This document shows positions 1-64,000 of a stretch of DNA of 64,000 nucleotides, one piece after another. Made by a program: the position numbers and the translations under genes. The stretch spans positions 34,340 through 98,339 of the forward strand of contig JBCFAY010000012.1 in the NCBI GenBank assembly GCA_038562375.1. Direction: 5' to 3'. The number at the start of each line of letters is the position of its first letter. The stretch's first letter is position 1. The stretch comes from Bacillota bacterium. Its GTDB lineage: Bacteria > Bacillota > Clostridia > Christensenellales > CAG-138. The notes under the pieces were generated by a model. The model was not told where the DNA came from, searched no databases, and saw only the letters and a program-made list of their open reading frames with translations.

Positions 1-74
1 CGTTCGGCGGTTGCATTTTTGGCGGACACGACGCATTTGAAGCCGCGCAGATCATGAAAAAAATTCTTCGATAA
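1..74 (+). CDS. 3' end of an ORF that starts upstream of the window; the tail FGGCIFGGHDAFEAAQIMKKILR resembles the C-terminus of a cobalamin-binding corrinoid protein
   Basis: Frame 3 is open from the window edge to TAA at 72-74, just upstream of the RBS of the MtmB-like gene. Only 23 residues are visible, so the family call is weak. Confidence 0.3.
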   Translation, partial: FGGCIFGGHDAFEAAQIMKKILR

Positions 75-89
75 AGGAAGGAAGACAAC

Positions 90-1487
90 ATGGCAACAGC
101 AAAATTCTGGGAATATCTTAAACGCGGCGAGCTTGGGGAACCGGAACTGTGTAAAGATTTTGATATGCGGGTTTTCAAAACGGCCAAGAAACTTGCCCAG
201 AAATACAATATCAAATTCAATGCCAATGAGCTTGTGGTTCAGGACGACGAGCTGATTGACAATGCATTTAAAGCGGGTTTCGAAATGCTTGCGACAATGG
301 GAATTTTCAACATTGATTCCGGCAAGATCATTCATTTCAGCGAGCAGGAAATCCTTGATAGCATTACGCGTCAATCCCGGGCTATTGAGTTGGGCTATGG
401 TAAGGATCGCTTCTTCATACACAACAGAAAGATCGGTGATAGGCGTTTACCCTGTGTAGCCGGCGGGTGCGGTAACCAAATCGACGAAGAGTATCGCTAT
501 AAGCTTTATTTCGGATATGCCAAAAATCAATGGATTGACTACATCGAGCCGGTTCCACCCTATAAGTTCATGGGAATGTTGGTGAAAACCGGAAGCCCCT
601 TTGAAATTCAAGCTTGCCTTGATAATATTGCCCTTTATAGAAAGGCTTGTCTTGATGCCGGAAGGCCGGGAATGCCCGTCAAGGGTAAAGACGGCGTGAG
701 CGCCATCGCGGATGTTGCTACAAATCGTGAAGATATTGGCTATCGGAAAACAGATCACTCAAACGTTTACTTCAAACCGTCTCTGAAAACAACCTACGAG
801 GATTTGAACAGAGCCACGCAGTATGTCCAGTATGGCACTTATGTCAGTACCGGTGGGTGCGATTACATGGGCGGTTATTGCGGGGATGTTGAAGGTGCTG
901 TAATTTGTTCCATCGCGGAAAGCCTGGCAGGACCGATGATATACAACGCCGTAATCAACCACAACTGCGTTATGGAAAGCCTCGATCCCAGCGCTTCAAC
1001 CCGCAAGGCCATTTGGGGAACGAATCTTGCCTCGGGAGCCATCAACAAGCACACGAATCTTCCCGCAATCTGGGGCGCTTACCTGACAATGGCGGGACCT
1101 TGTACCGATATGATGATGTATGAAATCGCCGCCCAGACGATTAGCACGGTCATGATGGGCTGCAATCCCTTCGGCGTTGCGCCGAATCAGGGCGTAACGC
1201 CAAACTATTGCACGCCGATGGAATGCCAGTTCATGGCTGAGGTTGCATACGCAACCACCCGCATCGATAGAAAAAAGGCTGGCGAGCTTGTCGAAAGACT
1301 GGTACAAAAATATGAAGCGGCGTTTGAAACAAAGAATTACCCGAAAGGAAAAACCTTTGCGGAGCTTTACGATCTGGAGACCGTGGAGCCTAAGCAGGAA
1401 TATATAGAGCTCCATGAACGCATATGGTCGGAGCTTGGGGAAATGGGACTTGCGCAGTATCGTCCGTCGCTTGATGACTATCGATGA
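90..1487 (+). CDS. Monomethylamine methyltransferase (MtmB) family protein, non-pyrrolysine form
   Basis: RBS aaggaagga lies 7 nt upstream of the ATG. Full-length by-eye similarity to archaeal MtmB: FKAGFEML, AGRPGMPVKG, and a C-terminal GKTFAELYDLETVEPKQEY block. No in-frame TAG. K198 (AAG, 681-683) sits where I expect the Pyl codon. Confidence 0.8.
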   Translation: MATAKFWEYLKRGELGEPELCKDFDMRVFKTAKKLAQKYNIKFNANELVVQDDELIDNAFKAGFEMLATMGIFNIDSGKIIHFSEQEILDSITRQSRAIELGYGKDRFFIHNRKIGDRRLPCVAGGCGNQIDEEYRYKLYFGYAKNQWIDYIEPVPPYKFMGMLVKTGSPFEIQACLDNIALYRKACLDAGRPGMPVKGKDGVSAIADVATNREDIGYRKTDHSNVYFKPSLKTTYEDLNRATQYVQYGTYVSTGGCDYMGGYCGDVEGAVICSIAESLAGPMIYNAVINHNCVMESLDPSASTRKAIWGTNLASGAINKHTNLPAIWGAYLTMAGPCTDMMMYEIAAQTISTVMMGCNPFGVAPNQGVTPNYCTPMECQFMAEVAYATTRIDRKKAGELVERLVQKYEAAFETKNYPKGKTFAELYDLETVEPKQEYIELHERIWSELGEMGLAQYRPSLDDYR

Positions 1488-1978
1488 CGAATGCCGAAAG
1501 GCAACACGGATGAATGCGTGATTCGGTGAAAGGATAAGTCTTCCGAGCCGATGGAAGTAGCATGATCCCGTGCTACCTATGTTTTCAGTTGTGGTTGGAG
1601 ATTTTTTTGTGCAAATGATCTTCCTGTTGCAATATTAAGAGCCAACCCCGTATACCTATTTCTGTTAACGTGAACACGATTTTTGCAGTACCCTTAATAT
1701 GTGCTTTATTTATGTGTGGATATTCAAAAGGGTCGGAAGCGTTATAGTGTTGCTGTAAAACAGGCCGCGGCACACGGAAATCCTTGGTTAAGCTTGCTTG
1801 CCGGGCAGTGGGAAATTCGATCCGTGGGATGCTGCGTCCAACGCGTGTGCATACGGTTTCATTGGTGTTCAGAGGTTATCTAGTTGTGTTCAAAGCCTTA
1901 GATCAAACGATGGTCGCAACGCTTGAAAAAGCGGAAACATAGCGGCGCCCCCAATACTATTTTAGGAGGATGACATTC

Positions 1979-3169
1979 ATGAAACGATGGATTGCTTTGT
2001 TATTGACGGTCGTAGCGCTTTGCGGTCTTGTTGGCTGTGCCCAAACGGGGAATGATCCGGTCGAAACGACCGCGCCGGAAACCGATAACGGCGGCACGGA
2101 ATCGTCTCTGGGCGTTCTGATTGGACAAGCGGAACGCAGAAAGGATATTACAGCGGAGAATATTAAGGTCGGGATCATCTATGTGGATGATTTGAGCGAT
2201 AAGGGCTGGACGACCAGTCATTACGACAGCATAAACAAGATGGCGGCGAATCTGGGCATCAGTGAAGACCAGATTATCCATAAATTCAATATCCCGGAGG
2301 ATGCGAAGGCCGCGACGGCTCTGAGTGAGCTGGTCGAAGCGGGCTGTGACATTATCTTTGGAACGGCCTATGGTCATGGCGATTATATGCTTGAAGCGGC
2401 CCAAAAGTATTTAAACATTGAATTTTGTCATGCGACCGGCTATCAAGCGCCCGCCGCGAAGCTGCCGAATTTTCATAATTATTTCGCCGATATCAAGGAA
2501 AGCCGTTATTATGCCGGTGTTGTGGCGGGGCTTGCGACCAAGTCCAACATGATCGGCTACATCGGGTTCTTCCCCTATGCGGAAGTGATCTCTGCCTACG
2601 ACGCGATGTATCTGGGCGCGAAATCCGTTAACCCGGATGTGAAGATGAAGGTTATGTACACCAATTCCTGGTATGATCCTCTGATGGAGGATCAGGCAAC
2701 CACCGCGCTTATCAATGGCGGCTGCGATGTGATTTTCATTTCGAACGCATCCGTAGCCCCGGCGACCGGCGCCGCGAAGCTTGGCGCATACCATATCGGA
2801 TTTGGTGCCGATCTGACCAAGGTTGTTCCCGAAGCATCGCTGATGTCGGTGATGATCGACTGGTCCGTGTATGACAGCTATGCTGTTTCATGTATACTCA
2901 AAGGCGAGGATATCGCTCTTGACTGGTGCGAAGGTTTTCAATCGGGCGCTGTGTACGCCACGCCTGTGAATGCCGCGATTGCTCCGGCGAACGTCGAGGA
3001 AGCTACTGCAAAAGCGGTCGAGTGGATGGCGAACAACACGATTTTCACTGGTCCTTTGTATGATAACAATGGGCAGCTGCTGCTTGCCGACGGCGAAAAA
3101 TTCACGGAAAAAACCTCCTGCTTTACATGGGATCATGTCCTGCAAGGCATAGAGATTATCGGCGAATGA
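1979..3169 (+). CDS. BMP-family (PnrA/Med-like) ABC transporter substrate-binding lipoprotein
   Basis: RBS aggagg at 1964-1969 lies 9 nt before the ATG at 1979. Lipoprotein signal MKRWIALLLTVVALCGLVGC. BMP-like sequence throughout. First gene of a 4-gene transporter operon. Confidence 0.85.
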   Translation: MKRWIALLLTVVALCGLVGCAQTGNDPVETTAPETDNGGTESSLGVLIGQAERRKDITAENIKVGIIYVDDLSDKGWTTSHYDSINKMAANLGISEDQIIHKFNIPEDAKAATALSELVEAGCDIIFGTAYGHGDYMLEAAQKYLNIEFCHATGYQAPAAKLPNFHNYFADIKESRYYAGVVAGLATKSNMIGYIGFFPYAEVISAYDAMYLGAKSVNPDVKMKVMYTNSWYDPLMEDQATTALINGGCDVIFISNASVAPATGAAKLGAYHIGFGADLTKVVPEASLMSVMIDWSVYDSYAVSCILKGEDIALDWCEGFQSGAVYATPVNAAIAPANVEEATAKAVEWMANNTIFTGPLYDNNGQLLLADGEKFTEKTSCFTWDHVLQGIEIIGE

Positions 3170-3278
3170 TTTAGTAACATGCCGCCGGAGTGTCCAGAAC
3201 GGAACTCCGGCGGCACGATCCGGCGCTGGAACAATCTATTCAGATCTTGTTAAATTTCGAGAGAAGTGGGTGGTGTAG

Positions 3279-4838
3279 TTGAGCTGCGACGTACACTGTG
3301 CGGTAGAGATCAAAAACATCTGCAAGACCTTTGGAACGCTTAAAGCGAACGATGATATCTGTTTAAAGGTGAATCGTGGTGAAATACTAGCTTTGATGGG
3401 TGAAAACGGATCCGGCAAGACGACCCTGATGAATATGCTATCCGGCATCTATTATCCAGATAGCGGCTGTATTTATATTGATGGGGAAAAAGCAACGATA
3501 AGGAATCCGGCGGATGCTTTTGCCTTGGGCATAGGAATGGTGCATCAGCATTTCAAGCTTGTTGAGGTGTTTTCCGCTGCGGAAAACATCGTTCTGGGCC
3601 TGCCAGGCGGTATGTATATAAATCGCAAACAATTGACGAAGCAAATAAAGGAAATCTGTTCGTCTTACGGATTTGAGCTTGATCCATATAAGAAAATATA
3701 CGATATGTCCGTTTCTGAAAAGCAGACTGTTGAGATCATCAAGGTTTTGTTCAGGGGGGCGAGCATACTTATCCTAGATGAGCCGACAGCCGTTTTGACG
3801 CCTCAGGAATCGGATAAGTTATTTGAAATACTTCGGGCATTAAAGGCTGACAATAAAGCCGTCGTCATTATCACCCATAAGCTGAATGAAGTTCTGGCTG
3901 TCTCCGACCGCGTAGCAATACTTAGAAAAGGTAAGTATATCGGAACGACTCCCACGGCGGAAGCTACGATAGCATCGCTGACGGAGGGAATGGTCGGGCG
4001 CGCGGTAAGTCTTGAGATTGAAAGGCCCGTATGCGCGGGCAAGGATCGACTGGAAGTAGAGGGGCTAACTTACCGCGACAAAGACGGAATTACCATACTT
4101 GACAACGTCTCCTTTTCGCTGTGCGGCGGCGAGATATTGGGCGTGGCCGGTATCGCTGGCAGCGGCCAAAAAGAATTGTGCGAGGTCGTGGCTGGCCTGA
4201 TATCCCAGCGATCCGGGAAAGTGACGTTCATCGATGAAAATGGGCAAAAACATACTGTTTTCGGCGGAGATAAAAAAAATGAAAGCAGCAGGATGAACCT
4301 CGGATTTGTCCCAGAGGATCGGCTTGGAATGGGCCTTGTCGCGGGGCTAAATATGGTAGATAATGTCATGCTCAGAAGCTATCGTTCGGCAAAAGGCATT
4401 TTTGTCGATAGGCGCAAAGCAAAGGCAAAAACCGAGGAATTGATTCGTAAGCTCGATATTTCCACGCCGGGTGTAAACACAATCGTGAGGAATCTCTCCG
4501 GCGGCAATATTCAGAAGGTTCTACTGGGCCGTGAAATAGATCGCGATCCGGATATATTGATCGTCGCGTATCCCGTGAGGGGCCTCGACATCAATTCGTC
4601 GTTTGCGGTATATAAGCTTCTAAACGAGCAAAAGAGCAAGGGAACGGCTATTTTGTTCATCGGGGAGGACCTGGATGTTCTGCTACAAATCAGCGATAGG
4701 ATTTTGGTTCTTTGCGCAGGAAAGAACAATGGGGTTCTGAATGCGAGATGCGTTACGAAAGAAGAAATCGGGCTTCGTATGATGCATTCTGCCGCGGGCC
4801 AATACGAAGGTGAGGGTGTCAATAATGAGTCAGAATAG
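3279..4838 (+). CDS. ABC transporter ATP-binding protein with two nucleotide-binding domains (ribose/nucleoside importer type)
   Basis: Walker A GENGSGKTT, a second NBD with GIAGSGQKE, LSGG signature, ILILDEPT Walker B. TTG start is assumed. Confidence 0.9.
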   Translation: MSCDVHCAVEIKNICKTFGTLKANDDICLKVNRGEILALMGENGSGKTTLMNMLSGIYYPDSGCIYIDGEKATIRNPADAFALGIGMVHQHFKLVEVFSAAENIVLGLPGGMYINRKQLTKQIKEICSSYGFELDPYKKIYDMSVSEKQTVEIIKVLFRGASILILDEPTAVLTPQESDKLFEILRALKADNKAVVIITHKLNEVLAVSDRVAILRKGKYIGTTPTAEATIASLTEGMVGRAVSLEIERPVCAGKDRLEVEGLTYRDKDGITILDNVSFSLCGGEILGVAGIAGSGQKELCEVVAGLISQRSGKVTFIDENGQKHTVFGGDKKNESSRMNLGFVPEDRLGMGLVAGLNMVDNVMLRSYRSAKGIFVDRRKAKAKTEELIRKLDISTPGVNTIVRNLSGGNIQKVLLGREIDRDPDILIVAYPVRGLDINSSFAVYKLLNEQKSKGTAILFIGEDLDVLLQISDRILVLCAGKNNGVLNARCVTKEEIGLRMMHSAAGQYEGEGVNNESE

Positions 4839-5937
4839 TTGCGTTGGGAAAAAGCGCGTCGGGCCCCTGCACATCCGCGCTGTAAAAAGGGGCGCTATAT
4901 GTTCTGCTCAAAAAGCTCTGTTTCGATGCGGGGCTTTTGCCGCGGCGCTGCTCACTGGAGCTCTTTTGATAATGCTGCTCGGATATAATCCGATCAGCGT
5001 ATATGCGGATATGCTTTATGGAGCTCTGGGAACCCGGGTGTTTGCTATTGAAACGATCAGGACTGCGGTGCAATTGCTGCTTGTAGGCATTTCCGTCGCG
5101 TTTTCGTTTAAAATCAAATTTTTCAATATTGGCGCCGACGGACAACTGCTTGCGGGGGCTTTGGCGGCCAGCTATTTTGCGCTGTTCCATGTAAATAATA
5201 TGCCCCAAATCGTCCTGATTCTAACGATGATGCTTGCGGCAATAATCGCGGGTGGAATTTTGGGTGTAATACCTGCGATATTTAAAGCGAAATGGTCGAC
5301 CAACGAAGTGCTTTTTACGCTGATGCTCAATTATGTTATGATTAATTTTGCGAAATTTTTACAAAACGGGCCTTGGAAGGCACCGGGTTCCGCGTTTCCA
5401 AAGGTGGCAATGTTCGCCGAAGGAGCGCGGTTGACCAATGTGCTTGGCGTAAATTGGGGCTGGATTTTCGTGCTGTTTCTAGCGGCGGGCGCCTGGATCT
5501 ATTTTAACAAAACAAAGCATGGGTATGAGATAACCGTCGTGGGCGAAAGCAGCGCTACGGCACAATATGCTGGCATTAATGTCAAAAAAGTGTTGATCAG
5601 AACCATATTTATTTCCGGTGCGATTGCTGGAATCGCGGGATTCTTTCAAGTTGCCGGCATCGATTATTCCGTGGGTGATACGTCCGGCGGCGGTGTAGGT
5701 TATACGGCCATTACCGTCGGGTGGCTCGCGAATTTGCACCCGATCGGCATGATGCTGACTTCTTTGCTGATATCCGTGCTTGAGAGAGGATCGAGTAGTA
5801 TTCAAACTACCTTCAAAATTCCTCAATCTGCAGCAGACGTATTGACGGGAATCATATTGGTATTTATGCTGGGGTGCGAATTCTTTATGAATTATAAATT
5901 GATCGCTGGCAGCAAAAAGGAGGATGACAATGGATAA
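4825..5937 (+). CDS. ABC transporter permease (nucleoside/simple-sugar type)
   Basis: Polytopic hydrophobic protein. The ATG at 4825 follows ggtgaggg and overlaps the end of the ATPase gene. Confidence 0.85.
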   Translation: MSQNSCVGKKRVGPLHIRAVKRGAICSAQKALFRCGAFAAALLTGALLIMLLGYNPISVYADMLYGALGTRVFAIETIRTAVQLLLVGISVAFSFKIKFFNIGADGQLLAGALAASYFALFHVNNMPQIVLILTMMLAAIIAGGILGVIPAIFKAKWSTNEVLFTLMLNYVMINFAKFLQNGPWKAPGSAFPKVAMFAEGARLTNVLGVNWGWIFVLFLAAGAWIYFNKTKHGYEITVVGESSATAQYAGINVKKVLIRTIFISGAIAGIAGFFQVAGIDYSVGDTSGGGVGYTAITVGWLANLHPIGMMLTSLLISVLERGSSSIQTTFKIPQSAADVLTGIILVFMLGCEFFMNYKLIAGSKKEDDNG

Positions 5938-6946
5938 TATAATCAATCTGTTTAATTCCGCCGTCGTGGCTGGAACTCCTTTATTGTTGGCGTCGGTCGG
6001 AGGTGTTCTTATCAGTAAGTCCGGTCAATCCACGCTGGCTACCGAAGGTCTGATGTACATGGGAGGTATTGCGGGAATCGCCGGCGGATACTATTACGAA
6101 CAGGCCGTTTTACTTGCCGGAGGCATTCCCTCCATCTTCATGGCAGGCTTAGTTTCGCTCCTGCTTGCCATACTTGCAGGCGCTCTTGGCGCATCGGTTT
6201 TTAATCTGCTTACGGTCACACTCCGAACAAATCAAACGGTAGCCGGTATTTCGGTTACGATACTTGGAACCGGCTTGGCCAACTTTATAGGAGAATTCCT
6301 CGGGCTCCAGAGCCCGACGGGGTATTTTTATGCGGGAGACTACGCTCAGAAAGCGTTTGCAGCTTTTTCATTGCAGGGATTGAAAAATCTTCCCCAAAGC
6401 CAGCAGACGCTCTGGGCCGCGACAGGCAAAATGTTTGTTCAATACAGCTGGGTTGTCTATTTGGCAATAGTGATTTCGCTGGTTATGGGGTGGATATTGA
6501 ACAATACTAGAGTTGGCCTGAGTTTGAGAGCGGTGGGGGAAAATCCCTCCAGTGCGGATGCCTCTGGCATCAGCGTGGCAAAGTATAAATATCTTGCGGC
6601 GCTCATCGGCGGGGGCATTATCGGGATTGGCGGAATGTACATCACTATGGTGACTTGTTCGGGTATCTGGTCAAACGATTTGATGGGGGGGCGCGGATAT
6701 CTGGCGGTGGCACTGGTCATTTTTGCAACGTGGAGCTCGTATCGGGCCATTTATGCTTCTTTGATTGTCGGAGGGCTGTCGATCATGCGCATGTATTTCC
6801 CGATTCCAGGCTTCCCAATGCAGATCTACGATATGGCCCCTTATATCGTGACGATAATGGTATTGATATTCACAAGCATCCGTCAGCCGAAAGAGCGCAT
6901 GGCACCAAAAGCTTTGGACGTGAATTTCTATAGGGAAAACAGATAG
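5930..6946 (+). CDS. ABC transporter permease (second subunit)
   Basis: Polytopic hydrophobic protein. RBS aaggagg at 5918-5923 lies 6 nt before the ATG at 5930 (alternative ATG at 5924). Overlaps the preceding permease gene. Confidence 0.85.
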   Translation: MDNIINLFNSAVVAGTPLLLASVGGVLISKSGQSTLATEGLMYMGGIAGIAGGYYYEQAVLLAGGIPSIFMAGLVSLLLAILAGALGASVFNLLTVTLRTNQTVAGISVTILGTGLANFIGEFLGLQSPTGYFYAGDYAQKAFAAFSLQGLKNLPQSQQTLWAATGKMFVQYSWVVYLAIVISLVMGWILNNTRVGLSLRAVGENPSSADASGISVAKYKYLAALIGGGIIGIGGMYITMVTCSGIWSNDLMGGRGYLAVALVIFATWSSYRAIYASLIVGGLSIMRMYFPIPGFPMQIYDMAPYIVTIMVLIFTSIRQPKERMAPKALDVNFYRENR

Positions 6947-6954
6947 CAATTTGC

Positions 6955-7650
6955 ATGATCCGCTTTTCGGGGCTCGATATCGACGAGCTGTTCATCGAGA
7001 GCTCCGGGCTTTACGACCCCTCGCAGATCTGCGACATACTCGATAAAATCGGCCCGCATCTCGCGCGGCCCTACGACTATAAAGGGTCGGCCTGCGTGGT
7101 GGACGCGGAGACCTTCCTCGACTACGCCGACGTGCTGCCCGCGCTGGAAAACCCGGTCGCGGCGTCGGACCTGGTGCTCATCAACAAAACCGATCTCGCG
7201 GACGGGGCGACCATACTTGAAGCCGAAGCGCGCGTGCTGAGCATCAACCCCAACGCGCGCCTCCACCGCACGACGTTCGCGCAGATGCCCTTCGAGCATC
7301 TGCCGGGCTCGCCCGTTGAAAAAGGCGGCGAGCGCGCCTGCGTCAATACCGTCCAAAGCCGGCCGGGAAGCTATCTTCTGAGGATGCCCGGCGCCTGCTC
7401 CCGCGAGCGGCTGCTCGGCGCGGCCGAGGCGCTCGCGCCGCACGTGCTGCGCCTCAAAGGCTTCGCGCTTTGCGATGACGGGCCCGTGCTCGTGGAGGTG
7501 GCGGGCCGCCGCGCCTCCGTGCGCCCCGCGCAGCCCCCGGGCGACATTGCGGGAACCCGGCTTGTGATACTCTCGACCGAGCCCGACGCCAAAGCGCTCT
7601 TCGCCGAAATCTGGAAGCGGGCCACCGGCGCGGTCGCGCGGGTCTATTAA
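6955..7650 (+). pseudogene. CobW/COG0523-family GTPase metallochaperone, 5'-truncated (P-loop region missing)
   Basis: Starts at the ...LFIESSGLYDP switch region and has the LINKTDL (NKxD) motif and a CobW C-terminal domain. There is no GxxGxGKT P-loop. An in-frame TAG at 6931-6933 prevents any upstream extension. It begins exactly at the GC-content switch. Confidence 0.7.
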
Positions 7651-7680
7651 GACACAGGGAAGCCGAAGCCCTGCGCCTCC

Positions 7681-7700
7681 CCTTACCTTACCTTACCTTA
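7681..7700. repeat. Pentanucleotide tandem repeat (cctta)x4
   Basis: Read directly: ccttaccttaccttacctta, 41 nt upstream of the MtaA-like start codon. Confidence 0.9.
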
Positions 7701-7741
7701 AACACAGTTTATCCATCCCAAGGAACACATAGGAGGTATTT

Positions 7742-9088
7742 ATGACCGGTAAAGAATTGATCCTCAAGACGTTCCGGCACGAGCCGACGCCCCGCGTTCC
7801 GTGGGTGCCCTTCGCGGGCGTGCACGCCGGGAAACTCAAGGGCTACACCGCGCGCGAGGTGCTCAAAGACGGCGACAAGCTGCTCGACTCGCTCCTCGAG
7901 GTGCACAAGCTCTACATGCCCGACGGCATGCCCGTCGCGTTCGACCTGCAGCTCGAGGCGGAAATTCTCGGCTGCGAGCTCGTCTGGGCGGACGACAACC
8001 CGCCGAGCGTGCTCACGCACCCGCTCGAGGTGGCCGACGAGATCCCGACAAAGCTGGTCGAGCGCACCGACGGGCGCATCCCGCTGGTGATGGACGCCTG
8101 CCGCAGGCTCAAGTCCGCCGTCGGGGATACCACCGCGCTGTACGGGCTGTTCTGCGGGCCGTTCACGCTGATTTCCCACCTGCGGGGAACGAAGCTCTTC
8201 ATGGATATGAAGCGCAATCCCGGGCATGTCACCGCATTGATGGAATATGCGCTGCAAAACGCACTGCGCATGATCGACTGGTACATCGAGGCGGGCGCGG
8301 ACATCATCGCGCCGGTCGACCCGCTCGTTTCCCAGATCTCCCCGACGCATTTTCAGGCGTTCCTCTCGGACGTCTACAAGCGCATGTTCGATTACATCCG
8401 CGAGAAAGGCGCCTTTTCCTCCTTCTTCGTCTGCGGCAACGCGCTTCGGAACATCGAGGTGATGTGCAAGACCGGCCCCGACGGCATCTCCATCGACGAG
8501 AACATCCCGATGGCGACCGCCAAGGCGATCACGGACCCCTACAACATCTGCATCGGCGGCAATATCCCGCTGACGACCACGATGCTCTTCGGCAACCAGC
8601 AGGACAATATGAAATTCGTCGTGGATATGCTCGACAGCGTCGACCGGCACAACCTGATCGTGTCTCCCGGCTGCGACATGCCCTACGACATACCTTTCGA
8701 GAACACCATCGCCGTCGCCGAGACGGTGCGCGACATCGAGAAATACCGCGAGCTGATTAAAAACTACGAGTCGGCGGACGATGGCGTCGACGTCGAACTG
8801 CCGGACTATGACAACCTGGAAAGGCCGCTGCTCGAGGCGATGACGCTCGATTCCGCCTCCTGCGCCGCCTGCACCTATATGTGGGCGATGGTGCTCGACG
8901 CGAAGAAGGAGTTCGGCGACAAGATCGACGTCGTCGAATACAAGTACACCTCGCGCGAGGGCATCGCCCGCTGCAAGAAGGTCGGCGTCGCAAACCTCCC
9001 GTCGCTGTACATCAACGGTCAGCTGGCCTATGCCTCGATCATACCCGGCCACGAGGAGTTGTACGAGAAAATCAAGACGGTACACTAA
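7742..9088 (+). CDS. Uroporphyrinogen-decarboxylase-fold (MtaA/MtbA/CmuA-like) methyltransferase fused to a C-terminal thioredoxin-like domain
   Basis: RBS ataggagg. The N-terminal ~340 aa look URO-D/MtaA-like (RVPWVPFAGVHA..., SPGCDMPYD). The C-terminal ~100 aa carry a CAAC (CxxC) motif and a glutaredoxin/thioredoxin-like pattern. Confidence 0.8.
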   Translation: MTGKELILKTFRHEPTPRVPWVPFAGVHAGKLKGYTAREVLKDGDKLLDSLLEVHKLYMPDGMPVAFDLQLEAEILGCELVWADDNPPSVLTHPLEVADEIPTKLVERTDGRIPLVMDACRRLKSAVGDTTALYGLFCGPFTLISHLRGTKLFMDMKRNPGHVTALMEYALQNALRMIDWYIEAGADIIAPVDPLVSQISPTHFQAFLSDVYKRMFDYIREKGAFSSFFVCGNALRNIEVMCKTGPDGISIDENIPMATAKAITDPYNICIGGNIPLTTTMLFGNQQDNMKFVVDMLDSVDRHNLIVSPGCDMPYDIPFENTIAVAETVRDIEKYRELIKNYESADDGVDVELPDYDNLERPLLEAMTLDSASCAACTYMWAMVLDAKKEFGDKIDVVEYKYTSREGIARCKKVGVANLPSLYINGQLAYASIIPGHEELYEKIKTVH

Positions 9089-9224
9089 GCGCCGGTGATA
9101 TTGGCCGAACCATATCAGCGCTTTTTGGGAAGGGGGAGCCTTAGTTAGAGGAAGGAGACGAAGAAAACGGCCATCTGACGAACGGCGACCAAGCCGAAAC
9201 CAACAATTGAATTTAATGCATCAG

Positions 9225-9260
9225 GTGGCCTTGAACAATCAAGGCCACTAATTTTCTTCT
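9225..9260 (+). terminator. Rho-independent terminator
   Basis: Perfect 10-bp stem gtggccttga/tcaaggccac with a 4-nt loop, followed by a T-rich tract (taattttcttct). Confidence 0.7.
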
Positions 9261-9796
9261 GTTCGACAGAATCCTATCGAAAACCTCATAAGTTTGCCAG
9301 ATCATATCTGCGTTAGCAGTCGATGCGCCTCGCCGCCACGTGAGGGCATCCGAGTTTTATTGAGAGCTCGGCATAATGGCGCGCTCTCCGAATGGGCGCC
9401 TTCGCGTTGGATGGATCGGATATTTCGGATATTGTATGGGCCAACGGCAGTACAATATCAGGCCGGTTCACGCCTATTCCATCAATGTATATACGGTAAA
9501 AACAAAACAGAGGTTCAAGGGTAATCATACCGGGCAGTGGAAGCCATGCAGTAGCAACGGCGACACTGCGGGCGACGAGCCGCTTGATACGATAGTTTTT
9601 ATAGCCGGGTTTACCTTTCCGAGTAGGCCCGGCTTTTTATGTACAAATCACTCCCTGCGAAAAAGTCTAGGTAATGCCGGACTTATTTGCCGTGCCGCAA
9701 AAGCAGACAAATCTGTAGCGGGTTACATCCGTTGTCGCTCTCCGCCGACTTCGTTCCGATTCGTGCATCACCAAAAATCGGAACGGAGGTATCCAA

Positions 9797-10219
9797 ATGA
9801 AAACCATCAATCTGCGGGATTATTACCCGTTTTTCACGTCCGACTATTTTATCGATGTGCCGGACGAGGTTGCCGCCCTCCTGTTGGCCCATACGCGCCA
9901 TGAGGCTGCCTGTCAGCGCCGTACATACCGACACAGGGCACATTTCTCTCTCGACCGGAGCGACGGCACCGAGCATGACATCCTGTTCGTGTCCCTGTCT
10001 CCCTGCGAGATATACGAACGAAAAGTCACAAACGAACATCTCTATGCAGCCATCGCCAGCCTGCCGGACAAGCAGGCCAATCGGATCTATGCACGCTTTT
10101 TCCTTGGATTGAGCATTGGTGAAATCGCACGATCAGAGGGGGTATCGCCTGCCAGTATTTCCGGTTCTATAGCCCGCGGGCTGAGAACATTGGAAAAATA
10201 TTTGAAAAAATCTCTATAA
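9797..10219 (+). CDS. Small sigma-70 region-4-type (Tn916 Orf7-like) transcriptional regulator
   Basis: RBS ggaacggagg. C-terminal HTH LSIGEIARSEGVSPASISGSIARGLRTLEKYL. This family usually sits next to xis/int in Clostridia ICEs. Confidence 0.8.
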   Translation: MKTINLRDYYPFFTSDYFIDVPDEVAALLLAHTRHEAACQRRTYRHRAHFSLDRSDGTEHDILFVSLSPCEIYERKVTNEHLYAAIASLPDKQANRIYARFFLGLSIGEIARSEGVSPASISGSIARGLRTLEKYLKKSL

Positions 10220-10763
10220 CCCCTAAAAAACGGCCCTAAAATGTCCTGATTAGTGAAGGGATATTTTCCTCTCCTGCGAGCCTTCAAAACTTCATATCCA
10301 AAAATGAAATGGCTTATGAAGGACTGGCTTTCCCCCCTCGGGTGGACCTTGAAAACTGAATATACGATATTTCAGGACATTACCCGCGCGGCTGTAAAAG
10401 GCAAGCGACATAAGAGACGGCGCGACGACGGCGAAAGCATGAGCGATCAACGTGCTCTTAGACCCGGCTATAGCAGGCCGGGCGCGACGACACGCACGGG
10501 AAACAATGGTACTTCCTCACGGCCTCCTAAAGAATTGGGGGGAGCTCTGCGGTATGCGCTTGCCTGGCGAACGGCGGTACATGCGGAGTTATGATGCGGT
10601 AAAGCTGGCCGCAGCCTGAAATATCCCCTCTGCCGGGGGTGCGTGGCAAGTACGGCAGAAAATCGTCACTGTAACTTATGAGCAGGCTTTGCTTTATTAG
10701 CAAAGCCTGCGTATCCCTGCGATGTCGACGCAAAACGACATAGCAACAGACGGGAGGAGTTAT

Positions 10764-10991
10764 ATGAATAACGCTCTTTCTCGGAAAGACGCTTATCGTG
10801 TAGTGTTCAAAGGGTATCCCGATGTTGTAACCGTTGAGCAAATGAGTGAAATGTTGGGGATCAGCAGCAAAACTGCCTACCGGCTCTTAAAGCAAAACAG
10901 AATTGCACACTTCAAAGTAGGCCGAACCTATAAAATTCCGAAGCTGCACATCATTGCGTACCTGAATGTTGCCTCGCTATCTGATGAGTAA
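10764..10991 (+). CDS. xis: Excisionase / MerR-superfamily HTH DNA-binding protein (Xis-like)
   Basis: RBS gggaggag lies 4 nt before the ATG at 10764. Motif VTVEQMSEMLGISSKTAYRLLKQNRIAHFKVGRTYKIPK. Immediately upstream of int. Confidence 0.8.
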   Translation: MNNALSRKDAYRVVFKGYPDVVTVEQMSEMLGISSKTAYRLLKQNRIAHFKVGRTYKIPKLHIIAYLNVASLSDE

Positions 10992-11087
10992 AGCCGCGGT
11001 AACATTGTCAGCTGGATAATGGTCTGGTACACTGTCAACGTCAATGGTAGGTGAATTCAGGCTGTTACCACTAAAGGAGGAAAAACA

Positions 11088-12398
11088 ATGGTAGCAGGAC
11101 ATCTACGAGAAGAGCGGGGCTTCTTTCATATCGTATTGAGTTATACGGATGAGAATGGCAAACGACAAACGCCGCAGAAAAGCACAGGACTTCCTGTAAA
11201 GGGCAATAAGAAACGAGCCGAAGCTATGCTGTTGGAGGCGCGGAAAACCGCTACAGAGGCTTTAGCGGCGGCTCGGGAGCAAAAGACTGAAGCAGTTAAT
11301 AGTGGCGCGAACTCCAAAACAGGCGGAGGCATGCTGTTTACGGACTTTATGCTGAAATGGTTGGAAATTATGAAACCTAATCTTGAACTGACAACGTATG
11401 GCGGATATCAGACTATCATCAAGCACAAAATCAATCCATATTTCACGGAGCATTGCAACGTGACGCTAAATGAACTGGAGCCTATGCACATTCAAGACTA
11501 CTATACTCATGAGCTTACAGAAAATCATTTAAGCGTGAACACCGTGCTGCGTTACCATGCAAATATCCGAAAAGCCTTACAGCTTGCCGTAAAGCTGAAA
11601 TTGATTAAGCACAATCCGGCCAATAGCATCGAAAGGCCGAGGCCGGTTGCGTATAGAAGCAAGCATTATGATGAAAAGCAGATAATGCATTTGTTTTTAC
11701 TCGCAAAGGACCACTGGCTTTTGTTCGCTATTGTTATGGGGGCGTTTTATGGGCTGCGCAGGGGCGAAATCGTGGGATTGAAAAAGGATGCTATCAATTT
11801 CGAGAAAAAGACAATTGCCATCAAGCATACCGTAACAGAAACTTCGGTTGACGGAAAGCACATCATTATCGAAAAGGATCGTCCAAAAACAAAAAAGAGT
11901 TTTCGCACACTGCCCTTGGTTAAGCCTGTAGAATTCTTTGTCCGAGGACTCATGGAGTATCACGAACAAAACAGAAAAGTCTGCGGGAAATCGTATTGTA
12001 CGCAGTATCTGGATTATTTGTACCGTGATGAACTGGGGCACAGAATTACGCCTGATGCGTTGACGCGAAAGTTCCCGCTGTTCCTGGAGGAACACGGGTT
12101 GCCTCGAATTCGACTGCACGAACTGCGGCATAGCTGTGCAAACCTGCTGTATGCAAAAAAGGTTTCACTGAAAGAAATCCAGGGTTGGCTGGGTCATAGC
12201 ACGATTGCGACAACCGCAAATATTTATCTGGATTTTGACTACAATAACAAAATTGATTCCGCGAATTCGATTATCGGGGTATTCGGATTTAATCAAGAAG
12301 AAGCCCCTCAAACCGCCAAAGCAGCGGAAATCGGGGCTTTTTCCATGGTGCCGCTGGCCGGACTCGAACCGGCACGGGAATTACCCGTCAGATTTTAA
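11088..12398 (+). CDS. int: Tyrosine site-specific integrase (Tn916 Int-like)
   Basis: RBS aaaggagg. Catalytic motifs GLRRGE, HELRHSCANLL, GHSTIATTANIYLDF. The last ~17 codons overlap the tRNA-Leu gene on the opposite strand. Confidence 0.92.
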   Translation: MVAGHLREERGFFHIVLSYTDENGKRQTPQKSTGLPVKGNKKRAEAMLLEARKTATEALAAAREQKTEAVNSGANSKTGGGMLFTDFMLKWLEIMKPNLELTTYGGYQTIIKHKINPYFTEHCNVTLNELEPMHIQDYYTHELTENHLSVNTVLRYHANIRKALQLAVKLKLIKHNPANSIERPRPVAYRSKHYDEKQIMHLFLLAKDHWLLFAIVMGAFYGLRRGEIVGLKKDAINFEKKTIAIKHTVTETSVDGKHIIIEKDRPKTKKSFRTLPLVKPVEFFVRGLMEYHEQNRKVCGKSYCTQYLDYLYRDELGHRITPDALTRKFPLFLEEHGLPRIRLHELRHSCANLLYAKKVSLKEIQGWLGHSTIATTANIYLDFDYNNKIDSANSIIGVFGFNQEEAPQTAKAAEIGAFSMVPLAGLEPARELPVRF

Positions 12399-12430
12399 GT
12401 CTGATATGTCTGCCATTCCATCACAGCGGC
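12346..12430 (-). tRNA. tRNA-Leu (anticodon UAA), class II with long variable arm, encoded CCA
   Basis: Manual cloverleaf: acceptor GCCGCTG/CAGCGGC, anticodon stem-loop TCAGA-CTTAAAA-TCTGA, variable arm CGGGTAATTCCCGT, T arm GCCGG-TTCGAGT-CCGGC, then A-CCA. Confidence 0.9.
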
Positions 12431-12552
12431 GTATGAAGTTTTCAAGCAGTCCCCTCCGCACATCCGGAAATCGGAGGGACATTCCGGAGGGACATCGGGT
12501 ATCCGTCGCTGCTTCCCGTCTGGAAAAACCCGTATTACGGGGCATTCCCGCA

Positions 12553-12616
12553 CTAGTGGTCTGGAACGTTCACAGGATTTTAAGTCCGTTGTGTATGCCG
12601 TTCCACCACACTCGCG
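12553..12616 (-). pseudogene. Defective tRNA-Leu(UAA)-like copy: the 5' half is intact-looking and the 3' half lacks a T arm
   Basis: GCGAGTG-TG-GTGGAACGGCATACAC-A-ACGGA-CTTAAAA-TCCTGT parallels the intact tRNA up to the anticodon loop. The anticodon stem is then mispaired and there is no TTCGA T-loop. It is followed by the hairpin CCCCGTAATACGGG plus T5. Confidence 0.5.
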
Positions 12617-12626
12617 TAACATTTAA

Positions 12627-12655
12627 ATTATAATCCCCGCGCCGTCCACGGTCAA
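12627..12655 (-). promoter_or_regulatory. Consensus sigma-A promoter reading into the tRNA-Leu-like copy
   Basis: On the minus strand: TTGACC, 17 nt, TATAAT. The -10 ends about 11 nt before the first base of the tRNA-like sequence. Confidence 0.65.
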
Positions 12656-12669
12656 CTGTTTCCCCTTCG

Positions 12670-13422
12670 TTAGAGCTTTCCCGATATATAGTATTGCGCG
12701 ATCGCCGCTGCTTCCCGAAGATAGCAGTTCGGGATCAGATACCATGTGGTCGGGCAGCTCAAGGCCTCCGCCTGTACCCCTTCCTTCTTCGCGACGAGCT
12801 CCGCGCGGAACATGTGGAATGCGCTGGTGACGAATACGACACGCGCATTCTCACTAAGATGCTCGCGCAGGATCGGCAGACAATAGCGGAAATTCTCCTG
12901 CGTGCTGGTCGCTTGATCCTCCATAAGGATCCGATTCTCCGGGACTCCGAGCGTTGAAACAAGATAGCGTTTCATCGCAAGCGCTTCGGTGATCGACTCG
13001 CCCTGTCCCTTTCCGCCCGTGACGACGAAGAGCGTTTCCGGGTTCGGTTCCGCGTATTCGACCGCACGCTCAAGCCGCGCCGCAAGCGTCGCCGGTACGC
13101 GATCGTCGCGAATCCCCGCGCCCAGCACGATCACGGCATCCGCGCCCGGTTGGGGCTTATCGAGCGTCGCCGCGACCATCAGCGAAACCGTGATCGCGAG
13201 CGAGAGCGCAACGGCCGCGTACCCGACCCGCATCGCCCATTTGATCGCAGCGCCGATCCGGCTTCGTTGCGCCCACGTCCGCAAGGGTTCATAGTATATC
13301 CCCGTAATCAACAGCGGCAGGCCGAGCATCCCGGGCAGTATCACGCCGAAATTATAATTGCTCACAAGCGCGACGGCGATCGTATCAAGCACCATAAGTG
13401 CGCCCGCAATGATCAGAAACAT
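12670..13422 (-). CDS. DUF218/YdcF (SanA/ElyC-like) membrane-anchored protein
   Basis: N-terminal TM segments, then VIVLGAG...VVTGGKG...TSTQENF...VTSAFHM, typical of DUF218. The start at 13422 is preferred because of the gaggaa RBS. The ORF stays open up to 13470. Confidence 0.8.
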   Translation of the reverse strand: MFLIIAGALMVLDTIAVALVSNYNFGVILPGMLGLPLLITGIYYEPLRTWAQRSRIGAAIKWAMRVGYAAVALSLAITVSLMVAATLDKPQPGADAVIVLGAGIRDDRVPATLAARLERAVEYAEPNPETLFVVTGGKGQGESITEALAMKRYLVSTLGVPENRILMEDQATSTQENFRYCLPILREHLSENARVVFVTSAFHMFRAELVAKKEGVQAEALSCPTTWYLIPNCYLREAAAIAQYYISGKL

Positions 13423-13670
13423 GCGAAATTTCCTCAAGTTTTCCTCCAAAACGGCCCGGCAAAATTGCACGGAGCCATCCGTTATACGTATTCAATACCA
13501 CCATGTTAGACTATTGCGGGAGCGTTGTAAACCGCATCCTGTCGTCCAGCCCCACCTGCGTCTTTTTTGTATTTACCGTTTTGGCCGGATCGGTTGGAAC
13601 AATTCAAAAGCCCCGCCCATTGAAGGGCCTTCCCGATCCCTTCCGTAGAGCATCCTTCCGACAAATTCTG

Positions 13671-13699
13671 TTGACAATCGGGTTTTATGAGCATATAAT
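13671..13699 (+). promoter_or_regulatory. Consensus sigma-A promoter (TTGACA-17-TATAAT) of the T-box leader
   Basis: TTGACA at 13671-13676 and TATAAT at 13694-13699. Confidence 0.8.
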
Positions 13700-13705
13700 A
13701 CATGC

Positions 13706-13993
13706 AATAGAAAACCAGTGATCGAGAAGAGTACGCAAGCCCCCTCGCATCAAAGAGAGCCGCCGGCGGTGGAAGCGCGGTATGCAAGACTTTGCGGAAT
13801 GGACTCGTGAGGGCAGGACGAAACGCTGACGCTTAGTAGTGCCTGACGGGAGCTTCGCCCGTTATCAAGGAAGCATGTATATCCGTACATGGAACAAGGT
13901 GGGCGCGTTTGCGCCAAACCGGGTGGTACCGCAGGAGTTGAGCTCTTGTCCCGACGATCGTCGGGTCATGGGCTTTTTATTTTGCCCGAATTT
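13706..13993 (+). promoter_or_regulatory. T-box riboswitch leader with a UGG (Trp) specifier
   Basis: GA/K-turn region tgatcgagaagagta, AGAGAG box, distal GGTGGAA, specifier loop ggaaUGGa (UGG at 13800-13802), T-box aaccgGGTGGTACCGCagg at 13928-13945, then a terminator stem (13952-13983) followed by TTTTTATTTT. Confidence 0.85.
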
Positions 13994-14075
13994 ATGGGCG
14001 GCAAATGCCCTGATAACCGTTTACGCTGGAAGGAACAGCGGCATCTTAAGTACAACGAATGGAAGGAGTACGATC

Positions 14076-15449
14076 ATGAAGAACATTCCGCACCGTTTTA
14101 ACCTCCCCGAGGAGCGCATCCCCAAGGCCTGGTACAACCTGCGCGCCGATATGAAGGAGCAGCCGGATCCCTTGATCCATCCGGGTACCGGCAAGCCCAT
14201 GCAGAAGGATGATCTGCTCCCCGTTTTCTGCGAGGAACTCGTCGATCAGGAGCTGGACGGCTCCACCCGCTATTTCGACATCCCCGAAGGCATCCTTGAA
14301 ATGTACAAGGTTTACCGCCCCGCTCCCCTGATCCGCGCGTACAATCTCGAACGCGAGCTCAAGACCCCGGCGCGCATCTACTGCAAGTTCGAGGGCAACA
14401 ACACCTCCGGCAGCCACAAGCTCAATTCTGCCATCGCGCAGGTGTATTACGCCAAGCAGCAGGGGCTTACGGGACTTACGACGGAGACCGGCGCGGGCCA
14501 GTGGGGCACGGCGCTTGCGATGGCGTGCGCGTACTTTAAAATGCCGCTGACGGTCTACATGGTCAAGGGCTCGTTCACGCAGAAGCCCTACCGCAAGAGC
14601 GTGATCGAGACCTTCGGCGCGAATGTGATCGCAAGCCCGAGCGAGCTGACCAACGCGGGCAGAAAGATCCTCGAAGCGGATCCCAATACCACGGGCAGCC
14701 TTGGCTGCGCCATCTCCGAGGCCGTGGAGCACGCCGTTACCACGCCGGGATACCGTTACGTGCTCGGTTCCGTGCTCAATCAGGTGCTGCTGCATCAGAG
14801 CGTGATCGGCCTCGAGGCCTACGAGGCTCTTGAGTTGCTGGACGAATATCCCGATATCGTCGTCGGCTGCGCGGGCGGCGGCTCGAATCTCGGGGGCCTC
14901 ATCGCCCCGTTTATGCGCGATAAGATCACAGGCAAAGCAAAGACCCGCTTTATCGCGGTGGAACCGGCCTCCTGCCCATCCTTCACGCGCGGCAAATATG
15001 CCTACGATTTCTGCGATACCGCGCGCATGACGCCGCTCGCGCGCATGTACACGCTCGGGAGCGATTTTATCCCCGCGCCCGATCACGCGGGCGGACTGCG
15101 CTACCATGGGATGTCGCCCATCCTCTCCAAGCTCTATCACGATGGGTATATGGATGCAATCGCCGTCCGGCAGACCGACGTGTTCGCGGCCGCGACGATG
15201 TTCGCGCAGCTCGAGACGATACTGCCCGCTCCGGAATCCGCGCACGCGCTCCGCGTTGCGATCGACGAAGCCATCCTTTGCCGCGAGAGCGGCGAGGCGA
15301 AGACGATTCTCGTCGGCCTCACCGGCACGGGCTATTTCGATCTGTCCGCTTACGAGAGCTACCGCAACGGCTCGATGGCCGATACCATTCCGACCGACGC
15401 GGATCTTGAGCGCAGCTTCAAGACGCTGCCCACGCCCCCGCAAGCCTAA
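14076..15449 (+). CDS. TrpB-like PLP-dependent enzyme (tryptophan synthase beta, TrpB2-type), stand-alone
   Basis: RBS ggaaggag lies 7 nt before the ATG at 14076. PLP-lysine motif NTSGSHKLNSA, and GCAGGGSNLGG. No trpA neighbour. The ORF-track start at 13839 lies inside the T-box leader. Confidence 0.88.
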   Translation: MKNIPHRFNLPEERIPKAWYNLRADMKEQPDPLIHPGTGKPMQKDDLLPVFCEELVDQELDGSTRYFDIPEGILEMYKVYRPAPLIRAYNLERELKTPARIYCKFEGNNTSGSHKLNSAIAQVYYAKQQGLTGLTTETGAGQWGTALAMACAYFKMPLTVYMVKGSFTQKPYRKSVIETFGANVIASPSELTNAGRKILEADPNTTGSLGCAISEAVEHAVTTPGYRYVLGSVLNQVLLHQSVIGLEAYEALELLDEYPDIVVGCAGGGSNLGGLIAPFMRDKITGKAKTRFIAVEPASCPSFTRGKYAYDFCDTARMTPLARMYTLGSDFIPAPDHAGGLRYHGMSPILSKLYHDGYMDAIAVRQTDVFAAATMFAQLETILPAPESAHALRVAIDEAILCRESGEAKTILVGLTGTGYFDLSAYESYRNGSMADTIPTDADLERSFKTLPTPPQA

Positions 15450-15474
15450 GCGGAGTCGCAAAAGCGGAAGGGCC

Positions 15475-15515
15475 TCATTTTTTAGGCCGCCGGAAATTCC
15501 GGCGGCCTTTTTGCG
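15475..15515. terminator. Bidirectional rho-independent terminator between convergent genes
   Basis: Stem aggccgccgg/ccggcggcct with a 5-nt loop, flanked by A-rich and T-rich runs on the two sides. Confidence 0.8.
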
Positions 15516-15540
15516 TTTAAAAACAAATGCAGCGAACCCA

Positions 15541-17403
15541 TTACGGATTCTTTCGCATCGGGCGGTATGTCAACGCCCTTGACGCGTTGAGTATCGCGAG
15601 CACCGCGACACCGACGTCCGCGAACACCGCTTCCCACATGTTGGCGACTCCCAATGCGCCAAGCAGCAGCACCAGACCCTTCACGCCGAGCGCGAACCCG
15701 ATGTTCTGCCGCGCGATGGAAAGCGTCTTGCTCGAGATCTGCACGGCGGCGGCGATCTTTTTAGGATCGTCGTCCATCAGCACTACGTCCGCGGCCTCGA
15801 TCGCAGCGTCCGTCCCGAGCGCGCCCATCGCGATGCCCACGTCGGCGCGCGCAAGCGTCGGCGCGTCGTTGATGCCGTCTCCCACGAACGCGAGCACGCT
15901 CCTAGCCGGCTTTTTGCTTAAAAGTTCCTCGACCTTTTCAACTTTGTCCGCGGGCAAAAGTTCGGCGTACAGTTCGTCGATGCCGAGCGAACCTGCGACG
16001 CTCTCGGCCGCTGCCTTTGAATCGCCGGTGAGCATCACGGCCTTTTTCACGCCCAGCTTGCGGAGCGAAGCGATCGCCTCGGCAGCGCCTTCCTTGATCT
16101 GATCCGAAATGACGATGTGCCCCGCGTACTCGCCATCCACCGCAACATGCACAACGGTTCCGGTCAGTTCGCATACTTGCCAGGCGACGCCGATAGAATC
16201 CATTAGTTTGCCGTTGCCGACGGAAACGCTCAATCCGTCCACGCGTGCCGACGCGCCGCGCCCCGCAAGCTCCTGAACGTCCGCAACGCGGGAGGAGTCG
16301 GCCTCCCCGCCCCAGGCCTCGAGCAGCGAGCGCGAAATCGGATGATCGGAAAAGCTGTCCGCGAGCGCGGCGAGCTCCAAAAGATGCGCTTCGGAAATCC
16401 GCTCGGGATGCACCGCAATCACGCGGAACGTACCGTACGTGAGCGTGCCGGTTTTGTCGAACACCACGGTACGCACCCTTGCAAGGGCCTCCAGGTAGTT
16501 GCCGCCCTTGATGAGTATGCCGTTCTTGGACGCGCCGCCGATGCCGCCGAAAAAGCTCAGCGGCACTGAAATCACCAGAGCGCACGGACAGGATACCACG
16601 AGGAAAATCAGCGCGCGTTCAACCCACACGTTCCACGAGCCCGAGAAGAACAAGGGGGCGATCACCGCGAGCAGCGCAGCGCCCGCGACGACTCCGGGCG
16701 TATAGTACCGTGCAAAGCGCGTGATAAAGCTTTCCGCCTTTGCCTTTTTATTCGCGGCGTTCTCGACGAGGTCGAGGATCTTCGCCACCGTGGATTCGCC
16801 GTACCCGCGCGTAACCTTTACCCGAATCAGCGCGCTGATGTTGATGCAGCCGCTGATCACGTCGTCCCCAGGGCCCGCCTCGCGCGGAAGCGACTCGCCG
16901 GTAAGCGCGGAGGTGTTGATCGTCGTAGATCCCTCGACGACCGTGCCGTCGAGCGGGATCTTCTCTCCCGGTTTTACGGCAATGATCTCGCCGATTCCGA
17001 TCTGTTCGGGATCGACCTTAACGAGCTCGCCGTTCTCCTCGATGTTCGCATAATCCGGCCGGATGTCCATCAAGCTCGCGATGGAACGGCGCGACCGCCC
17101 GATCGCGTAGCTTTGAAACAACTCGCCTACCTGATAAAAGAGCATCACCGCGACGCCCTCGGGATACTCGCCGATCGAAAAAGCTCCGACCGTCGCGAGC
17201 GCCATCAGGAAGTTCTCGTCGAAAACCCGGCCCCTCGCGATGTTGCGAAGCGCCCTGAGCAGCACGTCGTATCCGGCAATCGCATAGGGGATCAAGAACA
17301 GTGCAAGTTTGACGGGGCCCACGGTATCAATTAGGATCGCGGCAAGAAAAACCGCAGCCGCGATCAAAATTCTGTATAGATCCACCCGGAATTTTTTAGT
17401 CAT
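15541..17403 (-). CDS. P1B-type heavy-metal translocating ATPase (Cd/Zn/Co type), no N-terminal HMA domain
   Basis: CPC motif (VSCPCALVIS), DKTGTLT, GDGINDAP, TGES. Confidence 0.93.
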   Translation of the reverse strand: MTKKFRVDLYRILIAAAVFLAAILIDTVGPVKLALFLIPYAIAGYDVLLRALRNIARGRVFDENFLMALATVGAFSIGEYPEGVAVMLFYQVGELFQSYAIGRSRRSIASLMDIRPDYANIEENGELVKVDPEQIGIGEIIAVKPGEKIPLDGTVVEGSTTINTSALTGESLPREAGPGDDVISGCINISALIRVKVTRGYGESTVAKILDLVENAANKKAKAESFITRFARYYTPGVVAGAALLAVIAPLFFSGSWNVWVERALIFLVVSCPCALVISVPLSFFGGIGGASKNGILIKGGNYLEALARVRTVVFDKTGTLTYGTFRVIAVHPERISEAHLLELAALADSFSDHPISRSLLEAWGGEADSSRVADVQELAGRGASARVDGLSVSVGNGKLMDSIGVAWQVCELTGTVVHVAVDGEYAGHIVISDQIKEGAAEAIASLRKLGVKKAVMLTGDSKAAAESVAGSLGIDELYAELLPADKVEKVEELLSKKPARSVLAFVGDGINDAPTLARADVGIAMGALGTDAAIEAADVVLMDDDPKKIAAAVQISSKTLSIARQNIGFALGVKGLVLLLGALGVANMWEAVFADVGVAVLAILNASRALTYRPMRKNP

Positions 17404-17415
17404 ATCCTATCCTGC

Positions 17416-17634
17416 CTACCGTTGAATCGCGCAGTCGGGTTCGATGCGCTTGCAGACTTTTTCGATCTGATCCATAATTTGTTCAAACCGCTCTTCGGGC
17501 GCTTCCACGGTCAGCTTTTGCGCCATAAAATTGACGTTCGCATCCTGTACGCCGTCGAGCTTGCGAATCGCACATTCCATCTTTGAGGCGCAGTTCGCGC
17601 AATCGAGATCGACCATCTTATAATGCTTTCTCAT
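17416..17634 (-). CDS. Small heavy-metal-associated (HMA) domain protein
   Basis: 72 aa, with VDLDCANCASKMECAIRKLDGV replacing the usual MxCxxC site and a ferredoxin-like HMA pattern. Lies between the ArsR and ATPase genes. Confidence 0.75.
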   Translation of the reverse strand: MRKHYKMVDLDCANCASKMECAIRKLDGVQDANVNFMAQKLTVEAPEERFEQIMDQIEKVCKRIEPDCAIQR

Positions 17635-17654
17635 CGTGTCCCCCACCCAATAAA

Positions 17655-18017
17655 TTATTCTAAAACATGCTCCATGCCCTGTTCGAGTATCGTCTCCACG
17701 TGCGCGTCTGCCAGCGAATAATACACCGTTTTGCCGTCGCGCCGAAATTTGACGAGTTTGCTCTGCTTCAAGGAACGCAGATGATGGGAAATCGCCGACT
17801 GCGTCATTCCCAATAGCTGCGCGATGTCGCACACACAGATCTCTCCTGCCGAGAGCGCGTACAGTATTTTGATCCGCGTCGTATCCCCGAAGAGCTTATA
17901 CAGTTCCGCAAGGTCGTAAAGCGCATCGTCGCCCGGCATTCTCCGCGCCACGCGTTCGATGATCTGATCGTGGACGCACGTGCTCTCGCACCGTTCGACG
18001 CCGTAGATATCCTGCAT
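17655..18017 (-). CDS. ArsR/SmtB-family metal-responsive repressor
   Basis: RBS ggaggt lies 7 nt before the ATG at 18017. ELYKLFGDTTRIKILYAL...EICVCDIAQLLGMTQSAISHHLRSLK is a typical wHTH with metal-site Cys. Confidence 0.9.
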   Translation of the reverse strand: MQDIYGVERCESTCVHDQIIERVARRMPGDDALYDLAELYKLFGDTTRIKILYALSAGEICVCDIAQLLGMTQSAISHHLRSLKQSKLVKFRRDGKTVYYSLADAHVETILEQGMEHVLE

Positions 18018-18046
18018 CGCACTTACCTCCATTTCCTAGCAACAAT

Positions 18047-18068
18047 CATATGAACAATTGTTCATATG
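18047..18068. promoter_or_regulatory. Perfect 22-nt palindrome, candidate ArsR/SmtB operator
   Basis: CATATGAACAATTGTTCATATG, 30 nt upstream of the arsR-like start. This is the 12-2-12-like architecture typical of SmtB/CadC operators. Confidence 0.65.
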
Positions 18069-18658
18069 TATATATTATTCTTTTCCCTCCGAAAAGTCAA
18101 GCGAGCCGATCGCGTTTTTCTTGAATGCGAGGGAGGCGCAAGGCTGCAAAACATGCAGTTGGAAAACCATTGCTTCTCCGGTTTTTAAGGTCCTCCCGCT
18201 GCAAGAAGGGCTGATAAAGAGACCAGGCGAGCCGTACGGCTTTCCGGCCTGAGAAAAGCAGCATACGGGGCTTATAAGTCAGCCATGCAGCGCTTGTATT
18301 GATTGATCCTCACATTCGAGATACTATACAGCTATGCGGGAGGAATGCGGATGTGAATGTTTTGCTGATGGAAAACGCCCCGCCGCAAAGAGACAATAAA
18401 AACGTGGGGAACTTTTTACCAACCCCATTTACGGGTTGTGGCAATCTGGAACTTCCTCCTCAAAGCGGCGCAGAACGATAAAGCACCGCCGGGCCGATTC
18501 AATCCCGCCCGGCGGTGTTTGGTATTATCCTTGGGACGCTGTCAGCCCGGGTCGCTTGGAGCGGCCGTAGTACGTCCATGAGAGGTAACAGCCCTTTCGG
18601 GCGTACCTATTCGTCCGACCGTTTATGGAGCAAGCTCCGCCGCAGCGGGAAAGCGCTT

Positions 18659-19171
18659 TCAATCGAGCACCAGCGACGGCGCGGCGTACACGCGGGCGCC
18701 GAGCTCCGAGTCGAGCATGTATAGGCCTTTACCGTCGTGTCCGAACAGCTCGAAGCGCTTGATGTTCTCGTCCGCGTTCTTCTCCTCTTCTCCCTGCTCC
18801 TTGATGAACCAATCGAGGAACTGGCAGGTGCGGTAATCGCGATCCGCCTGCGCCTCGGCATAGATGGCGTTGATCAATGCGGTCACATACTTTTCATGCT
18901 CAAACGATACCTGCAAGGGTGTGGAAAAATCGGAGTAAGCCTTGTCGGGCGCGGCGATCTCGGCGAGCATCGGGCGCACGCCGTTGTTCTGCAGATATTG
19001 GGAGAACAGCATCGCGTGATCCCGCTCCTCCTGCGCCTGAACCTTATACCAGTTGCCGAATCCGTTCAAATTGGCATCATAATAGAAGTTTGAAATATCA
19101 AGATAAAGATACGCGGAGTAAAATTCCTTGTTGATTTGTTCGTTGAGCAGCTTTTTGACCTTTTCGTTCAT
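18659..19171 (-). CDS. ftnA: Non-heme ferritin
   Basis: RBS aaggagga. LNEQINKEFYSAYLYL...QEERDHA...FEHEKYVT are ferroxidase-centre motifs. Confidence 0.92.
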   Translation of the reverse strand: MNEKVKKLLNEQINKEFYSAYLYLDISNFYYDANLNGFGNWYKVQAQEERDHAMLFSQYLQNNGVRPMLAEIAAPDKAYSDFSTPLQVSFEHEKYVTALINAIYAEAQADRDYRTCQFLDWFIKEQGEEEKNADENIKRFELFGHDGKGLYMLDSELGARVYAAPSLVLD

Positions 19172-19243
19172 GGAATGAATCCTCCTTTTTGAATTTATCG
19201 CAGTCCCGCGCCTTGCGGCCGCCTGCGCGGCCGGAAAGGCGCG

Positions 19244-21619
19244 TTACGAGCCGAATACCTGCTCGGCATAACGCACCGAGCCCATCGCGTCGGCGGAATA
19301 GCAGTCCGCGCCGATTTTCGTAGCGTAACGCTCGGTGAGCACCGCGCCGCCGACCATGATCCTGCACTCAGGCGCCTGCTCGCGCAGCAGCTCGATGGTC
19401 TTTTCCATGCCCACGACCGTTGTCGTCATAAGCGCGCTAAGACCTACGAGCTTGATATCGTTGTCCTTTACGGCGTTGACGATCACCTCCGGCGAAACGT
19501 CCTTGCCAAGATCGAGCACGTCATAGCTGTAGTTCAATAGCAGCGCCTTGACGATATTCTTGCCGATATCGTGGATGTCGCCCTTGACGGTGGCGACGAC
19601 GATCCTTCCTTTTTTCTTCTGCACCTGACCGCTCTTGGCCATGTGCGCGCGGATGACGTCAAACGCAGTCTGCGCCGCCTCGCCGCTCATGAGCAATTGC
19701 GGCAGATACAGCTTGCTCTGTTCAAACCCCGCGCCGACCTCGTTGAGCGCCGGGACGAGCATTTCGTCGATGATCTCAAGCGGCGCGCGCGATAAAAGCT
19801 CCTTGGCGGCGGCTTTTGCGGCGCGCTCCTTCATGCCGTGAACAACGGCCTGGTAAAGGCCCATCGCTTCGTCCGGCTGCGCGGACTTCGGCTGCTGATC
19901 GGAATACTTTGCGATATAGCCCATGCATTTTTCGTCCGCGCCGCACAGCGCGCGGGACGCATAGAACGCGGCGAGCATTTCGTCGGAATTCGGGTTGATG
20001 ATGGCGGCGGAAAGCCCCGCATGGATCGCCATCGTCAAAAACGCGGCATTGATGTGCTCGCGCGCGGGCAAGCCGAACGAGATGTTCGAAACACCGAGTA
20101 TCGTGCGCGCACCCAGCCGTTCGCGGATCATGCGCATCGTCTCGAGCGCGATCAGCGCGCTCTTCTTGCCGGTGCTGATCGCCATCGCAAGCGTGTCGAA
20201 CACCAGGTCCTTCTTCCCGAGCCCGTAGGTTTTGGCAACCTCGAGGATACGCTCGGCGATCGCAAAGCGCCCCTCTGCCGTATCGGGAATGCCGTTCTGG
20301 TCGAGCGTGAGTGCGATAACGGCCCCGCCGTATTTTTGCACGATCGGGAACACGCTGTGCGTGGACTCGGGCTTACCGTTCACGGAGTTGATCATGGGCT
20401 TGCCGTTGTAGCTGCGCACGGCGCGCTCGAGCGCCGCGACGTTCGAGGTGTCGATCTGAATCGGCGCGTTGCAGACGCTCTGCACACTCCTGATCACCTT
20501 TTCGAGCGTGGCGACCTCGTCGATGTCGGGAAGGCCCGTGTTGATATCGAGGGAACTCGCGCCGCCCTGCTGCTGTTTGAGCGCCTCGCGCATGATATAG
20601 TCCATATCCCCTTCGCGCATTGCCTCCCTAAAGCGCGGGTTGCCGTTGGGGTTGATGCGCTCGCCCACGATCACGGGGTCGTCCCCGATCATCACTGCGT
20701 GATCGTACGAGGAGATGACCGTCAGCTCCTTCTTTTCGATCGGCTCGGGCGCTCGCGTTTTCAAGCGGTTCACCATCGCCAAAATATGCTCCGGCGTCGT
20801 GCCGCAACAACCGCCGAGCACACATGCCCCATGCTCCGCGATGCGCTCCATCCACTGGGCAAACTCTTCAGGGCCGACGTCGTAAACCGTCTCCCCATTC
20901 CTCGTATCGGGCAGCCCGGCGTTCGGCTGAACGATCAGCGGGATGGACGCAAATTCCCTTAGCGCGTCGACCAGATCGACAAGCTGCTTCGGGCCGAGCG
21001 AGCAATTTACGCCCAAGGCATCCGCCCGGAGCCCTTCGAGCAGCGCCACGACGGCGGCCGCGTCTCCCCCCGTAAGGAGTTTACCGTTGCTTTGAAACGT
21101 CACCGTCGCGAACACCGGCAGTCCGGTCTGTTCCTTGGCGGCGAGCACGGCGGCTTTGAGCTCGAGCGTATCGCTCATCGTCTCGATGAACACAAGATCC
21201 GCGCCCGCTTCCTCGCCCGCCCTGCAGACCTCGCCGAAGAGCTCGACTGCAGTCTCAAATTCCAGGTCTCCGAGAGGCTTTAAAAGCCTGCCCAAAGGGC
21301 CGACGTCGAGCGCCACATACGCCTTTTTCCCGCTCTTTGCGATCGCCTCGCGCGCAAGGTTTACCGCGCTTGAAACAAGCTGCTGTACGCCGTAGGGCGT
21401 GTCCTTGAGCTTGAGCGCGTTCACGCCGAAGGTGTTCGCAGTGATGATATCGCTCCCGGCGTCAAGATATGCGCCGTGAATCCTTCTTAACTCCTCCGGA
21501 TGCTCAATATTCCATCCTTCCGGGAGCTCGCCCGCTTTCAGGCCCGCCTTATGAAGCATCGTGCCCATCGCGCCGTCGACAAACAGCAAACGCGGGCCCA
21601 GTTCGTCTCTGATACTCAC
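19244..21619 (-). CDS. metH: Cobalamin-dependent methionine synthase lacking the activation domain (Hcy-binding, pterin-binding, B12-cap/B12-binding domains)
   Basis: GTG start at 21619 preceded by aaagga and overlapping the upstream stop (GTGA). FVDGAMGT..., GGCCGTTP, and the B12 motif GDIHDIGKNIV. The longer ORF-track version (to 21865) overlaps the upstream gene. Confidence 0.9.
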   Translation of the reverse strand: MSIRDELGPRLLFVDGAMGTMLHKAGLKAGELPEGWNIEHPEELRRIHGAYLDAGSDIITANTFGVNALKLKDTPYGVQQLVSSAVNLAREAIAKSGKKAYVALDVGPLGRLLKPLGDLEFETAVELFGEVCRAGEEAGADLVFIETMSDTLELKAAVLAAKEQTGLPVFATVTFQSNGKLLTGGDAAAVVALLEGLRADALGVNCSLGPKQLVDLVDALREFASIPLIVQPNAGLPDTRNGETVYDVGPEEFAQWMERIAEHGACVLGGCCGTTPEHILAMVNRLKTRAPEPIEKKELTVISSYDHAVMIGDDPVIVGERINPNGNPRFREAMREGDMDYIMREALKQQQGGASSLDINTGLPDIDEVATLEKVIRSVQSVCNAPIQIDTSNVAALERAVRSYNGKPMINSVNGKPESTHSVFPIVQKYGGAVIALTLDQNGIPDTAEGRFAIAERILEVAKTYGLGKKDLVFDTLAMAISTGKKSALIALETMRMIRERLGARTILGVSNISFGLPAREHINAAFLTMAIHAGLSAAIINPNSDEMLAAFYASRALCGADEKCMGYIAKYSDQQPKSAQPDEAMGLYQAVVHGMKERAAKAAAKELLSRAPLEIIDEMLVPALNEVGAGFEQSKLYLPQLLMSGEAAQTAFDVIRAHMAKSGQVQKKKGRIVVATVKGDIHDIGKNIVKALLLNYSYDVLDLGKDVSPEVIVNAVKDNDIKLVGLSALMTTTVVGMEKTIELLREQAPECRIMVGGAVLTERYATKIGADCYSADAMGSVRYAEQVFGS

Positions 21620-22260
21620 TGTTGTTCCTTTCTGAACCTGCACGAAAGCAGGCCGCATTCGCCGCATTTGTTCCATTGTTCCGTGCGGAGCCCCTCGTAT
21701 ATCCCGATCGCGCCCGCGATGGATTTCGCGGGCACCAGCATTGAATTCTCGGTAAGCGCGAGCCCGATCCTGTGCGCCTGCGCCAGCTTGAGGACCCGCT
21801 CGAGGTCCTCCAGGCTCCAGTCGCCATAGCCCGGGCAGAAGCGCGGCGTCAGCGCGAGGGAGCATTCGGTCAGCCCATTGTTGATTTCATTGTGCCACGC
21901 GTTGAGCTCGTCCTCTAAAACAGCGTTCGCAGCCGCCTCCAGGATCACCGCACGGCTCATCTCCAGCAGGCTTTCGCGCGCGATGAGCCGGTCCACCTCA
22001 GCGCCGAGCGTCGCCGCGAAAAACAGGGCTTCCCTGCAGCCCTCCATGCGTTTTTTGAGCGAGCGGCTGATGAGCGCGACGCCGTCGGCCTCGATCCCAT
22101 CCTCCGCCAAATCGATATAGAGGCGCCGGTACAGCACGCGAAAATTGACCGCGGCCTTCATCTCCCGCAGCGCAAGCTCGGCAAGCGGCAGCAGCGCCTC
22201 GGCGCCCTCGCGCTGCCCTTTGGCAAGGTGATAAAGAACGTCCTCGGCCTTAACCGCCAT
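21616..22260 (-). CDS. Methionine synthase activation (AdoMet-binding, reactivation) domain protein encoded as a separate gene
   Basis: 214 aa with RFCPGYGDW and SIAGAIGI blocks like the MetH C-terminal domain. Translationally coupled to metH. Confidence 0.75.
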   Translation of the reverse strand: MAVKAEDVLYHLAKGQREGAEALLPLAELALREMKAAVNFRVLYRRLYIDLAEDGIEADGVALISRSLKKRMEGCREALFFAATLGAEVDRLIARESLLEMSRAVILEAAANAVLEDELNAWHNEINNGLTECSLALTPRFCPGYGDWSLEDLERVLKLAQAHRIGLALTENSMLVPAKSIAGAIGIYEGLRTEQWNKCGECGLLSCRFRKEQQ

Positions 22261-22308
22261 GTAGCTACCATCCCTGTATATTGCTCCGCGGTTGTCTCCG
22301 CGTTTTAA

Positions 22309-22325
22309 TTATGATATTATCATAA
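22309..22325. promoter_or_regulatory. Perfect 8-1-8 palindrome in the metH / mgtC divergent region
   Basis: TTATGATA-T-TATCATAA, read directly. The binding factor is unknown. Confidence 0.4.
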
Positions 22326-22383
22326 GCACAATGGAAGGGCAATAAAGGTATAGGGAATTCTGGCAACGCTGGAGGAATGAACC

Positions 22384-23070
22384 ATGGCGGATTGGATTGC
22401 GCCGCTACAGCTTTCGGAGCTAAACGAGCTTACCATTGTCGTTCGCCTCGTTCTCTCCGCACTATTAAGCGGAGTACTGGGCTTTGAGCGCACGCAAAAG
22501 CGCCGCCCCGCCGGATTTCGCACTTACATGCTCGTGAGCATCGGCGCGACGCTCGTGATGATCACGGGGGAATTCCTCGCCAAGTCGCTCGGCGGCGATG
22601 CCGCCCGCCTGGGCGCGCAGGTCATCAGCGGCATCGGCTTCATCGGAGCCGGGACCATCATGATGACCGGGCATCAGCAGATCAAGGGCCTTACAACCGC
22701 GGCGGGCCTCTGGGCCGCCGCCTGCATGGGGCTTGCCGTGGGAGCGGGATTGTATTTCGCGGCCATTATCACGTTTGTTCTGCTTGCGCTCGTCATGATA
22801 CTCGCGGAACGCCTGCAGGGTAAATTCATCGCGCGCTCTAAACACATGCGCGTTTACATCATTCTTGATAAGTTCGAATGCCTTCATAAGTTTTTGAATT
22901 ACGTGCGCAGCCATGGCATCTCCGTCGACGATTTTAACCTTAACAGCACGGACAGCCACGAAGGGATAGGCGTCACCTGCGAACTGGGATTTAAAGAGAA
23001 GCGCGCTCATTCTCAGGTGATCGAGCTGCTTTCACAGTTTGAAGGCGTCGCGTTTCTTGAGGAGTTTTAG
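22384..23070 (+). CDS. mgtC: MgtC/SapB-family membrane protein
   Basis: RBS ggagga. GFERTQKRRPAGFRTYMLVSIGA...GIGFIGAGTI...KGLTTAAGLW are hallmark MgtC motifs. The C-terminal domain is ACT-like. Confidence 0.9.
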   Translation: MADWIAPLQLSELNELTIVVRLVLSALLSGVLGFERTQKRRPAGFRTYMLVSIGATLVMITGEFLAKSLGGDAARLGAQVISGIGFIGAGTIMMTGHQQIKGLTTAAGLWAAACMGLAVGAGLYFAAIITFVLLALVMILAERLQGKFIARSKHMRVYIILDKFECLHKFLNYVRSHGISVDDFNLNSTDSHEGIGVTCELGFKEKRAHSQVIELLSQFEGVAFLEEF

Positions 23071-23164
23071 GCGCCGAATTTGTACCCATATAGGTAACAC
23101 AAGGCGACGGTTTGGGGTGCGCCATTTACCTATGATATGATATATGAAAAGGTAATGCAGGTGA

Positions 23165-23269
23165 ACAATATTCCACGATTATTTGATTTTAAAGGCCATT
23201 GGCGGGATTTCACAGCGTCAGATTGCTAGAATTCTTGGAGTGGCACCCAATCTTGTCTTCAGAACATAA
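23165..23269 (+). pseudogene. Short HTH-containing ORF fragment (transposase/resolvase-type HTH remnant)
   Basis: The frame reads TIFHDYLILKAIGGISQRQIARILGVAPNLVFRT with stops on both sides. It has no start codon or RBS and sits in a low-GC gene-less spacer. Confidence 0.3.
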
Positions 23270-23878
23270 ATGGCGCACGAGAACCCTTTGAACCGCTGAA
23301 TCCCTTTGAACCTCTATCGTCAATAGCCCGAAAGAAATCCCGTGAAAGACTTTTGAAATGCAATTCTCCAACTTCGTCAAAAAGACTTGACTCTGGAAAA
23401 TCCTGGGTATAAGATGAACATGTATTTATAGATAGGCGGCGCCGCAACGGTATGCGGCGTATATAATCGGTTCATACGAATTTGTTGCACGATTAAGCAG
23501 CTTCAGGCCAGGATAATTGAATATTTGGGTACTACCAACGGGCTTTGTGTGGTGGGATAGGCGTTGCGCCTGTCTGGAAGCGGTATAGTTACTGCATTGA
23601 CGGCGAGCTCTGGCTAGGTATATTGGCATTGCATCGGTGCTAAAAGTGCATCGTTGCGGTTTGATATGCAGGCCGGGGCACGCTTTTATTGTACTACATT
23701 GTATAAGCTGAGCGGCCCCTCAAGCACTGGAGGAGCCAACACGCTTCTGGATATTACGAAAAGGGGGGAATATTAGAAATTGGAAACGAAGTCGATATCG
23801 CGGCCGTGGCTGCGCTCGGCTCGGAGGGCTTTGCCGCCGCCCAGCGCTCAGCTTCGGCGCCCACATATAAAAAAAGGC

Positions 23879-24721
23879 ATGAAGATTGCGCTGTTCCTTG
23901 CCCCAATTCTGATTTTTACGATCCTTTTTATATACTATCCTTTTATTAAAAACATCATCAATAGCTTCTGCACGGTAAATGAAAAGGGTAATATCACCGG
24001 CTTTATCGGTCTGGATAATTATGCCTACGTATTCGGACGCAGCGATTTCCAAAAGGCGGTTTTGAATACGCTGCTCATCACGGCCATCAATGTGCCCGTC
24101 ACGTTGTTCGTCACTATTTCTCTGGCGTTGATTGCAACCAAAAGGCGCCGTTTCAGTTCGGTTTATGAAACATTGTTCACCATGCCGATGTCGGTATCCA
24201 TGTCGGCGGCATGTATGGTGTTTAAATCCATGTTCAGTCCCACGCTCGGATTCATCAACGCGTTCTTCGGGAGCAACCTGGGCTGGTTTGAGAGCCGTAC
24301 CACCGCTATTTATACGGTGATCATACTGACGGTTTGGATGGGCATCGGTTTCGACTTTCTGCTGTTCCAGTCGGCGCTGCGCGGGATACCCAACCATGTA
24401 ATGGAGGCAGCCAGGCTCGATGGCGCGGGTTTCTTCAAACGCCTGTTCAAGATCCAGCTGCCCATGATCTCGCCCACCATCCTTTATGTGGTCTGTACCA
24501 ACACCGTGCTCGCCATGATGTGCTCGGGGCCTATGATCATCATCACCCAGGGCGGGCCCTCGCGATCTACCACCACATTGATGTATATGATGTTCGCGTC
24601 GGGATACGGCAGCTCCAACTACAGCCTGGCGGCGGTTGTCAGCCTGGTGGCTTTCGCTCTTACGCTCAGCTTTACGGTCCTCGCGTTTGTATTTGAGCGA
24701 AAGAAGGTGCATTATCAGTGA
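23879..24721 (+). CDS. Carbohydrate ABC transporter permease (MalF/UgpA-like)
   Basis: Six TM segments and the EAA loop region EAARLDGAGFFKRLFKIQLP. The ORF-track start at 23780 adds a non-hydrophobic, Arg-rich extension. Confidence 0.88.
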   Translation: MKIALFLAPILIFTILFIYYPFIKNIINSFCTVNEKGNITGFIGLDNYAYVFGRSDFQKAVLNTLLITAINVPVTLFVTISLALIATKRRRFSSVYETLFTMPMSVSMSAACMVFKSMFSPTLGFINAFFGSNLGWFESRTTAIYTVIILTVWMGIGFDFLLFQSALRGIPNHVMEAARLDGAGFFKRLFKIQLPMISPTILYVVCTNTVLAMMCSGPMIIITQGGPSRSTTTLMYMMFASGYGSSNYSLAAVVSLVAFALTLSFTVLAFVFERKKVHYQ

Positions 24722-25551
24722 CAAATCGCATAAAAAGGCGCGTGGGCGATTCCGTCGTTACAGTCATCGCGATCTGCATCGGTCTGATTCTGATTTTTCC
24801 CATCATATACTGCGTGCTCGGCGCGTTCAAGACGCCTGCGGAGTTCATGTCATCCAAACTTCTGCCGGGCAGCTTCGCTTATATGGAGAACTTCACCAAT
24901 GCCTTGAACCAGGCGCCCCTGTTGCGCTACATGGTGAACTCCTTCATCGTGGCGTTATTTGGTACCGTGATCCGGCTGGTTCTGTCCGTCATGGCGGCTT
25001 ATGTGTTCGCGCATTATGAGTTTCGGCTGAAAAATCTCTGCTTTTTCCTCGTGCTGGGCACCATGATGATGCCGGGAGATATTTTACTGGTCACCAACTA
25101 TATGACGGTATCCAAGCTGGGCCTTTTAAACAGCTACCTTGGTATGTGCATCGTCTCCTTTGTCAGCGCCAGCCAAATGTTCATGCTGCGCCAGCGGTTC
25201 CTTTCCGTACCGCGCGATATGCGGCATGCGGCCATGATCGACGGCTGCGGGGATGTGCGCTATATCCTCACCGTACTGATGCCCATTTGCAAGCCGGTCA
25301 TCACCACGCTGTTCGTACAGAGCTTCATCACGCTGTGGAACACCTACCTGTGGCCGTTGATCGTTACCGCCAGCAGTTCGGAGATGCGCACCATCATGGT
25401 GGGCATCACGAAGCTCAATTCGTGGGAGGACACCAATTACGAGCTGGTGCTCGCTGGCGTGGCGATCTCGCTGATCCCGTCGCTTCTGTTGTTCCTGGGC
25501 ATGCGCCGCAACATGCGCAAGGGTGGGATGGACGGCGCGCTGGTAGGCTAA
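24718..25551 (+). CDS. Carbohydrate ABC transporter permease (MalG/UgpE-like)
   Basis: GTG start overlapping the upstream stop (GTGA). EAA-like loop HAAMIDGCGDVRYILTVLMP. Confidence 0.88.
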   Translation: MTNRIKRRVGDSVVTVIAICIGLILIFPIIYCVLGAFKTPAEFMSSKLLPGSFAYMENFTNALNQAPLLRYMVNSFIVALFGTVIRLVLSVMAAYVFAHYEFRLKNLCFFLVLGTMMMPGDILLVTNYMTVSKLGLLNSYLGMCIVSFVSASQMFMLRQRFLSVPRDMRHAAMIDGCGDVRYILTVLMPICKPVITTLFVQSFITLWNTYLWPLIVTASSSEMRTIMVGITKLNSWEDTNYELVLAGVAISLIPSLLLFLGMRRNMRKGGMDGALVG

Positions 25552-25639
25552 TACGCCATATTGCATGAGGAACTGTCGGCAAGCCCACCTGTTCTGAATG
25601 CCTTGATATATGGAAATGAATAATTATGGAGGGAAACAG

Positions 25640-27040
25640 ATGAAAAAGAATATGCAAAAAATCTTGGTGTTGTTCCTTGTAATCGTCATGCTTAGCCTTA
25701 CGGCTTGCAGCAGCCCGACGAATACCCCCGCGGATACCACCGCGCCCGCGGTTACCGCCCCCCCTGCCGACGTACCCGAAAAGCCTGAGTCCTTGTTGGG
25801 TACAAAGGATGTCACCATCAACTTCTGGCACTGCGCTTCCGATGAAGCCGGTGTGCTGATGGACAAGTACATTAAGGAGTTCAACGAGACCAACGAGTAT
25901 GGGATCACCGTGAACGCGATCTATCAGGGACAGTATTCCGATGCGACTACGCTGCTTAAGACCATCCTCTCCGCTGAGAACTATAGCGAGCTGCCCGACG
26001 TCATGCAGATGGACGCCACCGGCAAGGTGCCCTACTTCAACTCCACAAAGGCCTATACCGTGGACGCCGCGCTCGCGGATCATCCGGATGATGCGTTCCT
26101 CTCCAACTACCTGACCGTCGCTATGGGCAACTGGCAGTTCTCCGGTGCTCAGCTGGGCCTGCCCTTTGCCACCTCCACCAGCGTCACCTATTACAATAAG
26201 AACCTGCTCACCCAAGCCGGTTGGGACAAGGCTCCCGATACCTTCGCGGATGTAGTCGCCCTGTACAATGATATGCAGGCGGCCGGCATGGCACAGAAGG
26301 TGCTGCAGAGCGTCCCGAACTCCCCCTCGCTGACCAACTGGATCGGCCAGCTGGGCAGCTATGTGGTGGACCAGAGTAACGGTACAGGCGGCAACGCCAG
26401 CAAGCTGGTGTGCATTGAAAACGGCACGCTGGCCAAGTTCCTCACAGAGTGGAAAGCAATGTATGACGCCGGCGCGATCCTGAACGAGGACGCCTCAATC
26501 GACCTGTTCATCGCGGGCGACGTGGCGCTGCTAGCGAACTCCTCCTCCAACATCGCCCCCATCATCGAAAAGGTCGGCGGCGCATTTGAGGTGGGCGTAA
26601 GCAACTACCTGCGTGTGAGCAGCGACGCTGCCTATGGTGCGACGGTGTCCGGGTCCTGCGTGGCTATGTTCGATTCCGGGGACGCCCTGCGTAAGGAGGC
26701 TTCCTGGTACTTCATGCAGTACCTGACTTCCGGCGATGTGCAGGCGGACTTCGCGGCCAATACCGGTTACATCCCCGCCAACGTGGCGGCGCTGGAAAAA
26801 GATGTTTACAAGAACGTTACGGTTGAGTATCCGCAGTATGCCGTGGCCTATGAGCAGCTGACCAATACGCCTGCGGACATGCGCAGCATCACGGTTGGCC
26901 CCTCCAAAGACTTCTACTATGCCATAATGCAGTGCTCCTCCGACATGCTTGAGCAGAACCAGACGGTGGAAGAGACCGTTGGGATCATGGCCGATGAGCT
27001 GAACAATCTACTCGCCGAGTATGCGCGCAGCAACCCGTAA
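25640..27040 (+). CDS. Extracellular solute-binding lipoprotein (family 1 sugar ABC)
   Basis: RBS ggaggg. Lipoprotein signal MKKNMQKILVLFLVIVMLSLTAC. Unusually, it lies downstream of the permeases. No ATPase gene is in the locus. Confidence 0.88.
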   Translation: MKKNMQKILVLFLVIVMLSLTACSSPTNTPADTTAPAVTAPPADVPEKPESLLGTKDVTINFWHCASDEAGVLMDKYIKEFNETNEYGITVNAIYQGQYSDATTLLKTILSAENYSELPDVMQMDATGKVPYFNSTKAYTVDAALADHPDDAFLSNYLTVAMGNWQFSGAQLGLPFATSTSVTYYNKNLLTQAGWDKAPDTFADVVALYNDMQAAGMAQKVLQSVPNSPSLTNWIGQLGSYVVDQSNGTGGNASKLVCIENGTLAKFLTEWKAMYDAGAILNEDASIDLFIAGDVALLANSSSNIAPIIEKVGGAFEVGVSNYLRVSSDAAYGATVSGSCVAMFDSGDALRKEASWYFMQYLTSGDVQADFAANTGYIPANVAALEKDVYKNVTVEYPQYAVAYEQLTNTPADMRSITVGPSKDFYYAIMQCSSDMLEQNQTVEETVGIMADELNNLLAEYARSNP

Positions 27041-27139
27041 GGTCCGGGAACAACTGTAACGAAGACCCTGCGGACGCAGGTTGAGTGAGAGCCTACTGCA
27101 ACGCGGCAGGCTCTCTCTTTCAATAACGAAAGGACAGCT

Positions 27140-28042
27140 ATGGAGATTTCTACTTCTACGAATATATGCGCCTTTCAGGCCGGACAGGAACGCAACCCCC
27201 TTGAATTTTGCATCGCGGAATGCGCAAAGGCAGGCTATAAGGTGCTGGATATCAACTTCTGCGAGGCGATGAACCCGAATTCACGCATGCGCGGCGACAA
27301 TTGGGAGGATTACGTGCGCGATATCGGGGCCGTTGGCAAGCGCTGGGGCGTCATCTTCAGACAGTCCCATCTCCCGTACTACGATATCTTTGCGGATAAC
27401 GACTCCGATAAAGTAAAGACCATGGAGGAGCTGATCCGCCGCTCTATAATCGCCTCCGCCATGCTGGGCGTGGAATGGACCGTCACCCATCCCGGTACGG
27501 TCTATTCGGCCGGGCCTGATATGTCGGTTTCGCTTGAACGTAATGTGGAATACTATTCGGTACATGTGGAAACAGCGCGGAAATGCGGAATGGGTATCGC
27601 GCTGGAGAACGAATTCGAATACAGATCGGCTCCCTACCAGCATATGTTCTGTGCGTCTGCGTATGAACTGGTGCAACTGGTGGACTCCTTGGGCGATCCG
27701 AAGCATGTGGGCGTCTGCTATGACTTCGGCCACGGGAACCTGGTGGGCGGCTTCCACAGGCAGAGCCTGAACATCATCGGCCAGCGCCTGCAAGCCATCC
27801 ATGTGCAGGATAACCACGGCCTGGATGACGAACACCTGATGCCCTTCCATGGGAACATCAATTGGGAGGATGCAATGGCGGGCCTTGCCGATATCGATTA
27901 CAAGGGCGACCTGACCTATGAGATCCAGGAATTCGGGCGGTACTTCCCCAACGACCGGAAATACCTGGTGATAGAGTATTCTCTGCGGGTGGGGCAGGTG
28001 CTGGTGGAGATGTTCGAGAACGCCCGAGCAACGCGGCAATAA
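27140..28042 (+). CDS. Sugar phosphate isomerase/epimerase (xylose-isomerase-like TIM barrel)
   Basis: RBS aaagga. GIALENEF, YDFGHGN and VQDNHG metal-site-like blocks. Confidence 0.75.
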   Translation: MEISTSTNICAFQAGQERNPLEFCIAECAKAGYKVLDINFCEAMNPNSRMRGDNWEDYVRDIGAVGKRWGVIFRQSHLPYYDIFADNDSDKVKTMEELIRRSIIASAMLGVEWTVTHPGTVYSAGPDMSVSLERNVEYYSVHVETARKCGMGIALENEFEYRSAPYQHMFCASAYELVQLVDSLGDPKHVGVCYDFGHGNLVGGFHRQSLNIIGQRLQAIHVQDNHGLDDEHLMPFHGNINWEDAMAGLADIDYKGDLTYEIQEFGRYFPNDRKYLVIEYSLRVGQVLVEMFENARATRQ

Positions 28043-28104
28043 CGAAACAGCGCATGCGAAAAGGGCTATGAAAACCCGTTTTTGCCGTGACGAAGGATAC
28101 ACTC

Positions 28105-29817
28105 TCAGCCGATCTCGCCAAGCTTTTTTTTGATCTGCTCTATCGTCGTCATTTTAAGCACCTGCCCCGCAAGTTCCTCAAACGCCTCGGCGCTGCCCGT
28201 GCAGACGGTTTTCTTGACGGCGGGGATGCCGTGCGGATTCATGCTCAGAGCGTCCACACCAAGCCCAAGCAGAACCGGAACAAGCTTCGCGTCGCCGGCG
28301 GCCTCCCCGCACACACCGACGGGGATGCCTCGGGCGTGCGCGTTTTTCACGGTCAGGGCGATCTGTCGAAGCACAGCGGGATGGTACGGCGAATACAGGT
28401 GCGCGACGCGTTCGTTCATACGGTCGACCGCCGTGGTATACTGGATCAGATCGTTGGTGCCGATGCTGAAAAAATCCGCCTCCGCAGCCAGCGCATCCGA
28501 AAGCATGACGGCCGCCGGGGTCTCTATCATGATGCCGACCTCGATCCCGGGGTCAAACGCGATATTCTCCTGCCGAAGCTGTTCCTTTACCTTCCCGATA
28601 ACAGCCTTCGCTTTTATGAGCTCCTCCAGCGCGCTTATCATCGGCAGCATGATCAGAACTTTGCCGAACGCGCTCGCGCGCAGTATCGCTCGAAGCTGGT
28701 TCCGAAACAGCTCCTCGCGGTCGAGGCAGATGCGTATGGCGCGATACCCGAGGAACGGATTGTTCTCCTTGGGCAGGTTCAGATACGGAGCGGGCTTGTC
28801 GCCGCCGATGTCCATGGTTCGGATGATGACGGGCCGCCCCTGCATCCGCTTTGCGACGCTTTGATACGCGGCGAACTGCTCCTCCTCGCCCGGCTCCGTG
28901 GCGCGTTCGAGGTACAAAAACTCGCTCCGGAATAGGCCGACGCCGTCCGCTCCGTTCTGTAGCGCAATCGCCGCATCCTCGGGGTATGCGATGTTCGCCT
29001 CCACGAGTATGCGCTTTTGGTTGGACAGTACCGCATCCATGCCGATGTACGGACGAAGCAGCTCGGCGGTTTTCTTGTTCTTAGCGATCGCCTCGCGATA
29101 GCCTGCGAGCGCGCGCTCGTCTGGGCTGATCTCGACGACGCCCTTCTTCGCGTCAAGGGCGACCACATCGTCGGTTTTTACATTCGCGAGCACGCCGGCA
29201 ACGCCCATCACGGCGGGGATATTGCGGGACTTCGCAATGATCGCCACATGCGTGGTCGTCCCGCCGCTCTGCGTCACGATTCCCACGATGCGCTTTAAGT
29301 CCATCCGCATCAGCTCGGACGGCAAAAGATGATCCGCTACGAGCACGATCGACGCTTCCAACCCCGGGACGTTCCCTTCGCCCGGCTCCTCTATATTCAG
29401 CAACGCGTTTGTGATCCTCCGCGCGACGTCGCGGATATCGTCGACCCGCTCCGCGATCACGTCGCCTCCGGAAGCACGAAAAATGGCCGCAAGCTGTTCC
29501 GTTACAACCTCAAGCGCCCATTCGGCATTGACACATTCTTCCTCTATCATCCCATAGACTTTTCCGATATAACCCGGATCTTCCAGGTACGCAAGGTGCG
29601 TCTCGAAAATCAGGGCCTGATCCTCGCCCAATTCCTCATTTGCCTTTTCGAGCAGTACCTCGATCTGTTCCTTTGCTTTTTGTACGGCCGCATCGAGCCG
29701 CTGCGCTTCCATAGCGCAGTCGTCAACCTGTTTGCGTACGATTTCCTGCGCCTGTTCCCTGATGACGAGCGCATTCCCAATCGCAATGCCGATCGAATTT
29801 CCAGCGCCCTTGTACAT
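28105..29817 (-). CDS. ptsI: Phosphoenolpyruvate-protein phosphotransferase (PTS Enzyme I)
   Basis: Active-site GGTTTHVAIIAKS, the PEP-utiliser motif, and C-terminal GVCGEAAGD. Confidence 0.95.
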   Translation of the reverse strand: MYKGAGNSIGIAIGNALVIREQAQEIVRKQVDDCAMEAQRLDAAVQKAKEQIEVLLEKANEELGEDQALIFETHLAYLEDPGYIGKVYGMIEEECVNAEWALEVVTEQLAAIFRASGGDVIAERVDDIRDVARRITNALLNIEEPGEGNVPGLEASIVLVADHLLPSELMRMDLKRIVGIVTQSGGTTTHVAIIAKSRNIPAVMGVAGVLANVKTDDVVALDAKKGVVEISPDERALAGYREAIAKNKKTAELLRPYIGMDAVLSNQKRILVEANIAYPEDAAIALQNGADGVGLFRSEFLYLERATEPGEEEQFAAYQSVAKRMQGRPVIIRTMDIGGDKPAPYLNLPKENNPFLGYRAIRICLDREELFRNQLRAILRASAFGKVLIMLPMISALEELIKAKAVIGKVKEQLRQENIAFDPGIEVGIMIETPAAVMLSDALAAEADFFSIGTNDLIQYTTAVDRMNERVAHLYSPYHPAVLRQIALTVKNAHARGIPVGVCGEAAGDAKLVPVLLGLGVDALSMNPHGIPAVKKTVCTGSAEAFEELAGQVLKMTTIEQIKKKLGEIG

Positions 29818-29868
29818 AGCCTCTGCCTCGCTTCCAAGTGATTTTACCCGCCGTCAACGCACGATGTA

Positions 29869-30129
29869 TCAGCGGCAATCATCCTCCATGATCGCCTGCA
29901 GTTCGGCTGCGGCGGCTTCCTCGTCCTCGCCGTCGCATATGAGAACGACCTCGTCCCCGCGGTTGGCGCCTAGGCCCAGGATTTCCACCAGGCTTTTCGC
30001 GTTGGCCGTTTTTTCCTTATTTATGATCTGCACCTTGCTCGCGTGCTTTTTGGCGGCTTTCATTACGTTTGCCGCCGGCCGCGCATGCAGGCCGCTCGCG
30101 CATCGGATCACAATTTTCTTGTTTATCAT
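29869..30129 (-). CDS. ptsH: Phosphocarrier protein HPr
   Basis: 86 aa with ASGLHARPA (His15 site) and no obvious Ser46 KS motif context (NAKSLVEIL is present). Confidence 0.9.
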   Translation of the reverse strand: MINKKIVIRCASGLHARPAANVMKAAKKHASKVQIINKEKTANAKSLVEILGLGANRGDEVVLICDGEDEEAAAAELQAIMEDDCR

Positions 30130-30277
30130 TTGATACGCCTCTCTGGTTCAGTGTTCGGATACTATTCCGGATACGCTTACGCCGTTTTGGGCCGCTGTCC
30201 GCGCCCAAAGATGCGCGGACAGCTTATGCCCTGTCGTCCTCGGAATCCGGATACCTCGGAATCCGGGGACCCAACCG

Positions 30278-31099
30278 TTAGAACAAGCCGATCCAACCGC
30301 CGACGAAGCCGACGATCGCGAGCCCCAAAAGGATCTTCCAGGACTTAACCTTCTTCTTGAGCAGCCAGAATACGATCAACGTTGCGGCAAGCGGCAAAAG
30401 ATTCGGCATAATCGCGTCGAAGAACTGCGTCTGCAGATCAAACGTCTGCTGGCCGACCGCAAACGCGACCGTCGTCTTGAGGCTTACGAACTGGGAGATC
30501 AAGCCGCCCATAACCGTGCAGCCGAGGATGCCGGCCGCGCCGATCATGCGCTTCATCTTGCCGCCCGAAAGCAGGGAGGTAACCGCATTGCCGCCGAGCT
30601 TGTAGCCGCGCATCCAGGAGTTGTAGGCGATCGCCATGAGCACGGCCGGAAGGCCGATGAGCACGAACAGCGAGCCGAACACGTTGCCCGTTACGCCGAA
30701 GCTGATGCCGATAGCAACCATCAGCGGGATGATGATGCCCTGTACGAGCGTATCGCCGATGCCCGCGAGCGGTCCCATGAGGCCGGTCTTGACCGCGTTG
30801 ATCGAATCATCGGTGATATCCGCGCCGGCGGCCTTTTTCTCTTCCATCGCGATCGTCGCGCCGTGGATGATGGAGCCGAGGTTCGGATCGGTGTTGAAGA
30901 ATACCAGATGGCGTTTGAGGCCGTCCACCAGATCTTCCTGTTTCGGATAGAGTTTCCTTAAAATCGGAGCCATGCACATCGCAAACGCGGTGCCCTGCAT
31001 GCGCTCGTAGTTATAGTTGGCATGGGAGAAGAACTGCCACAGCCAATACGATTTTCTAACATCGCTCTTTGTGAGCTTCTGAGCCACATTAGTTTCCAT
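30278..31099 (-). CDS. PTS mannose/fructose/sorbose-family IID component
   Basis: The N-terminus ...SYWLWQFFSHANYNYERMQG is typical of IID. Overlaps the IIC gene by 11 nt. Confidence 0.92.
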   Translation of the reverse strand: METNVAQKLTKSDVRKSYWLWQFFSHANYNYERMQGTAFAMCMAPILRKLYPKQEDLVDGLKRHLVFFNTDPNLGSIIHGATIAMEEKKAAGADITDDSINAVKTGLMGPLAGIGDTLVQGIIIPLMVAIGISFGVTGNVFGSLFVLIGLPAVLMAIAYNSWMRGYKLGGNAVTSLLSGGKMKRMIGAAGILGCTVMGGLISQFVSLKTTVAFAVGQQTFDLQTQFFDAIMPNLLPLAATLIVFWLLKKKVKSWKILLGLAIVGFVGGWIGLF

Positions 31100-31850
31100 A
31101 GTTCTCCTCCTCCTTGCCCTTGTTGAATTGCAGATAGATCAGTGCGAACACGAGGCCGAACAAGCTTACGCCCACGATGCTGATCTGGAAGTACGCGACC
31201 AGGAGGAAACCGGCAATCAGGAACGGCCAGGTCTCGCTCTTGAGGATCGCGCGCAAGTTCAGGCCGATACCGATCGCAGGGAGCAATCCGCCGACGACGA
31301 TGAGCCCGTCGAGTACGCCGCTGCCCTGGATCGCGTTGAGGAACGCCGCGACGAGCTCGCTTCCATAGACGCCGAACATCGTGACGATCACCATTTTAAA
31401 CACAAAGAGCATAATCTGCGCGGGGACCCAGTTCATCAGCATCACGCCGCGCACGTTCCCTTTTTCAGCGAGCCGATCCGCCCAGTGGGCGAATATCGAG
31501 GAGATGCTCATGCGGCCGAACCAGACGACCGTGCCGAGCAAGCCGATCGGCACCGCGATGGCGAGCGCCACCTCCGTCGAGGTGTTGGCCGAAAGCGCGA
31601 TCGCCGTGCCCGCGTAGCCCGCGAGGGCCATATCGCTCGGGATCGAGCCGCCGACGCTCATGTGCCCAAGGTAAATAAGGTTGATCGTCGCGCCGATGAT
31701 CGTGCCCTGCACGGGATTGCCCATAATAAGACCTACGAGGAAACCTGCGACCACCGGCCGTTGAAGGACGTAATATCCTTCGCCGAAGAAGAATGGCGCA
31801 TCAGCAAAATAATACAAAAAAGCCACAACTATAGCTTGCCACCATAACAT
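31089..31850 (-). CDS. PTS mannose/fructose/sorbose-family IIC component
   Basis: RBS gggagga. Polytopic protein with an RPVVAGFLVGLIMGNP block. Confidence 0.9.
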   Translation of the reverse strand: MLWWQAIVVAFLYYFADAPFFFGEGYYVLQRPVVAGFLVGLIMGNPVQGTIIGATINLIYLGHMSVGGSIPSDMALAGYAGTAIALSANTSTEVALAIAVPIGLLGTVVWFGRMSISSIFAHWADRLAEKGNVRGVMLMNWVPAQIMLFVFKMVIVTMFGVYGSELVAAFLNAIQGSGVLDGLIVVGGLLPAIGIGLNLRAILKSETWPFLIAGFLLVAYFQISIVGVSLFGLVFALIYLQFNKGKEEENYGN

Positions 31851-31894
31851 AACAGTCCCATCCTCCCTTTTACTTTCTTGTTGATCCAGTTTTG

Positions 31895-32368
31895 CTAGAG
31901 TTTCACTTTGCTTAGTTCAATCGACTTCGCATCGGGGAAAATCTGTAGATATACCCGCACTCCTTTCGCTTCGATTTGTTTGAGCGTCTCAAGCTCGCTA
32001 GGAGAAATCTGAATGCTCCTTAACACCAACCTCCTTCCCGGCGCGCATCCCATTCCTCCGACGTTGAGTTCCTTCATATCAGCCCCTCCTTCGAGGAGCT
32101 GCAGCATCACTTCGGGGGTTTTGGTCAATACCATCGTCTTTTTGTCCGGCGGATCGTTTTTGATCCGCTCGATCGCGTCCGCGGTTTTAAGGATATGCAC
32201 GTCGTACTCCCGGGGGGCCGCCATGTGCATGACCTCGCATAAAAAGGAATTGCCGGCCGTCGCGTCGTCGACGACAAATATCCTATTGGTACCGTAAACC
32301 TTGGTCCAGGAAGTCATGACCTGGCCATGCACCAGCCTGTCGTCGATTCGATAGAAGATCACGCTCAC
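31895..32368 (-). CDS. PTS mannose-family IIB component
   Basis: GTG start with RBS aagggaggg. RIDDRLVHGQV phospho-His motif. Confidence 0.92.
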   Translation of the reverse strand: MSVIFYRIDDRLVHGQVMTSWTKVYGTNRIFVVDDATAGNSFLCEVMHMAAPREYDVHILKTADAIERIKNDPPDKKTMVLTKTPEVMLQLLEGGADMKELNVGGMGCAPGRRLVLRSIQISPSELETLKQIEAKGVRVYLQIFPDAKSIELSKVKL

Positions 32369-32383
32369 GGTAGTCGCCCTCCC

Positions 32384-32788
32384 TTATCGTTTTTCCGCAA
32401 GGATTTGAATCGAATTGATGATTTCCTTTTTCCCCGTGTTGCAGGCGATCTCCACCGCCTCCTTGACGCCGATCTCGTCCCGTACCGAAAGAATTTCCAG
32501 CAGCATCGGCAGATTGAAGCCGGAGATCGAGGTGACGCCTTTTTTGAGCACCATCATCAGCGCCGTGTTCGAGGGCGTGCCGCTGTTGAGATCCGATAGG
32601 ATCAGTACGTTTTCGGGCGAATCGAACGCGTCGATCGCCTGTTCGAGCTTCGCGGCGAAAATCTCCGTGGTCTCGCCGGGATACAGCCCCAGCACCGTGA
32701 GGTTTTTCTGTTCGCCCATAATGATTTCGGCAGCCTCGCGCGCACCCGCGGAAAACGCGCCGTGGCTTATCAAAATCAGATCGATCAT
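32384..32788 (-). CDS. PTS mannose-family IIA component
   Basis: RBS aaggag lies 8 nt before the ATG at 32788. MIDLILISHGAFS (His10 site). Confidence 0.9.
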   Translation of the reverse strand: MIDLILISHGAFSAGAREAAEIIMGEQKNLTVLGLYPGETTEIFAAKLEQAIDAFDSPENVLILSDLNSGTPSNTALMMVLKKGVTSISGFNLPMLLEILSVRDEIGVKEAVEIACNTGKKEIINSIQILAEKR

Positions 32789-32813
32789 ATTGTGCACTCC
32801 TTTCAGGAACGGG

Positions 32814-33863
32814 CTAATCGTTCAGATCGATCAGCACACGGTAGGTGTCCGGGCTCGTCGCGCGTTCAAACGCGGTTTGGCAGTCCTTCATTGCATATTT
32901 CTCGGTGATGAAGGGCTTCACGTCCATAAGGCCCAGGGCGAGAAGCCGCGAGGACATCCAGAACGCCTTGATCGTCGGGCTGTAGGAGCCTGTGAGCACC
33001 TTCTCGGTATAATGGATCTTGTTCGGATTAAACGGAACATCCCCGCTCGGATGGAAGGAACCGTAATAGACCAACCGCCCGTTCCTGCCGATCGCCTCGA
33101 TATAATCGGCCGCGAGCTTTAAGACGTTGACCGTGAAGAACGCCACATGCGCGCCGCGCCCGCCGGTCAGCTCAAGGATCTCAGCGACGGGATCCTTTTC
33201 CTTTGGGTCGATCACGATGTTCGCGCCCATCTTCGCCGCCATCTCACGCCGCGCGGGATCCGGCTCGACCAGTATCGTCCTTGCGCCGCGCATCTTCGCA
33301 AGCAGGTTGTGCAGCTGTCCCATGATGCCGCCGCCTACGATCACGACGTCCTCGCCGAACTGGATGTCGGCCTGCTCCATGCTCCTCAGGCAGCAGGCGA
33401 TCGGCTCCGCGAACGCCATCGTCTCAAGATCGACGTTGGGGTTAGGCAGCGGGTACGCCCGATTCGCCGCGATCGCGATATACTGCGCGAGCCCGCCGGC
33501 GCCGGGAATACCGTCGTAAAACCGTTTCTTCGATTTTCCCGTACACTGGTTATCGTTTCCGCGGAAGCAGTTTTCACACTGTCCGCAGCTGTCGTATGTC
33601 TTGACGACGACGGGATCGCCCGGCTTAACCGTCGTAAACGTCCCCTCGCCGATCGCGGCGACAACGCCCGAGACCTCGTGCCCCGGCACAAACGGCAGCT
33701 TCATGTCGCCGCCGGTAAAAATGCGCTGTTCCCAGGTGCAGATCAGGCACTTCTCAAGCTTGACCAGAATTTCCCCTTCCACGGGTTTCGGAGTCGTGAG
33801 TTCCAACACCTCGGCCTTGTTCGGCGCGGTCACTACCACCGCTTTCATTTTTTCCGGGATCAT
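32814..33863 (-). CDS. Zinc-dependent medium-chain dehydrogenase (sorbitol/threonine dehydrogenase or ketose-phosphate reductase-like)
   Basis: GHEVSG, structural-Zn motif CGQCENCFRGNDNQC, Rossmann VVIVGGGIMG. The start at 33863 follows aaggaga. The ORF-track N-terminal extension is Arg-rich and overlaps the aldolase gene. Confidence 0.88.
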   Translation of the reverse strand: MIPEKMKAVVVTAPNKAEVLELTTPKPVEGEILVKLEKCLICTWEQRIFTGGDMKLPFVPGHEVSGVVAAIGEGTFTTVKPGDPVVVKTYDSCGQCENCFRGNDNQCTGKSKKRFYDGIPGAGGLAQYIAIAANRAYPLPNPNVDLETMAFAEPIACCLRSMEQADIQFGEDVVIVGGGIMGQLHNLLAKMRGARTILVEPDPARREMAAKMGANIVIDPKEKDPVAEILELTGGRGAHVAFFTVNVLKLAADYIEAIGRNGRLVYYGSFHPSGDVPFNPNKIHYTEKVLTGSYSPTIKAFWMSSRLLALGLMDVKPFITEKYAMKDCQTAFERATSPDTYRVLIDLND

Positions 33864-33883
33864 CCCTTGTTCTCCTTTCCGCT

Positions 33884-34651
33884 TTATCGTTTGATCTGTG
33901 AGGCTCTTTTCCCGCCGTGCACCAGCTCCACGAGCTTGCGGGTCATGCCTTCGGGATCCTCGCTCTTCCATACGTTCCTGCCGATCGCGACGCCGCGTGC
34001 GCCCGCCGCCATCGCCATCTCGATGCATTCGAACAACGCTTCGGGCTCCGAGGTTTTTTCGCCGCCGAGCACGACGACCGGTTGATACGACGCGCGGATC
34101 ACCTTGCGGTATTCCTCGGCGCTTCCGGCAAACGCGGTCTTGATGATGCTCGCGCCGTATTCGCAGCCGGTGCGGGCGCTTAATACCAGGTTCTCGACGG
34201 AGTTGGGGATCGCGTTTGAAAACCCGCCGGGGAGCATCTCGGCCATGACCGGCAAACCCCAGGCGCGGCCTTCGGAGGCGAGCAACGCGACGTTCTGCAT
34301 GGTATCATGCTCAAACGGAGCTCCCGGGAAGCCCATGCACGCGACCGCGTCCGCGCCGATTCTGAGCGCATCTTCCACGCTATAGAGAAGCCTCGGGCCT
34401 TCCTTGCCTTCACCAAGGCTCGATCCGCCGCCGTCCACGCGCAATATCAGCCCGACGGACTCCAATTCCTTCTGAAAGCGGCTGGCTACGCCGTACGTGG
34501 TAAGCACCGCGTCCGCGCCGCCCGCAACAACCGCATTGAGGATAGGAGCCATGTCGTCCAGCGCGGGATTGACGGACAGCCCCATCCCGTGATCGATCGC
34601 CACGATAACCGTTTTTCCATCTCGCCCAAAAATTCTGCTCAGCCTTCTCAT
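33884..34651 (-). CDS. Class I aldolase of the DhnA/FbaB/LsrF (DeoC-superfamily) type
   Basis: RBS aggaagga. IVAIDHG..., ADAVL, and IIKTAF (candidate Schiff-base Lys region). First gene of the PTS operon. Confidence 0.8.
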   Translation of the reverse strand: MRRLSRIFGRDGKTVIVAIDHGMGLSVNPALDDMAPILNAVVAGGADAVLTTYGVASRFQKELESVGLILRVDGGGSSLGEGKEGPRLLYSVEDALRIGADAVACMGFPGAPFEHDTMQNVALLASEGRAWGLPVMAEMLPGGFSNAIPNSVENLVLSARTGCEYGASIIKTAFAGSAEEYRKVIRASYQPVVVLGGEKTSEPEALFECIEMAMAAGARGVAIGRNVWKSEDPEGMTRKLVELVHGGKRASQIKR

Positions 34652-35198
34652 AAGCGTTATTCCTTCCTGAAATGATCTGTTACGTTTAAAGATATCGCGA
34701 TTGCCGCAAAAACATACTATGTGGAGTTCTTACAAGAATCCGGGTTGTCCTTTGTATAATTCACACAAGTTATAATGATATATCCTAATTCTTTTCGATA
34801 ATAGCACAACCCATAGGTCGCATAAAAATACAAGAATTCAATATGGTTGTTTCAAAAAATCAAACATCCGTCGGCTTTTCCCGTGATTTTTCTTGCGTAT
34901 TAGATTCCGATTCGCCTTGTTTCGTCTATATTTTATCAAGATCAACTGATTGGAGCATCGCGCTTGTTGAATCTATTATAGTAACTAATTGCATTGGAGT
35001 CTATATCTTTTGTTAACAAATCAAACGTTCGGATTTTATGAATTTTCTACAACTTCCCGTATAATTTTCGCAGATTCCACTTGTATGGCCCGCACGGGTG
35101 TGTATAATGAGGATAAACAGGGCCTTAAGGCGTACGGGAAAAGATTGTTATCCCATACCGCTCCAAGGTCGATCCTATTGCCAAAAGGAGGCGGCATT

Positions 35199-36818
35199 AT
35201 GGCAGAAGGCACCGAGTTCCTTTCCTGCAGGGATCTTTTGCATCTTCCTTCGATGTCGGGAAGCATTTTGCTTTCCGGCGAAGAAAGGCTCGACGGCAAA
35301 ATCACGCGGGCGAACGTCATCGAGGCGCCCGACATGGCCAACTGGGCAAACTTAGGAGAGGTCGTGATCAGTTCCGGCTATCCGTTCCGCAACAGCGAGG
35401 CCGATCTTGCCAATGCGCTATGCGAGCTGAGCAATAAAGGCATCGCCGCATTCTGCCTCAAGCCGCGGCGGTTTTACAACAACATCCCGCAATCCGTCGT
35501 GGACAGGGCGCGGGGGCTCAATCTCGTGCTCATCGAATTGCCCATCGAGGCGGTGTTCGCCAACATCGTCCATGAAATCACGGAGGAAATCCTCCAGAAG
35601 GAGACTCTATCCTTTCGGAATATCCAGGACAAGATCGAGCTCCTGCTCGATACGCTTTTTAAGGGCGACGGCATGGATGACTGGCTCCCCGGCATCGAGA
35701 AAGCCATCGGCAATCCCTTGCTGATATTCAACAGCGACAACGAGCTTCTGATGAGTCAAGGCACCCGAGAGCTGCTCGGCAGCCAGATTCAGGAGGACTT
35801 TATCCGCCAGCTCTATAAGAACGAGAACAGCGGAAACCTTTCGATATTATTAAACGGCAGCGAGGTCGGCCTGCTCTCCTTCCAGGTGGAGATCGTCAAC
35901 CAGGAATACATGCGCATGATTCTTTTGCAGTACCACAGCGCCGCGAGCGAATCGGATCTGGTCGCGATCAAGCGCATCAGCCGCATACTGGCGCTCGAGA
36001 TGCGCAACTCGATGGCGATCAAAAAGAACCGCCGCAGATACAAGGATAAATTTGTGCAGGACTGGCTGTTCAACAATTTCGCCAATGAGTCGGACATCAG
36101 CATGTTCGCGCACACCTACGGCTATGACTTGGACCTGCGCCAGAAATACCAGGTAGCGATCATCAACATCAGTACGCGCCAAAGCAGCGGGCTCTTCGCG
36201 GAAGAGGACGTGAGCATCATCCATCACCTGATCAAGAGCCTTGACCCGAACATCATATTCACGATCCATTCGGGCAAGCTCATACTCATACTCGAAAGCG
36301 ACGCGGATGAGGGCGAAAAAACGGCCTCGCTGAAAAACCTGACCCATCTGGTCGACCGCCTCAAATACATCCTCGACAAAGGGGATATGAGCCTTTGCAT
36401 CAGCCGCCCCTTCTACGCCAAAGACGTGCCCGCGGCGTATCTCCAGGCAAAGAAGATCAGCGACATCAGCCGCAAATGCAACATCAACACCCCTCTGATC
36501 ACACAGGAACAGCTCGGCGTGCTCTCGCTGCTCGCGCAGCTTCCGGAGGACGAATCCGTCCGCCATTACAAGGATAAATTCCTCGCGCCGCTCAAGCAGT
36601 ACGACGCCACCCACCGCAGCAATCTCTTAAGCACGCTGCAGATGTACCTCGGCGAAAAATGCAACACGAAGGTCACCGCCGAGAAGCTCTTCACGCATTA
36701 CAATACCGTCACCTACCGTCTAGAGCGGATCAAGAAAATACTCGACGCCGATATCGAGGACGCGGAGATTCAACTGCAGCTTCAGATCGCGTTCAAGCTC
36801 GATCTGATACAGCCGTGA
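35199..36818 (+). CDS. PucR-family transcriptional regulator (PucR N-terminal sensor region plus C-terminal HTH)
   Basis: RBS aaaggagg lies 7 nt before the ATG at 35199. C-terminal ...TAEKLFTHYNTVTYRLERIKKIL HTH. Divergent from the PTS operon across a 547-bp AT-rich region. Confidence 0.85.
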   Translation: MAEGTEFLSCRDLLHLPSMSGSILLSGEERLDGKITRANVIEAPDMANWANLGEVVISSGYPFRNSEADLANALCELSNKGIAAFCLKPRRFYNNIPQSVVDRARGLNLVLIELPIEAVFANIVHEITEEILQKETLSFRNIQDKIELLLDTLFKGDGMDDWLPGIEKAIGNPLLIFNSDNELLMSQGTRELLGSQIQEDFIRQLYKNENSGNLSILLNGSEVGLLSFQVEIVNQEYMRMILLQYHSAASESDLVAIKRISRILALEMRNSMAIKKNRRRYKDKFVQDWLFNNFANESDISMFAHTYGYDLDLRQKYQVAIINISTRQSSGLFAEEDVSIIHHLIKSLDPNIIFTIHSGKLILILESDADEGEKTASLKNLTHLVDRLKYILDKGDMSLCISRPFYAKDVPAAYLQAKKISDISRKCNINTPLITQEQLGVLSLLAQLPEDESVRHYKDKFLAPLKQYDATHRSNLLSTLQMYLGEKCNTKVTAEKLFTHYNTVTYRLERIKKILDADIEDAEIQLQLQIAFKLDLIQP

Positions 36819-36948
36819 ACACAAGCGAAAATAGACAATTCGAAAAAATTCGGTCTGTTTCTTTGTCCTTTCAATCTCCTGTGCGCAAAAGCATGTCGCT
36901 CATGCGGTATGCGGATAACGGGAATTTGTCGAAGGAGAGGTGAAGTAG

Positions 36949-37014
36949 ATGGATTTTGATACGGAGCTCATGGGCTGGATTAAAGAAGCCCACGATTTTG
37001 CAGTGAAAAAATAA
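36949..37014 (+). CDS. 21-codon micro-ORF (MDFDTELMGWIKEAHDFAVKK); coding status uncertain
   Basis: Strong RBS gaaggagagg lies 8-9 nt upstream of the ATG, and a large GC-rich hairpin follows. No homology is recognisable by eye. Confidence 0.25.
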   Translation: MDFDTELMGWIKEAHDFAVKK

Positions 37015-37032
37015 CCCTTTGCCTTACTCAAA

Positions 37033-37077
37033 AACGGCGCGCCCGTTTCCGCCGTTCGGCGGATCGGGCGCGCCGTT
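37033..37077. terminator. GC-rich compound hairpin terminator between convergent units
   Basis: 13-bp stem aacggcgcgcccg/cgggcgcgccgtt enclosing a second hairpin ccgccg-tt-cggcgg. The T-run is on the minus-strand side, downstream of the SBP gene. Confidence 0.7.
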
Positions 37078-37141
37078 TGCGCGCGTTCAAACGATCGTTT
37101 CAGGGAGAAATGACAGCTTTCGCCTAAATCGGCAAGCCCGC

Positions 37142-38146
37142 TCAGCCTTCGTCCTCCATTACTTTAAGGCCGATGCTGTTGTCGACAAGATCGGTAAGCG
37201 CCGGGCGTGCGCTCAATTCCCCGGCCGAGTCGATCACGTCGAGCAAGCGCCCGAACGCATCCTCGGTCATCACCGGATCGGTGCACCATGCGTCCGCTTC
37301 CCGATAGCTCTTGGCGACAGCCTCGAGCGTCGGGATATCCGTATCGGCGAAGAAGGGCTGCATGGCTTTGGCGATTTCGTTCTCGGTCGCAGTCTTTATC
37401 CATTGCTGGGCCTTATAGATCGCGCGGACAAAAGACTCGACGAAGGCAGGATCCTTTTGGAGGGTTTCCTGAGAAACCATGAGCGTCGTATAGGGAACCT
37501 CGCCGGACGCAAGGCCGACGCTCGCGACGATATAGCCTTTTTCCGCTTTGGCGAATGTCGATGCGGTGGGTTCAAAGAGCGTCACATAATCGCCGAGGCC
37601 GCCTTCGAATGCGCCGCCCATCAAGGGAAACTGAATATGATCGTAGACGGTAACGTCCACGCCGGGAGTAAGGCCGTGTTGCTTGAGCACGTATTCGAGC
37701 GTCATCAGCGGCATACCGCCCCTCCGTCCGCCGATGATGGATTTGCCCTTCAGATCGCTCCAGTCGAAGTTCTCCTCTGCCGTTCTGCCCACGAGGAAGG
37801 AGCCGTCCCTCTTGGTGAGCTGCGCGATGATCATCGGGTGGTCCTCTTTGCCCTCATTGGCGACATACACCGCCGTCTCCGGCCCCATGAGCGCTACCTC
37901 TGCGTCCTTGGCCAATAGCGCGGTCATGCTTTTGTCGCTTCCGCCGCCGGTGACAATCTCGATCTCGAGCCCTTCCTTCGCGAAGAAGCCCTGCGATACC
38001 GCGGCGTACAGCGGCGCGTAAAACACGGAGCGGGTAACCTCGTTGAGAACGACATGGCGGAGTTCCTTTTGAGTCGAACAGCCTGCAAGCGAAAATGCGA
38101 GCAGCGTCATCAGAAGCGCCATCAGCAGCGCAACGGCTCTTTTCAT
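37142..38146 (-). CDS. NMT1/THI5-like (nitrate/sulfonate/pyrimidine-type) ABC substrate-binding lipoprotein, orphan
   Basis: RBS gggagga. Lipoprotein signal MKRAVALLMALLMTLLAFSLAGC. Periplasmic-binding fold pattern. No adjacent permease or ATPase. Confidence 0.8.
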   Translation of the reverse strand: MKRAVALLMALLMTLLAFSLAGCSTQKELRHVVLNEVTRSVFYAPLYAAVSQGFFAKEGLEIEIVTGGGSDKSMTALLAKDAEVALMGPETAVYVANEGKEDHPMIIAQLTKRDGSFLVGRTAEENFDWSDLKGKSIIGGRRGGMPLMTLEYVLKQHGLTPGVDVTVYDHIQFPLMGGAFEGGLGDYVTLFEPTASTFAKAEKGYIVASVGLASGEVPYTTLMVSQETLQKDPAFVESFVRAIYKAQQWIKTATENEIAKAMQPFFADTDIPTLEAVAKSYREADAWCTDPVMTEDAFGRLLDVIDSAGELSARPALTDLVDNSIGLKVMEDEG

Positions 38147-38503
38147 TTCGGATTCCTCCCAAGCAGTATTTTTTACTATATTATTCATTGCTCGCAATTT
38201 GGTGAAAACCATCGTAAACGCGAAGCAAAGGAGAAACCCATGAGCCGGGTTTATCGGCAGCCCAGCGGATAGACAAGCGCTGTTTAAAGGATGCCTTTGA
38301 CGCTGCGCTTACGGCCTGTGGCCGTACCTTCTCGAACCTGCACCTGCGCTAAAGGCAGCCTGTGTCGTAGACGGGTCGAATACCGTCAATCCCGGGTATT
38401 CCCGCCTTTGTCACCGCCCGATACATATGCTATACTAAGGAAAGTATTTCCGCTTTCAACGACGCTTTTAGAAAAAATGACGGCTAAAAGAGGTTCACTC
38501 GAT

Positions 38504-40639
38504 ATGAAAAAGCTGGCCGCGCTGGCTGCAATTCTGTGCGTTCTGGCGCTGTTGGGTTCCGGCTGCGGCACAAAGAACACAGGCGCCGCCGCGTGCACGG
38601 AATTTCTCGACGCGCTCTGCGCGGGCGAATATGCATACGCCTACACGCTTTTAAGCGCCTCCGTTCAAAATGACACGGACGAGCAGGCGGACAAGCGTAT
38701 TTCATCGGACGCGTTCGTCGAGCGCTACCGGGCGATATTGGACGTGCTTAAAATCGATTCCGCGGATTACGCAATCACCGCAGTCGACGAAGGCGAGATC
38801 CTGACCAAAATCGAGTACACTCTCACTTACCACTCAATGCTCGCAGGCGATATGACGAATGCGTTCAAGATGGAAGTCGTGCGCGAGGACGGCCGGTGGC
38901 GCATCGACTGGTCGCCCGCGCTCATTTTCCCATCGCTGGAATGGGGCGACACCGTGCGCGTGGCAACGCTCTCCGCGACGCGCGGCGAGATCCTCTCCGA
39001 CGCCGTTCCCGTCGCGCAGAACGTCAACGCCACCTCCGTTACGGTCACCCTTTCCAAGGCTGCGGACAAGGAGCTTTTGGTCTCGAGTCTTTCAACCCTT
39101 TTGGGCATGACGGAGGAGGCCGTGCAGAAGCGCCTTGATGCCGCCTACAACGATTTTGTCATCGTCAAGCAGTTCTACCCCGACGAACTGGACTCATTCA
39201 CGAAGGAACAGCTTCTGCTCATCGACGGCGTCGGCATCGACCAGCGCAACTTCGGCATCTTGCGCGACTACTCCGGCGATACCCTGCTCGCGCATACTCT
39301 CGGGTACGTCGGCTACGCCAACGAGGAGGACATCAAGCGCATCGAGGAAAGCGCCCCCGATGCCAAGGGCAAAATCACCACCGATTCAATCGTCGGAAAG
39401 ACCGGGCTCGAGCGCGTATACGAAAACCAACTGCGCGGCACGGACGGCAAACGCATATTTATCGCCGACCCGCAGGGAGCCCTGGTTGAGACGCTCTATG
39501 AACAGCCCGCCGAGAACGGCCTTGACGTCAACCTCACGATCGATTACGCGCTGCAGCAGCGGGTGGAAACGCTGCTGAACCTCGTGCTTTTCGGGGACAA
39601 GATGTCCGGCGCGGTGGTCGTGATGAACCCGCTTACCGGCGCGGTCGAAGCGATGGCCTCCTATCCTACGTTCAGTCTCAACAGCTTTGCCCGCGGGATC
39701 TCCGCCGACGAGTACAACGAAATCACCGGCAAGGCGAATACCCCTCTATTCAACCGCGTCACGCAGGGCCTTTATCCTCCCGGCTCCACGTTCAAGCCCT
39801 TTACCGCGGCCGCCGCGCTCGAGAGCGGCGTGCTCACACCCGACGTCATCTTCCCCGGGCATATCGAGGACGATAAGTGGCTGCCGACCGAGTTCGGCCC
39901 CTGGTCCTGGTCGTACATCAAGCGCGCGTCGATGAACAGCCGCACCGAACCGCTCAATATGCACAACGCTATCATCAACTCGGACAATATCTACTTTGCC
40001 TACTCCGCGCTGATGACGGGCAAGGACCTGTTCGTCAAAAACGCCGAGCGGCTGGGCATGAGCGAGGCGATACCGTTCGAGCTGTACGTCGCCCCTTCGC
40101 AGATCTATAACAAGGATGCGGACTACAACCTCATGCTGCTCGCGGACAGCGGCTTCGGCCAGGGCCAGATGCTCTCCACGCCCCTCCAGCTTGCCGCGAT
40201 GTTCTCAGCCTTCGCCAACGGCGGGGATATCCCCGTGCCCTATGTCGTCGAAGGCCTCTACCGCGCCGAGGGAACCGAGTATACCAACGTCCAAAAAACG
40301 GAATCCTCCATATGGAAGGAAGACGTGATCTCGCGCCCGATCATACAGACGCTGGAGCCCATGCTCGAGCACGTGGTCAGCAAGGACTATAACGGTACCG
40401 GCCATAAGCTTGGGGTCAATAGCTGCACCGTGGCCGGTAAAACGGGTACTGCGGAAATCGGCGACGATAAGACGCGGGAAATTTCCTGGTTCGTCGGTTT
40501 CAGGGTCGGCGAGGAAGGAACATCCGACCCGAGGCTCGTGCTGGTCATGCTCGAGGTTCCCGTCGGCGATAAATACTCCGCTCTAAAGTTCGACATCGCG
40601 CGCGAACTTCTTAAGATGCCGCCTAAGGAGGAAACCTAA
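38504..40639 (+). CDS. Class B penicillin-binding protein with an NTF2-like (MecA_N-type) N-terminal domain
   Basis: Lipoprotein/anchor signal MKKLAALAAILCVLALLGSGC. Transpeptidase motifs STFK, SDN, KTGT. Confidence 0.9.
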   Translation: MKKLAALAAILCVLALLGSGCGTKNTGAAACTEFLDALCAGEYAYAYTLLSASVQNDTDEQADKRISSDAFVERYRAILDVLKIDSADYAITAVDEGEILTKIEYTLTYHSMLAGDMTNAFKMEVVREDGRWRIDWSPALIFPSLEWGDTVRVATLSATRGEILSDAVPVAQNVNATSVTVTLSKAADKELLVSSLSTLLGMTEEAVQKRLDAAYNDFVIVKQFYPDELDSFTKEQLLLIDGVGIDQRNFGILRDYSGDTLLAHTLGYVGYANEEDIKRIEESAPDAKGKITTDSIVGKTGLERVYENQLRGTDGKRIFIADPQGALVETLYEQPAENGLDVNLTIDYALQQRVETLLNLVLFGDKMSGAVVVMNPLTGAVEAMASYPTFSLNSFARGISADEYNEITGKANTPLFNRVTQGLYPPGSTFKPFTAAAALESGVLTPDVIFPGHIEDDKWLPTEFGPWSWSYIKRASMNSRTEPLNMHNAIINSDNIYFAYSALMTGKDLFVKNAERLGMSEAIPFELYVAPSQIYNKDADYNLMLLADSGFGQGQMLSTPLQLAAMFSAFANGGDIPVPYVVEGLYRAEGTEYTNVQKTESSIWKEDVISRPIIQTLEPMLEHVVSKDYNGTGHKLGVNSCTVAGKTGTAEIGDDKTREISWFVGFRVGEEGTSDPRLVLVMLEVPVGDKYSALKFDIARELLKMPPKEET

Positions 40640-40640
40640 A

Positions 40641-41450
40641 ATGCCCGCACCGGTCAAAGCCCTTCTGGCGCAATGCGGCATCACGCCCAATCGGGCTCTC
40701 GGGCAGAACTTTCTCGCGGACGATGCGGCGGTCGATGCGATCGTCGACGCCGCCAAGATCGACGGGCAGCCCGTCCTCGAGGTCGGGCCGGGGCTTGGCG
40801 CGCTGACGGATAAGATCTCGGAGCGCGCCGGTAAAGTCACCGCCGTCGAGCTGGACGAACGGATGGTACGTTATCTGGAGAGCGAGCTTGTTCCCCGGCA
40901 CAAAAATCTGCGGATCGTGCAGGGGGACTTCCTCCGCGTCGATCTCGACGCGATACTCAACGAGCTCGGGCGGCCGTTTTGCGCGGTCGGAAACCTTCCA
41001 TACTATATCACCACGCCCATCGCGGAGCGCCTCATACTTTACGGCGCACAGGCGCTTACGCTGATGGTGCAGCGCGAGGCGGCCGAGCGCTTTCTCGCGC
41101 GCCCGAACGATCGGGTCTACGGCCCGCTCTCGATCCTAGCGCAGGTATACTATAACCCGCAAATCGTATTTCAGCTGTCCCCTCATAGCTTTTATCCCGC
41201 GCCCGAGGTGTTTTCGACCGTGCTGAACCTGAGCGAGCGCAGTTGCGCACTCGACCGCCGGGCATTGTCGCGCCTGCTCGAAGCATCCTTCCGTATGCGA
41301 AGAAAAACCCTAAAGAACAACCTGCTGCCGTTGGGCATTGAGCCCTCGCTGCTCGAAGAACTGCTTCGGGGGATGGGGCTCGCCCCGGATGCGCGGGCAC
41401 AGGCGCTTTCCCCGGAACAGTTCGTAGCGCTGGCGCTCGCCTTAAGGTAA
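40641..41450 (+). CDS. rsmA: 16S rRNA (adenine1518/1519-N6)-dimethyltransferase
   Basis: LGQNFL, VLEVGPGLGALT, and NLPYYITTPI motifs. The RBS aggagg lies within the end of the PBP gene. Confidence 0.93.
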   Translation: MPAPVKALLAQCGITPNRALGQNFLADDAAVDAIVDAAKIDGQPVLEVGPGLGALTDKISERAGKVTAVELDERMVRYLESELVPRHKNLRIVQGDFLRVDLDAILNELGRPFCAVGNLPYYITTPIAERLILYGAQALTLMVQREAAERFLARPNDRVYGPLSILAQVYYNPQIVFQLSPHSFYPAPEVFSTVLNLSERSCALDRRALSRLLEASFRMRRKTLKNNLLPLGIEPSLLEELLRGMGLAPDARAQALSPEQFVALALALR

Positions 41451-41724
41451 AGGGAATCGAACCCATACGCCGCAAAGCCGCAATTTTGGCGCATTTCATC
41501 GTCATCGTCGGTCGGAATAGCCACCGGCTATGCCTCTCTCCTCTTCCTTGAACTGCATCCAAAATTGCAGCTTTGCGATCGAAGAGTTTAAAGGGCAGCG
41601 AAGTGCGACAGCGCAAGGCAGCGGTACGAAGTCGTAGTGGTGCTACGGTGAGTACCGATAACGCGGCGATGGCGTGCTTCCCTACCCTTTAAACCGCATA
41701 GGTTCGACTCCCTTTACCTTAGGC
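41441..41724. repeat. Nested inverted-repeat element / candidate structured RNA (unknown class)
   Basis: Outer ~30-nt imperfect inverted repeat (41441-41470 vs 41694-41723, about 24/30) carrying a GGTTCGAnTCC T-arm-like motif. Inner hairpin 41471-41493/41554-41577. Second hairpin 41586-41595/41685-41694 enclosing the cggtac/gtaccg and cgtag/ctacg stems. Confidence 0.6.
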
Positions 41725-41907
41725 ATGTGATCCGATCGGGGCATACCGAGGCTGCGCACGGCACCCGAACCATATCATCGTTCGATCAGATCCATAAAGA
41801 ACGTGCAGACTGCATCAAAATAATCGTATATCGGCGTTTTTCCCTGGAAATCCTTCAACAAAAGATATATACTTTCAACAGAATAACAGTAAACAGGATA
41901 AAAGGTT

Positions 41908-42705
41908 ATGCTAATCGACTTTCATACCCATGCGTTCCCCGATGCGATGGCGGACCGCACCATGCAAACATTATCGAGGGTCAGCGGCCTCGAGCCCGAA
42001 ACCGACGGCACGCTCGACGCGCTCAATAAAAAGATGGATGAGTGGGGCACGGACTATTTCGTGCTGCACAATATTGCAACACGGCCCTCGCAGCAGACCA
42101 CGATCAACAACTACGCGGCGTCGATTCAGGGCGGCCGCATGTTTTGTTTCGGCACGGTTCATCCCGACGCGCCGGACGCGGTGCAGGAGGTTGAGCGCAT
42201 CGCCGAGCTCGGTCTTTCAGGGGTAAAACTTCACCCCGATTATCAGGATTTTTTCATCCAGGAGCCCAGGATGAACGCCGTCTATGACGCGATCGAGCAG
42301 CTCGGGCTGCCGGTGCTCTTCCACGCCGGATACGATCCCCTTTCGCCCGATTTGATCCACGCCACGCCCGAGGGCGTCGCGGACGTCAACCGCCGTTTCC
42401 CGCGCATGCGCGTGATCGCCGCACACCTGGGCGGCATAGCGGATCTGCCCGCGCAGCGGGCGGCGCTTCTCGGAAGGGATGTGTATCTCGATATCTCAGT
42501 AACCCTGTGGCGGACAACCCCGGAGGAATTCAGGGATGTCGTTTTCGACCACGGTATCGAACGCATTCTTTTCGGGAGCGATTGCCCGTGGGGCAACTCG
42601 CCGGATAACCTGGAACGGCTTGACCGGATCGGTTTGACCCAACAGGAGAAAAACGCGATCTGCTACAACAACGCCGCAAAGATTCTGGGCTTGCCCTGCA
42701 TTTGA
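41908..42705 (+). CDS. Amidohydrolase-2 (TIM-barrel metal-dependent hydrolase) family protein
   Basis: MLIDFHTHAFP..., GVKLHPDYQ, VLFHAG, FGSDCPW metal-ligand pattern. Confidence 0.85.
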   Translation: MLIDFHTHAFPDAMADRTMQTLSRVSGLEPETDGTLDALNKKMDEWGTDYFVLHNIATRPSQQTTINNYAASIQGGRMFCFGTVHPDAPDAVQEVERIAELGLSGVKLHPDYQDFFIQEPRMNAVYDAIEQLGLPVLFHAGYDPLSPDLIHATPEGVADVNRRFPRMRVIAAHLGGIADLPAQRAALLGRDVYLDISVTLWRTTPEEFRDVVFDHGIERILFGSDCPWGNSPDNLERLDRIGLTQQEKNAICYNNAAKILGLPCI

Positions 42706-42821
42706 TCAGGGCGGCGGATGGATCCGCCGGATTCTCCCGATCCATCCGGCTGCGCCTTTATAGCATGAAAACAACGCCGGGCGACGCGCCCGGCGTTCGG
42801 TCCCCTATGGAACTGCGGACC

Positions 42822-43109
42822 TTAGCACCAGCCGCAAGCGCCGCTCCAGTGCCAATGAACGCAATTGCTGCACCCGCAGTTCGCGCCGCAGCCGCAATTC
42901 ACGCCGCAGCCGCAACCGCAGCCGGAATGCCATCCGCAATTCAGATTATTATTGCAATCCCACCATCCGCAGTTTGAGCAGCCCCAGCCGTTCCACCACG
43001 GCGAGAAGCATCCGCCCGGCTGGCAGGAACAAAGATTGTTCGTGTAACCCCTGCCGTAAAAATTGCCGCGAGGAATGCAGGACGCGCCCACATTAAACCA
43101 TGATCCCAT
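42822..43109 (-). CDS. Orphan 95-aa Cys/Trp/Gly/Asn-rich protein (function unknown; possibly spore-associated or metal/thiol-rich)
   Basis: Strong RBS ggggaggtg lies 7 nt before the ATG at 43109. Composition is 18 Cys, 10 Trp, 20 Gly and 13 Asn in 95 residues, with a C-terminal GCGCGCGVNCGCGANCGCSNC run. No signal peptide and almost no charged residues. Confidence 0.7.
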   Translation of the reverse strand: MGSWFNVGASCIPRGNFYGRGYTNNLCSCQPGGCFSPWWNGWGCSNCGWWDCNNNLNCGWHSGCGCGCGVNCGCGANCGCSNCVHWHWSGACGWC

Positions 43110-43141
43110 GAAATCCACCTCCCCGAGAGCGTGTGATATCA

Positions 43142-43169
43142 TATATTATGGCTAAGCGCGCGCAATGGT
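43142..43169 (-). promoter_or_regulatory. Sigma-K-like promoter candidate (AC-17 nt-CATAATATA) for the Cys-rich gene
   Basis: The minus strand reads gatgaAC-cattgcgcgcgcttagc-CATAATATA, matching my recollection of the B. subtilis SigK consensus AC-N16-17-CATAnnnTA. It lies about 33 nt upstream of the ATG. Confidence 0.35.
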
Positions 43170-43309
43170 TCATCCATATATAGAAACTTTTCCCGCGCAA
43201 TGTTTGGAATTGCCCGGATCGCCGTTATCTTAAGGACGCGGATTTCGCGCGCAGCGCAGGCGTCGCCGGCGAATGCGTCTCAGCGTTGCGCAAAAACAAC
43301 ATCGTGCCG

Positions 43310-44281
43310 CTATTCATCCGGCATTTTGCGGTACCCGGTTTCAAAGTCCACCTCGCATTCGAGCGCCCGACCGCTCAAAAACCGCCTGAGGTTTTCCGCC
43401 GCCCGCGCCGCGATCCTGTCGCGCGTCCGCTCGAGCTGGAATCCGGCCGAAATATGGGGCGTGATAAGGACGTTCTTCATTCCCCAGAGCGCATGCTCCG
43501 GCGGAAGCGGTTCGGGATCCGTCACATCCAATGCCGCTCCGCCGATCCGCCCGGAATCAAGGGCGCTCACGAGCGCTTCCGTATCGACCGCCGACCCGCG
43601 GCCAACGTTCAAGAGGGTCGCGCCCGGCTTGCAATAGGAAAACAGCTTCGCGTCGAAAAGACTCCGCGTACTCGATGTTTCCGGAAGGCAAAGCGCGATG
43701 ATATCCGCCCGCGGAAGCGCTTTTTCAAGCTCATCCATGCTTGAGAGCTCGTCGATGTATTCCGGTTTTTCCCGCCTCGTGCGGCGCACACCGATCGTAT
43801 ACGCCCCGAGCGCATGGATCTTTCGGGCGAACTCCCCTCCGATGTCCCCTAGGCCCAATATCAGCGCCGTCGAGCCGTCGATGCATTTGACCTCGTCCTG
43901 GCTGCGCCAGACGCGGGCCTTTTGATTCTCATAATACTCATTAAACCGCTTTAAAAGCATCAGCAGCACCCCGAGCATGTGCTCCGAGATCGCCGGGCCG
44001 AAAGCGCCGGTCGCACTGGCAAGCTTGGTTTTAGGAAAGAGCACCCCTGGCGCGATATATTCGTCCGCTCCCGCGCTGTAGAGTTGCAAGAACAACAGCC
44101 GCTCGGACGCGCGGATTTTATTCGGCGACACATTCCCGATGATGATGTCCGCATTTTGTATCGTCTGCTCGGTCGCTGCGCTCCTCCTGCAGTATTCAAA
44201 CTCCGCCTCGGGCGCCGCCGCTTCGATGAGCTCGCGCTGGCGCGCCGAGGTGGGAAGCGTTACAAGGATATGATAGCGCAT
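43310..44281 (-). CDS. D-isomer-specific 2-hydroxyacid dehydrogenase family protein (NAD-binding)
   Basis: RBS aggagga. GLGDIGGEFARK Rossmann motif, and the LLNVGRG...D...AALDV...EP...H catalytic pattern. Confidence 0.88.
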   Translation of the reverse strand: MRYHILVTLPTSARQRELIEAAAPEAEFEYCRRSAATEQTIQNADIIIGNVSPNKIRASERLLFLQLYSAGADEYIAPGVLFPKTKLASATGAFGPAISEHMLGVLLMLLKRFNEYYENQKARVWRSQDEVKCIDGSTALILGLGDIGGEFARKIHALGAYTIGVRRTRREKPEYIDELSSMDELEKALPRADIIALCLPETSSTRSLFDAKLFSYCKPGATLLNVGRGSAVDTEALVSALDSGRIGGAALDVTDPEPLPPEHALWGMKNVLITPHISAGFQLERTRDRIAARAAENLRRFLSGRALECEVDFETGYRKMPDE

Positions 44282-44906
44282 TTGAATCCTCCTGCTGCCG
44301 TTGTGACTAGTATTATACCGTCTATGCCTCGCGGCTTACAAGGTTTATGGCACGCAATCACCTTTCAATCCGTGCTGCGCGCAGGATTTCATGAAACCCC
44401 GAACATCCCCCGCCTCGAAGCATCCCAAAATTGCATATCGCCGATATTCCATTGCAGCCCATGCTTATGGCGCGCAAATACTCACATAGATTTAACTTGG
44501 GGTTTACGCGGCCGAAAGTATAGTATATCATTATCTTGTTCGGGTTTTCCAGCCGGGCGGCATTGCATGTGATAATTGGCGCTTTGAGCCGCGCAATGCG
44601 GAACTCTGCGCCGTATCGGTGCGCTTGCGCTCGGCGGTCGTGGCTCCAATCGGCTGCTTCCCCTATTCGGAAGCGCAGGCGGGCACCGTGTTCCGTTTGG
44701 CCAAATGGGTCTGTCCAAACCGGATTTTGCATACACGGCCGCATCGGTATGCACAATACGAAGAGCAGCCCTCGTGGGATGGCGCAGAACCCATCCCGCT
44801 GCCAGCCACGGGATGATCCGAGCCGTAGAGCGGAGCAGTGTGTAAAATCTGCGGCGTGTATTTGTTCGCACTTACCGCCGCTTATGCGTATGTAGTTGGG
44901 AGGATT

Positions 44907-45926
44907 ATGAGCCAGATAGCTTTTATTATCAGCATTGTTCTCGTACTTGGGGTGGTATTTGTCAACGGTTGGACCGATGCGCCCAACGCCATCGGCACCG
45001 CGGTGGCGACGCGTGTGCTCCCGCCGCGATTCGCGATCCTGATGGCGATGGTGTTCAATTTTCTCGGCGTGCTTTTGATGACGCTCGTGAGCGCCGAAGT
45101 AGCCGAAACCATCACGCAGATGGTGGATTTTGGCCCCGATAAAGGCGAAGCGCTCATCGCGCTGACGGCGGCGATGTTCGCCATCGTCGTCTGGGCGGTA
45201 GCCGCATGGTGGTTCGGCATCCCGACCAGCGAGAGCCACGCGCTGATCGCCGGACTCACGGGCGCGGCCATGGCCATGGGCGGTTTGGACGCCGTACACA
45301 TGGATCAGTGGAGCAAAGTGCTCATCGGCCTCGGCATCTCCTCGGTGCTCGGCTTCGGCGGCGGTTATTTCATCGCGCGCGTGCTCGAGAACGTATGCCG
45401 AAAATTCCCCCGCAGCAAAACGCGCGGTCTTTTCGTGAAGGGACAAGCAGGTTCGGCCGCGCTGATGGCGTTCCTGCACGGCGCGCAGGACGGGCAGAAA
45501 TTCATGGGCGTGTTTATGCTCGCGCTCTTCCTGAACGGATATGCCTCGCAAAATGCAAGCGGAACGTTTACCATCCCTCTCTGGGTGATGCTGCTCTGTT
45601 CCGTCGTGATGGGGCTCGGCACGCTCTTGGGCGGTCAGCGCATCATCAAAACCGTGGGCATGGATATGGTCAAGCTGCAGACCTATCAGGGGTTCGCGTC
45701 CGATCTGGCGGCGGGTCTCTGCCTGTTGTTTTCGACGCTCTTCGGCATCCCGGTTTCCACCACCCATACCAAAACCACCGCGATCATGGGCGTGGGCGCA
45801 AGCCACAGACTTAAGAGCGTAAACTGGAAAATCGCTTTTGAGATGATCTATGCCTGGGTGCTGACATTCCCGGGCTGCGGCTTGATCGGCTATCTGATGG
45901 CCAAGCTGCTCGTCGCTTTATTCTAA
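44907..45926 (+). CDS. pit: Inorganic phosphate transporter, PiT family
   Basis: RBS gggagg. FVNGWTDAPNAIGTAV, and the repeated PVSTTHT motif late in the protein. Confidence 0.9.
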   Translation: MSQIAFIISIVLVLGVVFVNGWTDAPNAIGTAVATRVLPPRFAILMAMVFNFLGVLLMTLVSAEVAETITQMVDFGPDKGEALIALTAAMFAIVVWAVAAWWFGIPTSESHALIAGLTGAAMAMGGLDAVHMDQWSKVLIGLGISSVLGFGGGYFIARVLENVCRKFPRSKTRGLFVKGQAGSAALMAFLHGAQDGQKFMGVFMLALFLNGYASQNASGTFTIPLWVMLLCSVVMGLGTLLGGQRIIKTVGMDMVKLQTYQGFASDLAAGLCLLFSTLFGIPVSTTHTKTTAIMGVGASHRLKSVNWKIAFEMIYAWVLTFPGCGLIGYLMAKLLVALF

Positions 45927-45955
45927 CAAAACCAGCCGAAAGAACGGAGGAACTT

Positions 45956-46582
45956 ATGGCACTCAAACACGCGAAAGAAAACACCGCTTACATCTGCCTC
46001 CAGTGCATGAGCCAACTCGCTTATGACTGCGCGCAGGCGCTCGACGCGCTTTTGCGCGACTTCACAAACGTTCAGGAGCGCGTCGCGGCCATCCATGATA
46101 TCGAGCACGCGTGCGACATGCAGCTGCATCAGCTCACCCGGTGCGTCAGCGAGGCGTTTATTACGCCTCTGGACCGCGAGGACCTGCTGCTGATGGGCAA
46201 CGACCTGGACGCCGTGACCGATGCGATCGAGGATATCGCGCTCGGGTTCGACCTTCTGGCGGTAGATCATCCCGAGCAGCCTTCGCTCGAATTTTCAGAG
46301 ATGATCCAGCGCTCCTGCGAAACGCTGTGCAAAGCCATGAAGGAGCTTTCCTCGTTCAAGAGCTCGCGCCTGCTCAACGAGTATATCATCGAGGTCAACC
46401 ACATCGAGGAAGAGGGCGACACGCTCTATCATCAAAGCGTGCGCAACCTGTTCCGCCGCCCCAATCCCGATCCTCTGCACACGATGAAGTGGAAGGAACT
46501 CTACGATCGCATGGAGCACGTTCTGGACCTTTGCGAGGACGTGGCCGACCATCTGAGCACCGTCTCGATCAAGAATCAGTAA
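45956..46582 (+). CDS. DUF47 (PhoU-like, YkaA-type) protein associated with PiT
   Basis: RBS acggagga. EHACDMQ...PLDREDL...EEEGDTLY helical repeat pattern typical of DUF47. Confidence 0.8.
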   Translation: MALKHAKENTAYICLQCMSQLAYDCAQALDALLRDFTNVQERVAAIHDIEHACDMQLHQLTRCVSEAFITPLDREDLLLMGNDLDAVTDAIEDIALGFDLLAVDHPEQPSLEFSEMIQRSCETLCKAMKELSSFKSSRLLNEYIIEVNHIEEEGDTLYHQSVRNLFRRPNPDPLHTMKWKELYDRMEHVLDLCEDVADHLSTVSIKNQ

Positions 46583-46639
46583 GCTCGCCAAGGCGCGGTT
46601 TCATAACAGGCGGTTCGGACAATCCCGGGCGATACGAGC

Positions 46640-46690
46640 AACAAGAGAGGCTCCGCAAAGGAACGCGCCTCTCTTGTTTTGTTATTTCAT
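46640..46690 (+). terminator. Rho-independent terminator
   Basis: 12-bp stem aacaagagaggc/gcctctcttgtt followed by ttttgttatttc. Confidence 0.8.
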
Positions 46691-46786
46691 CAAATAAATA
46701 CCTGCCCCATCGCTCCTTATCGTAAGCTCCGCAGTGCTCAGAGCGGACGCGCACATCGGGCCATCCCGTTCCACCGCTCTTGAGCG

Positions 46787-48145
46787 TCAAAAAGATAGTG
46801 GGATTACAGGATATCCCCCCCGCGATGCTTTCCCCCGCAGGTATTGTTCCCGCTCCTCTTGGGGCACCAGTCCCCCGCCCGTCGCCCACGCCACGTGGCA
46901 CGCGTTTTGAAGCTTTCCCGTCAGGCCGTGCTCCGCCAAGTACCCGGCGGCCTCCGCAACGAGGCGCTCCGGGCCGGTGAACGAGGCGCAGGCAGAGGGC
47001 TCGAGGAAAAATCCTTCCGATTCAAAGCAGGCTCCAAGGTGTTCGAAAAGCACGTCGTCCGCGACGGTGAAAACGCCGTCGACGAGCTTATGTACCCGCT
47101 CGCACACATAGTCCGACGGCCTTGCGACCGCCAAGCCGTCCGCATCCGTTTTGCCCGTCAGTCCCGCGTCCTGCACGGATACCTGCCCAAACAGCCCCGT
47201 CGAGAGCCCTACGAGCACGCAAGGGGCCTGAACCGGCTCTACGAAGAAACAATGCGCCGCATCGCCGAAGACGGTTTTCAGGCCGAACGTGATGCCGCCG
47301 GGCGCTCCGCCCACGCCGCAGGGAAGATACACAAAAAGCGGATGCTCCCCATCGACGGTGATGCGAAGCTCCTCAAGCTGGCGCGCAAGGCGGAACGCCG
47401 CCGCGTAGCCCATAAACAGCTCGCGCGAATGCTCGTCGTCGACAAAATAGCCGTTCGGGTCCCCGGCAGCCTGGCGCCGCCCGCCATCCACCGCCGCGCA
47501 GTAATCCCCCCGATATTCGACGACGGCCGCGCCGTTTTTTATAAGCAGCTCCTTCTTCCATTGGCGCGCCTCGGAGGACATGTGCACGACCGTCCGGTAT
47601 CCGAGCGCCGCGCCCAGGATGCCGACGCTCAGGCCGAGGTTGCCCGTTGAGCCTACATGGAGCGAATGGCGCGAGAAGAAATCCCGGCAGCGCGGTTCCA
47701 GCAGCGCTTCATACGAAGCCCCGGGCGCAAGAAGCCCGTTCTTGAGCGCAAGCTCCTCGGTGTGCTTGAGCACCTCATAGATGCCGCCGCGCGCCTTGAT
47801 CGAGCCCGCGATCGGCAGCTCGGAATCGCGTTTTAGAAGCAGCGCGCCGGGGATCTTCTCTCCGGTCTTACGCTCCAAACGCTCCTTCATGCGCGGGATC
47901 GGCGTCAGCGGCGATTCGATCAACCCGCCGTAGCTTTGGGTTTCCATAAAGCGCTTCGCGAGCATCGGCGCGAAGCGCTTGAGCCTTGCCGAGGCGTCCT
48001 CGATGTCCCGCGACGCGATATCGAGCGTTTTCAGCACGTCCCGTGCGCTGGAAAGCGCGGGATTAACAAACAATGTCGGTTGGGCTGAAAGAACTTTTTT
48101 GCCGCAGGGAATGCGCTCCAAACGAGCGCGCACCCGTTCGTCCAC
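46787..48145 (-). CDS. dsdA: D-serine ammonia-lyase (D-serine dehydratase)
   Basis: GTG start with RBS aggagga. PLP-lysine motif GSIKARGGIYEV. Full-length DsdA-like sequence. Confidence 0.9.
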   Translation of the reverse strand: MDERVRARLERIPCGKKVLSAQPTLFVNPALSSARDVLKTLDIASRDIEDASARLKRFAPMLAKRFMETQSYGGLIESPLTPIPRMKERLERKTGEKIPGALLLKRDSELPIAGSIKARGGIYEVLKHTEELALKNGLLAPGASYEALLEPRCRDFFSRHSLHVGSTGNLGLSVGILGAALGYRTVVHMSSEARQWKKELLIKNGAAVVEYRGDYCAAVDGGRRQAAGDPNGYFVDDEHSRELFMGYAAAFRLARQLEELRITVDGEHPLFVYLPCGVGGAPGGITFGLKTVFGDAAHCFFVEPVQAPCVLVGLSTGLFGQVSVQDAGLTGKTDADGLAVARPSDYVCERVHKLVDGVFTVADDVLFEHLGACFESEGFFLEPSACASFTGPERLVAEAAGYLAEHGLTGKLQNACHVAWATGGGLVPQEEREQYLRGKASRGGYPVIPLSF

Positions 48146-48410
48146 AGGGAATTCCTCCTAATCTGACAACAATGTGCGGCCACCCGACGCCGCCGCTTTG
48201 GCGCGACGAAAAATCTACAAGGAACACGGCGTAAAGGCGCAGGCTGTACTTTCCTGAACCCCGTGGCAGCCGCATCCGAAGAGCGGCCGCGGATGCTATT
48301 ACTCTAACCTCCCGCCCTAAGCTTGTCAACGCGTGCCCGCAAGCTTACTTAGGCGCACATGTCTTGCGCGCCGTACTTTTTGCACGCCGGGCGCAATATA
48401 CTCTATTAAA

Positions 48411-48440
48411 TTGACAAACGCATGAGCGATACGTTATACT
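48411..48440 (+). promoter_or_regulatory. Sigma-A promoter (TTGACA-18-TATACT) of the Mn riboswitch/mntP unit
   Basis: TTGACA at 48411-48416 and TATACT at 48435-48440. Confidence 0.7.
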
Positions 48441-48444
48441 CGTA

Positions 48445-48570
48445 GGACGGATAAGGGAGTAGTCTGCGCGGCTGCGTAATAAAGTCAACATGCTGATAAT
48501 CATTTATCTGGCTTTATTTTAAAAGATGAGACTTATTTACGGCAACACCCGTAAATAATTCTTTTTTTTA
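48445..48570 (+). promoter_or_regulatory. yybP-ykoY (manganese) riboswitch with terminator
   Basis: Conserved elements aaGGGAGTAG, aGTCAACATG and aGATGAGAC. Terminator ttatttacgg/ccgtaaataa plus a T8 run. Sits directly upstream of mntP, its classical target. Confidence 0.8.
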
Positions 48571-48594
48571 TCGCGCGGCGATCAGGAGGATTGC

Positions 48595-49182
48595 ATGGAT
48601 ATCTTTGAGCTGTTTCTCATCGCGGTGGGCCTTTCCATGGACGCGTTCGCCGTCGCCATCTGCAAGGGGATGTCCCTGCGCAGATCGGGTTTTTTAGACG
48701 CGCTGACCGTCGGCCTGTACTTCGGATTTTTTCAGGCGGCGATGCCCCTCGCCGGCTTCCTGCTCGGCTCGAATTTCCGCGAGATGATCGAGAAATTCGA
48801 TCATTGGATCGCGTTCGGGCTGCTGCTGCTCATCGGGATCAATATGCTCCGCGAATCCTTCGAGCACGCCCGCTGCTGTTCGCCGGAAAAGGTTAAGCCG
48901 AACGCTTCTTCGCTCGGCTTCGGCGTGATGCTGATGCTCGCGCTCGCAACGAGCATCGACGCGCTGACGGTCGGAATCACATTCGCGTTTTTGCAGGTCC
49001 AAATACTCCCCGCCATCGCCATCATCGGCATCATCACGCTGTTCATATCGATTTCGGGCGTGTATATCGGCCGGCGATTCGGCAATCGCTTTCAAGCGAA
49101 GGCCGAGCTCGTCGGCGGAATCCTCCTGATATTGATCGGCGTCAAGGTGCTCTTAGAGCACCTCGGCATACTCGCATTTTGA
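48595..49182 (+). CDS. mntP: Manganese efflux pump MntP
   Basis: RBS aggagga. LSMDAFAVAI, plus a second SIDALTVG repeat. Confidence 0.92.
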   Translation: MDIFELFLIAVGLSMDAFAVAICKGMSLRRSGFLDALTVGLYFGFFQAAMPLAGFLLGSNFREMIEKFDHWIAFGLLLLIGINMLRESFEHARCCSPEKVKPNASSLGFGVMLMLALATSIDALTVGITFAFLQVQILPAIAIIGIITLFISISGVYIGRRFGNRFQAKAELVGGILLILIGVKVLLEHLGILAF

Positions 49183-49266
49183 GCGTTCGACGCATTGCGC
49201 CTTTCTTGCGCCGCAGTTACAATAAACCTGTAGAATCACAACTTCATCGAATCGAGGTGTTCCGCC

Positions 49267-50106
49267 ATGCGGGAAATCCCCGCCGTCCAAATCACCCAGA
49301 GCGTGTTTAGGATGTGCATCGGAGCCAACTACCATCTTCCGGCCGATGTCTGCGCACGCATCGACAGTGCCCGGAACGAGGAGACCTTCCCCGCCGCAAA
49401 GGATACGCTGGACAAGCTGTCCGAAAACGCGCGTATCGCGGGCGAAGGCAAGTTTCCCATCTGCCAGGACACTGGAATGGCGCTCGTATTCGTCGAGATC
49501 GGAGAGGACGCGCACATCGTCGGCAATCTTGAGGACGCCGTGAACGAGGGCGTGCGCCGGGGTTACCAAGAAGGCTATTTAAGGAAATCCGTGGTCGCCG
49601 ATCCGCTAAGGCGCGTCAACACCGGCGATAACACGCCCGCGATGCTCTATGTCGAGCTTGTGCCGGGCGATAAAGTCGCGATCACGGTCGCGCCCAAGGG
49701 CTTTGGGAGCGAGAACATGAGCCGCATCGCCATGCTGATGCCGTCCGACGGCGCGGAGGGCGTGAAGGATTTCGTCGTGGAGACCGTCGAGCTGGCCGGC
49801 CCGAATCCCTGCCCGCCCATCGTTGTCGGAGTGGGCCTCGGCGGCACGTTCGATAAAGCCGCGCTGCTTTCAAAAAAAGCGCTTCTAAGGCCGCTCGGGC
49901 AGCGCAACCCCGACCCATACTACGCGGAGCTGGAAGAAGAGCTTCTCGATAGGATCAACGCGCTCGGGATCGGGCCGCAGGGCTTCGGCGGAAAAACAAC
50001 GGCGCTCGGCGTGAACATCGAGTGCCTGCCGACGCACATCGCCGGCCTTCCGTGCGCGGTCAACATCAATTGCCACGTATCGCGCCATCTGACGGAGGTG
50101 CTATGA
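49267..50106 (+). CDS. Fe-S hydro-lyase, class I fumarate/tartrate family, alpha subunit
   Basis: FPICQDTGMALVFVE and the Cys ligand pattern. ATGA overlap with the beta subunit. Confidence 0.9.
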   Translation: MREIPAVQITQSVFRMCIGANYHLPADVCARIDSARNEETFPAAKDTLDKLSENARIAGEGKFPICQDTGMALVFVEIGEDAHIVGNLEDAVNEGVRRGYQEGYLRKSVVADPLRRVNTGDNTPAMLYVELVPGDKVAITVAPKGFGSENMSRIAMLMPSDGAEGVKDFVVETVELAGPNPCPPIVVGVGLGGTFDKAALLSKKALLRPLGQRNPDPYYAELEEELLDRINALGIGPQGFGGKTTALGVNIECLPTHIAGLPCAVNINCHVSRHLTEVL

Positions 50107-50663
50107 TGGGAAATATCTCGATCGAAACGCCTTTTGCACGCGAAAAAGCGCTTGCCCTTCGCGCCGGGGACAGCGTGCTTATAAGCGGAGTTCTGTACAC
50201 CGCGCGAGACGCCGCGCACAAGCGCATGAGCGCCGCGGTTAAGGAGGGGCGGTCTCTCCCGTTCGATATCCGGGACGCCATCGTCTACTATGTCGGCCCG
50301 ACCCCTCCGCGCGAGGGGGCGCCCGTCGGCTCCGCGGGGCCGACGACCAGCTGCCGCATGGACGCCTACGCGCCGGAACTGCTGGGGCTCGGCCTGCGCG
50401 GCATGATCGGCAAAGGCGAAAGATCGGCGGCGGTCGTCGATGCGATGAAGAAATCCGGCGCGGTCTATTTCGCCGCCATCGGCGGAGCGGGAGCGCTCTT
50501 GGCGCGCAGCATCCGCTCTTCCAGGGTGATCGCCTACGAGGATCTCGGCACGGAAGCGATCCGCCGCCTCGAGGTCGTGGATTTCCCGGCTATGGTCGCG
50601 ATCGACGCTTACGGCAACAATATCTACGAACTTGGCCGGAAAAGCTATTTGAAAGGGAAATAG
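50103..50663 (+). CDS. Fe-S hydro-lyase, class I fumarate/tartrate family, beta subunit
   Basis: GVLYTARDAAHKR, GPTTSCRMD, IGKGERS motifs. Confidence 0.9.
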   Translation: MMGNISIETPFAREKALALRAGDSVLISGVLYTARDAAHKRMSAAVKEGRSLPFDIRDAIVYYVGPTPPREGAPVGSAGPTTSCRMDAYAPELLGLGLRGMIGKGERSAAVVDAMKKSGAVYFAAIGGAGALLARSIRSSRVIAYEDLGTEAIRRLEVVDFPAMVAIDAYGNNIYELGRKSYLKGK

Positions 50664-50883
50664 GCGCGTCGGCACGGCATTGGCTCTACAGGGAGATCGA
50701 GGCGGAAGCTTCGATCTTTTTCACGAATAAAAACCGCTCTACTGCCGAAGCAATTCCCGAGCGGATAAGCGACCGATTTGGAATACGTTATACAAAATAA
50801 TTCGATCTTTCATTGACATTTAATAATATTTAATATTATACTTAATTAAATTAAATACATAATGAATGGATTGATTTAATTTT

Positions 50884-51180
50884 ATGGAGATTATCCCCGA
50901 ATGGATGGCTAATCTGGACGACGAGGACGTTGCATTCATCAAGAATTTCCTGTTGGCGTCCGGGTCTCTTAAGGAGGTCGCCCAGCTGTATGGCGTCACA
51001 TATCCGACCGTTCGTTTGCGGCTGGACCGGCTCATCCAGAAGATCAGCATAAACGAGGACATCGCGAAAGATCCGTTTATCTCGCTGGTCAAACGATTGG
51101 CGCTCAACGACAAAATTGATTTTGACACCGCAAAAATTTTAGTCGCCGAATATAAAAAGGCCAAAAAGGAGAATGCGTAA
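50884..51180 (+). CDS. DUF2089-family protein (putative DNA-binding)
   Basis: 98 aa with LKEVAQLYGVTYPTVRLRLDRLI HTH-like. Low GC. Consensus promoter TTGACA (50813-50818)-18-TATACT (50837-50842) upstream. Confidence 0.75.
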   Translation: MEIIPEWMANLDDEDVAFIKNFLLASGSLKEVAQLYGVTYPTVRLRLDRLIQKISINEDIAKDPFISLVKRLALNDKIDFDTAKILVAEYKKAKKENA

Positions 51181-51329
51181 TGTCGAATGTTTCAATTCTT
51201 TCAACAATTCTGATTCCGGTTTTGCTTTTGCTTATCATCGGGGGAATCGTCGGCGTATTCTTTGCCATAAAGTATTTCATCCGCTATAACGCCAAGCTGC
51301 GCGAAAAAAAAGATCCGCAGCAGGATGAA
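51180..51329 (+). CDS. 49-aa single-TM micro-protein (MSNVSILSTILIPVLLLLIIGGIVGVFFAIKYF...)
   Basis: The ATG overlaps the DUF2089 stop (TAATG). One clear hydrophobic helix followed by a basic tail. Not in the ORF track (<60 aa). Confidence 0.45.
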
Positions 51330-51431
51330 CTCAATCGCATGAAGATCAACGATCTGTAACCCGCTTGACGCAATAGGGATCGGGTTTTATCCGATCCCTT
51401 TTTTCTTTCGCCTTTTTCCGCGCGCTGCGCT

Positions 51432-53354
51432 TTATGCCTCCTGCCCCTCCAGCTCCTCGAGCCGCTCCTGCGCGTTTTCCCAGACCGAATAGCATCCCTC
51501 GAGTTCCCGGCGCGCAAGCGCGATCCTCTCCGCCTGTTCCGCCGCCTTGATATAGTCCGTCCCGATCTCGGGCAAGGAGAGTTCCTCCTCAAGAAACTTT
51601 AAAGCTTCCTCGGCGCGCTGAACCTCCTCCTCCGCACGCTTGATCTCGCCCCGGGCGCGGTTGATCGCGCTCTGCCGCTCCTTGCGCGCGCGGTATGCGT
51701 TGGCGTTCGCGCTCTCCTCTGCGGCGGGTTTATCCTCGCTTTGCCGGCGGAGCGCACGCTCTTCGAGCAGATCGTCGTATCCGCCCAAAAATTCCTCGAC
51801 CGTGCCGTTTTCCATAAAGAGAAGCCGGTCGGCGAGGCGATTGATGAGATACCGGTCGTGCGTCACCGCGAGTATGGTTCCCTCATAATCCTCGAGCGCG
51901 GATTCGAGCGCCTCGCGGGAGGAGATGTCCAAGTGGTTGGTCGGCTCGTCCAGTATCAAAAAATTCGCGCCCGAGAGCATCAGCTTTAAAAGCTGTATCC
52001 TCGCCTTCTCCCCGCCCGAGAGCGTGCCGATCGGCTTTTGCACCGCGTCGCCCCGGAACAAAAACGCCGCGAGCGCGTTGCGAAGCTCCGGGATGTTCCT
52101 CTCCGGGTATGCGTCGTAAATTTCCTGCAGCGCGGTCTTGCTCGGATCCAGGGCGCTCATGTCCTGCTCGTAATAGCCGGGTTTCACGTTCGCACCGAGA
52201 TAGGCTTCCCCGGTATCCGGCCGGAGCTTTCCGATCAGCGTCTTTAAAAGCGTGGTTTTCCCGCAGCCGTTCGGGCCGAGCAGGAACACGCGCTCGCGCT
52301 TTTTAATCAGCAGATCGACGCCCGCGAACAGGCGTTTTTTCCCGAACGACTTGGAAAGGCCGCGGCCGATGAGCACGTCGTTCCCGCTTTCCTTGGCAAT
52401 CGCGAACCGAAAGCGGATCGAGCCCGCTTCGCGATCGGGCTCGCGCAGCGTCGCGCGCAGGCGTTCGATCTGCTTGCGTTTGGACTCTGCCGTAATAAAA
52501 TTGCGCTCCCGCCCAAAGCGCCGCTGCTGCTCCACGATCGCCTCGATACGCTTGATCTCGCGCTGCGTACGCGCGTAATGGCGCAGAGCGACCTCGCGCT
52601 CGCCGGACTTCAGGTCGATATGCTTTGAATAGCTGCCCGCCGTCGAAAGGAGGCGCTTGTTCTCAATTTCAAGCGTTCTATTGGTCACGCGGTCCAAAAA
52701 ATAGCGGTCGTGCGAGATCACGATGAACGCGCCGGAGAACGCACGGAGCGTTTCCTCTAAAAACTGCACGGCGTCGATATCTAGGTGATTCGTCGGTTCG
52801 TCCAAGAGCAAAAAGTTCGCACCTGAAAGCAGCACACGCGCGAGCTGCGCCTTGGAAAGCTGACCGCCGCTCATCGTGCAAAGGCGCTGGTCAAGCTCCG
52901 GCTCGGTAAAGCCTAACCCCAGGAGCATCGAACGCACGCGGCTGCGGAACGTAAGCCCGCCTCCATCTTCATGCTGCGTATTGAGCTGGTGCTGGCGCAG
53001 TATCAGCGCCTCCAGGCCCTCCGGCCGCTCGGTGAGCCGCCGGTTTACGCTTTCGAGCTCCTCCTCGATGGCAAGAAGCGGCGCGAACGCGTCGAGCGCC
53101 GCCTGGTAGAGCGTCCTTCCGGAAATCTCTTTCATTTGCTCCATGGAAGCCAAGCGCGCCGATCGGGACAGGTACACGTTCCCCTCATCGCACTTTGTTT
53201 TCCCTGAGAGGATGTTCAAAAGCGTCGTTTTTCCGGTGCCGTTGTCCCCGACAAGGCCGATGCGGTCGCGCGGGTCGACTTCAAAGCTCACGCCTTCGAA
53301 GAGCAATCGATCCGCAAATGAGATTTTTACATTGCTCAACGCCGCAAGCGCCAT
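51432..53354 (-). CDS. ABC-F family ATPase (translation-factor type, Uup-like C-terminal coiled coil)
   Basis: Two NBDs (GDNGTGKTT, GPNGCGKTT), two LSGG signatures, an ~80-aa Arg/Lys-rich linker, no TM domain, and a coiled-coil C-terminus. The start at 53354 is chosen because the ORF-track extension to 53939 overlaps the SLOG gene. Confidence 0.9.
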   Translation of the reverse strand: MALAALSNVKISFADRLLFEGVSFEVDPRDRIGLVGDNGTGKTTLLNILSGKTKCDEGNVYLSRSARLASMEQMKEISGRTLYQAALDAFAPLLAIEEELESVNRRLTERPEGLEALILRQHQLNTQHEDGGGLTFRSRVRSMLLGLGFTEPELDQRLCTMSGGQLSKAQLARVLLSGANFLLLDEPTNHLDIDAVQFLEETLRAFSGAFIVISHDRYFLDRVTNRTLEIENKRLLSTAGSYSKHIDLKSGEREVALRHYARTQREIKRIEAIVEQQRRFGRERNFITAESKRKQIERLRATLREPDREAGSIRFRFAIAKESGNDVLIGRGLSKSFGKKRLFAGVDLLIKKRERVFLLGPNGCGKTTLLKTLIGKLRPDTGEAYLGANVKPGYYEQDMSALDPSKTALQEIYDAYPERNIPELRNALAAFLFRGDAVQKPIGTLSGGEKARIQLLKLMLSGANFLILDEPTNHLDISSREALESALEDYEGTILAVTHDRYLINRLADRLLFMENGTVEEFLGGYDDLLEERALRRQSEDKPAAEESANANAYRARKERQSAINRARGEIKRAEEEVQRAEEALKFLEEELSLPEIGTDYIKAAEQAERIALARRELEGCYSVWENAQERLEELEGQEA

Positions 53355-53593
53355 GAAGCAAACCCGACCCTTTCCCAAAAAAAATACGCCGCCGAATAGG
53401 GGCTGTTTATAGGACCCGAACGGAGCGGTTTTTTCCGAATTTTTGTTCCCTGCAAGGCTGTGCGCTGGAATACCGGATCGTATTTCAAGCGCAAGCAACA
53501 CGGAGGGGACGAAAAGGCGGTGAAAGACGCCCGTAAGTGGTCGTATAAACAGCCCCTCGTTATGGTAGCGCAAACCCCGCCGCTTGTAAAGGC

Positions 53594-54088
53594 TCACGGG
53601 GAAATGATCTTGATCGCCCTGCCCATCTTGCGCGCGTATTCGATTGTCTGCCGCGTACCGCCGGAGGCTCCGTCGTACACGGCGATGACCGACTGCGCGT
53701 GATCGACCATATACCGGTTGCGCGCGAGCATACACAGCGGATGATACGCTTCGCTTAATACCGTCACCGCGTCGGCCTGCTCCAGAATGCCGTGATAGCG
53801 CGCCTTGATGATTCCCCGGTAGCCTTCGCCCTGACCGCGGAACGGCAATACGCATTCGAGCGCGACCTCCGGTCGCGCCTGTTTGAGCAGTAATACTGCC
53901 TCCGCCGCATAGAGGTCCACGCCCCGCGCCATCCCGCACAAAAACCGGACTGCTCCGTCCTCCGCGAAGGCGTTGGCTGCCGCGAGCAGGCGAAGCTTAA
54001 GCTCCCTGCACCGCGGATCGGATTCATCCTCGCCCCAAGGCAGCTTTTGCGGCCTGTAGCCGGTAAAACAAACGGCAGTACTTTCCAT
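53594..54088 (-). CDS. SLOG/DUF1273 (YpsA-like) family protein
   Basis: CFTGYRPQKLPW..., CGMARGVDL, YDG.SGGT pattern. Confidence 0.8.
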   Translation of the reverse strand: MESTAVCFTGYRPQKLPWGEDESDPRCRELKLRLLAAANAFAEDGAVRFLCGMARGVDLYAAEAVLLLKQARPEVALECVLPFRGQGEGYRGIIKARYHGILEQADAVTVLSEAYHPLCMLARNRYMVDHAQSVIAVYDGASGGTRQTIEYARKMGRAIKIISP

Positions 54089-54178
54089 GTCCCCATTATA
54101 GCAAAAGGCGCGGCTTCCGTATACGGACCGCGCCTTTTGAAAACGGAACACACCTCTATGCTTTTGTAAGCCCGTGGA

Positions 54179-54718
54179 TCAATAGTTTTCCGCGCGAATT
54201 TCGAAATATGCCTTGGGATGGTTGCAGGTCGGGCAAATCTCGGGCGCGCAATCGCCATAATGGATATGACCGCAGTTGTTGCACTTCCATGCCTTGGACT
54301 GCCCGCACTTAAAGACGGCGTCGTTCTCGATGTTCTGGAGCAGCTTAAGATACCTTGCTTCATGCTCCTTCTCAACGCCCGCGACATACTCGAACAGGCG
54401 GGCAATATTCTCAAAGCCTTCCTCGCGCGCGGCCTTGGCAAAGCTCGCGTACATATCCGTCCACTCGTAATTCTCGCCGGAAGCGGCGTCCTTGAGGTTC
54501 GCAGCCGTCGTGGGAATCCCGTTGTGCAGGAGCTTAAACCAGAGCTTGGCGTGCTCTTTCTCGTTGAGCGCGGTCTCTTCAAACAGATGGCTGATCTGGA
54601 CGTAGCCGTCCTTCTTCGCCTGCGACGCATAATACTGGTACTTGGTATGCGCCTGGGATTCCCCCGCAAACGCCGCCATCAGGTTTGCCTCGGTCTTGGT
54701 GCCTTTGAGTTCTTTCAT
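54179..54718 (-). CDS. rbr: Rubrerythrin
   Basis: RBS ggaaggag. Ferritin-like [14 protein letters not shown]...EKEH repeats plus a C-terminal rubredoxin CNNCG...CPTC. Confidence 0.93.
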
Positions 54719-54769
54719 CGTAGTGCTCCTTCCAATAAATAATTTCTGTTCTTAATATCACAAACGCCT

Positions 54770-55162
54770 TTAGGGCGTCCGCAAATCGGACTGATCGGCG
54801 CAGCAGGCGCATTTCCCATAGAACAACAACGAGTATCCCTCCGGGATCCAGCCCTTCGGCGGCTGGATGTGAGGCGCCCCTCCGGGGAACCGCGCATCCA
54901 CATCCACAACCTTGCCGCAGCCGCTGCACATCATATGCTGGTGCTCGTGCAGGCTTCCGTCAAACCGATCGGGATGATCCGCAAGTGAAATTTTTTTGAT
55001 TTTCCCAATGCTCTCCAAATAATTCAGGTTGCGATACACAGTCCCCAGGCTGAGGTTCGGGTCCCTCGGCTTTAACGACACATAAACATCGTCAGCCGTC
55101 GGGTGTAAACCGCTCGCCAAGACCGCCTGGAGAATGCTTTCGCGCTGTTTTGAATAGCCCAT
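54770..55162 (-). CDS. Fur-family regulator (PerR-like)
   Basis: wHTH N-terminus, HEHQHMMCSGCGK and a C-terminal CACC metal site. The start at 55162 follows ggtgat (ORF open to 55174). Adjacent to rubrerythrin. Confidence 0.88.
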   Translation of the reverse strand: MGYSKQRESILQAVLASGLHPTADDVYVSLKPRDPNLSLGTVYRNLNYLESIGKIKKISLADHPDRFDGSLHEHQHMMCSGCGKVVDVDARFPGGAPHIQPPKGWIPEGYSLLFYGKCACCADQSDLRTP

Positions 55163-55174
55163 ATATATCACCAT

Positions 55175-55195
55175 AAACAGTAATGATTACTGTTT
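55175..55195. promoter_or_regulatory. Perfect 10-1-10 palindrome, candidate Fur/PerR box (autoregulation)
   Basis: AAACAGTAAT-G-ATTACTGTTT, immediately upstream of the Fur-family gene. The core AGTAATnATTACT resembles 7-1-7 Fur-family boxes. Confidence 0.6.
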
Positions 55196-55310
55196 TTAAT
55201 ATATATTTTCACATTCTACTTTGTCAAGCTTTTTAATAAAAACTGCGGGATAAAAAAGGCAGGCAAAGGAAACCATAGTTTTACATGCAGAACGATGGGG
55301 GGTAATTGCT

Positions 55311-56084
55311 ATGCCTATCAACAAAGTGGAGATCTGTGGTGTAGATACGTCCAAACTCCCGGTCATGAACGCTAAGCAGAGCCGCGAGCTGCTCATGAAG
55401 GTCAAGACCGGCGACCCGCAATCGCGTGAAGAGTTTATCCGCGGCAACCTCAGGCTCGTTCTTAGCGTGATTCAGCGTTTCAGCAACCGCGGGGAGCAAA
55501 TGGACGATCTGTTTCAGGTCGGCTGCATCGGTTTGATCAAGGCGCTGGATAATTTCGATCTTTCGCACAACGTGCGCTTCTCGACCTATGCCGTACCTAT
55601 GATCATCGGCGAAGTGAGAAGATACCTCCGCGACAACAACGCGATCCGCGTCAGCAGGTCTTTGCGCGATACCGCGCACAAGGCTATGCAGGCGCGCGCA
55701 AAACTCATGGAGGAGAACTCGCGCGAGCCAAGCCTCGCCGAGGTCGCCAAGGAGCTTGAGATCCCGGAGGAAGACGTCGTGATGGCGCTCGACTCGATTC
55801 AGGATCCCATTTCGCTTTTTGAACCGATCTACCACGACGACGGCGACGCGATCTACGTGATGGACCAGGTCAGCGACGACAAGATCAACGACGGCATGTG
55901 GCTCGATACCATCGCCCTTTCCGAGGGGATGCACCGCCTGACCGAGCGCGAGAAGCACATCCTGATGCTGCGCTTTTTCGAGGGAAAAACGCAGATGGAG
56001 GTCGCAAACTCCATCGGCATCTCGCAGGCGCAGGTTTCGCGCCTTGAAAAAAGCGCGCTCAAGCACATGAAGAAATACGTGTGA
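55311..56084 (+). CDS. sigG: Sporulation sigma factor SigG
   Basis: NKVEICGVDTSKLPV, GNLRLVLSVIQRF, FDLSHNVRFSTYAVPMIIGE and GISQAQVSRLEK are near-identical blocks to B. subtilis SigG as I recall it. Confidence 0.9.
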   Translation: MPINKVEICGVDTSKLPVMNAKQSRELLMKVKTGDPQSREEFIRGNLRLVLSVIQRFSNRGEQMDDLFQVGCIGLIKALDNFDLSHNVRFSTYAVPMIIGEVRRYLRDNNAIRVSRSLRDTAHKAMQARAKLMEENSREPSLAEVAKELEIPEEDVVMALDSIQDPISLFEPIYHDDGDAIYVMDQVSDDKINDGMWLDTIALSEGMHRLTEREKHILMLRFFEGKTQMEVANSIGISQAQVSRLEKSALKHMKKYV

Positions 56085-56378
56085 ATTGTAAGCGCGGCAA
56101 CGCCCGCCTGTGGTTTTGGATACCCCGTCCCACGCTTGTAGAATATGCGGACCCTACTGTAAGAAGAAAGCAATTTATAAAAACTGCAAACATCGGTATA
56201 GGATAAACCTACGGTACAATATCCGTGGGTTTTTATCCGTCATCACGATAAAGGCAAGACACCGGCAACCCCGTCAAGATCAATCACGCCGACCTTCCGA
56301 TGGCCCGCGCCGTTTTGACAAATGTACCCCGACAATGTTTCATTGCATCCCACGGCCGGTTGTTTTAGAATTAAAGCC

Positions 56379-58454
56379 ATGAGACGCAAGACGAAAACCG
56401 ATATCGTGTTTTTTGGCGGCGACGCCGCGATGCTTTCCCTCGCCCAGAAAGTCCTGGAGCGGATCCGCGATTTATTTCATTTGTTCATCTGTATGGTACT
56501 TTCCGAGTACCTGCTCTTCAACATCGTCTTCGGCGGCGCGCTCTACCTGATGGGCCAGGTTTGGCTCGTCTTCTCGCGCCTGTACGGAAAGCGCTATATC
56601 GCCGCGCTTCCCCCTTCCCTCAAGGCGCAGGGTGTGGGCATATTCATCGTCTCCGTGCTCTTGAACATCGCGCTTTTGATCGTCTATCCCTCTATTGCCA
56701 AGAGCACGAACTTCATCCTCCTGCTGCTGCTCGTTCTGCTCTCCTTCGTGCGCCAGTTCTCGGCGGCGTTCGTCGCAGGATGGAAACTCTCCTCCCGTAT
56801 CGTAAAAGCTGCGTTTTTGTTCGCCGTGCACGCTGCGTTCACGGCGGTGCTGCTGTTTTTGCTCTCCGGACATGTGGAGCACGCACAGCTGATCACCGTC
56901 GCATGGCTCCTTGGCGCGCTTTCAATATTATCTTCCCTCCTCGAATCGCTTTTGCCGCCGCCCTCGCCCGAACCGCCGGCGGAGGTTCCCGAGGGTACGC
57001 TGCTTGAGGCGACGTCCTACCGCATCTACAATCGCATGACCGCGAACGTGATGATCGCGCTGAACCTTTCGCTGCTCGCCTACGTCTGCTACCTCCGGTT
57101 CCAGCCGCTGCAGCCGCCGCTGCAGAGCTTTTTGTCGATGTGCGCGTGGATGATGTTCCTGGGCGGCTTCACCGCTCTCTGCTACGCGTTCCTCACAAGA
57201 AAGGTCGTCACGAAATACGATAAGCCGTCGCTGTTCGCGTTCGGGGGCGTACTCTGGACGCTTGCGACAGTCATCAGCTATAACCGCATTCTGGGCAGCG
57301 GGCCGCTTGAATCGATCCTCACCAACGCGCTCTGGGGCAGCGGCCTCGCTGCGATGCTCGCCATCATCATCAGCCTCGGACGGGACATCAAAGCCGTCGT
57401 GGAGCTCGGGCTCGCCCCCGCCGCAGCCAAGGCCTACGAACGCAACACAAGCGTGATGATCGAGTGGTCGCTCCTGCTCTCCACCATGCTTATGCTCGCG
57501 ATGTTCACCGTATCGAGCTTCCTTGTAGACGGAAAGCTCGACCGCATGGACGCGATGCTCGGGATGCAGGACTTCATGCGCACGGTGATGATGCTGCTGC
57601 CGATGGCATTCGTGCTCGCGGCGCTTTTATACGCCTTGATGCAGCCGTTGGATCGCAACGTCGCCAACAAGATCAAGCTCTATGCAGAGCAGTTCAGCAA
57701 AGGCCTGCCGAATCCTTTGCTCAAGCGCAGCCTGCAAAAGCAGCTGCTGAATACGAGCAAGCGCGTCTCCTACCGCCTGCTGCGCATCTTTTTAAGGCCG
57801 TTTATGCCCTGCAAGGTCATAGGGCGGGAACTCGTCGACGTTTCGCGCGGGCCGGTGATATTCGTATGCAACCATCTCGAGGTCTATGGGCCGATGATCA
57901 CCAACCTGTACATGCCATTCTACTTCCGCCCCTGGATCATCTCGCAGATGCTCGATCCAAACGACGTGGAGGAGCATCTCAGGCCGGGCGTCAACCGCGT
58001 GTTCCGTTTTCTCTCCGAGAAAGCGCGGGCGCGGCTGTGCAGGCGGTTCGCGCCGCTGATGAAGCACATCATGGACGCGACCGATCCGATCCCCGTCTAT
58101 CGCCAAAGCGGCCGCGGCATCATCAAAACCATGCGCCTGAGCGTCGACGCGATGGAATCCGAGGACAACATCCTGCTTTTCCCCGAAAACTCCACCGCGG
58201 AGGGCGAGCCGGGCGTCTACCGCGAGAGCGGCGCTTCCGCGTTTTACACGGGTTTTTGCACGCTGGCGGAGATGTACTATAAGCGCACCGGAAAAGCCAC
58301 GGTGTTCTATCCGGTCTACGCGAACAAAAAGCGGCGCACGCTGACGTTCGGCCCGGGGCTCGCGTATGACCCGAACAACGAGCGAAACCTTGAAAAGCGG
58401 CGCATCGCCGAAACGCTGCACGAATGGATGAACGATCAGGGGGAAAACGCATGA
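56379..58454 (+). CDS. Large polytopic membrane protein with a C-terminal PlsC-type acyltransferase domain
   Basis: About 440 aa of TM segments, then VIFVCNHLEVYGP (HX4D-like region, here NHLEV) and LLFPENSTAEG. The start is uncertain (weak RBS). Confidence 0.7.
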   Translation: MRRKTKTDIVFFGGDAAMLSLAQKVLERIRDLFHLFICMVLSEYLLFNIVFGGALYLMGQVWLVFSRLYGKRYIAALPPSLKAQGVGIFIVSVLLNIALLIVYPSIAKSTNFILLLLLVLLSFVRQFSAAFVAGWKLSSRIVKAAFLFAVHAAFTAVLLFLLSGHVEHAQLITVAWLLGALSILSSLLESLLPPPSPEPPAEVPEGTLLEATSYRIYNRMTANVMIALNLSLLAYVCYLRFQPLQPPLQSFLSMCAWMMFLGGFTALCYAFLTRKVVTKYDKPSLFAFGGVLWTLATVISYNRILGSGPLESILTNALWGSGLAAMLAIIISLGRDIKAVVELGLAPAAAKAYERNTSVMIEWSLLLSTMLMLAMFTVSSFLVDGKLDRMDAMLGMQDFMRTVMMLLPMAFVLAALLYALMQPLDRNVANKIKLYAEQFSKGLPNPLLKRSLQKQLLNTSKRVSYRLLRIFLRPFMPCKVIGRELVDVSRGPVIFVCNHLEVYGPMITNLYMPFYFRPWIISQMLDPNDVEEHLRPGVNRVFRFLSEKARARLCRRFAPLMKHIMDATDPIPVYRQSGRGIIKTMRLSVDAMESEDNILLFPENSTAEGEPGVYRESGASAFYTGFCTLAEMYYKRTGKATVFYPVYANKKRRTLTFGPGLAYDPNNERNLEKRRIAETLHEWMNDQGENA

Positions 58455-59260
58455 AGCGCATACTTGGAGCAATCCGCAGGGCGGACGAACGCTACGGGAT
58501 GATCAAGGATGGCGACCGCGTCTGCGTCGGCGTATCCGGCGGGAAAGACAGCCTTACTTTGATGTATGCGCTGAGCCTTTACCGGCGTTTTTCAAAGGCG
58601 CGCTTCTCCTTGCAAGCGGTGATGCTCGATCTCGGGCTTACCAACGAGGACACCTCCGCCGTCGAAGCGTTCGCGCGCTCGATCGACGTGCCGTTTGAGG
58701 TAAGAAAGACGCAGATCGGCGAGATCGTTTTCAACGTTCGAAAAGAGCCCAACCCCTGCTCTCTCTGCGCGACTCTAAGGCGCGGCGCGCTCAACAATGC
58801 GGCGCTTGAATACGGCTGCAGCAAAGTCGCGTTGGGGCATAATCGGGACGACGTGCTCGAAACCTTCCTCCTGAGCCTGTTCTTCGAGAGCCGCCTGAGC
58901 ACGTTCGCGCCCGTGACCTACTTAAGCCGCAAAAAGATCACGCAGATACGGCCGATGGTGTTTTTGCCGGAAAAGCAGATCCTCTCCACCGCCAAAGCCT
59001 TAAAGCTGCCGGTCATGCCGGCCTGCTGCCCGGTGGCGAACAAGACAAAGAGAACTGAGATGAAACAGCTCCTCGAATCCTTTGCGAAGATCATGCCGGA
59101 CGCGCAGGAGCGTATGATCCGCGCCATTTCGGAGCCCGACCGCTATCGCCTTTGGGACGATCCGCGCCTGATGCGCGGGGACGAAATCGAGGAGGAAGCG
59201 CCCGGCCTTTGCATGGGCGCGGGCTGTGCGGCGATGCGGGAGAGCAGGGAAAAAGAATAA
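58451..59260 (+). CDS. PP-loop ATP pyrophosphatase of the TtcA/tRNA 2-thiocytidine family
   Basis: ATGA overlap with the upstream gene. SGGKDS PP-loop, CSLC and CCPV Cys motifs, GHNRDD. Confidence 0.85.
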   Translation: MKRILGAIRRADERYGMIKDGDRVCVGVSGGKDSLTLMYALSLYRRFSKARFSLQAVMLDLGLTNEDTSAVEAFARSIDVPFEVRKTQIGEIVFNVRKEPNPCSLCATLRRGALNNAALEYGCSKVALGHNRDDVLETFLLSLFFESRLSTFAPVTYLSRKKITQIRPMVFLPEKQILSTAKALKLPVMPACCPVANKTKRTEMKQLLESFAKIMPDAQERMIRAISEPDRYRLWDDPRLMRGDEIEEEAPGLCMGAGCAAMRESREKE

Positions 59261-59406
59261 AAGTGTACCCAAAAACCGATCCGATCGAGGTCGGGAACGA
59301 CAAAAGCGGCGCTTTCTTTTGTAGACGGATCATGGCAATATGGATTGTACACACAGGAAAATAATGGTATGATAATGGCATCATCCGAATGAAGGGAGTA
59401 TCACAA

Positions 59407-59874
59407 ATGAAAGGCGATCCGAAACTGATTGAAACGTTGAATTCACTGCTCGCGGACGAGCTGACCGCAATCAACCAGTACGTCGTTCATGCGGAGATGT
59501 GCGGGAGTTGGGGCTACGGCAAGCTGCACCGCAGCTTTGAAAAACGGGCGATCGATGAAATGAAGCACGCGGAAAAGCTCATCGAGAGAATCCTTTTCCT
59601 CGAAGGCGTGCCTGTTGTAAGTGAGCTCAAGCATATACACATCGGCAGCGAGGTGCCCAAGCAGGTGGAAAACGACCGTGCCGCGGAAGAGGGCGCCATC
59701 AAGGCGTACAACGAGGCCATCGTGCTGGCGGGCAAGCTGCTGGACTACGCCACGCGGGATGTGCTGATGCAGATCCTCAACGACGAGGATCGTCACATGG
59801 ACGAGATCGAGGAGCTCCAGGATCAGATCAAGCAGATGACGCTCCCCATCTTCCTGACCACCCAGGTAGGATAA
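59407..59874 (+). CDS. bfr: Bacterioferritin
   Basis: RBS gaagggag. MKGDPKLIETLNSLLADELTAINQY..., EMKHAEKLIERILFLEG, DEDRHMDEIE. Confidence 0.9.
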   Translation: MKGDPKLIETLNSLLADELTAINQYVVHAEMCGSWGYGKLHRSFEKRAIDEMKHAEKLIERILFLEGVPVVSELKHIHIGSEVPKQVENDRAAEEGAIKAYNEAIVLAGKLLDYATRDVLMQILNDEDRHMDEIEELQDQIKQMTLPIFLTTQVG

Positions 59875-60061
59875 CCGGCTTCGGCTGTTGATCGGTTTCT
59901 TCAGGGCGCCCCTTCTTTACAAGGAGGGCGCCTTTTTCAGTATGTCCTTCCGGGAAATCGATTGGCGCCGCGCATCCGCTGAATCACGCGGATATCTTTT
60001 GCGTTAAGGCGGTTGACGAATCCTGCAGAATATGATATTTTATGAAGCACAACCGAATATG

Positions 60062-60205
60062 CGTTATCAAGAGTGGTTGAGGGACGGGCCCAATGAAACC
60101 CGGCAACCTGCAGATTGTAAGGTGCCAATTCCCGCAGCGTAAATGCTGAGAGATGAGCCGCAGTATATGAAATAATCGAACCTCATCTTAGGATGAGGTT
60201 TTTTC
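60062..60205 (+). promoter_or_regulatory. SAM-I (S-box) riboswitch with terminator
   Basis: gTTATCAAGAGtGGttGAGGGAcGGGCCCaATGAAaCCCGGCAACC...GGTGCCAATTCC...GAGAGATGAG, then the terminator aacctcatc-ttag-gatgaggtt plus a T run. Upstream of metK. Confidence 0.9.
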
Positions 60206-60261
60206 GTCGGATCGGTTCAACCTAAAGCATAGCGGTTAGATCATTATTTTTGGAGGGTACG

Positions 60262-61464
60262 ATGTCACACCTGTACTTTACTTCCGAATCCGTCACGGAC
60301 GGACATCCCGATAAGGTCTGCGACCAGATCTCCGACGCGATACTCGACGCCATGCTCGAGCAGGACCCGAACGCCCGCGTCGCATGCGAGACCGCCGTCA
60401 CCACCGGCATGGTGCTCGTGATGGGCGAGGTGACCACGGATTGCTATGTGGATATCCCATCCATCGTGCGCGGCGTCGTGCTCGATATCGGCTACAACAG
60501 CGCGACGTTCGGGTTCGACGGCAACACCTGCGCGGTGCTCGTTGCGCTCGACGGGCAGTCTCCCGATATCGCCGCGGGCGTCGACCGCTCGCTCGAAGCG
60601 CGAAAGGGCGAAGCGACGGATGCTTTCACGACCGGTGCGGGCGATCAGGGCATGATGTTCGGCTACGCCTGCGACGAGACGCCCGAATTGATGCCTCTGC
60701 CCATCTCCCTCGCGCACGCGCTCACCCGGGCGCTTCGCGACGCGCGCGTTTCCGGCGCCGTTCCCTTCCTCAGGCCGGACGGCAAGAGCCAGGTCACCGT
60801 CGAATATGTGGACGGATGCCCCAATCGCGTGGATACGATCGTATTATCCGCACAGCACGCCGCAGACGTCTCGCAGGAAGAGATCGAGCGCGAGCTTATC
60901 GATAAGGTAATACTCCCAACCGTCCCCAAGGAGCTGATCGACGGGCGCACGCGCTTTTTGATCAACCCCTCGGGCAGGTTCGTCATCGGCGGGCCGCACG
61001 GGGATTCCGGGCTGACCGGGCGCAAGATCATCGTGGATACATACGGCGGCTATGCGCGGCACGGCGGCGGCTGCTTCTCGGGGAAAGACCCGACGAAGGT
61101 CGACCGGAGCGCGTCCTACGCGGCGCGTTATGTCGCCAAGAACATCGTGGCCGCGGGCCTTGCGCAGCGCTGCGAGGTGCAGCTTGCCTACGCCATCGGC
61201 GTGGCGAAACCCGTGTCTATCCGTGTGGACAGCTTCGGCACCGGCGTATTGGACGATGAAACCCTCTCCTCCTTCGTGGGCCAATGCCTCGACCTGAGGC
61301 CGGAGGCGATCATCTCCCTGCTCAAGCTAAGGCGCCCCATCTACCGGCAGACCGCGGCGTTCGGCCACTTCGGGCGCACGGACATCGAGCTTCCGTGGGA
61401 GAGCACCGCGCATGCGGCACAGTTTAAAGAGCTTGCCGACATGTGCCTGTGCAAGCAAGCATAG
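60262..61464 (+). CDS. metK: S-adenosylmethionine synthetase
   Basis: RBS ggaggg. [36 protein letters not shown]. Confidence 0.95.
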
Positions 61465-61472
61465 AATCGTAA

Positions 61473-62111
61473 ATGGGTGATTCGATGGACGATACGGAAA
61501 AAAAGCATCCATCGGCAGAGCCGGGCTTCGGCGAAGACTGGGCGTTGATCCTGGTGAGCGCCAAAAGCCCGCTCCCGAAGGATTTCCCGGTGGAGCTGTG
61601 CATGCACTCGGCAGGCAAATGCGCCGACGCGCGCATCACGCTGCGCATGGAACAGATGTTCGAGGACGCGCGAAAGGACGGCGTTACGCTATTGATGCGC
61701 TCGGGCCACCGCTCCGTCGAGTACCAGGAGGAACTATACCTTAGGCGCATCCAGCGCGCGGTCCGCGAGGAAAACGTTCCCGAGGAACAGGCCGCCGATT
61801 ACGCCGCGACCATCGTTGCGCGGCCCGGAACGAGCGAACACCACACGGGGCTTGCGTTTGACTTGCTCACGCCGGAGTACGACATCCTCGACGAGGGCTT
61901 TGAAAACACCCCGGCGTTTTCGTGGCTGTGCGAAAACGCGCACCGCTACGGCTTCGTATTGCGTTACCCCAAGGATAAAACGCCCGTGACCGGGATCGTC
62001 TATGAACCTTGGCACTGGCGCTACGTCGGGATGAAAGCTGCGAAAGAAATGCGCCAAAGCGGGGAGTGCCTGGAGGAGTATCTGAAAAGAACTTCTAAAG
62101 AAGTGTTCTAA
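61473..62111 (+). CDS. VanY/M15B-family D-alanyl-D-alanine carboxypeptidase
   Basis: SGHRS, SEHHTGLAFD and EPWHWRYVG zinc-site motifs. Confidence 0.88.
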   Translation: MGDSMDDTEKKHPSAEPGFGEDWALILVSAKSPLPKDFPVELCMHSAGKCADARITLRMEQMFEDARKDGVTLLMRSGHRSVEYQEELYLRRIQRAVREENVPEEQAADYAATIVARPGTSEHHTGLAFDLLTPEYDILDEGFENTPAFSWLCENAHRYGFVLRYPKDKTPVTGIVYEPWHWRYVGMKAAKEMRQSGECLEEYLKRTSKEVF

Positions 62112-62275
62112 GGTTGACAGGGTTGCAGTTTTCGGGGCCATTGGGTATACTGCGTATAAAGAACCGGTACTTCTTGCCGTGTCGGATATAAGGGCCGGCT
62201 TGCACCTCCGCCATTTGGGCATGGTTTTTTGTTTGGGTCGAATCTGGTACTTTATCTGGTTTTAATCTTAACCGA

Positions 62276-62310
62276 ACGGGACTTCGGCGATCGCCGAAGC
62301 CCCGTTTTTT
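62276..62310 (+). terminator. Rho-independent terminator
   Basis: acgggacttcggcga/tcgccgaagccccgt stem (one mismatch) followed by T6. Confidence 0.8.
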
Positions 62311-62337
62311 GACCTATGAGTCCGCATAGAATCCGGC

Positions 62338-63015
62338 TCAATCCTCCCACTGTCCCCGATATTTCTCCATCAATGCCCTGAACAGCGACGCCTGCGTCGG
62401 CGGCGTATAGGTCACCGCGTTCGCGCCCGCCTCGATCGTCTCGCGGATGCTCTCGTCCGTCGATCCGCCGGTCGCGATGATGGGCACATATGGGTACTGC
62501 TCCCTGATCCAGCTGACGATAGACGCCGTATTCTGCGCCCCGGACACGTTGAAGATGTCCGCTCCGGCGTTGAGCCTGCTCTCGAGATCGGTATGCCTCG
62601 ACACCACCGTCACCACGATCGGGATATCGAGAGCGCGCTTAAGCTGCTCGATGGTCTCATTGGCCGTAGGAGCGTTGACGACCACGCCCATCGCGCCCTG
62701 GAATTCAGCGTCCCGCGCAAGGTTGATCACGCGTTTGCCGCTGGTCGTTCCTCCGCCGACGCCGCAGAACACCGGCACGTCCGCAACCGTCATGATCGCG
62801 TGGGTGATCGCGGGTTGCGGCGTAAAGGGATATACGGCAATGATCGCGTTTGCGTTGATGTTTTTGATGATCGCTACGTCCGTGGTATACGCGAGCGATT
62901 TGATCAGCTTGCCGAATATGCGGATGCCCGTCGCCTCGTTGATGCTGTCCGGCACGCGAATCATATGCTTCCTTAAAATCCCCTCCAGTTCAGGAACATA
63001 GCGCATATCTTTCAC
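62338..63015 (-). CDS. Uncharacterised protein, probably a phosphate-binding (beta/alpha)8-barrel enzyme
   Basis: 225-aa ORF with coding-like composition and alternating beta/alpha pattern (PVFCGVGGGT..., IIATGGS...). I do not recognise the family. GTG start assumed. Confidence 0.6.
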   Translation of the reverse strand: MKDMRYVPELEGILRKHMIRVPDSINEATGIRIFGKLIKSLAYTTDVAIIKNINANAIIAVYPFTPQPAITHAIMTVADVPVFCGVGGGTTSGKRVINLARDAEFQGAMGVVVNAPTANETIEQLKRALDIPIVVTVVSRHTDLESRLNAGADIFNVSGAQNTASIVSWIREQYPYVPIIATGGSTDESIRETIEAGANAVTYTPPTQASLFRALMEKYRGQWED

Positions 63016-63260
63016 TTGGCCTTTACCCCCTTTCTCCCGCCGGTTGAGACGGATATCCTGTTATATTCTCACCAAGGCGGGGCTTTTCCTTCCCAAAAAT
63101 TGCAACAAAGCTATGAACGATTTGGCCGGCCCCGCCCTAACGCGCGAATTTGACGGGCAAACCGCGCACCAATAAAAAAAAGCCCTCCCGATTGACAGCA
63201 TTCGACATCGTGCTATACTCAAGTTAAGGAAAATATATCCATTTTCAGGAGGGTTTTACG

Positions 63261-63632
63261 ATGGGAAAATTCGTTGTCAAACAGACGAACACCGGCTTTA
63301 CGTTCAACCTCAAAGCCGCGAACGGCGAAATCATCGCGGTAAGCGAAGTCTACAAAACCGAGGCCTCCTGTCTGAACGGGATTGAAAGCGTAAGGAAAAA
63401 CGCCCCCGACGCCCCGATCGAGGATCAGACGGTCGAAGGATTTTCCGCGCAAAAGCATCCCAAGTTTGAACTGTATATCGACAAGGCGAGCGAGTTCCGC
63501 TTCCGCCTGACCGCCACCAACGGCCAGAACATCGCCGCGAGCGAAGGGTATAAAGCCAAATCGTCCTGCCTCAACGGGATCGAGAGCGTAAAGAAAAACG
63601 CCCCCGACGCCCCGATCGAACGCGCGGAATAA
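63261..63632 (+). CDS. YegP/DUF1508 (UPF0339) protein with two tandem repeats
   Basis: RBS caggaggg. Internal duplication: F.F.L.A.NGE.IA.SE.Y....SC.NGIESV.KNAPDAPIE occurs twice. Confidence 0.88.
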   Translation: MGKFVVKQTNTGFTFNLKAANGEIIAVSEVYKTEASCLNGIESVRKNAPDAPIEDQTVEGFSAQKHPKFELYIDKASEFRFRLTATNGQNIAASEGYKAKSSCLNGIESVKKNAPDAPIERAE

Positions 63633-63700
63633 AAGCGTTCTTTGAATAGCGATATAAAACATCGAGGGGGCTTACGCCCCCTCGATATTTGTCTAGCGAA

Positions 63701-64000
63701 CTATCCCTTTTTCGAGACGCGCCATACCGACAGCACATAGAACAGCACGGCCGTACCGAAGAGGATCAGCAGGCTGGTCATCGCCGAAACCTCCTGGCCC
63801 CCGAAGCGCATGGATACGCCCATCATCTCCCGGAAGCCGTCCACAACCTCCGAAGGCGCGCCGGCAAACGCTTCGGCCAATGGCGCTTCCATCATGACCT
63901 GCCGCAAAAGCAGCGCCGCGTGCGAGATCGGGAAGACCTTGATCACATACTGCACGGCCTCGGGCAGCATGCCCATCGGCAGATAGATGCCCGTAAGAAA
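63701..64000 (-). CDS. ABC-2-type transporter permease, C-terminal part (gene continues beyond the window)
   Basis: The frame stays open to the window edge (…FLTGIYLPMGMLPEAVQYVIKVFPISHA…). The end is hydrophobic with a basic tail. Confidence 0.65.
   Translation of the reverse strand, partial: FLTGIYLPMGMLPEAVQYVIKVFPISHAALLLRQVMMEAPLAEAFAGAPSEVVDGFREMMGVSMRFGGQEVSAMTSLLILFGTAVLFYVLSVWRVSKKG

What the first reader, a model, noticed from the sequence alone, without database searches (positions are those of the whole stretch)
42822..43169. Orphan 95-residue protein built almost entirely of Cys, Trp, Gly and Asn, with a SigK-like promoter
The sequence is MGSWFNVGASCIPRGNFYGRGYTNNLCSCQPGGCFSPWWNGWGCSNCGWWDCNNNLNCGWHSGCGCGCGVNCGCGANCGCSNCVHWHWSGACGWC. 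It has 18 Cys, 10 Trp, 20 Gly, 13 Asn, no Lys or Glu, and no signal peptide. It has one of the strongest RBSs in the window (ggggaggtg). On the minus strand, AC-17 nt-CATAATATA lies upstream, matching my recollection of the mother-cell sigma-K consensus. The organism encodes SigG, so it sporulates. Possible roles are a cysteine-cross-linked spore coat or crust component, a metallothionein-like metal or thiol sink, or a precursor of a heavily modified peptide; Cys-Gly runs recall heterocycloanthracin-type TOMM precursors. No YcaO, radical-SAM, lanthionine or export genes are nearby, which weakens the modified-peptide idea. I know of no characterised protein with this composition.
Basis: partly seen in the sequence, partly recalled or inferred. 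Interest (0 to 1): 0.75.

Follow-up and report, generated by a model that had tools for sequence, protein, structure and literature searches.

The report
Conserved cysteine–tryptophan-rich sporulation mini-protein gene
This is a real, evolutionarily conserved gene for a 95-residue protein made mostly of Cys, Gly, Asn and Trp, driven by a late-sporulation (sigma-K-type) promoter and most likely a cross-linking part of the spore's outer shell; gene finders and protein databases largely miss it and its relatives.

Summary
The ORF (window 42822-43109, minus strand) exists exactly as described. It is a self-contained unit: sigma-K-type promoter, GGAGG ribosome-binding site, 95 codons, strong terminator. 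Pfam, NCBIfam, PDB and 15 billion proteins gave no homologue, but that reflects gene calling and sparse sampling. I reached a congeneric species by synteny. It carries an unannotated 105-aa orthologue that is 80.6% identical, with 16/18 Cys and 9/10 Trp conserved. Every ORF indel is in frame, and dN/dS is 0.12 (flanking genes 0.05-0.20). Promoter, RBS and terminator are conserved islands in diverged intergenic DNA. A motif scan also uncovered a large uncurated class of 45-70-aa Cys/Gly/Asn micro-proteins (hydrophobic core plus CGCGNN tail; sources call them "hypothetical protein"). A promoter matrix built only from that class ranks the window's site first of 127,936 positions. No maturase or exporter lies in the window or beside class members. 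Best reading: a late mother-cell, cysteine-rich spore-envelope protein that cross-links through its thiols. Main rival: a metallothionein-like metal-thiolate protein, since residues 64-83 reproduce the 7-Cys spacing of Neurospora Cu-metallothionein. Function is untested.

The parts
43175..43199 (-). Conserved block just upstream of the -35 element (GGGAAAAGTTTCTATATATG...); possible regulator-binding site, function unknown
   Evidence: 80% identical to the congener, while the distal intergenic DNA (43200-43309) is only 43% identical
43142..43174 (-). Sigma-K-type promoter: -35 gatgAACC (AC at 43169-43168), 17-nt spacer, -10 CATAATATA (43150-43142)
   Evidence: Ranks 1 of 127,936 window positions with a weight matrix built from 17 class promoters that excluded the window (17.8 bits against 11.6 for the next best). 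The -35 and -10 elements are conserved in the congener and the changes fall in the spacer. AC at -35 plus a CATA-type -10 is the sigma-K signature in C. difficile and B. subtilis (PMC3789822)
43110..43141 (-). Short 5' leader with ribosome-binding site GGGGAGGTG (43124-43116)
   Evidence: 84% identical to the congener; GGAGGTGGAT is conserved. A 1-nt indel lies here, whereas all indels downstream of the ATG are multiples of 3, which fixes the start codon at 43109
42822..43109 (-). Coding sequence, 95 aa plus stop; Cys/Gly/Asn/Trp-rich protein
   Evidence: Orthologue at L193 6944-7261(-), 105 aa, 80.6% identity, dN/dS 0.12, 16/18 Cys and 9/10 Trp conserved, all indels in frame
42870..42924 (-). 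Repeat core of the tail: an 18-nt unit x2.6 (G-V/A-N-C-G-C) and a 6-nt unit x3.7 (C-G); encodes CGCGCGVNCGCGANCGC
   Evidence: Tandem Repeats Finder. The congener has one extra CG unit (+6 nt) here. Residues 64-83 align with all 7 Cys of N. crassa Cu-metallothionein
42768..42797 (-). Intrinsic terminator: 11-bp stem (9 G-C pairs), 3-nt loop, T-run; works only for the minus strand
   Evidence: It is 84% identical to the congener, while the flanking spacer (33%) and downstream DNA (28%) have diverged

Best explanation
It is a genuine single-gene transcription unit that is switched on late in sporulation, in the mother cell, by RNA polymerase carrying sigma-K. The product is made in the mother-cell cytoplasm, with no signal peptide and no membrane segment. 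It is deposited on the developing spore as a component of the outer envelope (coat, crust or exosporium-like layer). There its 18 cysteines, mostly in C-x-C and C-x-x-C repeats, tie it to itself and to neighbouring proteins through disulfide bridges, and possibly through metal-thiolate bridges. The 10 tryptophans would supply packing or interfacial contacts. Shown here: the gene is real and under purifying selection, and its promoter, RBS and terminator are conserved and match a promoter type shared by a large class of similar micro-proteins in spore-formers. Inferred, not shown: sigma-K dependence, localisation on the spore, and cross-linking chemistry.
For: 1) Real gene: a syntenic orthologue in a congener has 80.6% aa identity, dS 0.90, dN 0.108 and dN/dS 0.12, against 0.05-0.20 for five flanking genes. 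ORF indels of -3, +27, +3 and +6 nt are all in frame, and the only 1-nt indel lies upstream of the ATG. 16/18 Cys and 9/10 Trp are conserved.
2) Regulatory footprint: promoter 73%, leader 84% and terminator 84% identity, against 28-43% in the surrounding intergenic DNA.
3) Promoter class: 17/19 independent Cys/Gly/Asn micro-protein genes carry CATAnnnT[AG] within 150 nt upstream, against 5.2% of control windows, with (A/C)AC about 17 nt further upstream. The matrix built from them ranks the window site 1 of 127,936. In loci found by protein similarity instead of the DNA motif, the best site lies just upstream of the gene at rank 1 in L179, L182 and L188 and at rank 20-21 of about 32,000 in L187 and L189.
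4) Sigma assignment: AC at -35 with a CATA-type -10 is the sigma-K signature, whereas sigma-E has ATA at -35 (PMC3789822).
5) The host encodes SigG, and class-member contigs carry SpoIIP and a Spo0A_C domain.
6) Unrelated cysteine-rich proteins forming disulfide-stabilised spore outer layers are an established, recurrent design (PMC7333573; bioRxiv 10.64898/2026.09.03.749163).
7) It is a stand-alone gene among housekeeping genes, with no maturase or exporter in the window (49 ORFs) or in 7 class contexts.
Against: There are no expression, proteomic or localisation data. Sigma-K and sigma-E promoters share the -10 box, so the assignment rests on the -35 AC and on consensus sequences from distant species. 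The C-terminal 40 residues are 100% identical between the two species despite 7 synonymous changes; that fits a defined fold or metal cluster better than a loose structural 'glue'. C-x-C spacing is the classical metal-thiolate pattern, not the classical disulfide pattern. Known cysteine-rich envelope proteins (CotY/ExsY, CsxA/CdeC) are larger, folded and unrelated in sequence. Asn codon usage (AAT 9: AAC 4) runs against the host preference of 72% AAC, which argues against very high expression.
Confidence: 0.5

Rival explanations
1. Metallothionein-like protein: the C-x-C / C-x-x-C repeats fold around Cu(I), Zn(II) or Cd(II) thiolate clusters. The protein would buffer or store metal, or scavenge oxidants, in the sporulating cell or the spore, rather than act mainly as a structural cross-linker. 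This is compatible with sigma-K expression and partly overlaps the best explanation.
For: Residues 64-83 (CGCGCGVNCGCGANCGCSNC) align with N. crassa Cu-metallothionein at 11/20 identities, and all 7 metallothionein Cys are matched (C-x-C-x5-C-x-C-x3-C-x-C-x2-C). The metallothionein sequence was verified as PDB 1t2y. That Cys pattern occurs in only 50 of 200,000 composition-preserving shuffles. Metallothioneins are defined by C-C, C-x-C and C-x-y-C motifs (PMC5192482). The spacer residues are small (Gly/Asn/Ser), as in fungal and plant metallothioneins (own knowledge). The block is perfectly conserved at the protein level between species. Weak hint: two of seven class contexts have a P-type ATPase or an HMA-domain gene within 2 kb.
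Against: No metallothionein HMM matches it. It has 10 Trp, 3 Phe, 2 Tyr and 3 His, whereas classical metallothioneins are poor in aromatic residues (own knowledge). The promoter is a sporulation type; no metal-responsive operator or adjacent metal regulator was identified. The pattern match follows almost automatically from any (CxCxxx)n repeat, so it shows a shared design and not homology. Metal-related neighbours are not consistent across contexts.
Confidence: 0.22
2. Sporulation-specific but non-structural role: for example a thiol/redox sink, a small regulator or assembly factor that is later degraded (like CmpA), or an interfacial membrane-binding peptide acting on the outer forespore membrane through its Trp residues.
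For: It has the same promoter and conservation evidence as the best explanation. Small mother-cell proteins with assembly roles are known, such as SpoVM and CmpA (PMC10730256). The related-looking class carries a short hydrophobic core (WIIILIILLF) that suggests membrane association, and the window protein replaces Ile/Leu with Trp.
Against: Nothing in the sequence points to a specific partner. 19% Cys is unusual for regulators. SpoVM and CmpA are sigma-E dependent, not sigma-K type.
Confidence: 0.12
3. The promoter resemblance is misleading: the gene is expressed outside sporulation (for example by read-through from the upstream dehydrogenase gene or from another sigma factor) and has an unrelated role.
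For: No terminator was detected between the dehydrogenase stop (43310) and the ORF. No sigma-70-type promoter was found either. The loose AC-N16/17-CATANNNTA motif occurs 3 times in the window against 1.2 expected.
Against: The site ranks 1 of 127,936 with an externally derived matrix. The -35 and -10 elements are conserved while the DNA between the dehydrogenase and the promoter is only 43% identical. The same architecture recurs upstream of class members in unrelated genomic contexts.
Confidence: 0.08
4. Precursor of a ribosomally synthesised, heavily modified peptide (heterocycloanthracin/TOMM-like thiazole peptide, ranthipeptide or similar).
For: Such precursors can be encoded away from their maturases (own knowledge).
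Against: There is no match to any NCBIfam or Pfam precursor family at E<=10. No YcaO, SagB, radical-SAM, LanB/C/M, protease or export gene appears among 49 ORFs of the window or in 7 contexts of class members. There is no recognisable leader. The Cys-rich C-terminal 'core' is the most conserved part, the opposite of the usual pattern of a conserved leader and a variable core. The promoter is a sporulation type.
Confidence: 0.04
5. Spurious ORF: a chance open frame in low-complexity DNA that is not translated.
For: A codon-usage log-likelihood does not favour this frame over the others (all six are negative). Gene callers skipped it in the Logan assembly of the same strain and in three assemblies of the congener.
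Against: dN/dS is 0.12 with dS 0.90, all four ORF indels are in frame, Cys and Trp positions are conserved, and the RBS, promoter and terminator are conserved.
Confidence: 0.01

Closest known systems
Cysteine-rich self-assembling spore-envelope proteins (CotY/CotZ/ExsY of Bacilli; CsxA/CsxC/CdeC, SPOCS/DUF3794 proteins of Clostridia)
   Same: High cysteine content. Made in the mother cell late in sporulation. The literature presents them as a convergent strategy in which sequence-unrelated Cys-rich proteins build disulfide-stabilised outer spore layers (PMC7333573; bioRxiv 10.64898/2026.09.03.749163).
   Different: No sequence or profile similarity. The window protein is much smaller (95 aa) and low in complexity, with 19% Cys plus 10.5% Trp and no predicted fold (pLDDT 36). 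Lattice formation is untested.
Unnamed class of Cys/Gly/Asn micro-proteins of Oscillospiraceae-type Clostridia (defined here; e.g. P0067, P0107, L083, L085)
   Same: Composition is G 22%, C 21%, N 18.5% against G 21%, C 19%, N 14%. They share the NCGCG / CGCGxN tail units: HMM score 49.0 bits against 31.6 +/- 4.7 for shuffles (partly circular). They share the (A/C)AC-N17-CATAnnnT promoter architecture. Both are stand-alone promoter-RBS-ORF-terminator units among housekeeping genes. Neither has a curated family.
   Different: The class has a hydrophobic W(I/L)8-10 core that the window protein lacks (maximum KD 3.48 against 1.05). The class has a median length of 51 aa and about 3% Trp. The window protein has conserved non-repeat motifs (GNFYGRGYT, GGCFSPW, WWDCNNNLNCGWHSG) that are absent from the class. 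Homology is not established.
Fungal and plant metallothioneins (N. crassa Cu-MT, PDB 1t2y; plant type-1 C-x-C domains)
   Same: The Cys spacing C-x-C-x5-C-x-C-x3-C-x-C-x2-C is reproduced exactly at residues 64-83. Spacer residues are small (Gly/Ser/Asn). There are no Lys or Glu residues in the block.
   Different: No profile match. The protein is rich in aromatic residues, 3-4 times longer, and has a sporulation-type promoter. Metal binding is untested.
Small compositionally biased coat proteins of B. subtilis (CotC/CotU, CotD, CotG, CotT, YeeK) - own knowledge
   Same: Short, low-complexity, sigma-K-dependent, stand-alone genes whose products are cross-linked into the coat.
   Different: Different biased residues (Tyr/Lys/His/Ser/Arg instead of Cys/Trp/Gly/Asn). 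No sequence relationship was tested beyond the negative family scans.
Heterocycloanthracin/sonorensin-type TOMM precursors
   Same: Runs of Cys-Gly.
   Different: No family match, no leader, no maturase in the window, a conserved rather than variable Cys-rich part, and a sporulation promoter.

Membership tests
Heterocycloanthracin/sonorensin (TOMM) bacteriocin precursors | Match to the curated precursor profile (NCBIfam) | tested here: not met
   0 NCBIfam and 0 Pfam families at E<=10
Heterocycloanthracin/sonorensin (TOMM) bacteriocin precursors | Cyclodehydratase (YcaO/SagCD) and dehydrogenase (SagB) encoded in the genome, usually nearby | tested here: not met
   None among 49 ORFs in the 64-kb window. 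The rest of the genome could not be tested
Metallothioneins | Match to a metallothionein sequence family or solved structure | tested here: not met
   No Pfam or NCBIfam hit; no PDB hit at E<=10
Metallothioneins | Clustered C-x-C / C-x-x-C / C-C motifs | tested here: met
   5 CxC and 3 CxxC motifs. The 7-Cys pattern of N. crassa MT is reproduced at residues 64-83. Motif definition from PMC5192482
Metallothioneins | Few or no aromatic residues (classical definition, own knowledge) | tested here: not met
   10 Trp, 3 Phe, 2 Tyr, 3 His in 95 residues
Metallothioneins | Stoichiometric binding of d10 metal ions in thiolate clusters | not testable with these tools
   Needs recombinant protein with ICP-MS or ESI-MS
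Cys-rich spore-envelope lattice proteins (CotY/ExsY; CsxA/CdeC SPOCS-DUF3794) | Homology to the CotY/ExsY or DUF3794/SPOCS domains | tested here: not met
   No Pfam hit at E<=10
Cys-rich spore-envelope lattice proteins (CotY/ExsY; CsxA/CdeC SPOCS-DUF3794) | Late mother-cell (sigma-K) expression | tested here: inconclusive
   The promoter sequence fits sigma-K and is conserved, but there are no expression data
Cys-rich spore-envelope lattice proteins (CotY/ExsY; CsxA/CdeC SPOCS-DUF3794) | Self-assembly into disulfide-stabilised arrays on the spore | not testable with these tools
   AlphaFold2 on the single sequence gave pLDDT 36.4; an experiment is needed
YjcZ / Tiny_TM_bacill sporulation micro-proteins (PF09680, TIGR01732; lead from memory) | Profile match and a central hydrophobic segment | tested here: not met
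   No hit for the window protein or for 8 class members. The window protein has no hydrophobic segment
Cys/Gly/Asn micro-protein class (defined here) | Hydrophobic W(I/L/V/F/C)6+ core | tested here: not met
   Absent; maximum KD(11) is 1.05 against a class median of 3.48
Cys/Gly/Asn micro-protein class (defined here) | C-terminal CGCG-x-N repeat tail | tested here: met
   Residues 57-83 align to the class tail; 49.0 bits against shuffles of 31.6 +/- 4.7, with 0 of 500 reaching it. This is partly circular because the class was found through this motif
Cys/Gly/Asn micro-protein class (defined here) | (A/C)AC-N16/17-CATAnnnT[AG] promoter upstream of a stand-alone RBS-ORF-terminator unit | tested here: met
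   Rank 1 of 127,936 with the class-derived matrix; terminator found

The most novel reading that the evidence does not exclude
The window gene and the several hundred Cys/Gly/Asn micro-proteins found alongside it represent an unrecognised, sigma-K-driven layer of spore-envelope chemistry in gut and environmental Clostridia. In this reading they are tiny thiol-dense (CxCxxx)n proteins that behave as spore-borne metallothionein-like or oxygen-triggered cross-linking modules: reduced or metal-loaded in the anaerobic mother cell, then locked by oxidation once the spore is released. They would have stayed hidden because gene callers skip them and tryptic proteomics cannot see them (no Lys, almost no Arg).
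Probability: 0.25. Interest if true: 0.8.

Novelty: new variant of a known kind. Interest (0 to 1): 0.62.

Why it matters
The spore envelopes of the strictly anaerobic commensal Clostridia that dominate gut spore-formers are almost uncharacterised, and most Bacillus and C. difficile coat proteins have no homologues there. This locus provides a concrete, conserved, sigma-K-type candidate component with extreme thiol and indole content. It also led to a whole uncurated class of similar micro-proteins that share the promoter. Finally, it is a clear case of a selected gene (dN/dS 0.12) that standard gene calling missed in four independent assemblies, so protein databases reported 'no homologue'. 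That is a warning for ORFan claims about low-complexity small proteins.

Tried and rejected
- Pfam and NCBIfam scans of the protein at E<=10: nothing.
- PDB sequence search at E<=10: nothing.
- Word-indexed search of 5.8e9 protein clusters at E<=0.01 and E<=10: only the protein itself.
- Exhaustive phmmer against 1.84e9 representatives: the protein itself plus two spurious repeat proteins.
- Exact look-up of the protein: not on record.
- Metagenome scan with six 8-mer peptide patterns from the protein: 144 candidates, none confirmed.
- Exact look-ups of the flanking genes: only a 100%-identical Logan contig of the same strain, so no comparative value.
- AlphaFold2 on the single sequence: pLDDT 36.4, unusable, so no fold search was run.
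- Codon-usage log-likelihood: non-discriminating for this composition.
- Rfam: nothing near gathering scores.
- Scan of 1.3 Mb of fetched loci for other Trp-rich, core-less relatives: none.
- Exact look-up of 10 class members: none in the collection. This is inconclusive because start-codon choice matters.
I solved this through cluster members P0125 and P0137.
- Literature search for the sample accessions: nothing.
- YjcZ/Tiny_TM lead from memory: not supported by profiles.
Full report
**1.

On the minus strand an ATG at 43109 opens a 95-codon frame that ends with TAA at 42822. Its translation is exactly the sequence in the finding. The composition is C18, G20, N13, W10, with no Lys and no Glu. 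Measured against 20 bona fide genes of the same window (Cys 1.4%, Trp 0.7%), the chance of at least 18 Cys in 95 residues is 1.9e-15, and of at least 10 Trp is 8.9e-10.

Only about 55 nt of the ORF is tandem-repeat DNA: an 18-nt unit x2.6 and a 6-nt unit x3.7. So the bias is not simply a microsatellite. GGGGAGGTG lies 6 nt before the ATG. AC-17 nt-CATAATATA lies at 43169-43142. A strong terminator that works only on the minus strand (11-bp stem, 9 G-C pairs, T-run) follows 24 nt after the stop. A longer 106-codon frame starts inside the -10 box and has no RBS.

**2. Standard homology searches found nothing, and that was misleading.**

- Pfam, NCBIfam and PDB gave no match at E<=10.
- The 5.8-billion-cluster search returned only the protein itself, even at E<=10.
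- An exhaustive phmmer run over 1.84 billion representatives added only two spurious repeat proteins.
- A Logan assembly of the same strain is 100% identical across the locus, yet no gene was called there.
- A codon-usage score does not favour any of the six frames in this region, which explains why gene finders drop it.
- The lineage is also sparsely sampled. KsgA, fumarase and PtsI are singleton clusters at 90% identity among 15 billion proteins, and the neighbouring dehydrogenase has no relative above 50% identity in 185,579 species genomes.

**3. A congener carries an unannotated orthologue under purifying selection.**

SigG has two cluster-mates at 90% identity or more. One of them led to a 43.8-kb ENA contig with the same gene order. 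Its PitA is 93.8% identical, PhoU-div 92.8% and SigG 97.7%. Through the cluster-mate of the amidohydrolase I fetched the syntenic interval in three assemblies. The order there is PBP, KsgA, amidohydrolase, a 650-nt gap, dehydrogenase, PitA.

No gene caller annotated the gap correctly. It contains a 105-codon ORF (L193 6944-7261, minus strand): MCLWSNMGATSIPYGNFYGRGYTDGCSCASGGCFSPWGNCGTNGFWGCAGGWGNCGSWWDCNNNLNCGWHSGCGCGCGCGVNCGCGANCGCSNCVHWRWGNGCGW.

Compared with the window protein:

- Identity is 75/93 = 80.6%.
- 16/18 Cys, 9/10 Trp and 11/13 Asn are conserved.
- ORF indels are -3, +27, +3 and +6 nt, all in frame. The only 1-nt indel lies upstream of the ATG.
- dS = 0.90, dN = 0.108, dN/dS = 0.12.

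| Gene | dN/dS |
|---|---|
| small ORF | 0.12 |
| amidohydrolase | 0.09 |
| dehydrogenase | 0.20 |
| PitA | 0.07 |
| PhoU-div | 0.05 |
| KsgA | 0.11 |

The last 40 residues (WWDCNNNLNCGWHSGCGCGCG..VNCGCGANCGCSNCVHW) are identical apart from one extra CG unit, despite 7 synonymous changes. This refutes the spurious-ORF reading and the 'orphan' label.

**4. The regulatory elements are conserved islands.**

| Segment (window coordinates) | Identity to the congener |
|---|---|
| Distal intergenic region after the dehydrogenase stop (43309-43200) | 43% |
| 25 nt upstream of -35 (43199-43175) | 80% |
| Promoter, -35 to -10 (43174-43142) | 73% (changes confined to the spacer) |
| Leader with RBS (43141-43110) | 84% |
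| Stop-to-terminator spacer (42821-42798) | 33% |
| Terminator hairpin and T-run (42797-42768) | 84% |
| Downstream to the amidohydrolase stop (42767-42706) | 28% |

**5. A large class of similar micro-proteins shares the promoter.**

I scanned for the DNA motif that encodes C-G-C-G-x-N-C-G-C. It occurs twice in the ORF and is not expected by chance in the window. Many hits are small ORFs in contigs of 50-69% GC. They have a short N-terminus, a hydrophobic WIILIIIL core and a (CGCGNN)n tail. There are also multi-core variants and a core-less 125-aa variant.

A protein search with one member returned 259 proteins at E<=10. None of the 120 listed has a Pfam domain, and the only names are 'hypothetical protein' (one from an Oscillospiraceae MAG). 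The median length is 51 aa, with G 22%, C 21% and N 18.5%. Neither Pfam nor NCBIfam covers them. They use host-preferred codons. They sit alone among housekeeping genes, each with its own RBS and terminator, in genomes that carry SpoIIP or a Spo0A_C domain.

Promoter evidence:

- 17 of 19 non-redundant members have CATAnnnT[AG] within 150 nt upstream, against 5.2% of control windows. An (A/C)AC element lies in register about 17 nt further upstream.
- A weight matrix built from those 17 sites, without the window, ranks the window site 1 of 127,936 positions. It scores 17.8 bits, against 11.6 for the next best, and the class leave-one-out median is 14.4.
- In loci found by protein similarity, the best site lies just upstream of the gene at rank 1 in three of six (L179, L182, L188). 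It is at rank 20-21 of about 32,000 in two more, which use AATA instead of CATA in the -10 (L187, L189). L185 had no scoring site.
[quoted passage not shown] The architecture here is therefore the sigma-K type.
- The host has SigG.

**6. Relationship of the window protein to that class.**

Shared features are the G/C/N composition, the tail units, the promoter type and the stand-alone gene organisation. For the tail, the class HMM gives 49.0 bits against 31.6 +/- 4.7 for shuffles, with none of 500 reaching it. That test is partly circular, because the class was found through the motif.

The window protein also differs. It has no hydrophobic core, 10.5% Trp where the class has about 16% Ile+Leu, twice the length, and its own conserved non-repeat motifs. 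I therefore treat it as regulated like, and built partly like, the class. I do not treat it as a demonstrated member.

**7. What it most likely does.**

The shown facts are a real, selected gene and a conserved sigma-K-type promoter in a spore-former. The protein is cytoplasmically made, with no signal peptide or membrane segment, and carries 18 Cys.

Sequence-unrelated cysteine-rich proteins that assemble into disulfide-stabilised outer spore layers are an established, convergent design (PMC7333573; bioRxiv 10.64898/2026.09.03.749163). By inference, this protein is a late mother-cell product that is built into the spore envelope and cross-linked through its thiols. My confidence in that is about 0.5.

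The main rival, or possibly a sub-mechanism, is a metallothionein-like metal-thiolate protein. Residues 64-83 match all seven Cys of N. crassa Cu-metallothionein. That pattern appears in only 50 of 200,000 shuffles. The perfect conservation of this block suggests a defined cluster or fold. Against this rival, the protein is very aromatic, matches no metallothionein profile, and has a developmental rather than metal-responsive promoter. The pattern also follows from any (CxCxxx)n repeat.

A modified-peptide precursor is unlikely. There is no family match, no leader and no maturase or exporter among 49 window ORFs or in seven class contexts. The Cys-rich part is also the most conserved region, not the most variable.

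**8. Novelty and limits.**

No curated family, solved structure or paper I could find describes this protein or the micro-protein class. Functionally it probably belongs to a known kind, the cysteine-rich late-sporulation envelope proteins. Its composition, size and sequence are new, so I rate it a new variant of a known kind.

Nothing about expression, localisation, redox state or metal binding has been tested. The sigma assignment rests on consensus sequences from distant species. The Asn codon bias (AAT 9:4, against 72% AAC in the host) remains unexplained.

Noticed in passing
L059-L178 (metagenome), L042/L051 (viral collection), P0004-P0123: A large, uncurated class of 45-70-aa Cys/Gly/Asn micro-proteins, with consensus about MCNNNGFGGGNCCWIIILIILLFCCCGNG..NNCGCDNNCGCC. 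259 database proteins match at E<=10, named only 'hypothetical protein'. They are stand-alone genes with sigma-K-type promoters and their own terminators. Tail length varies by whole repeat units: L083 is 64 aa and L143 is 58 aa.
   Followed up: partly
L069 (minus strand, ORF start 1498 on that strand) and L101: A core-less 125-aa variant from human-gut metagenomes: (CGCGNNS)n followed by a Tyr/Arg-rich domain (WEVRRAYQAGYREGFRNGYWAGY). It has the promoter gatgCACA-N16-CATATGATA and a good RBS. This shows the CGN repeat module occurs in several architectures.
   Followed up: no
L074, L091, L150, L103; viral-collection contigs L042/L051: Variants with two or three hydrophobic cores (97-147 aa) that alternate CGN-rich segments with WIIIL cores. 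Two of them lie on contigs classified as viral (38-39% GC).
   Followed up: no
L193 7321-7464 (-); L194 and L195 gap; L026/L027: In four independent assemblies (Logan and ENA) the gene caller either called nothing at the small ORF or called a spurious 47-aa ORF over its promoter. The selected gene is absent from the protein collection except for the window's own record.
   Followed up: yes
window 43175-43199 (-): A 25-nt block just upstream of the -35 element (GGGAAAAGTTTCTATATATG) is 80% conserved in the congener, while the DNA further upstream is 43% identical. It may be a binding site for a mother-cell regulator.
   Followed up: no
window 42825-43109 (-): Asn codons are AAT 9 : AAC 4, although the window's genes use AAC 72% and class members use AAC 81%. 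Cys and Gly codons follow the host. Unexplained.
   Followed up: partly
L187 8001-10224; L188 6729-8747: One class member lies directly upstream of a P-type ATPase, and another lies 1.6 kb from an HMA-domain gene. That is two of seven contexts, a weak and unproven hint of a metal link.
   Followed up: no
window 1-12400: The first 12 kb has lower third-position GC (0.47-0.60, against 0.70-0.80 elsewhere, apart from one 0.84 outlier) and ends with a phage-type integrase (11088-12398). It carries an MtmB-family methyltransferase (90-1487), a Bmp-type ABC importer (1970-6946) and a CobW-like GTPase (6955-7650). It may be an integrated element.
   Followed up: no
window 56322-58454 (+); L190 16317-18419: A 710-aa ORF close to sigG has no Pfam or NCBIfam match. 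It is conserved in position in the congener, where it is 700 aa and also has no Pfam match.
   Followed up: no
window 15541-17832 (-), 18659-19171 (-), 59389-59874 (+), 48595-49182 (+), 54770-55174 (-): The window contains many metal-homeostasis genes: an HMA domain plus a P-type ATPase, two ferritin-like genes, MntP, a Fur-family regulator and rubrerythrin. None is adjacent to the small ORF.
   Followed up: no
window 44358-45806 (-): A 482-aa ORF in the mechanical list is an antisense artefact of the PitA gene (44838/44907-45926, +). Its GC pattern by codon position is atypical.
   Followed up: partly
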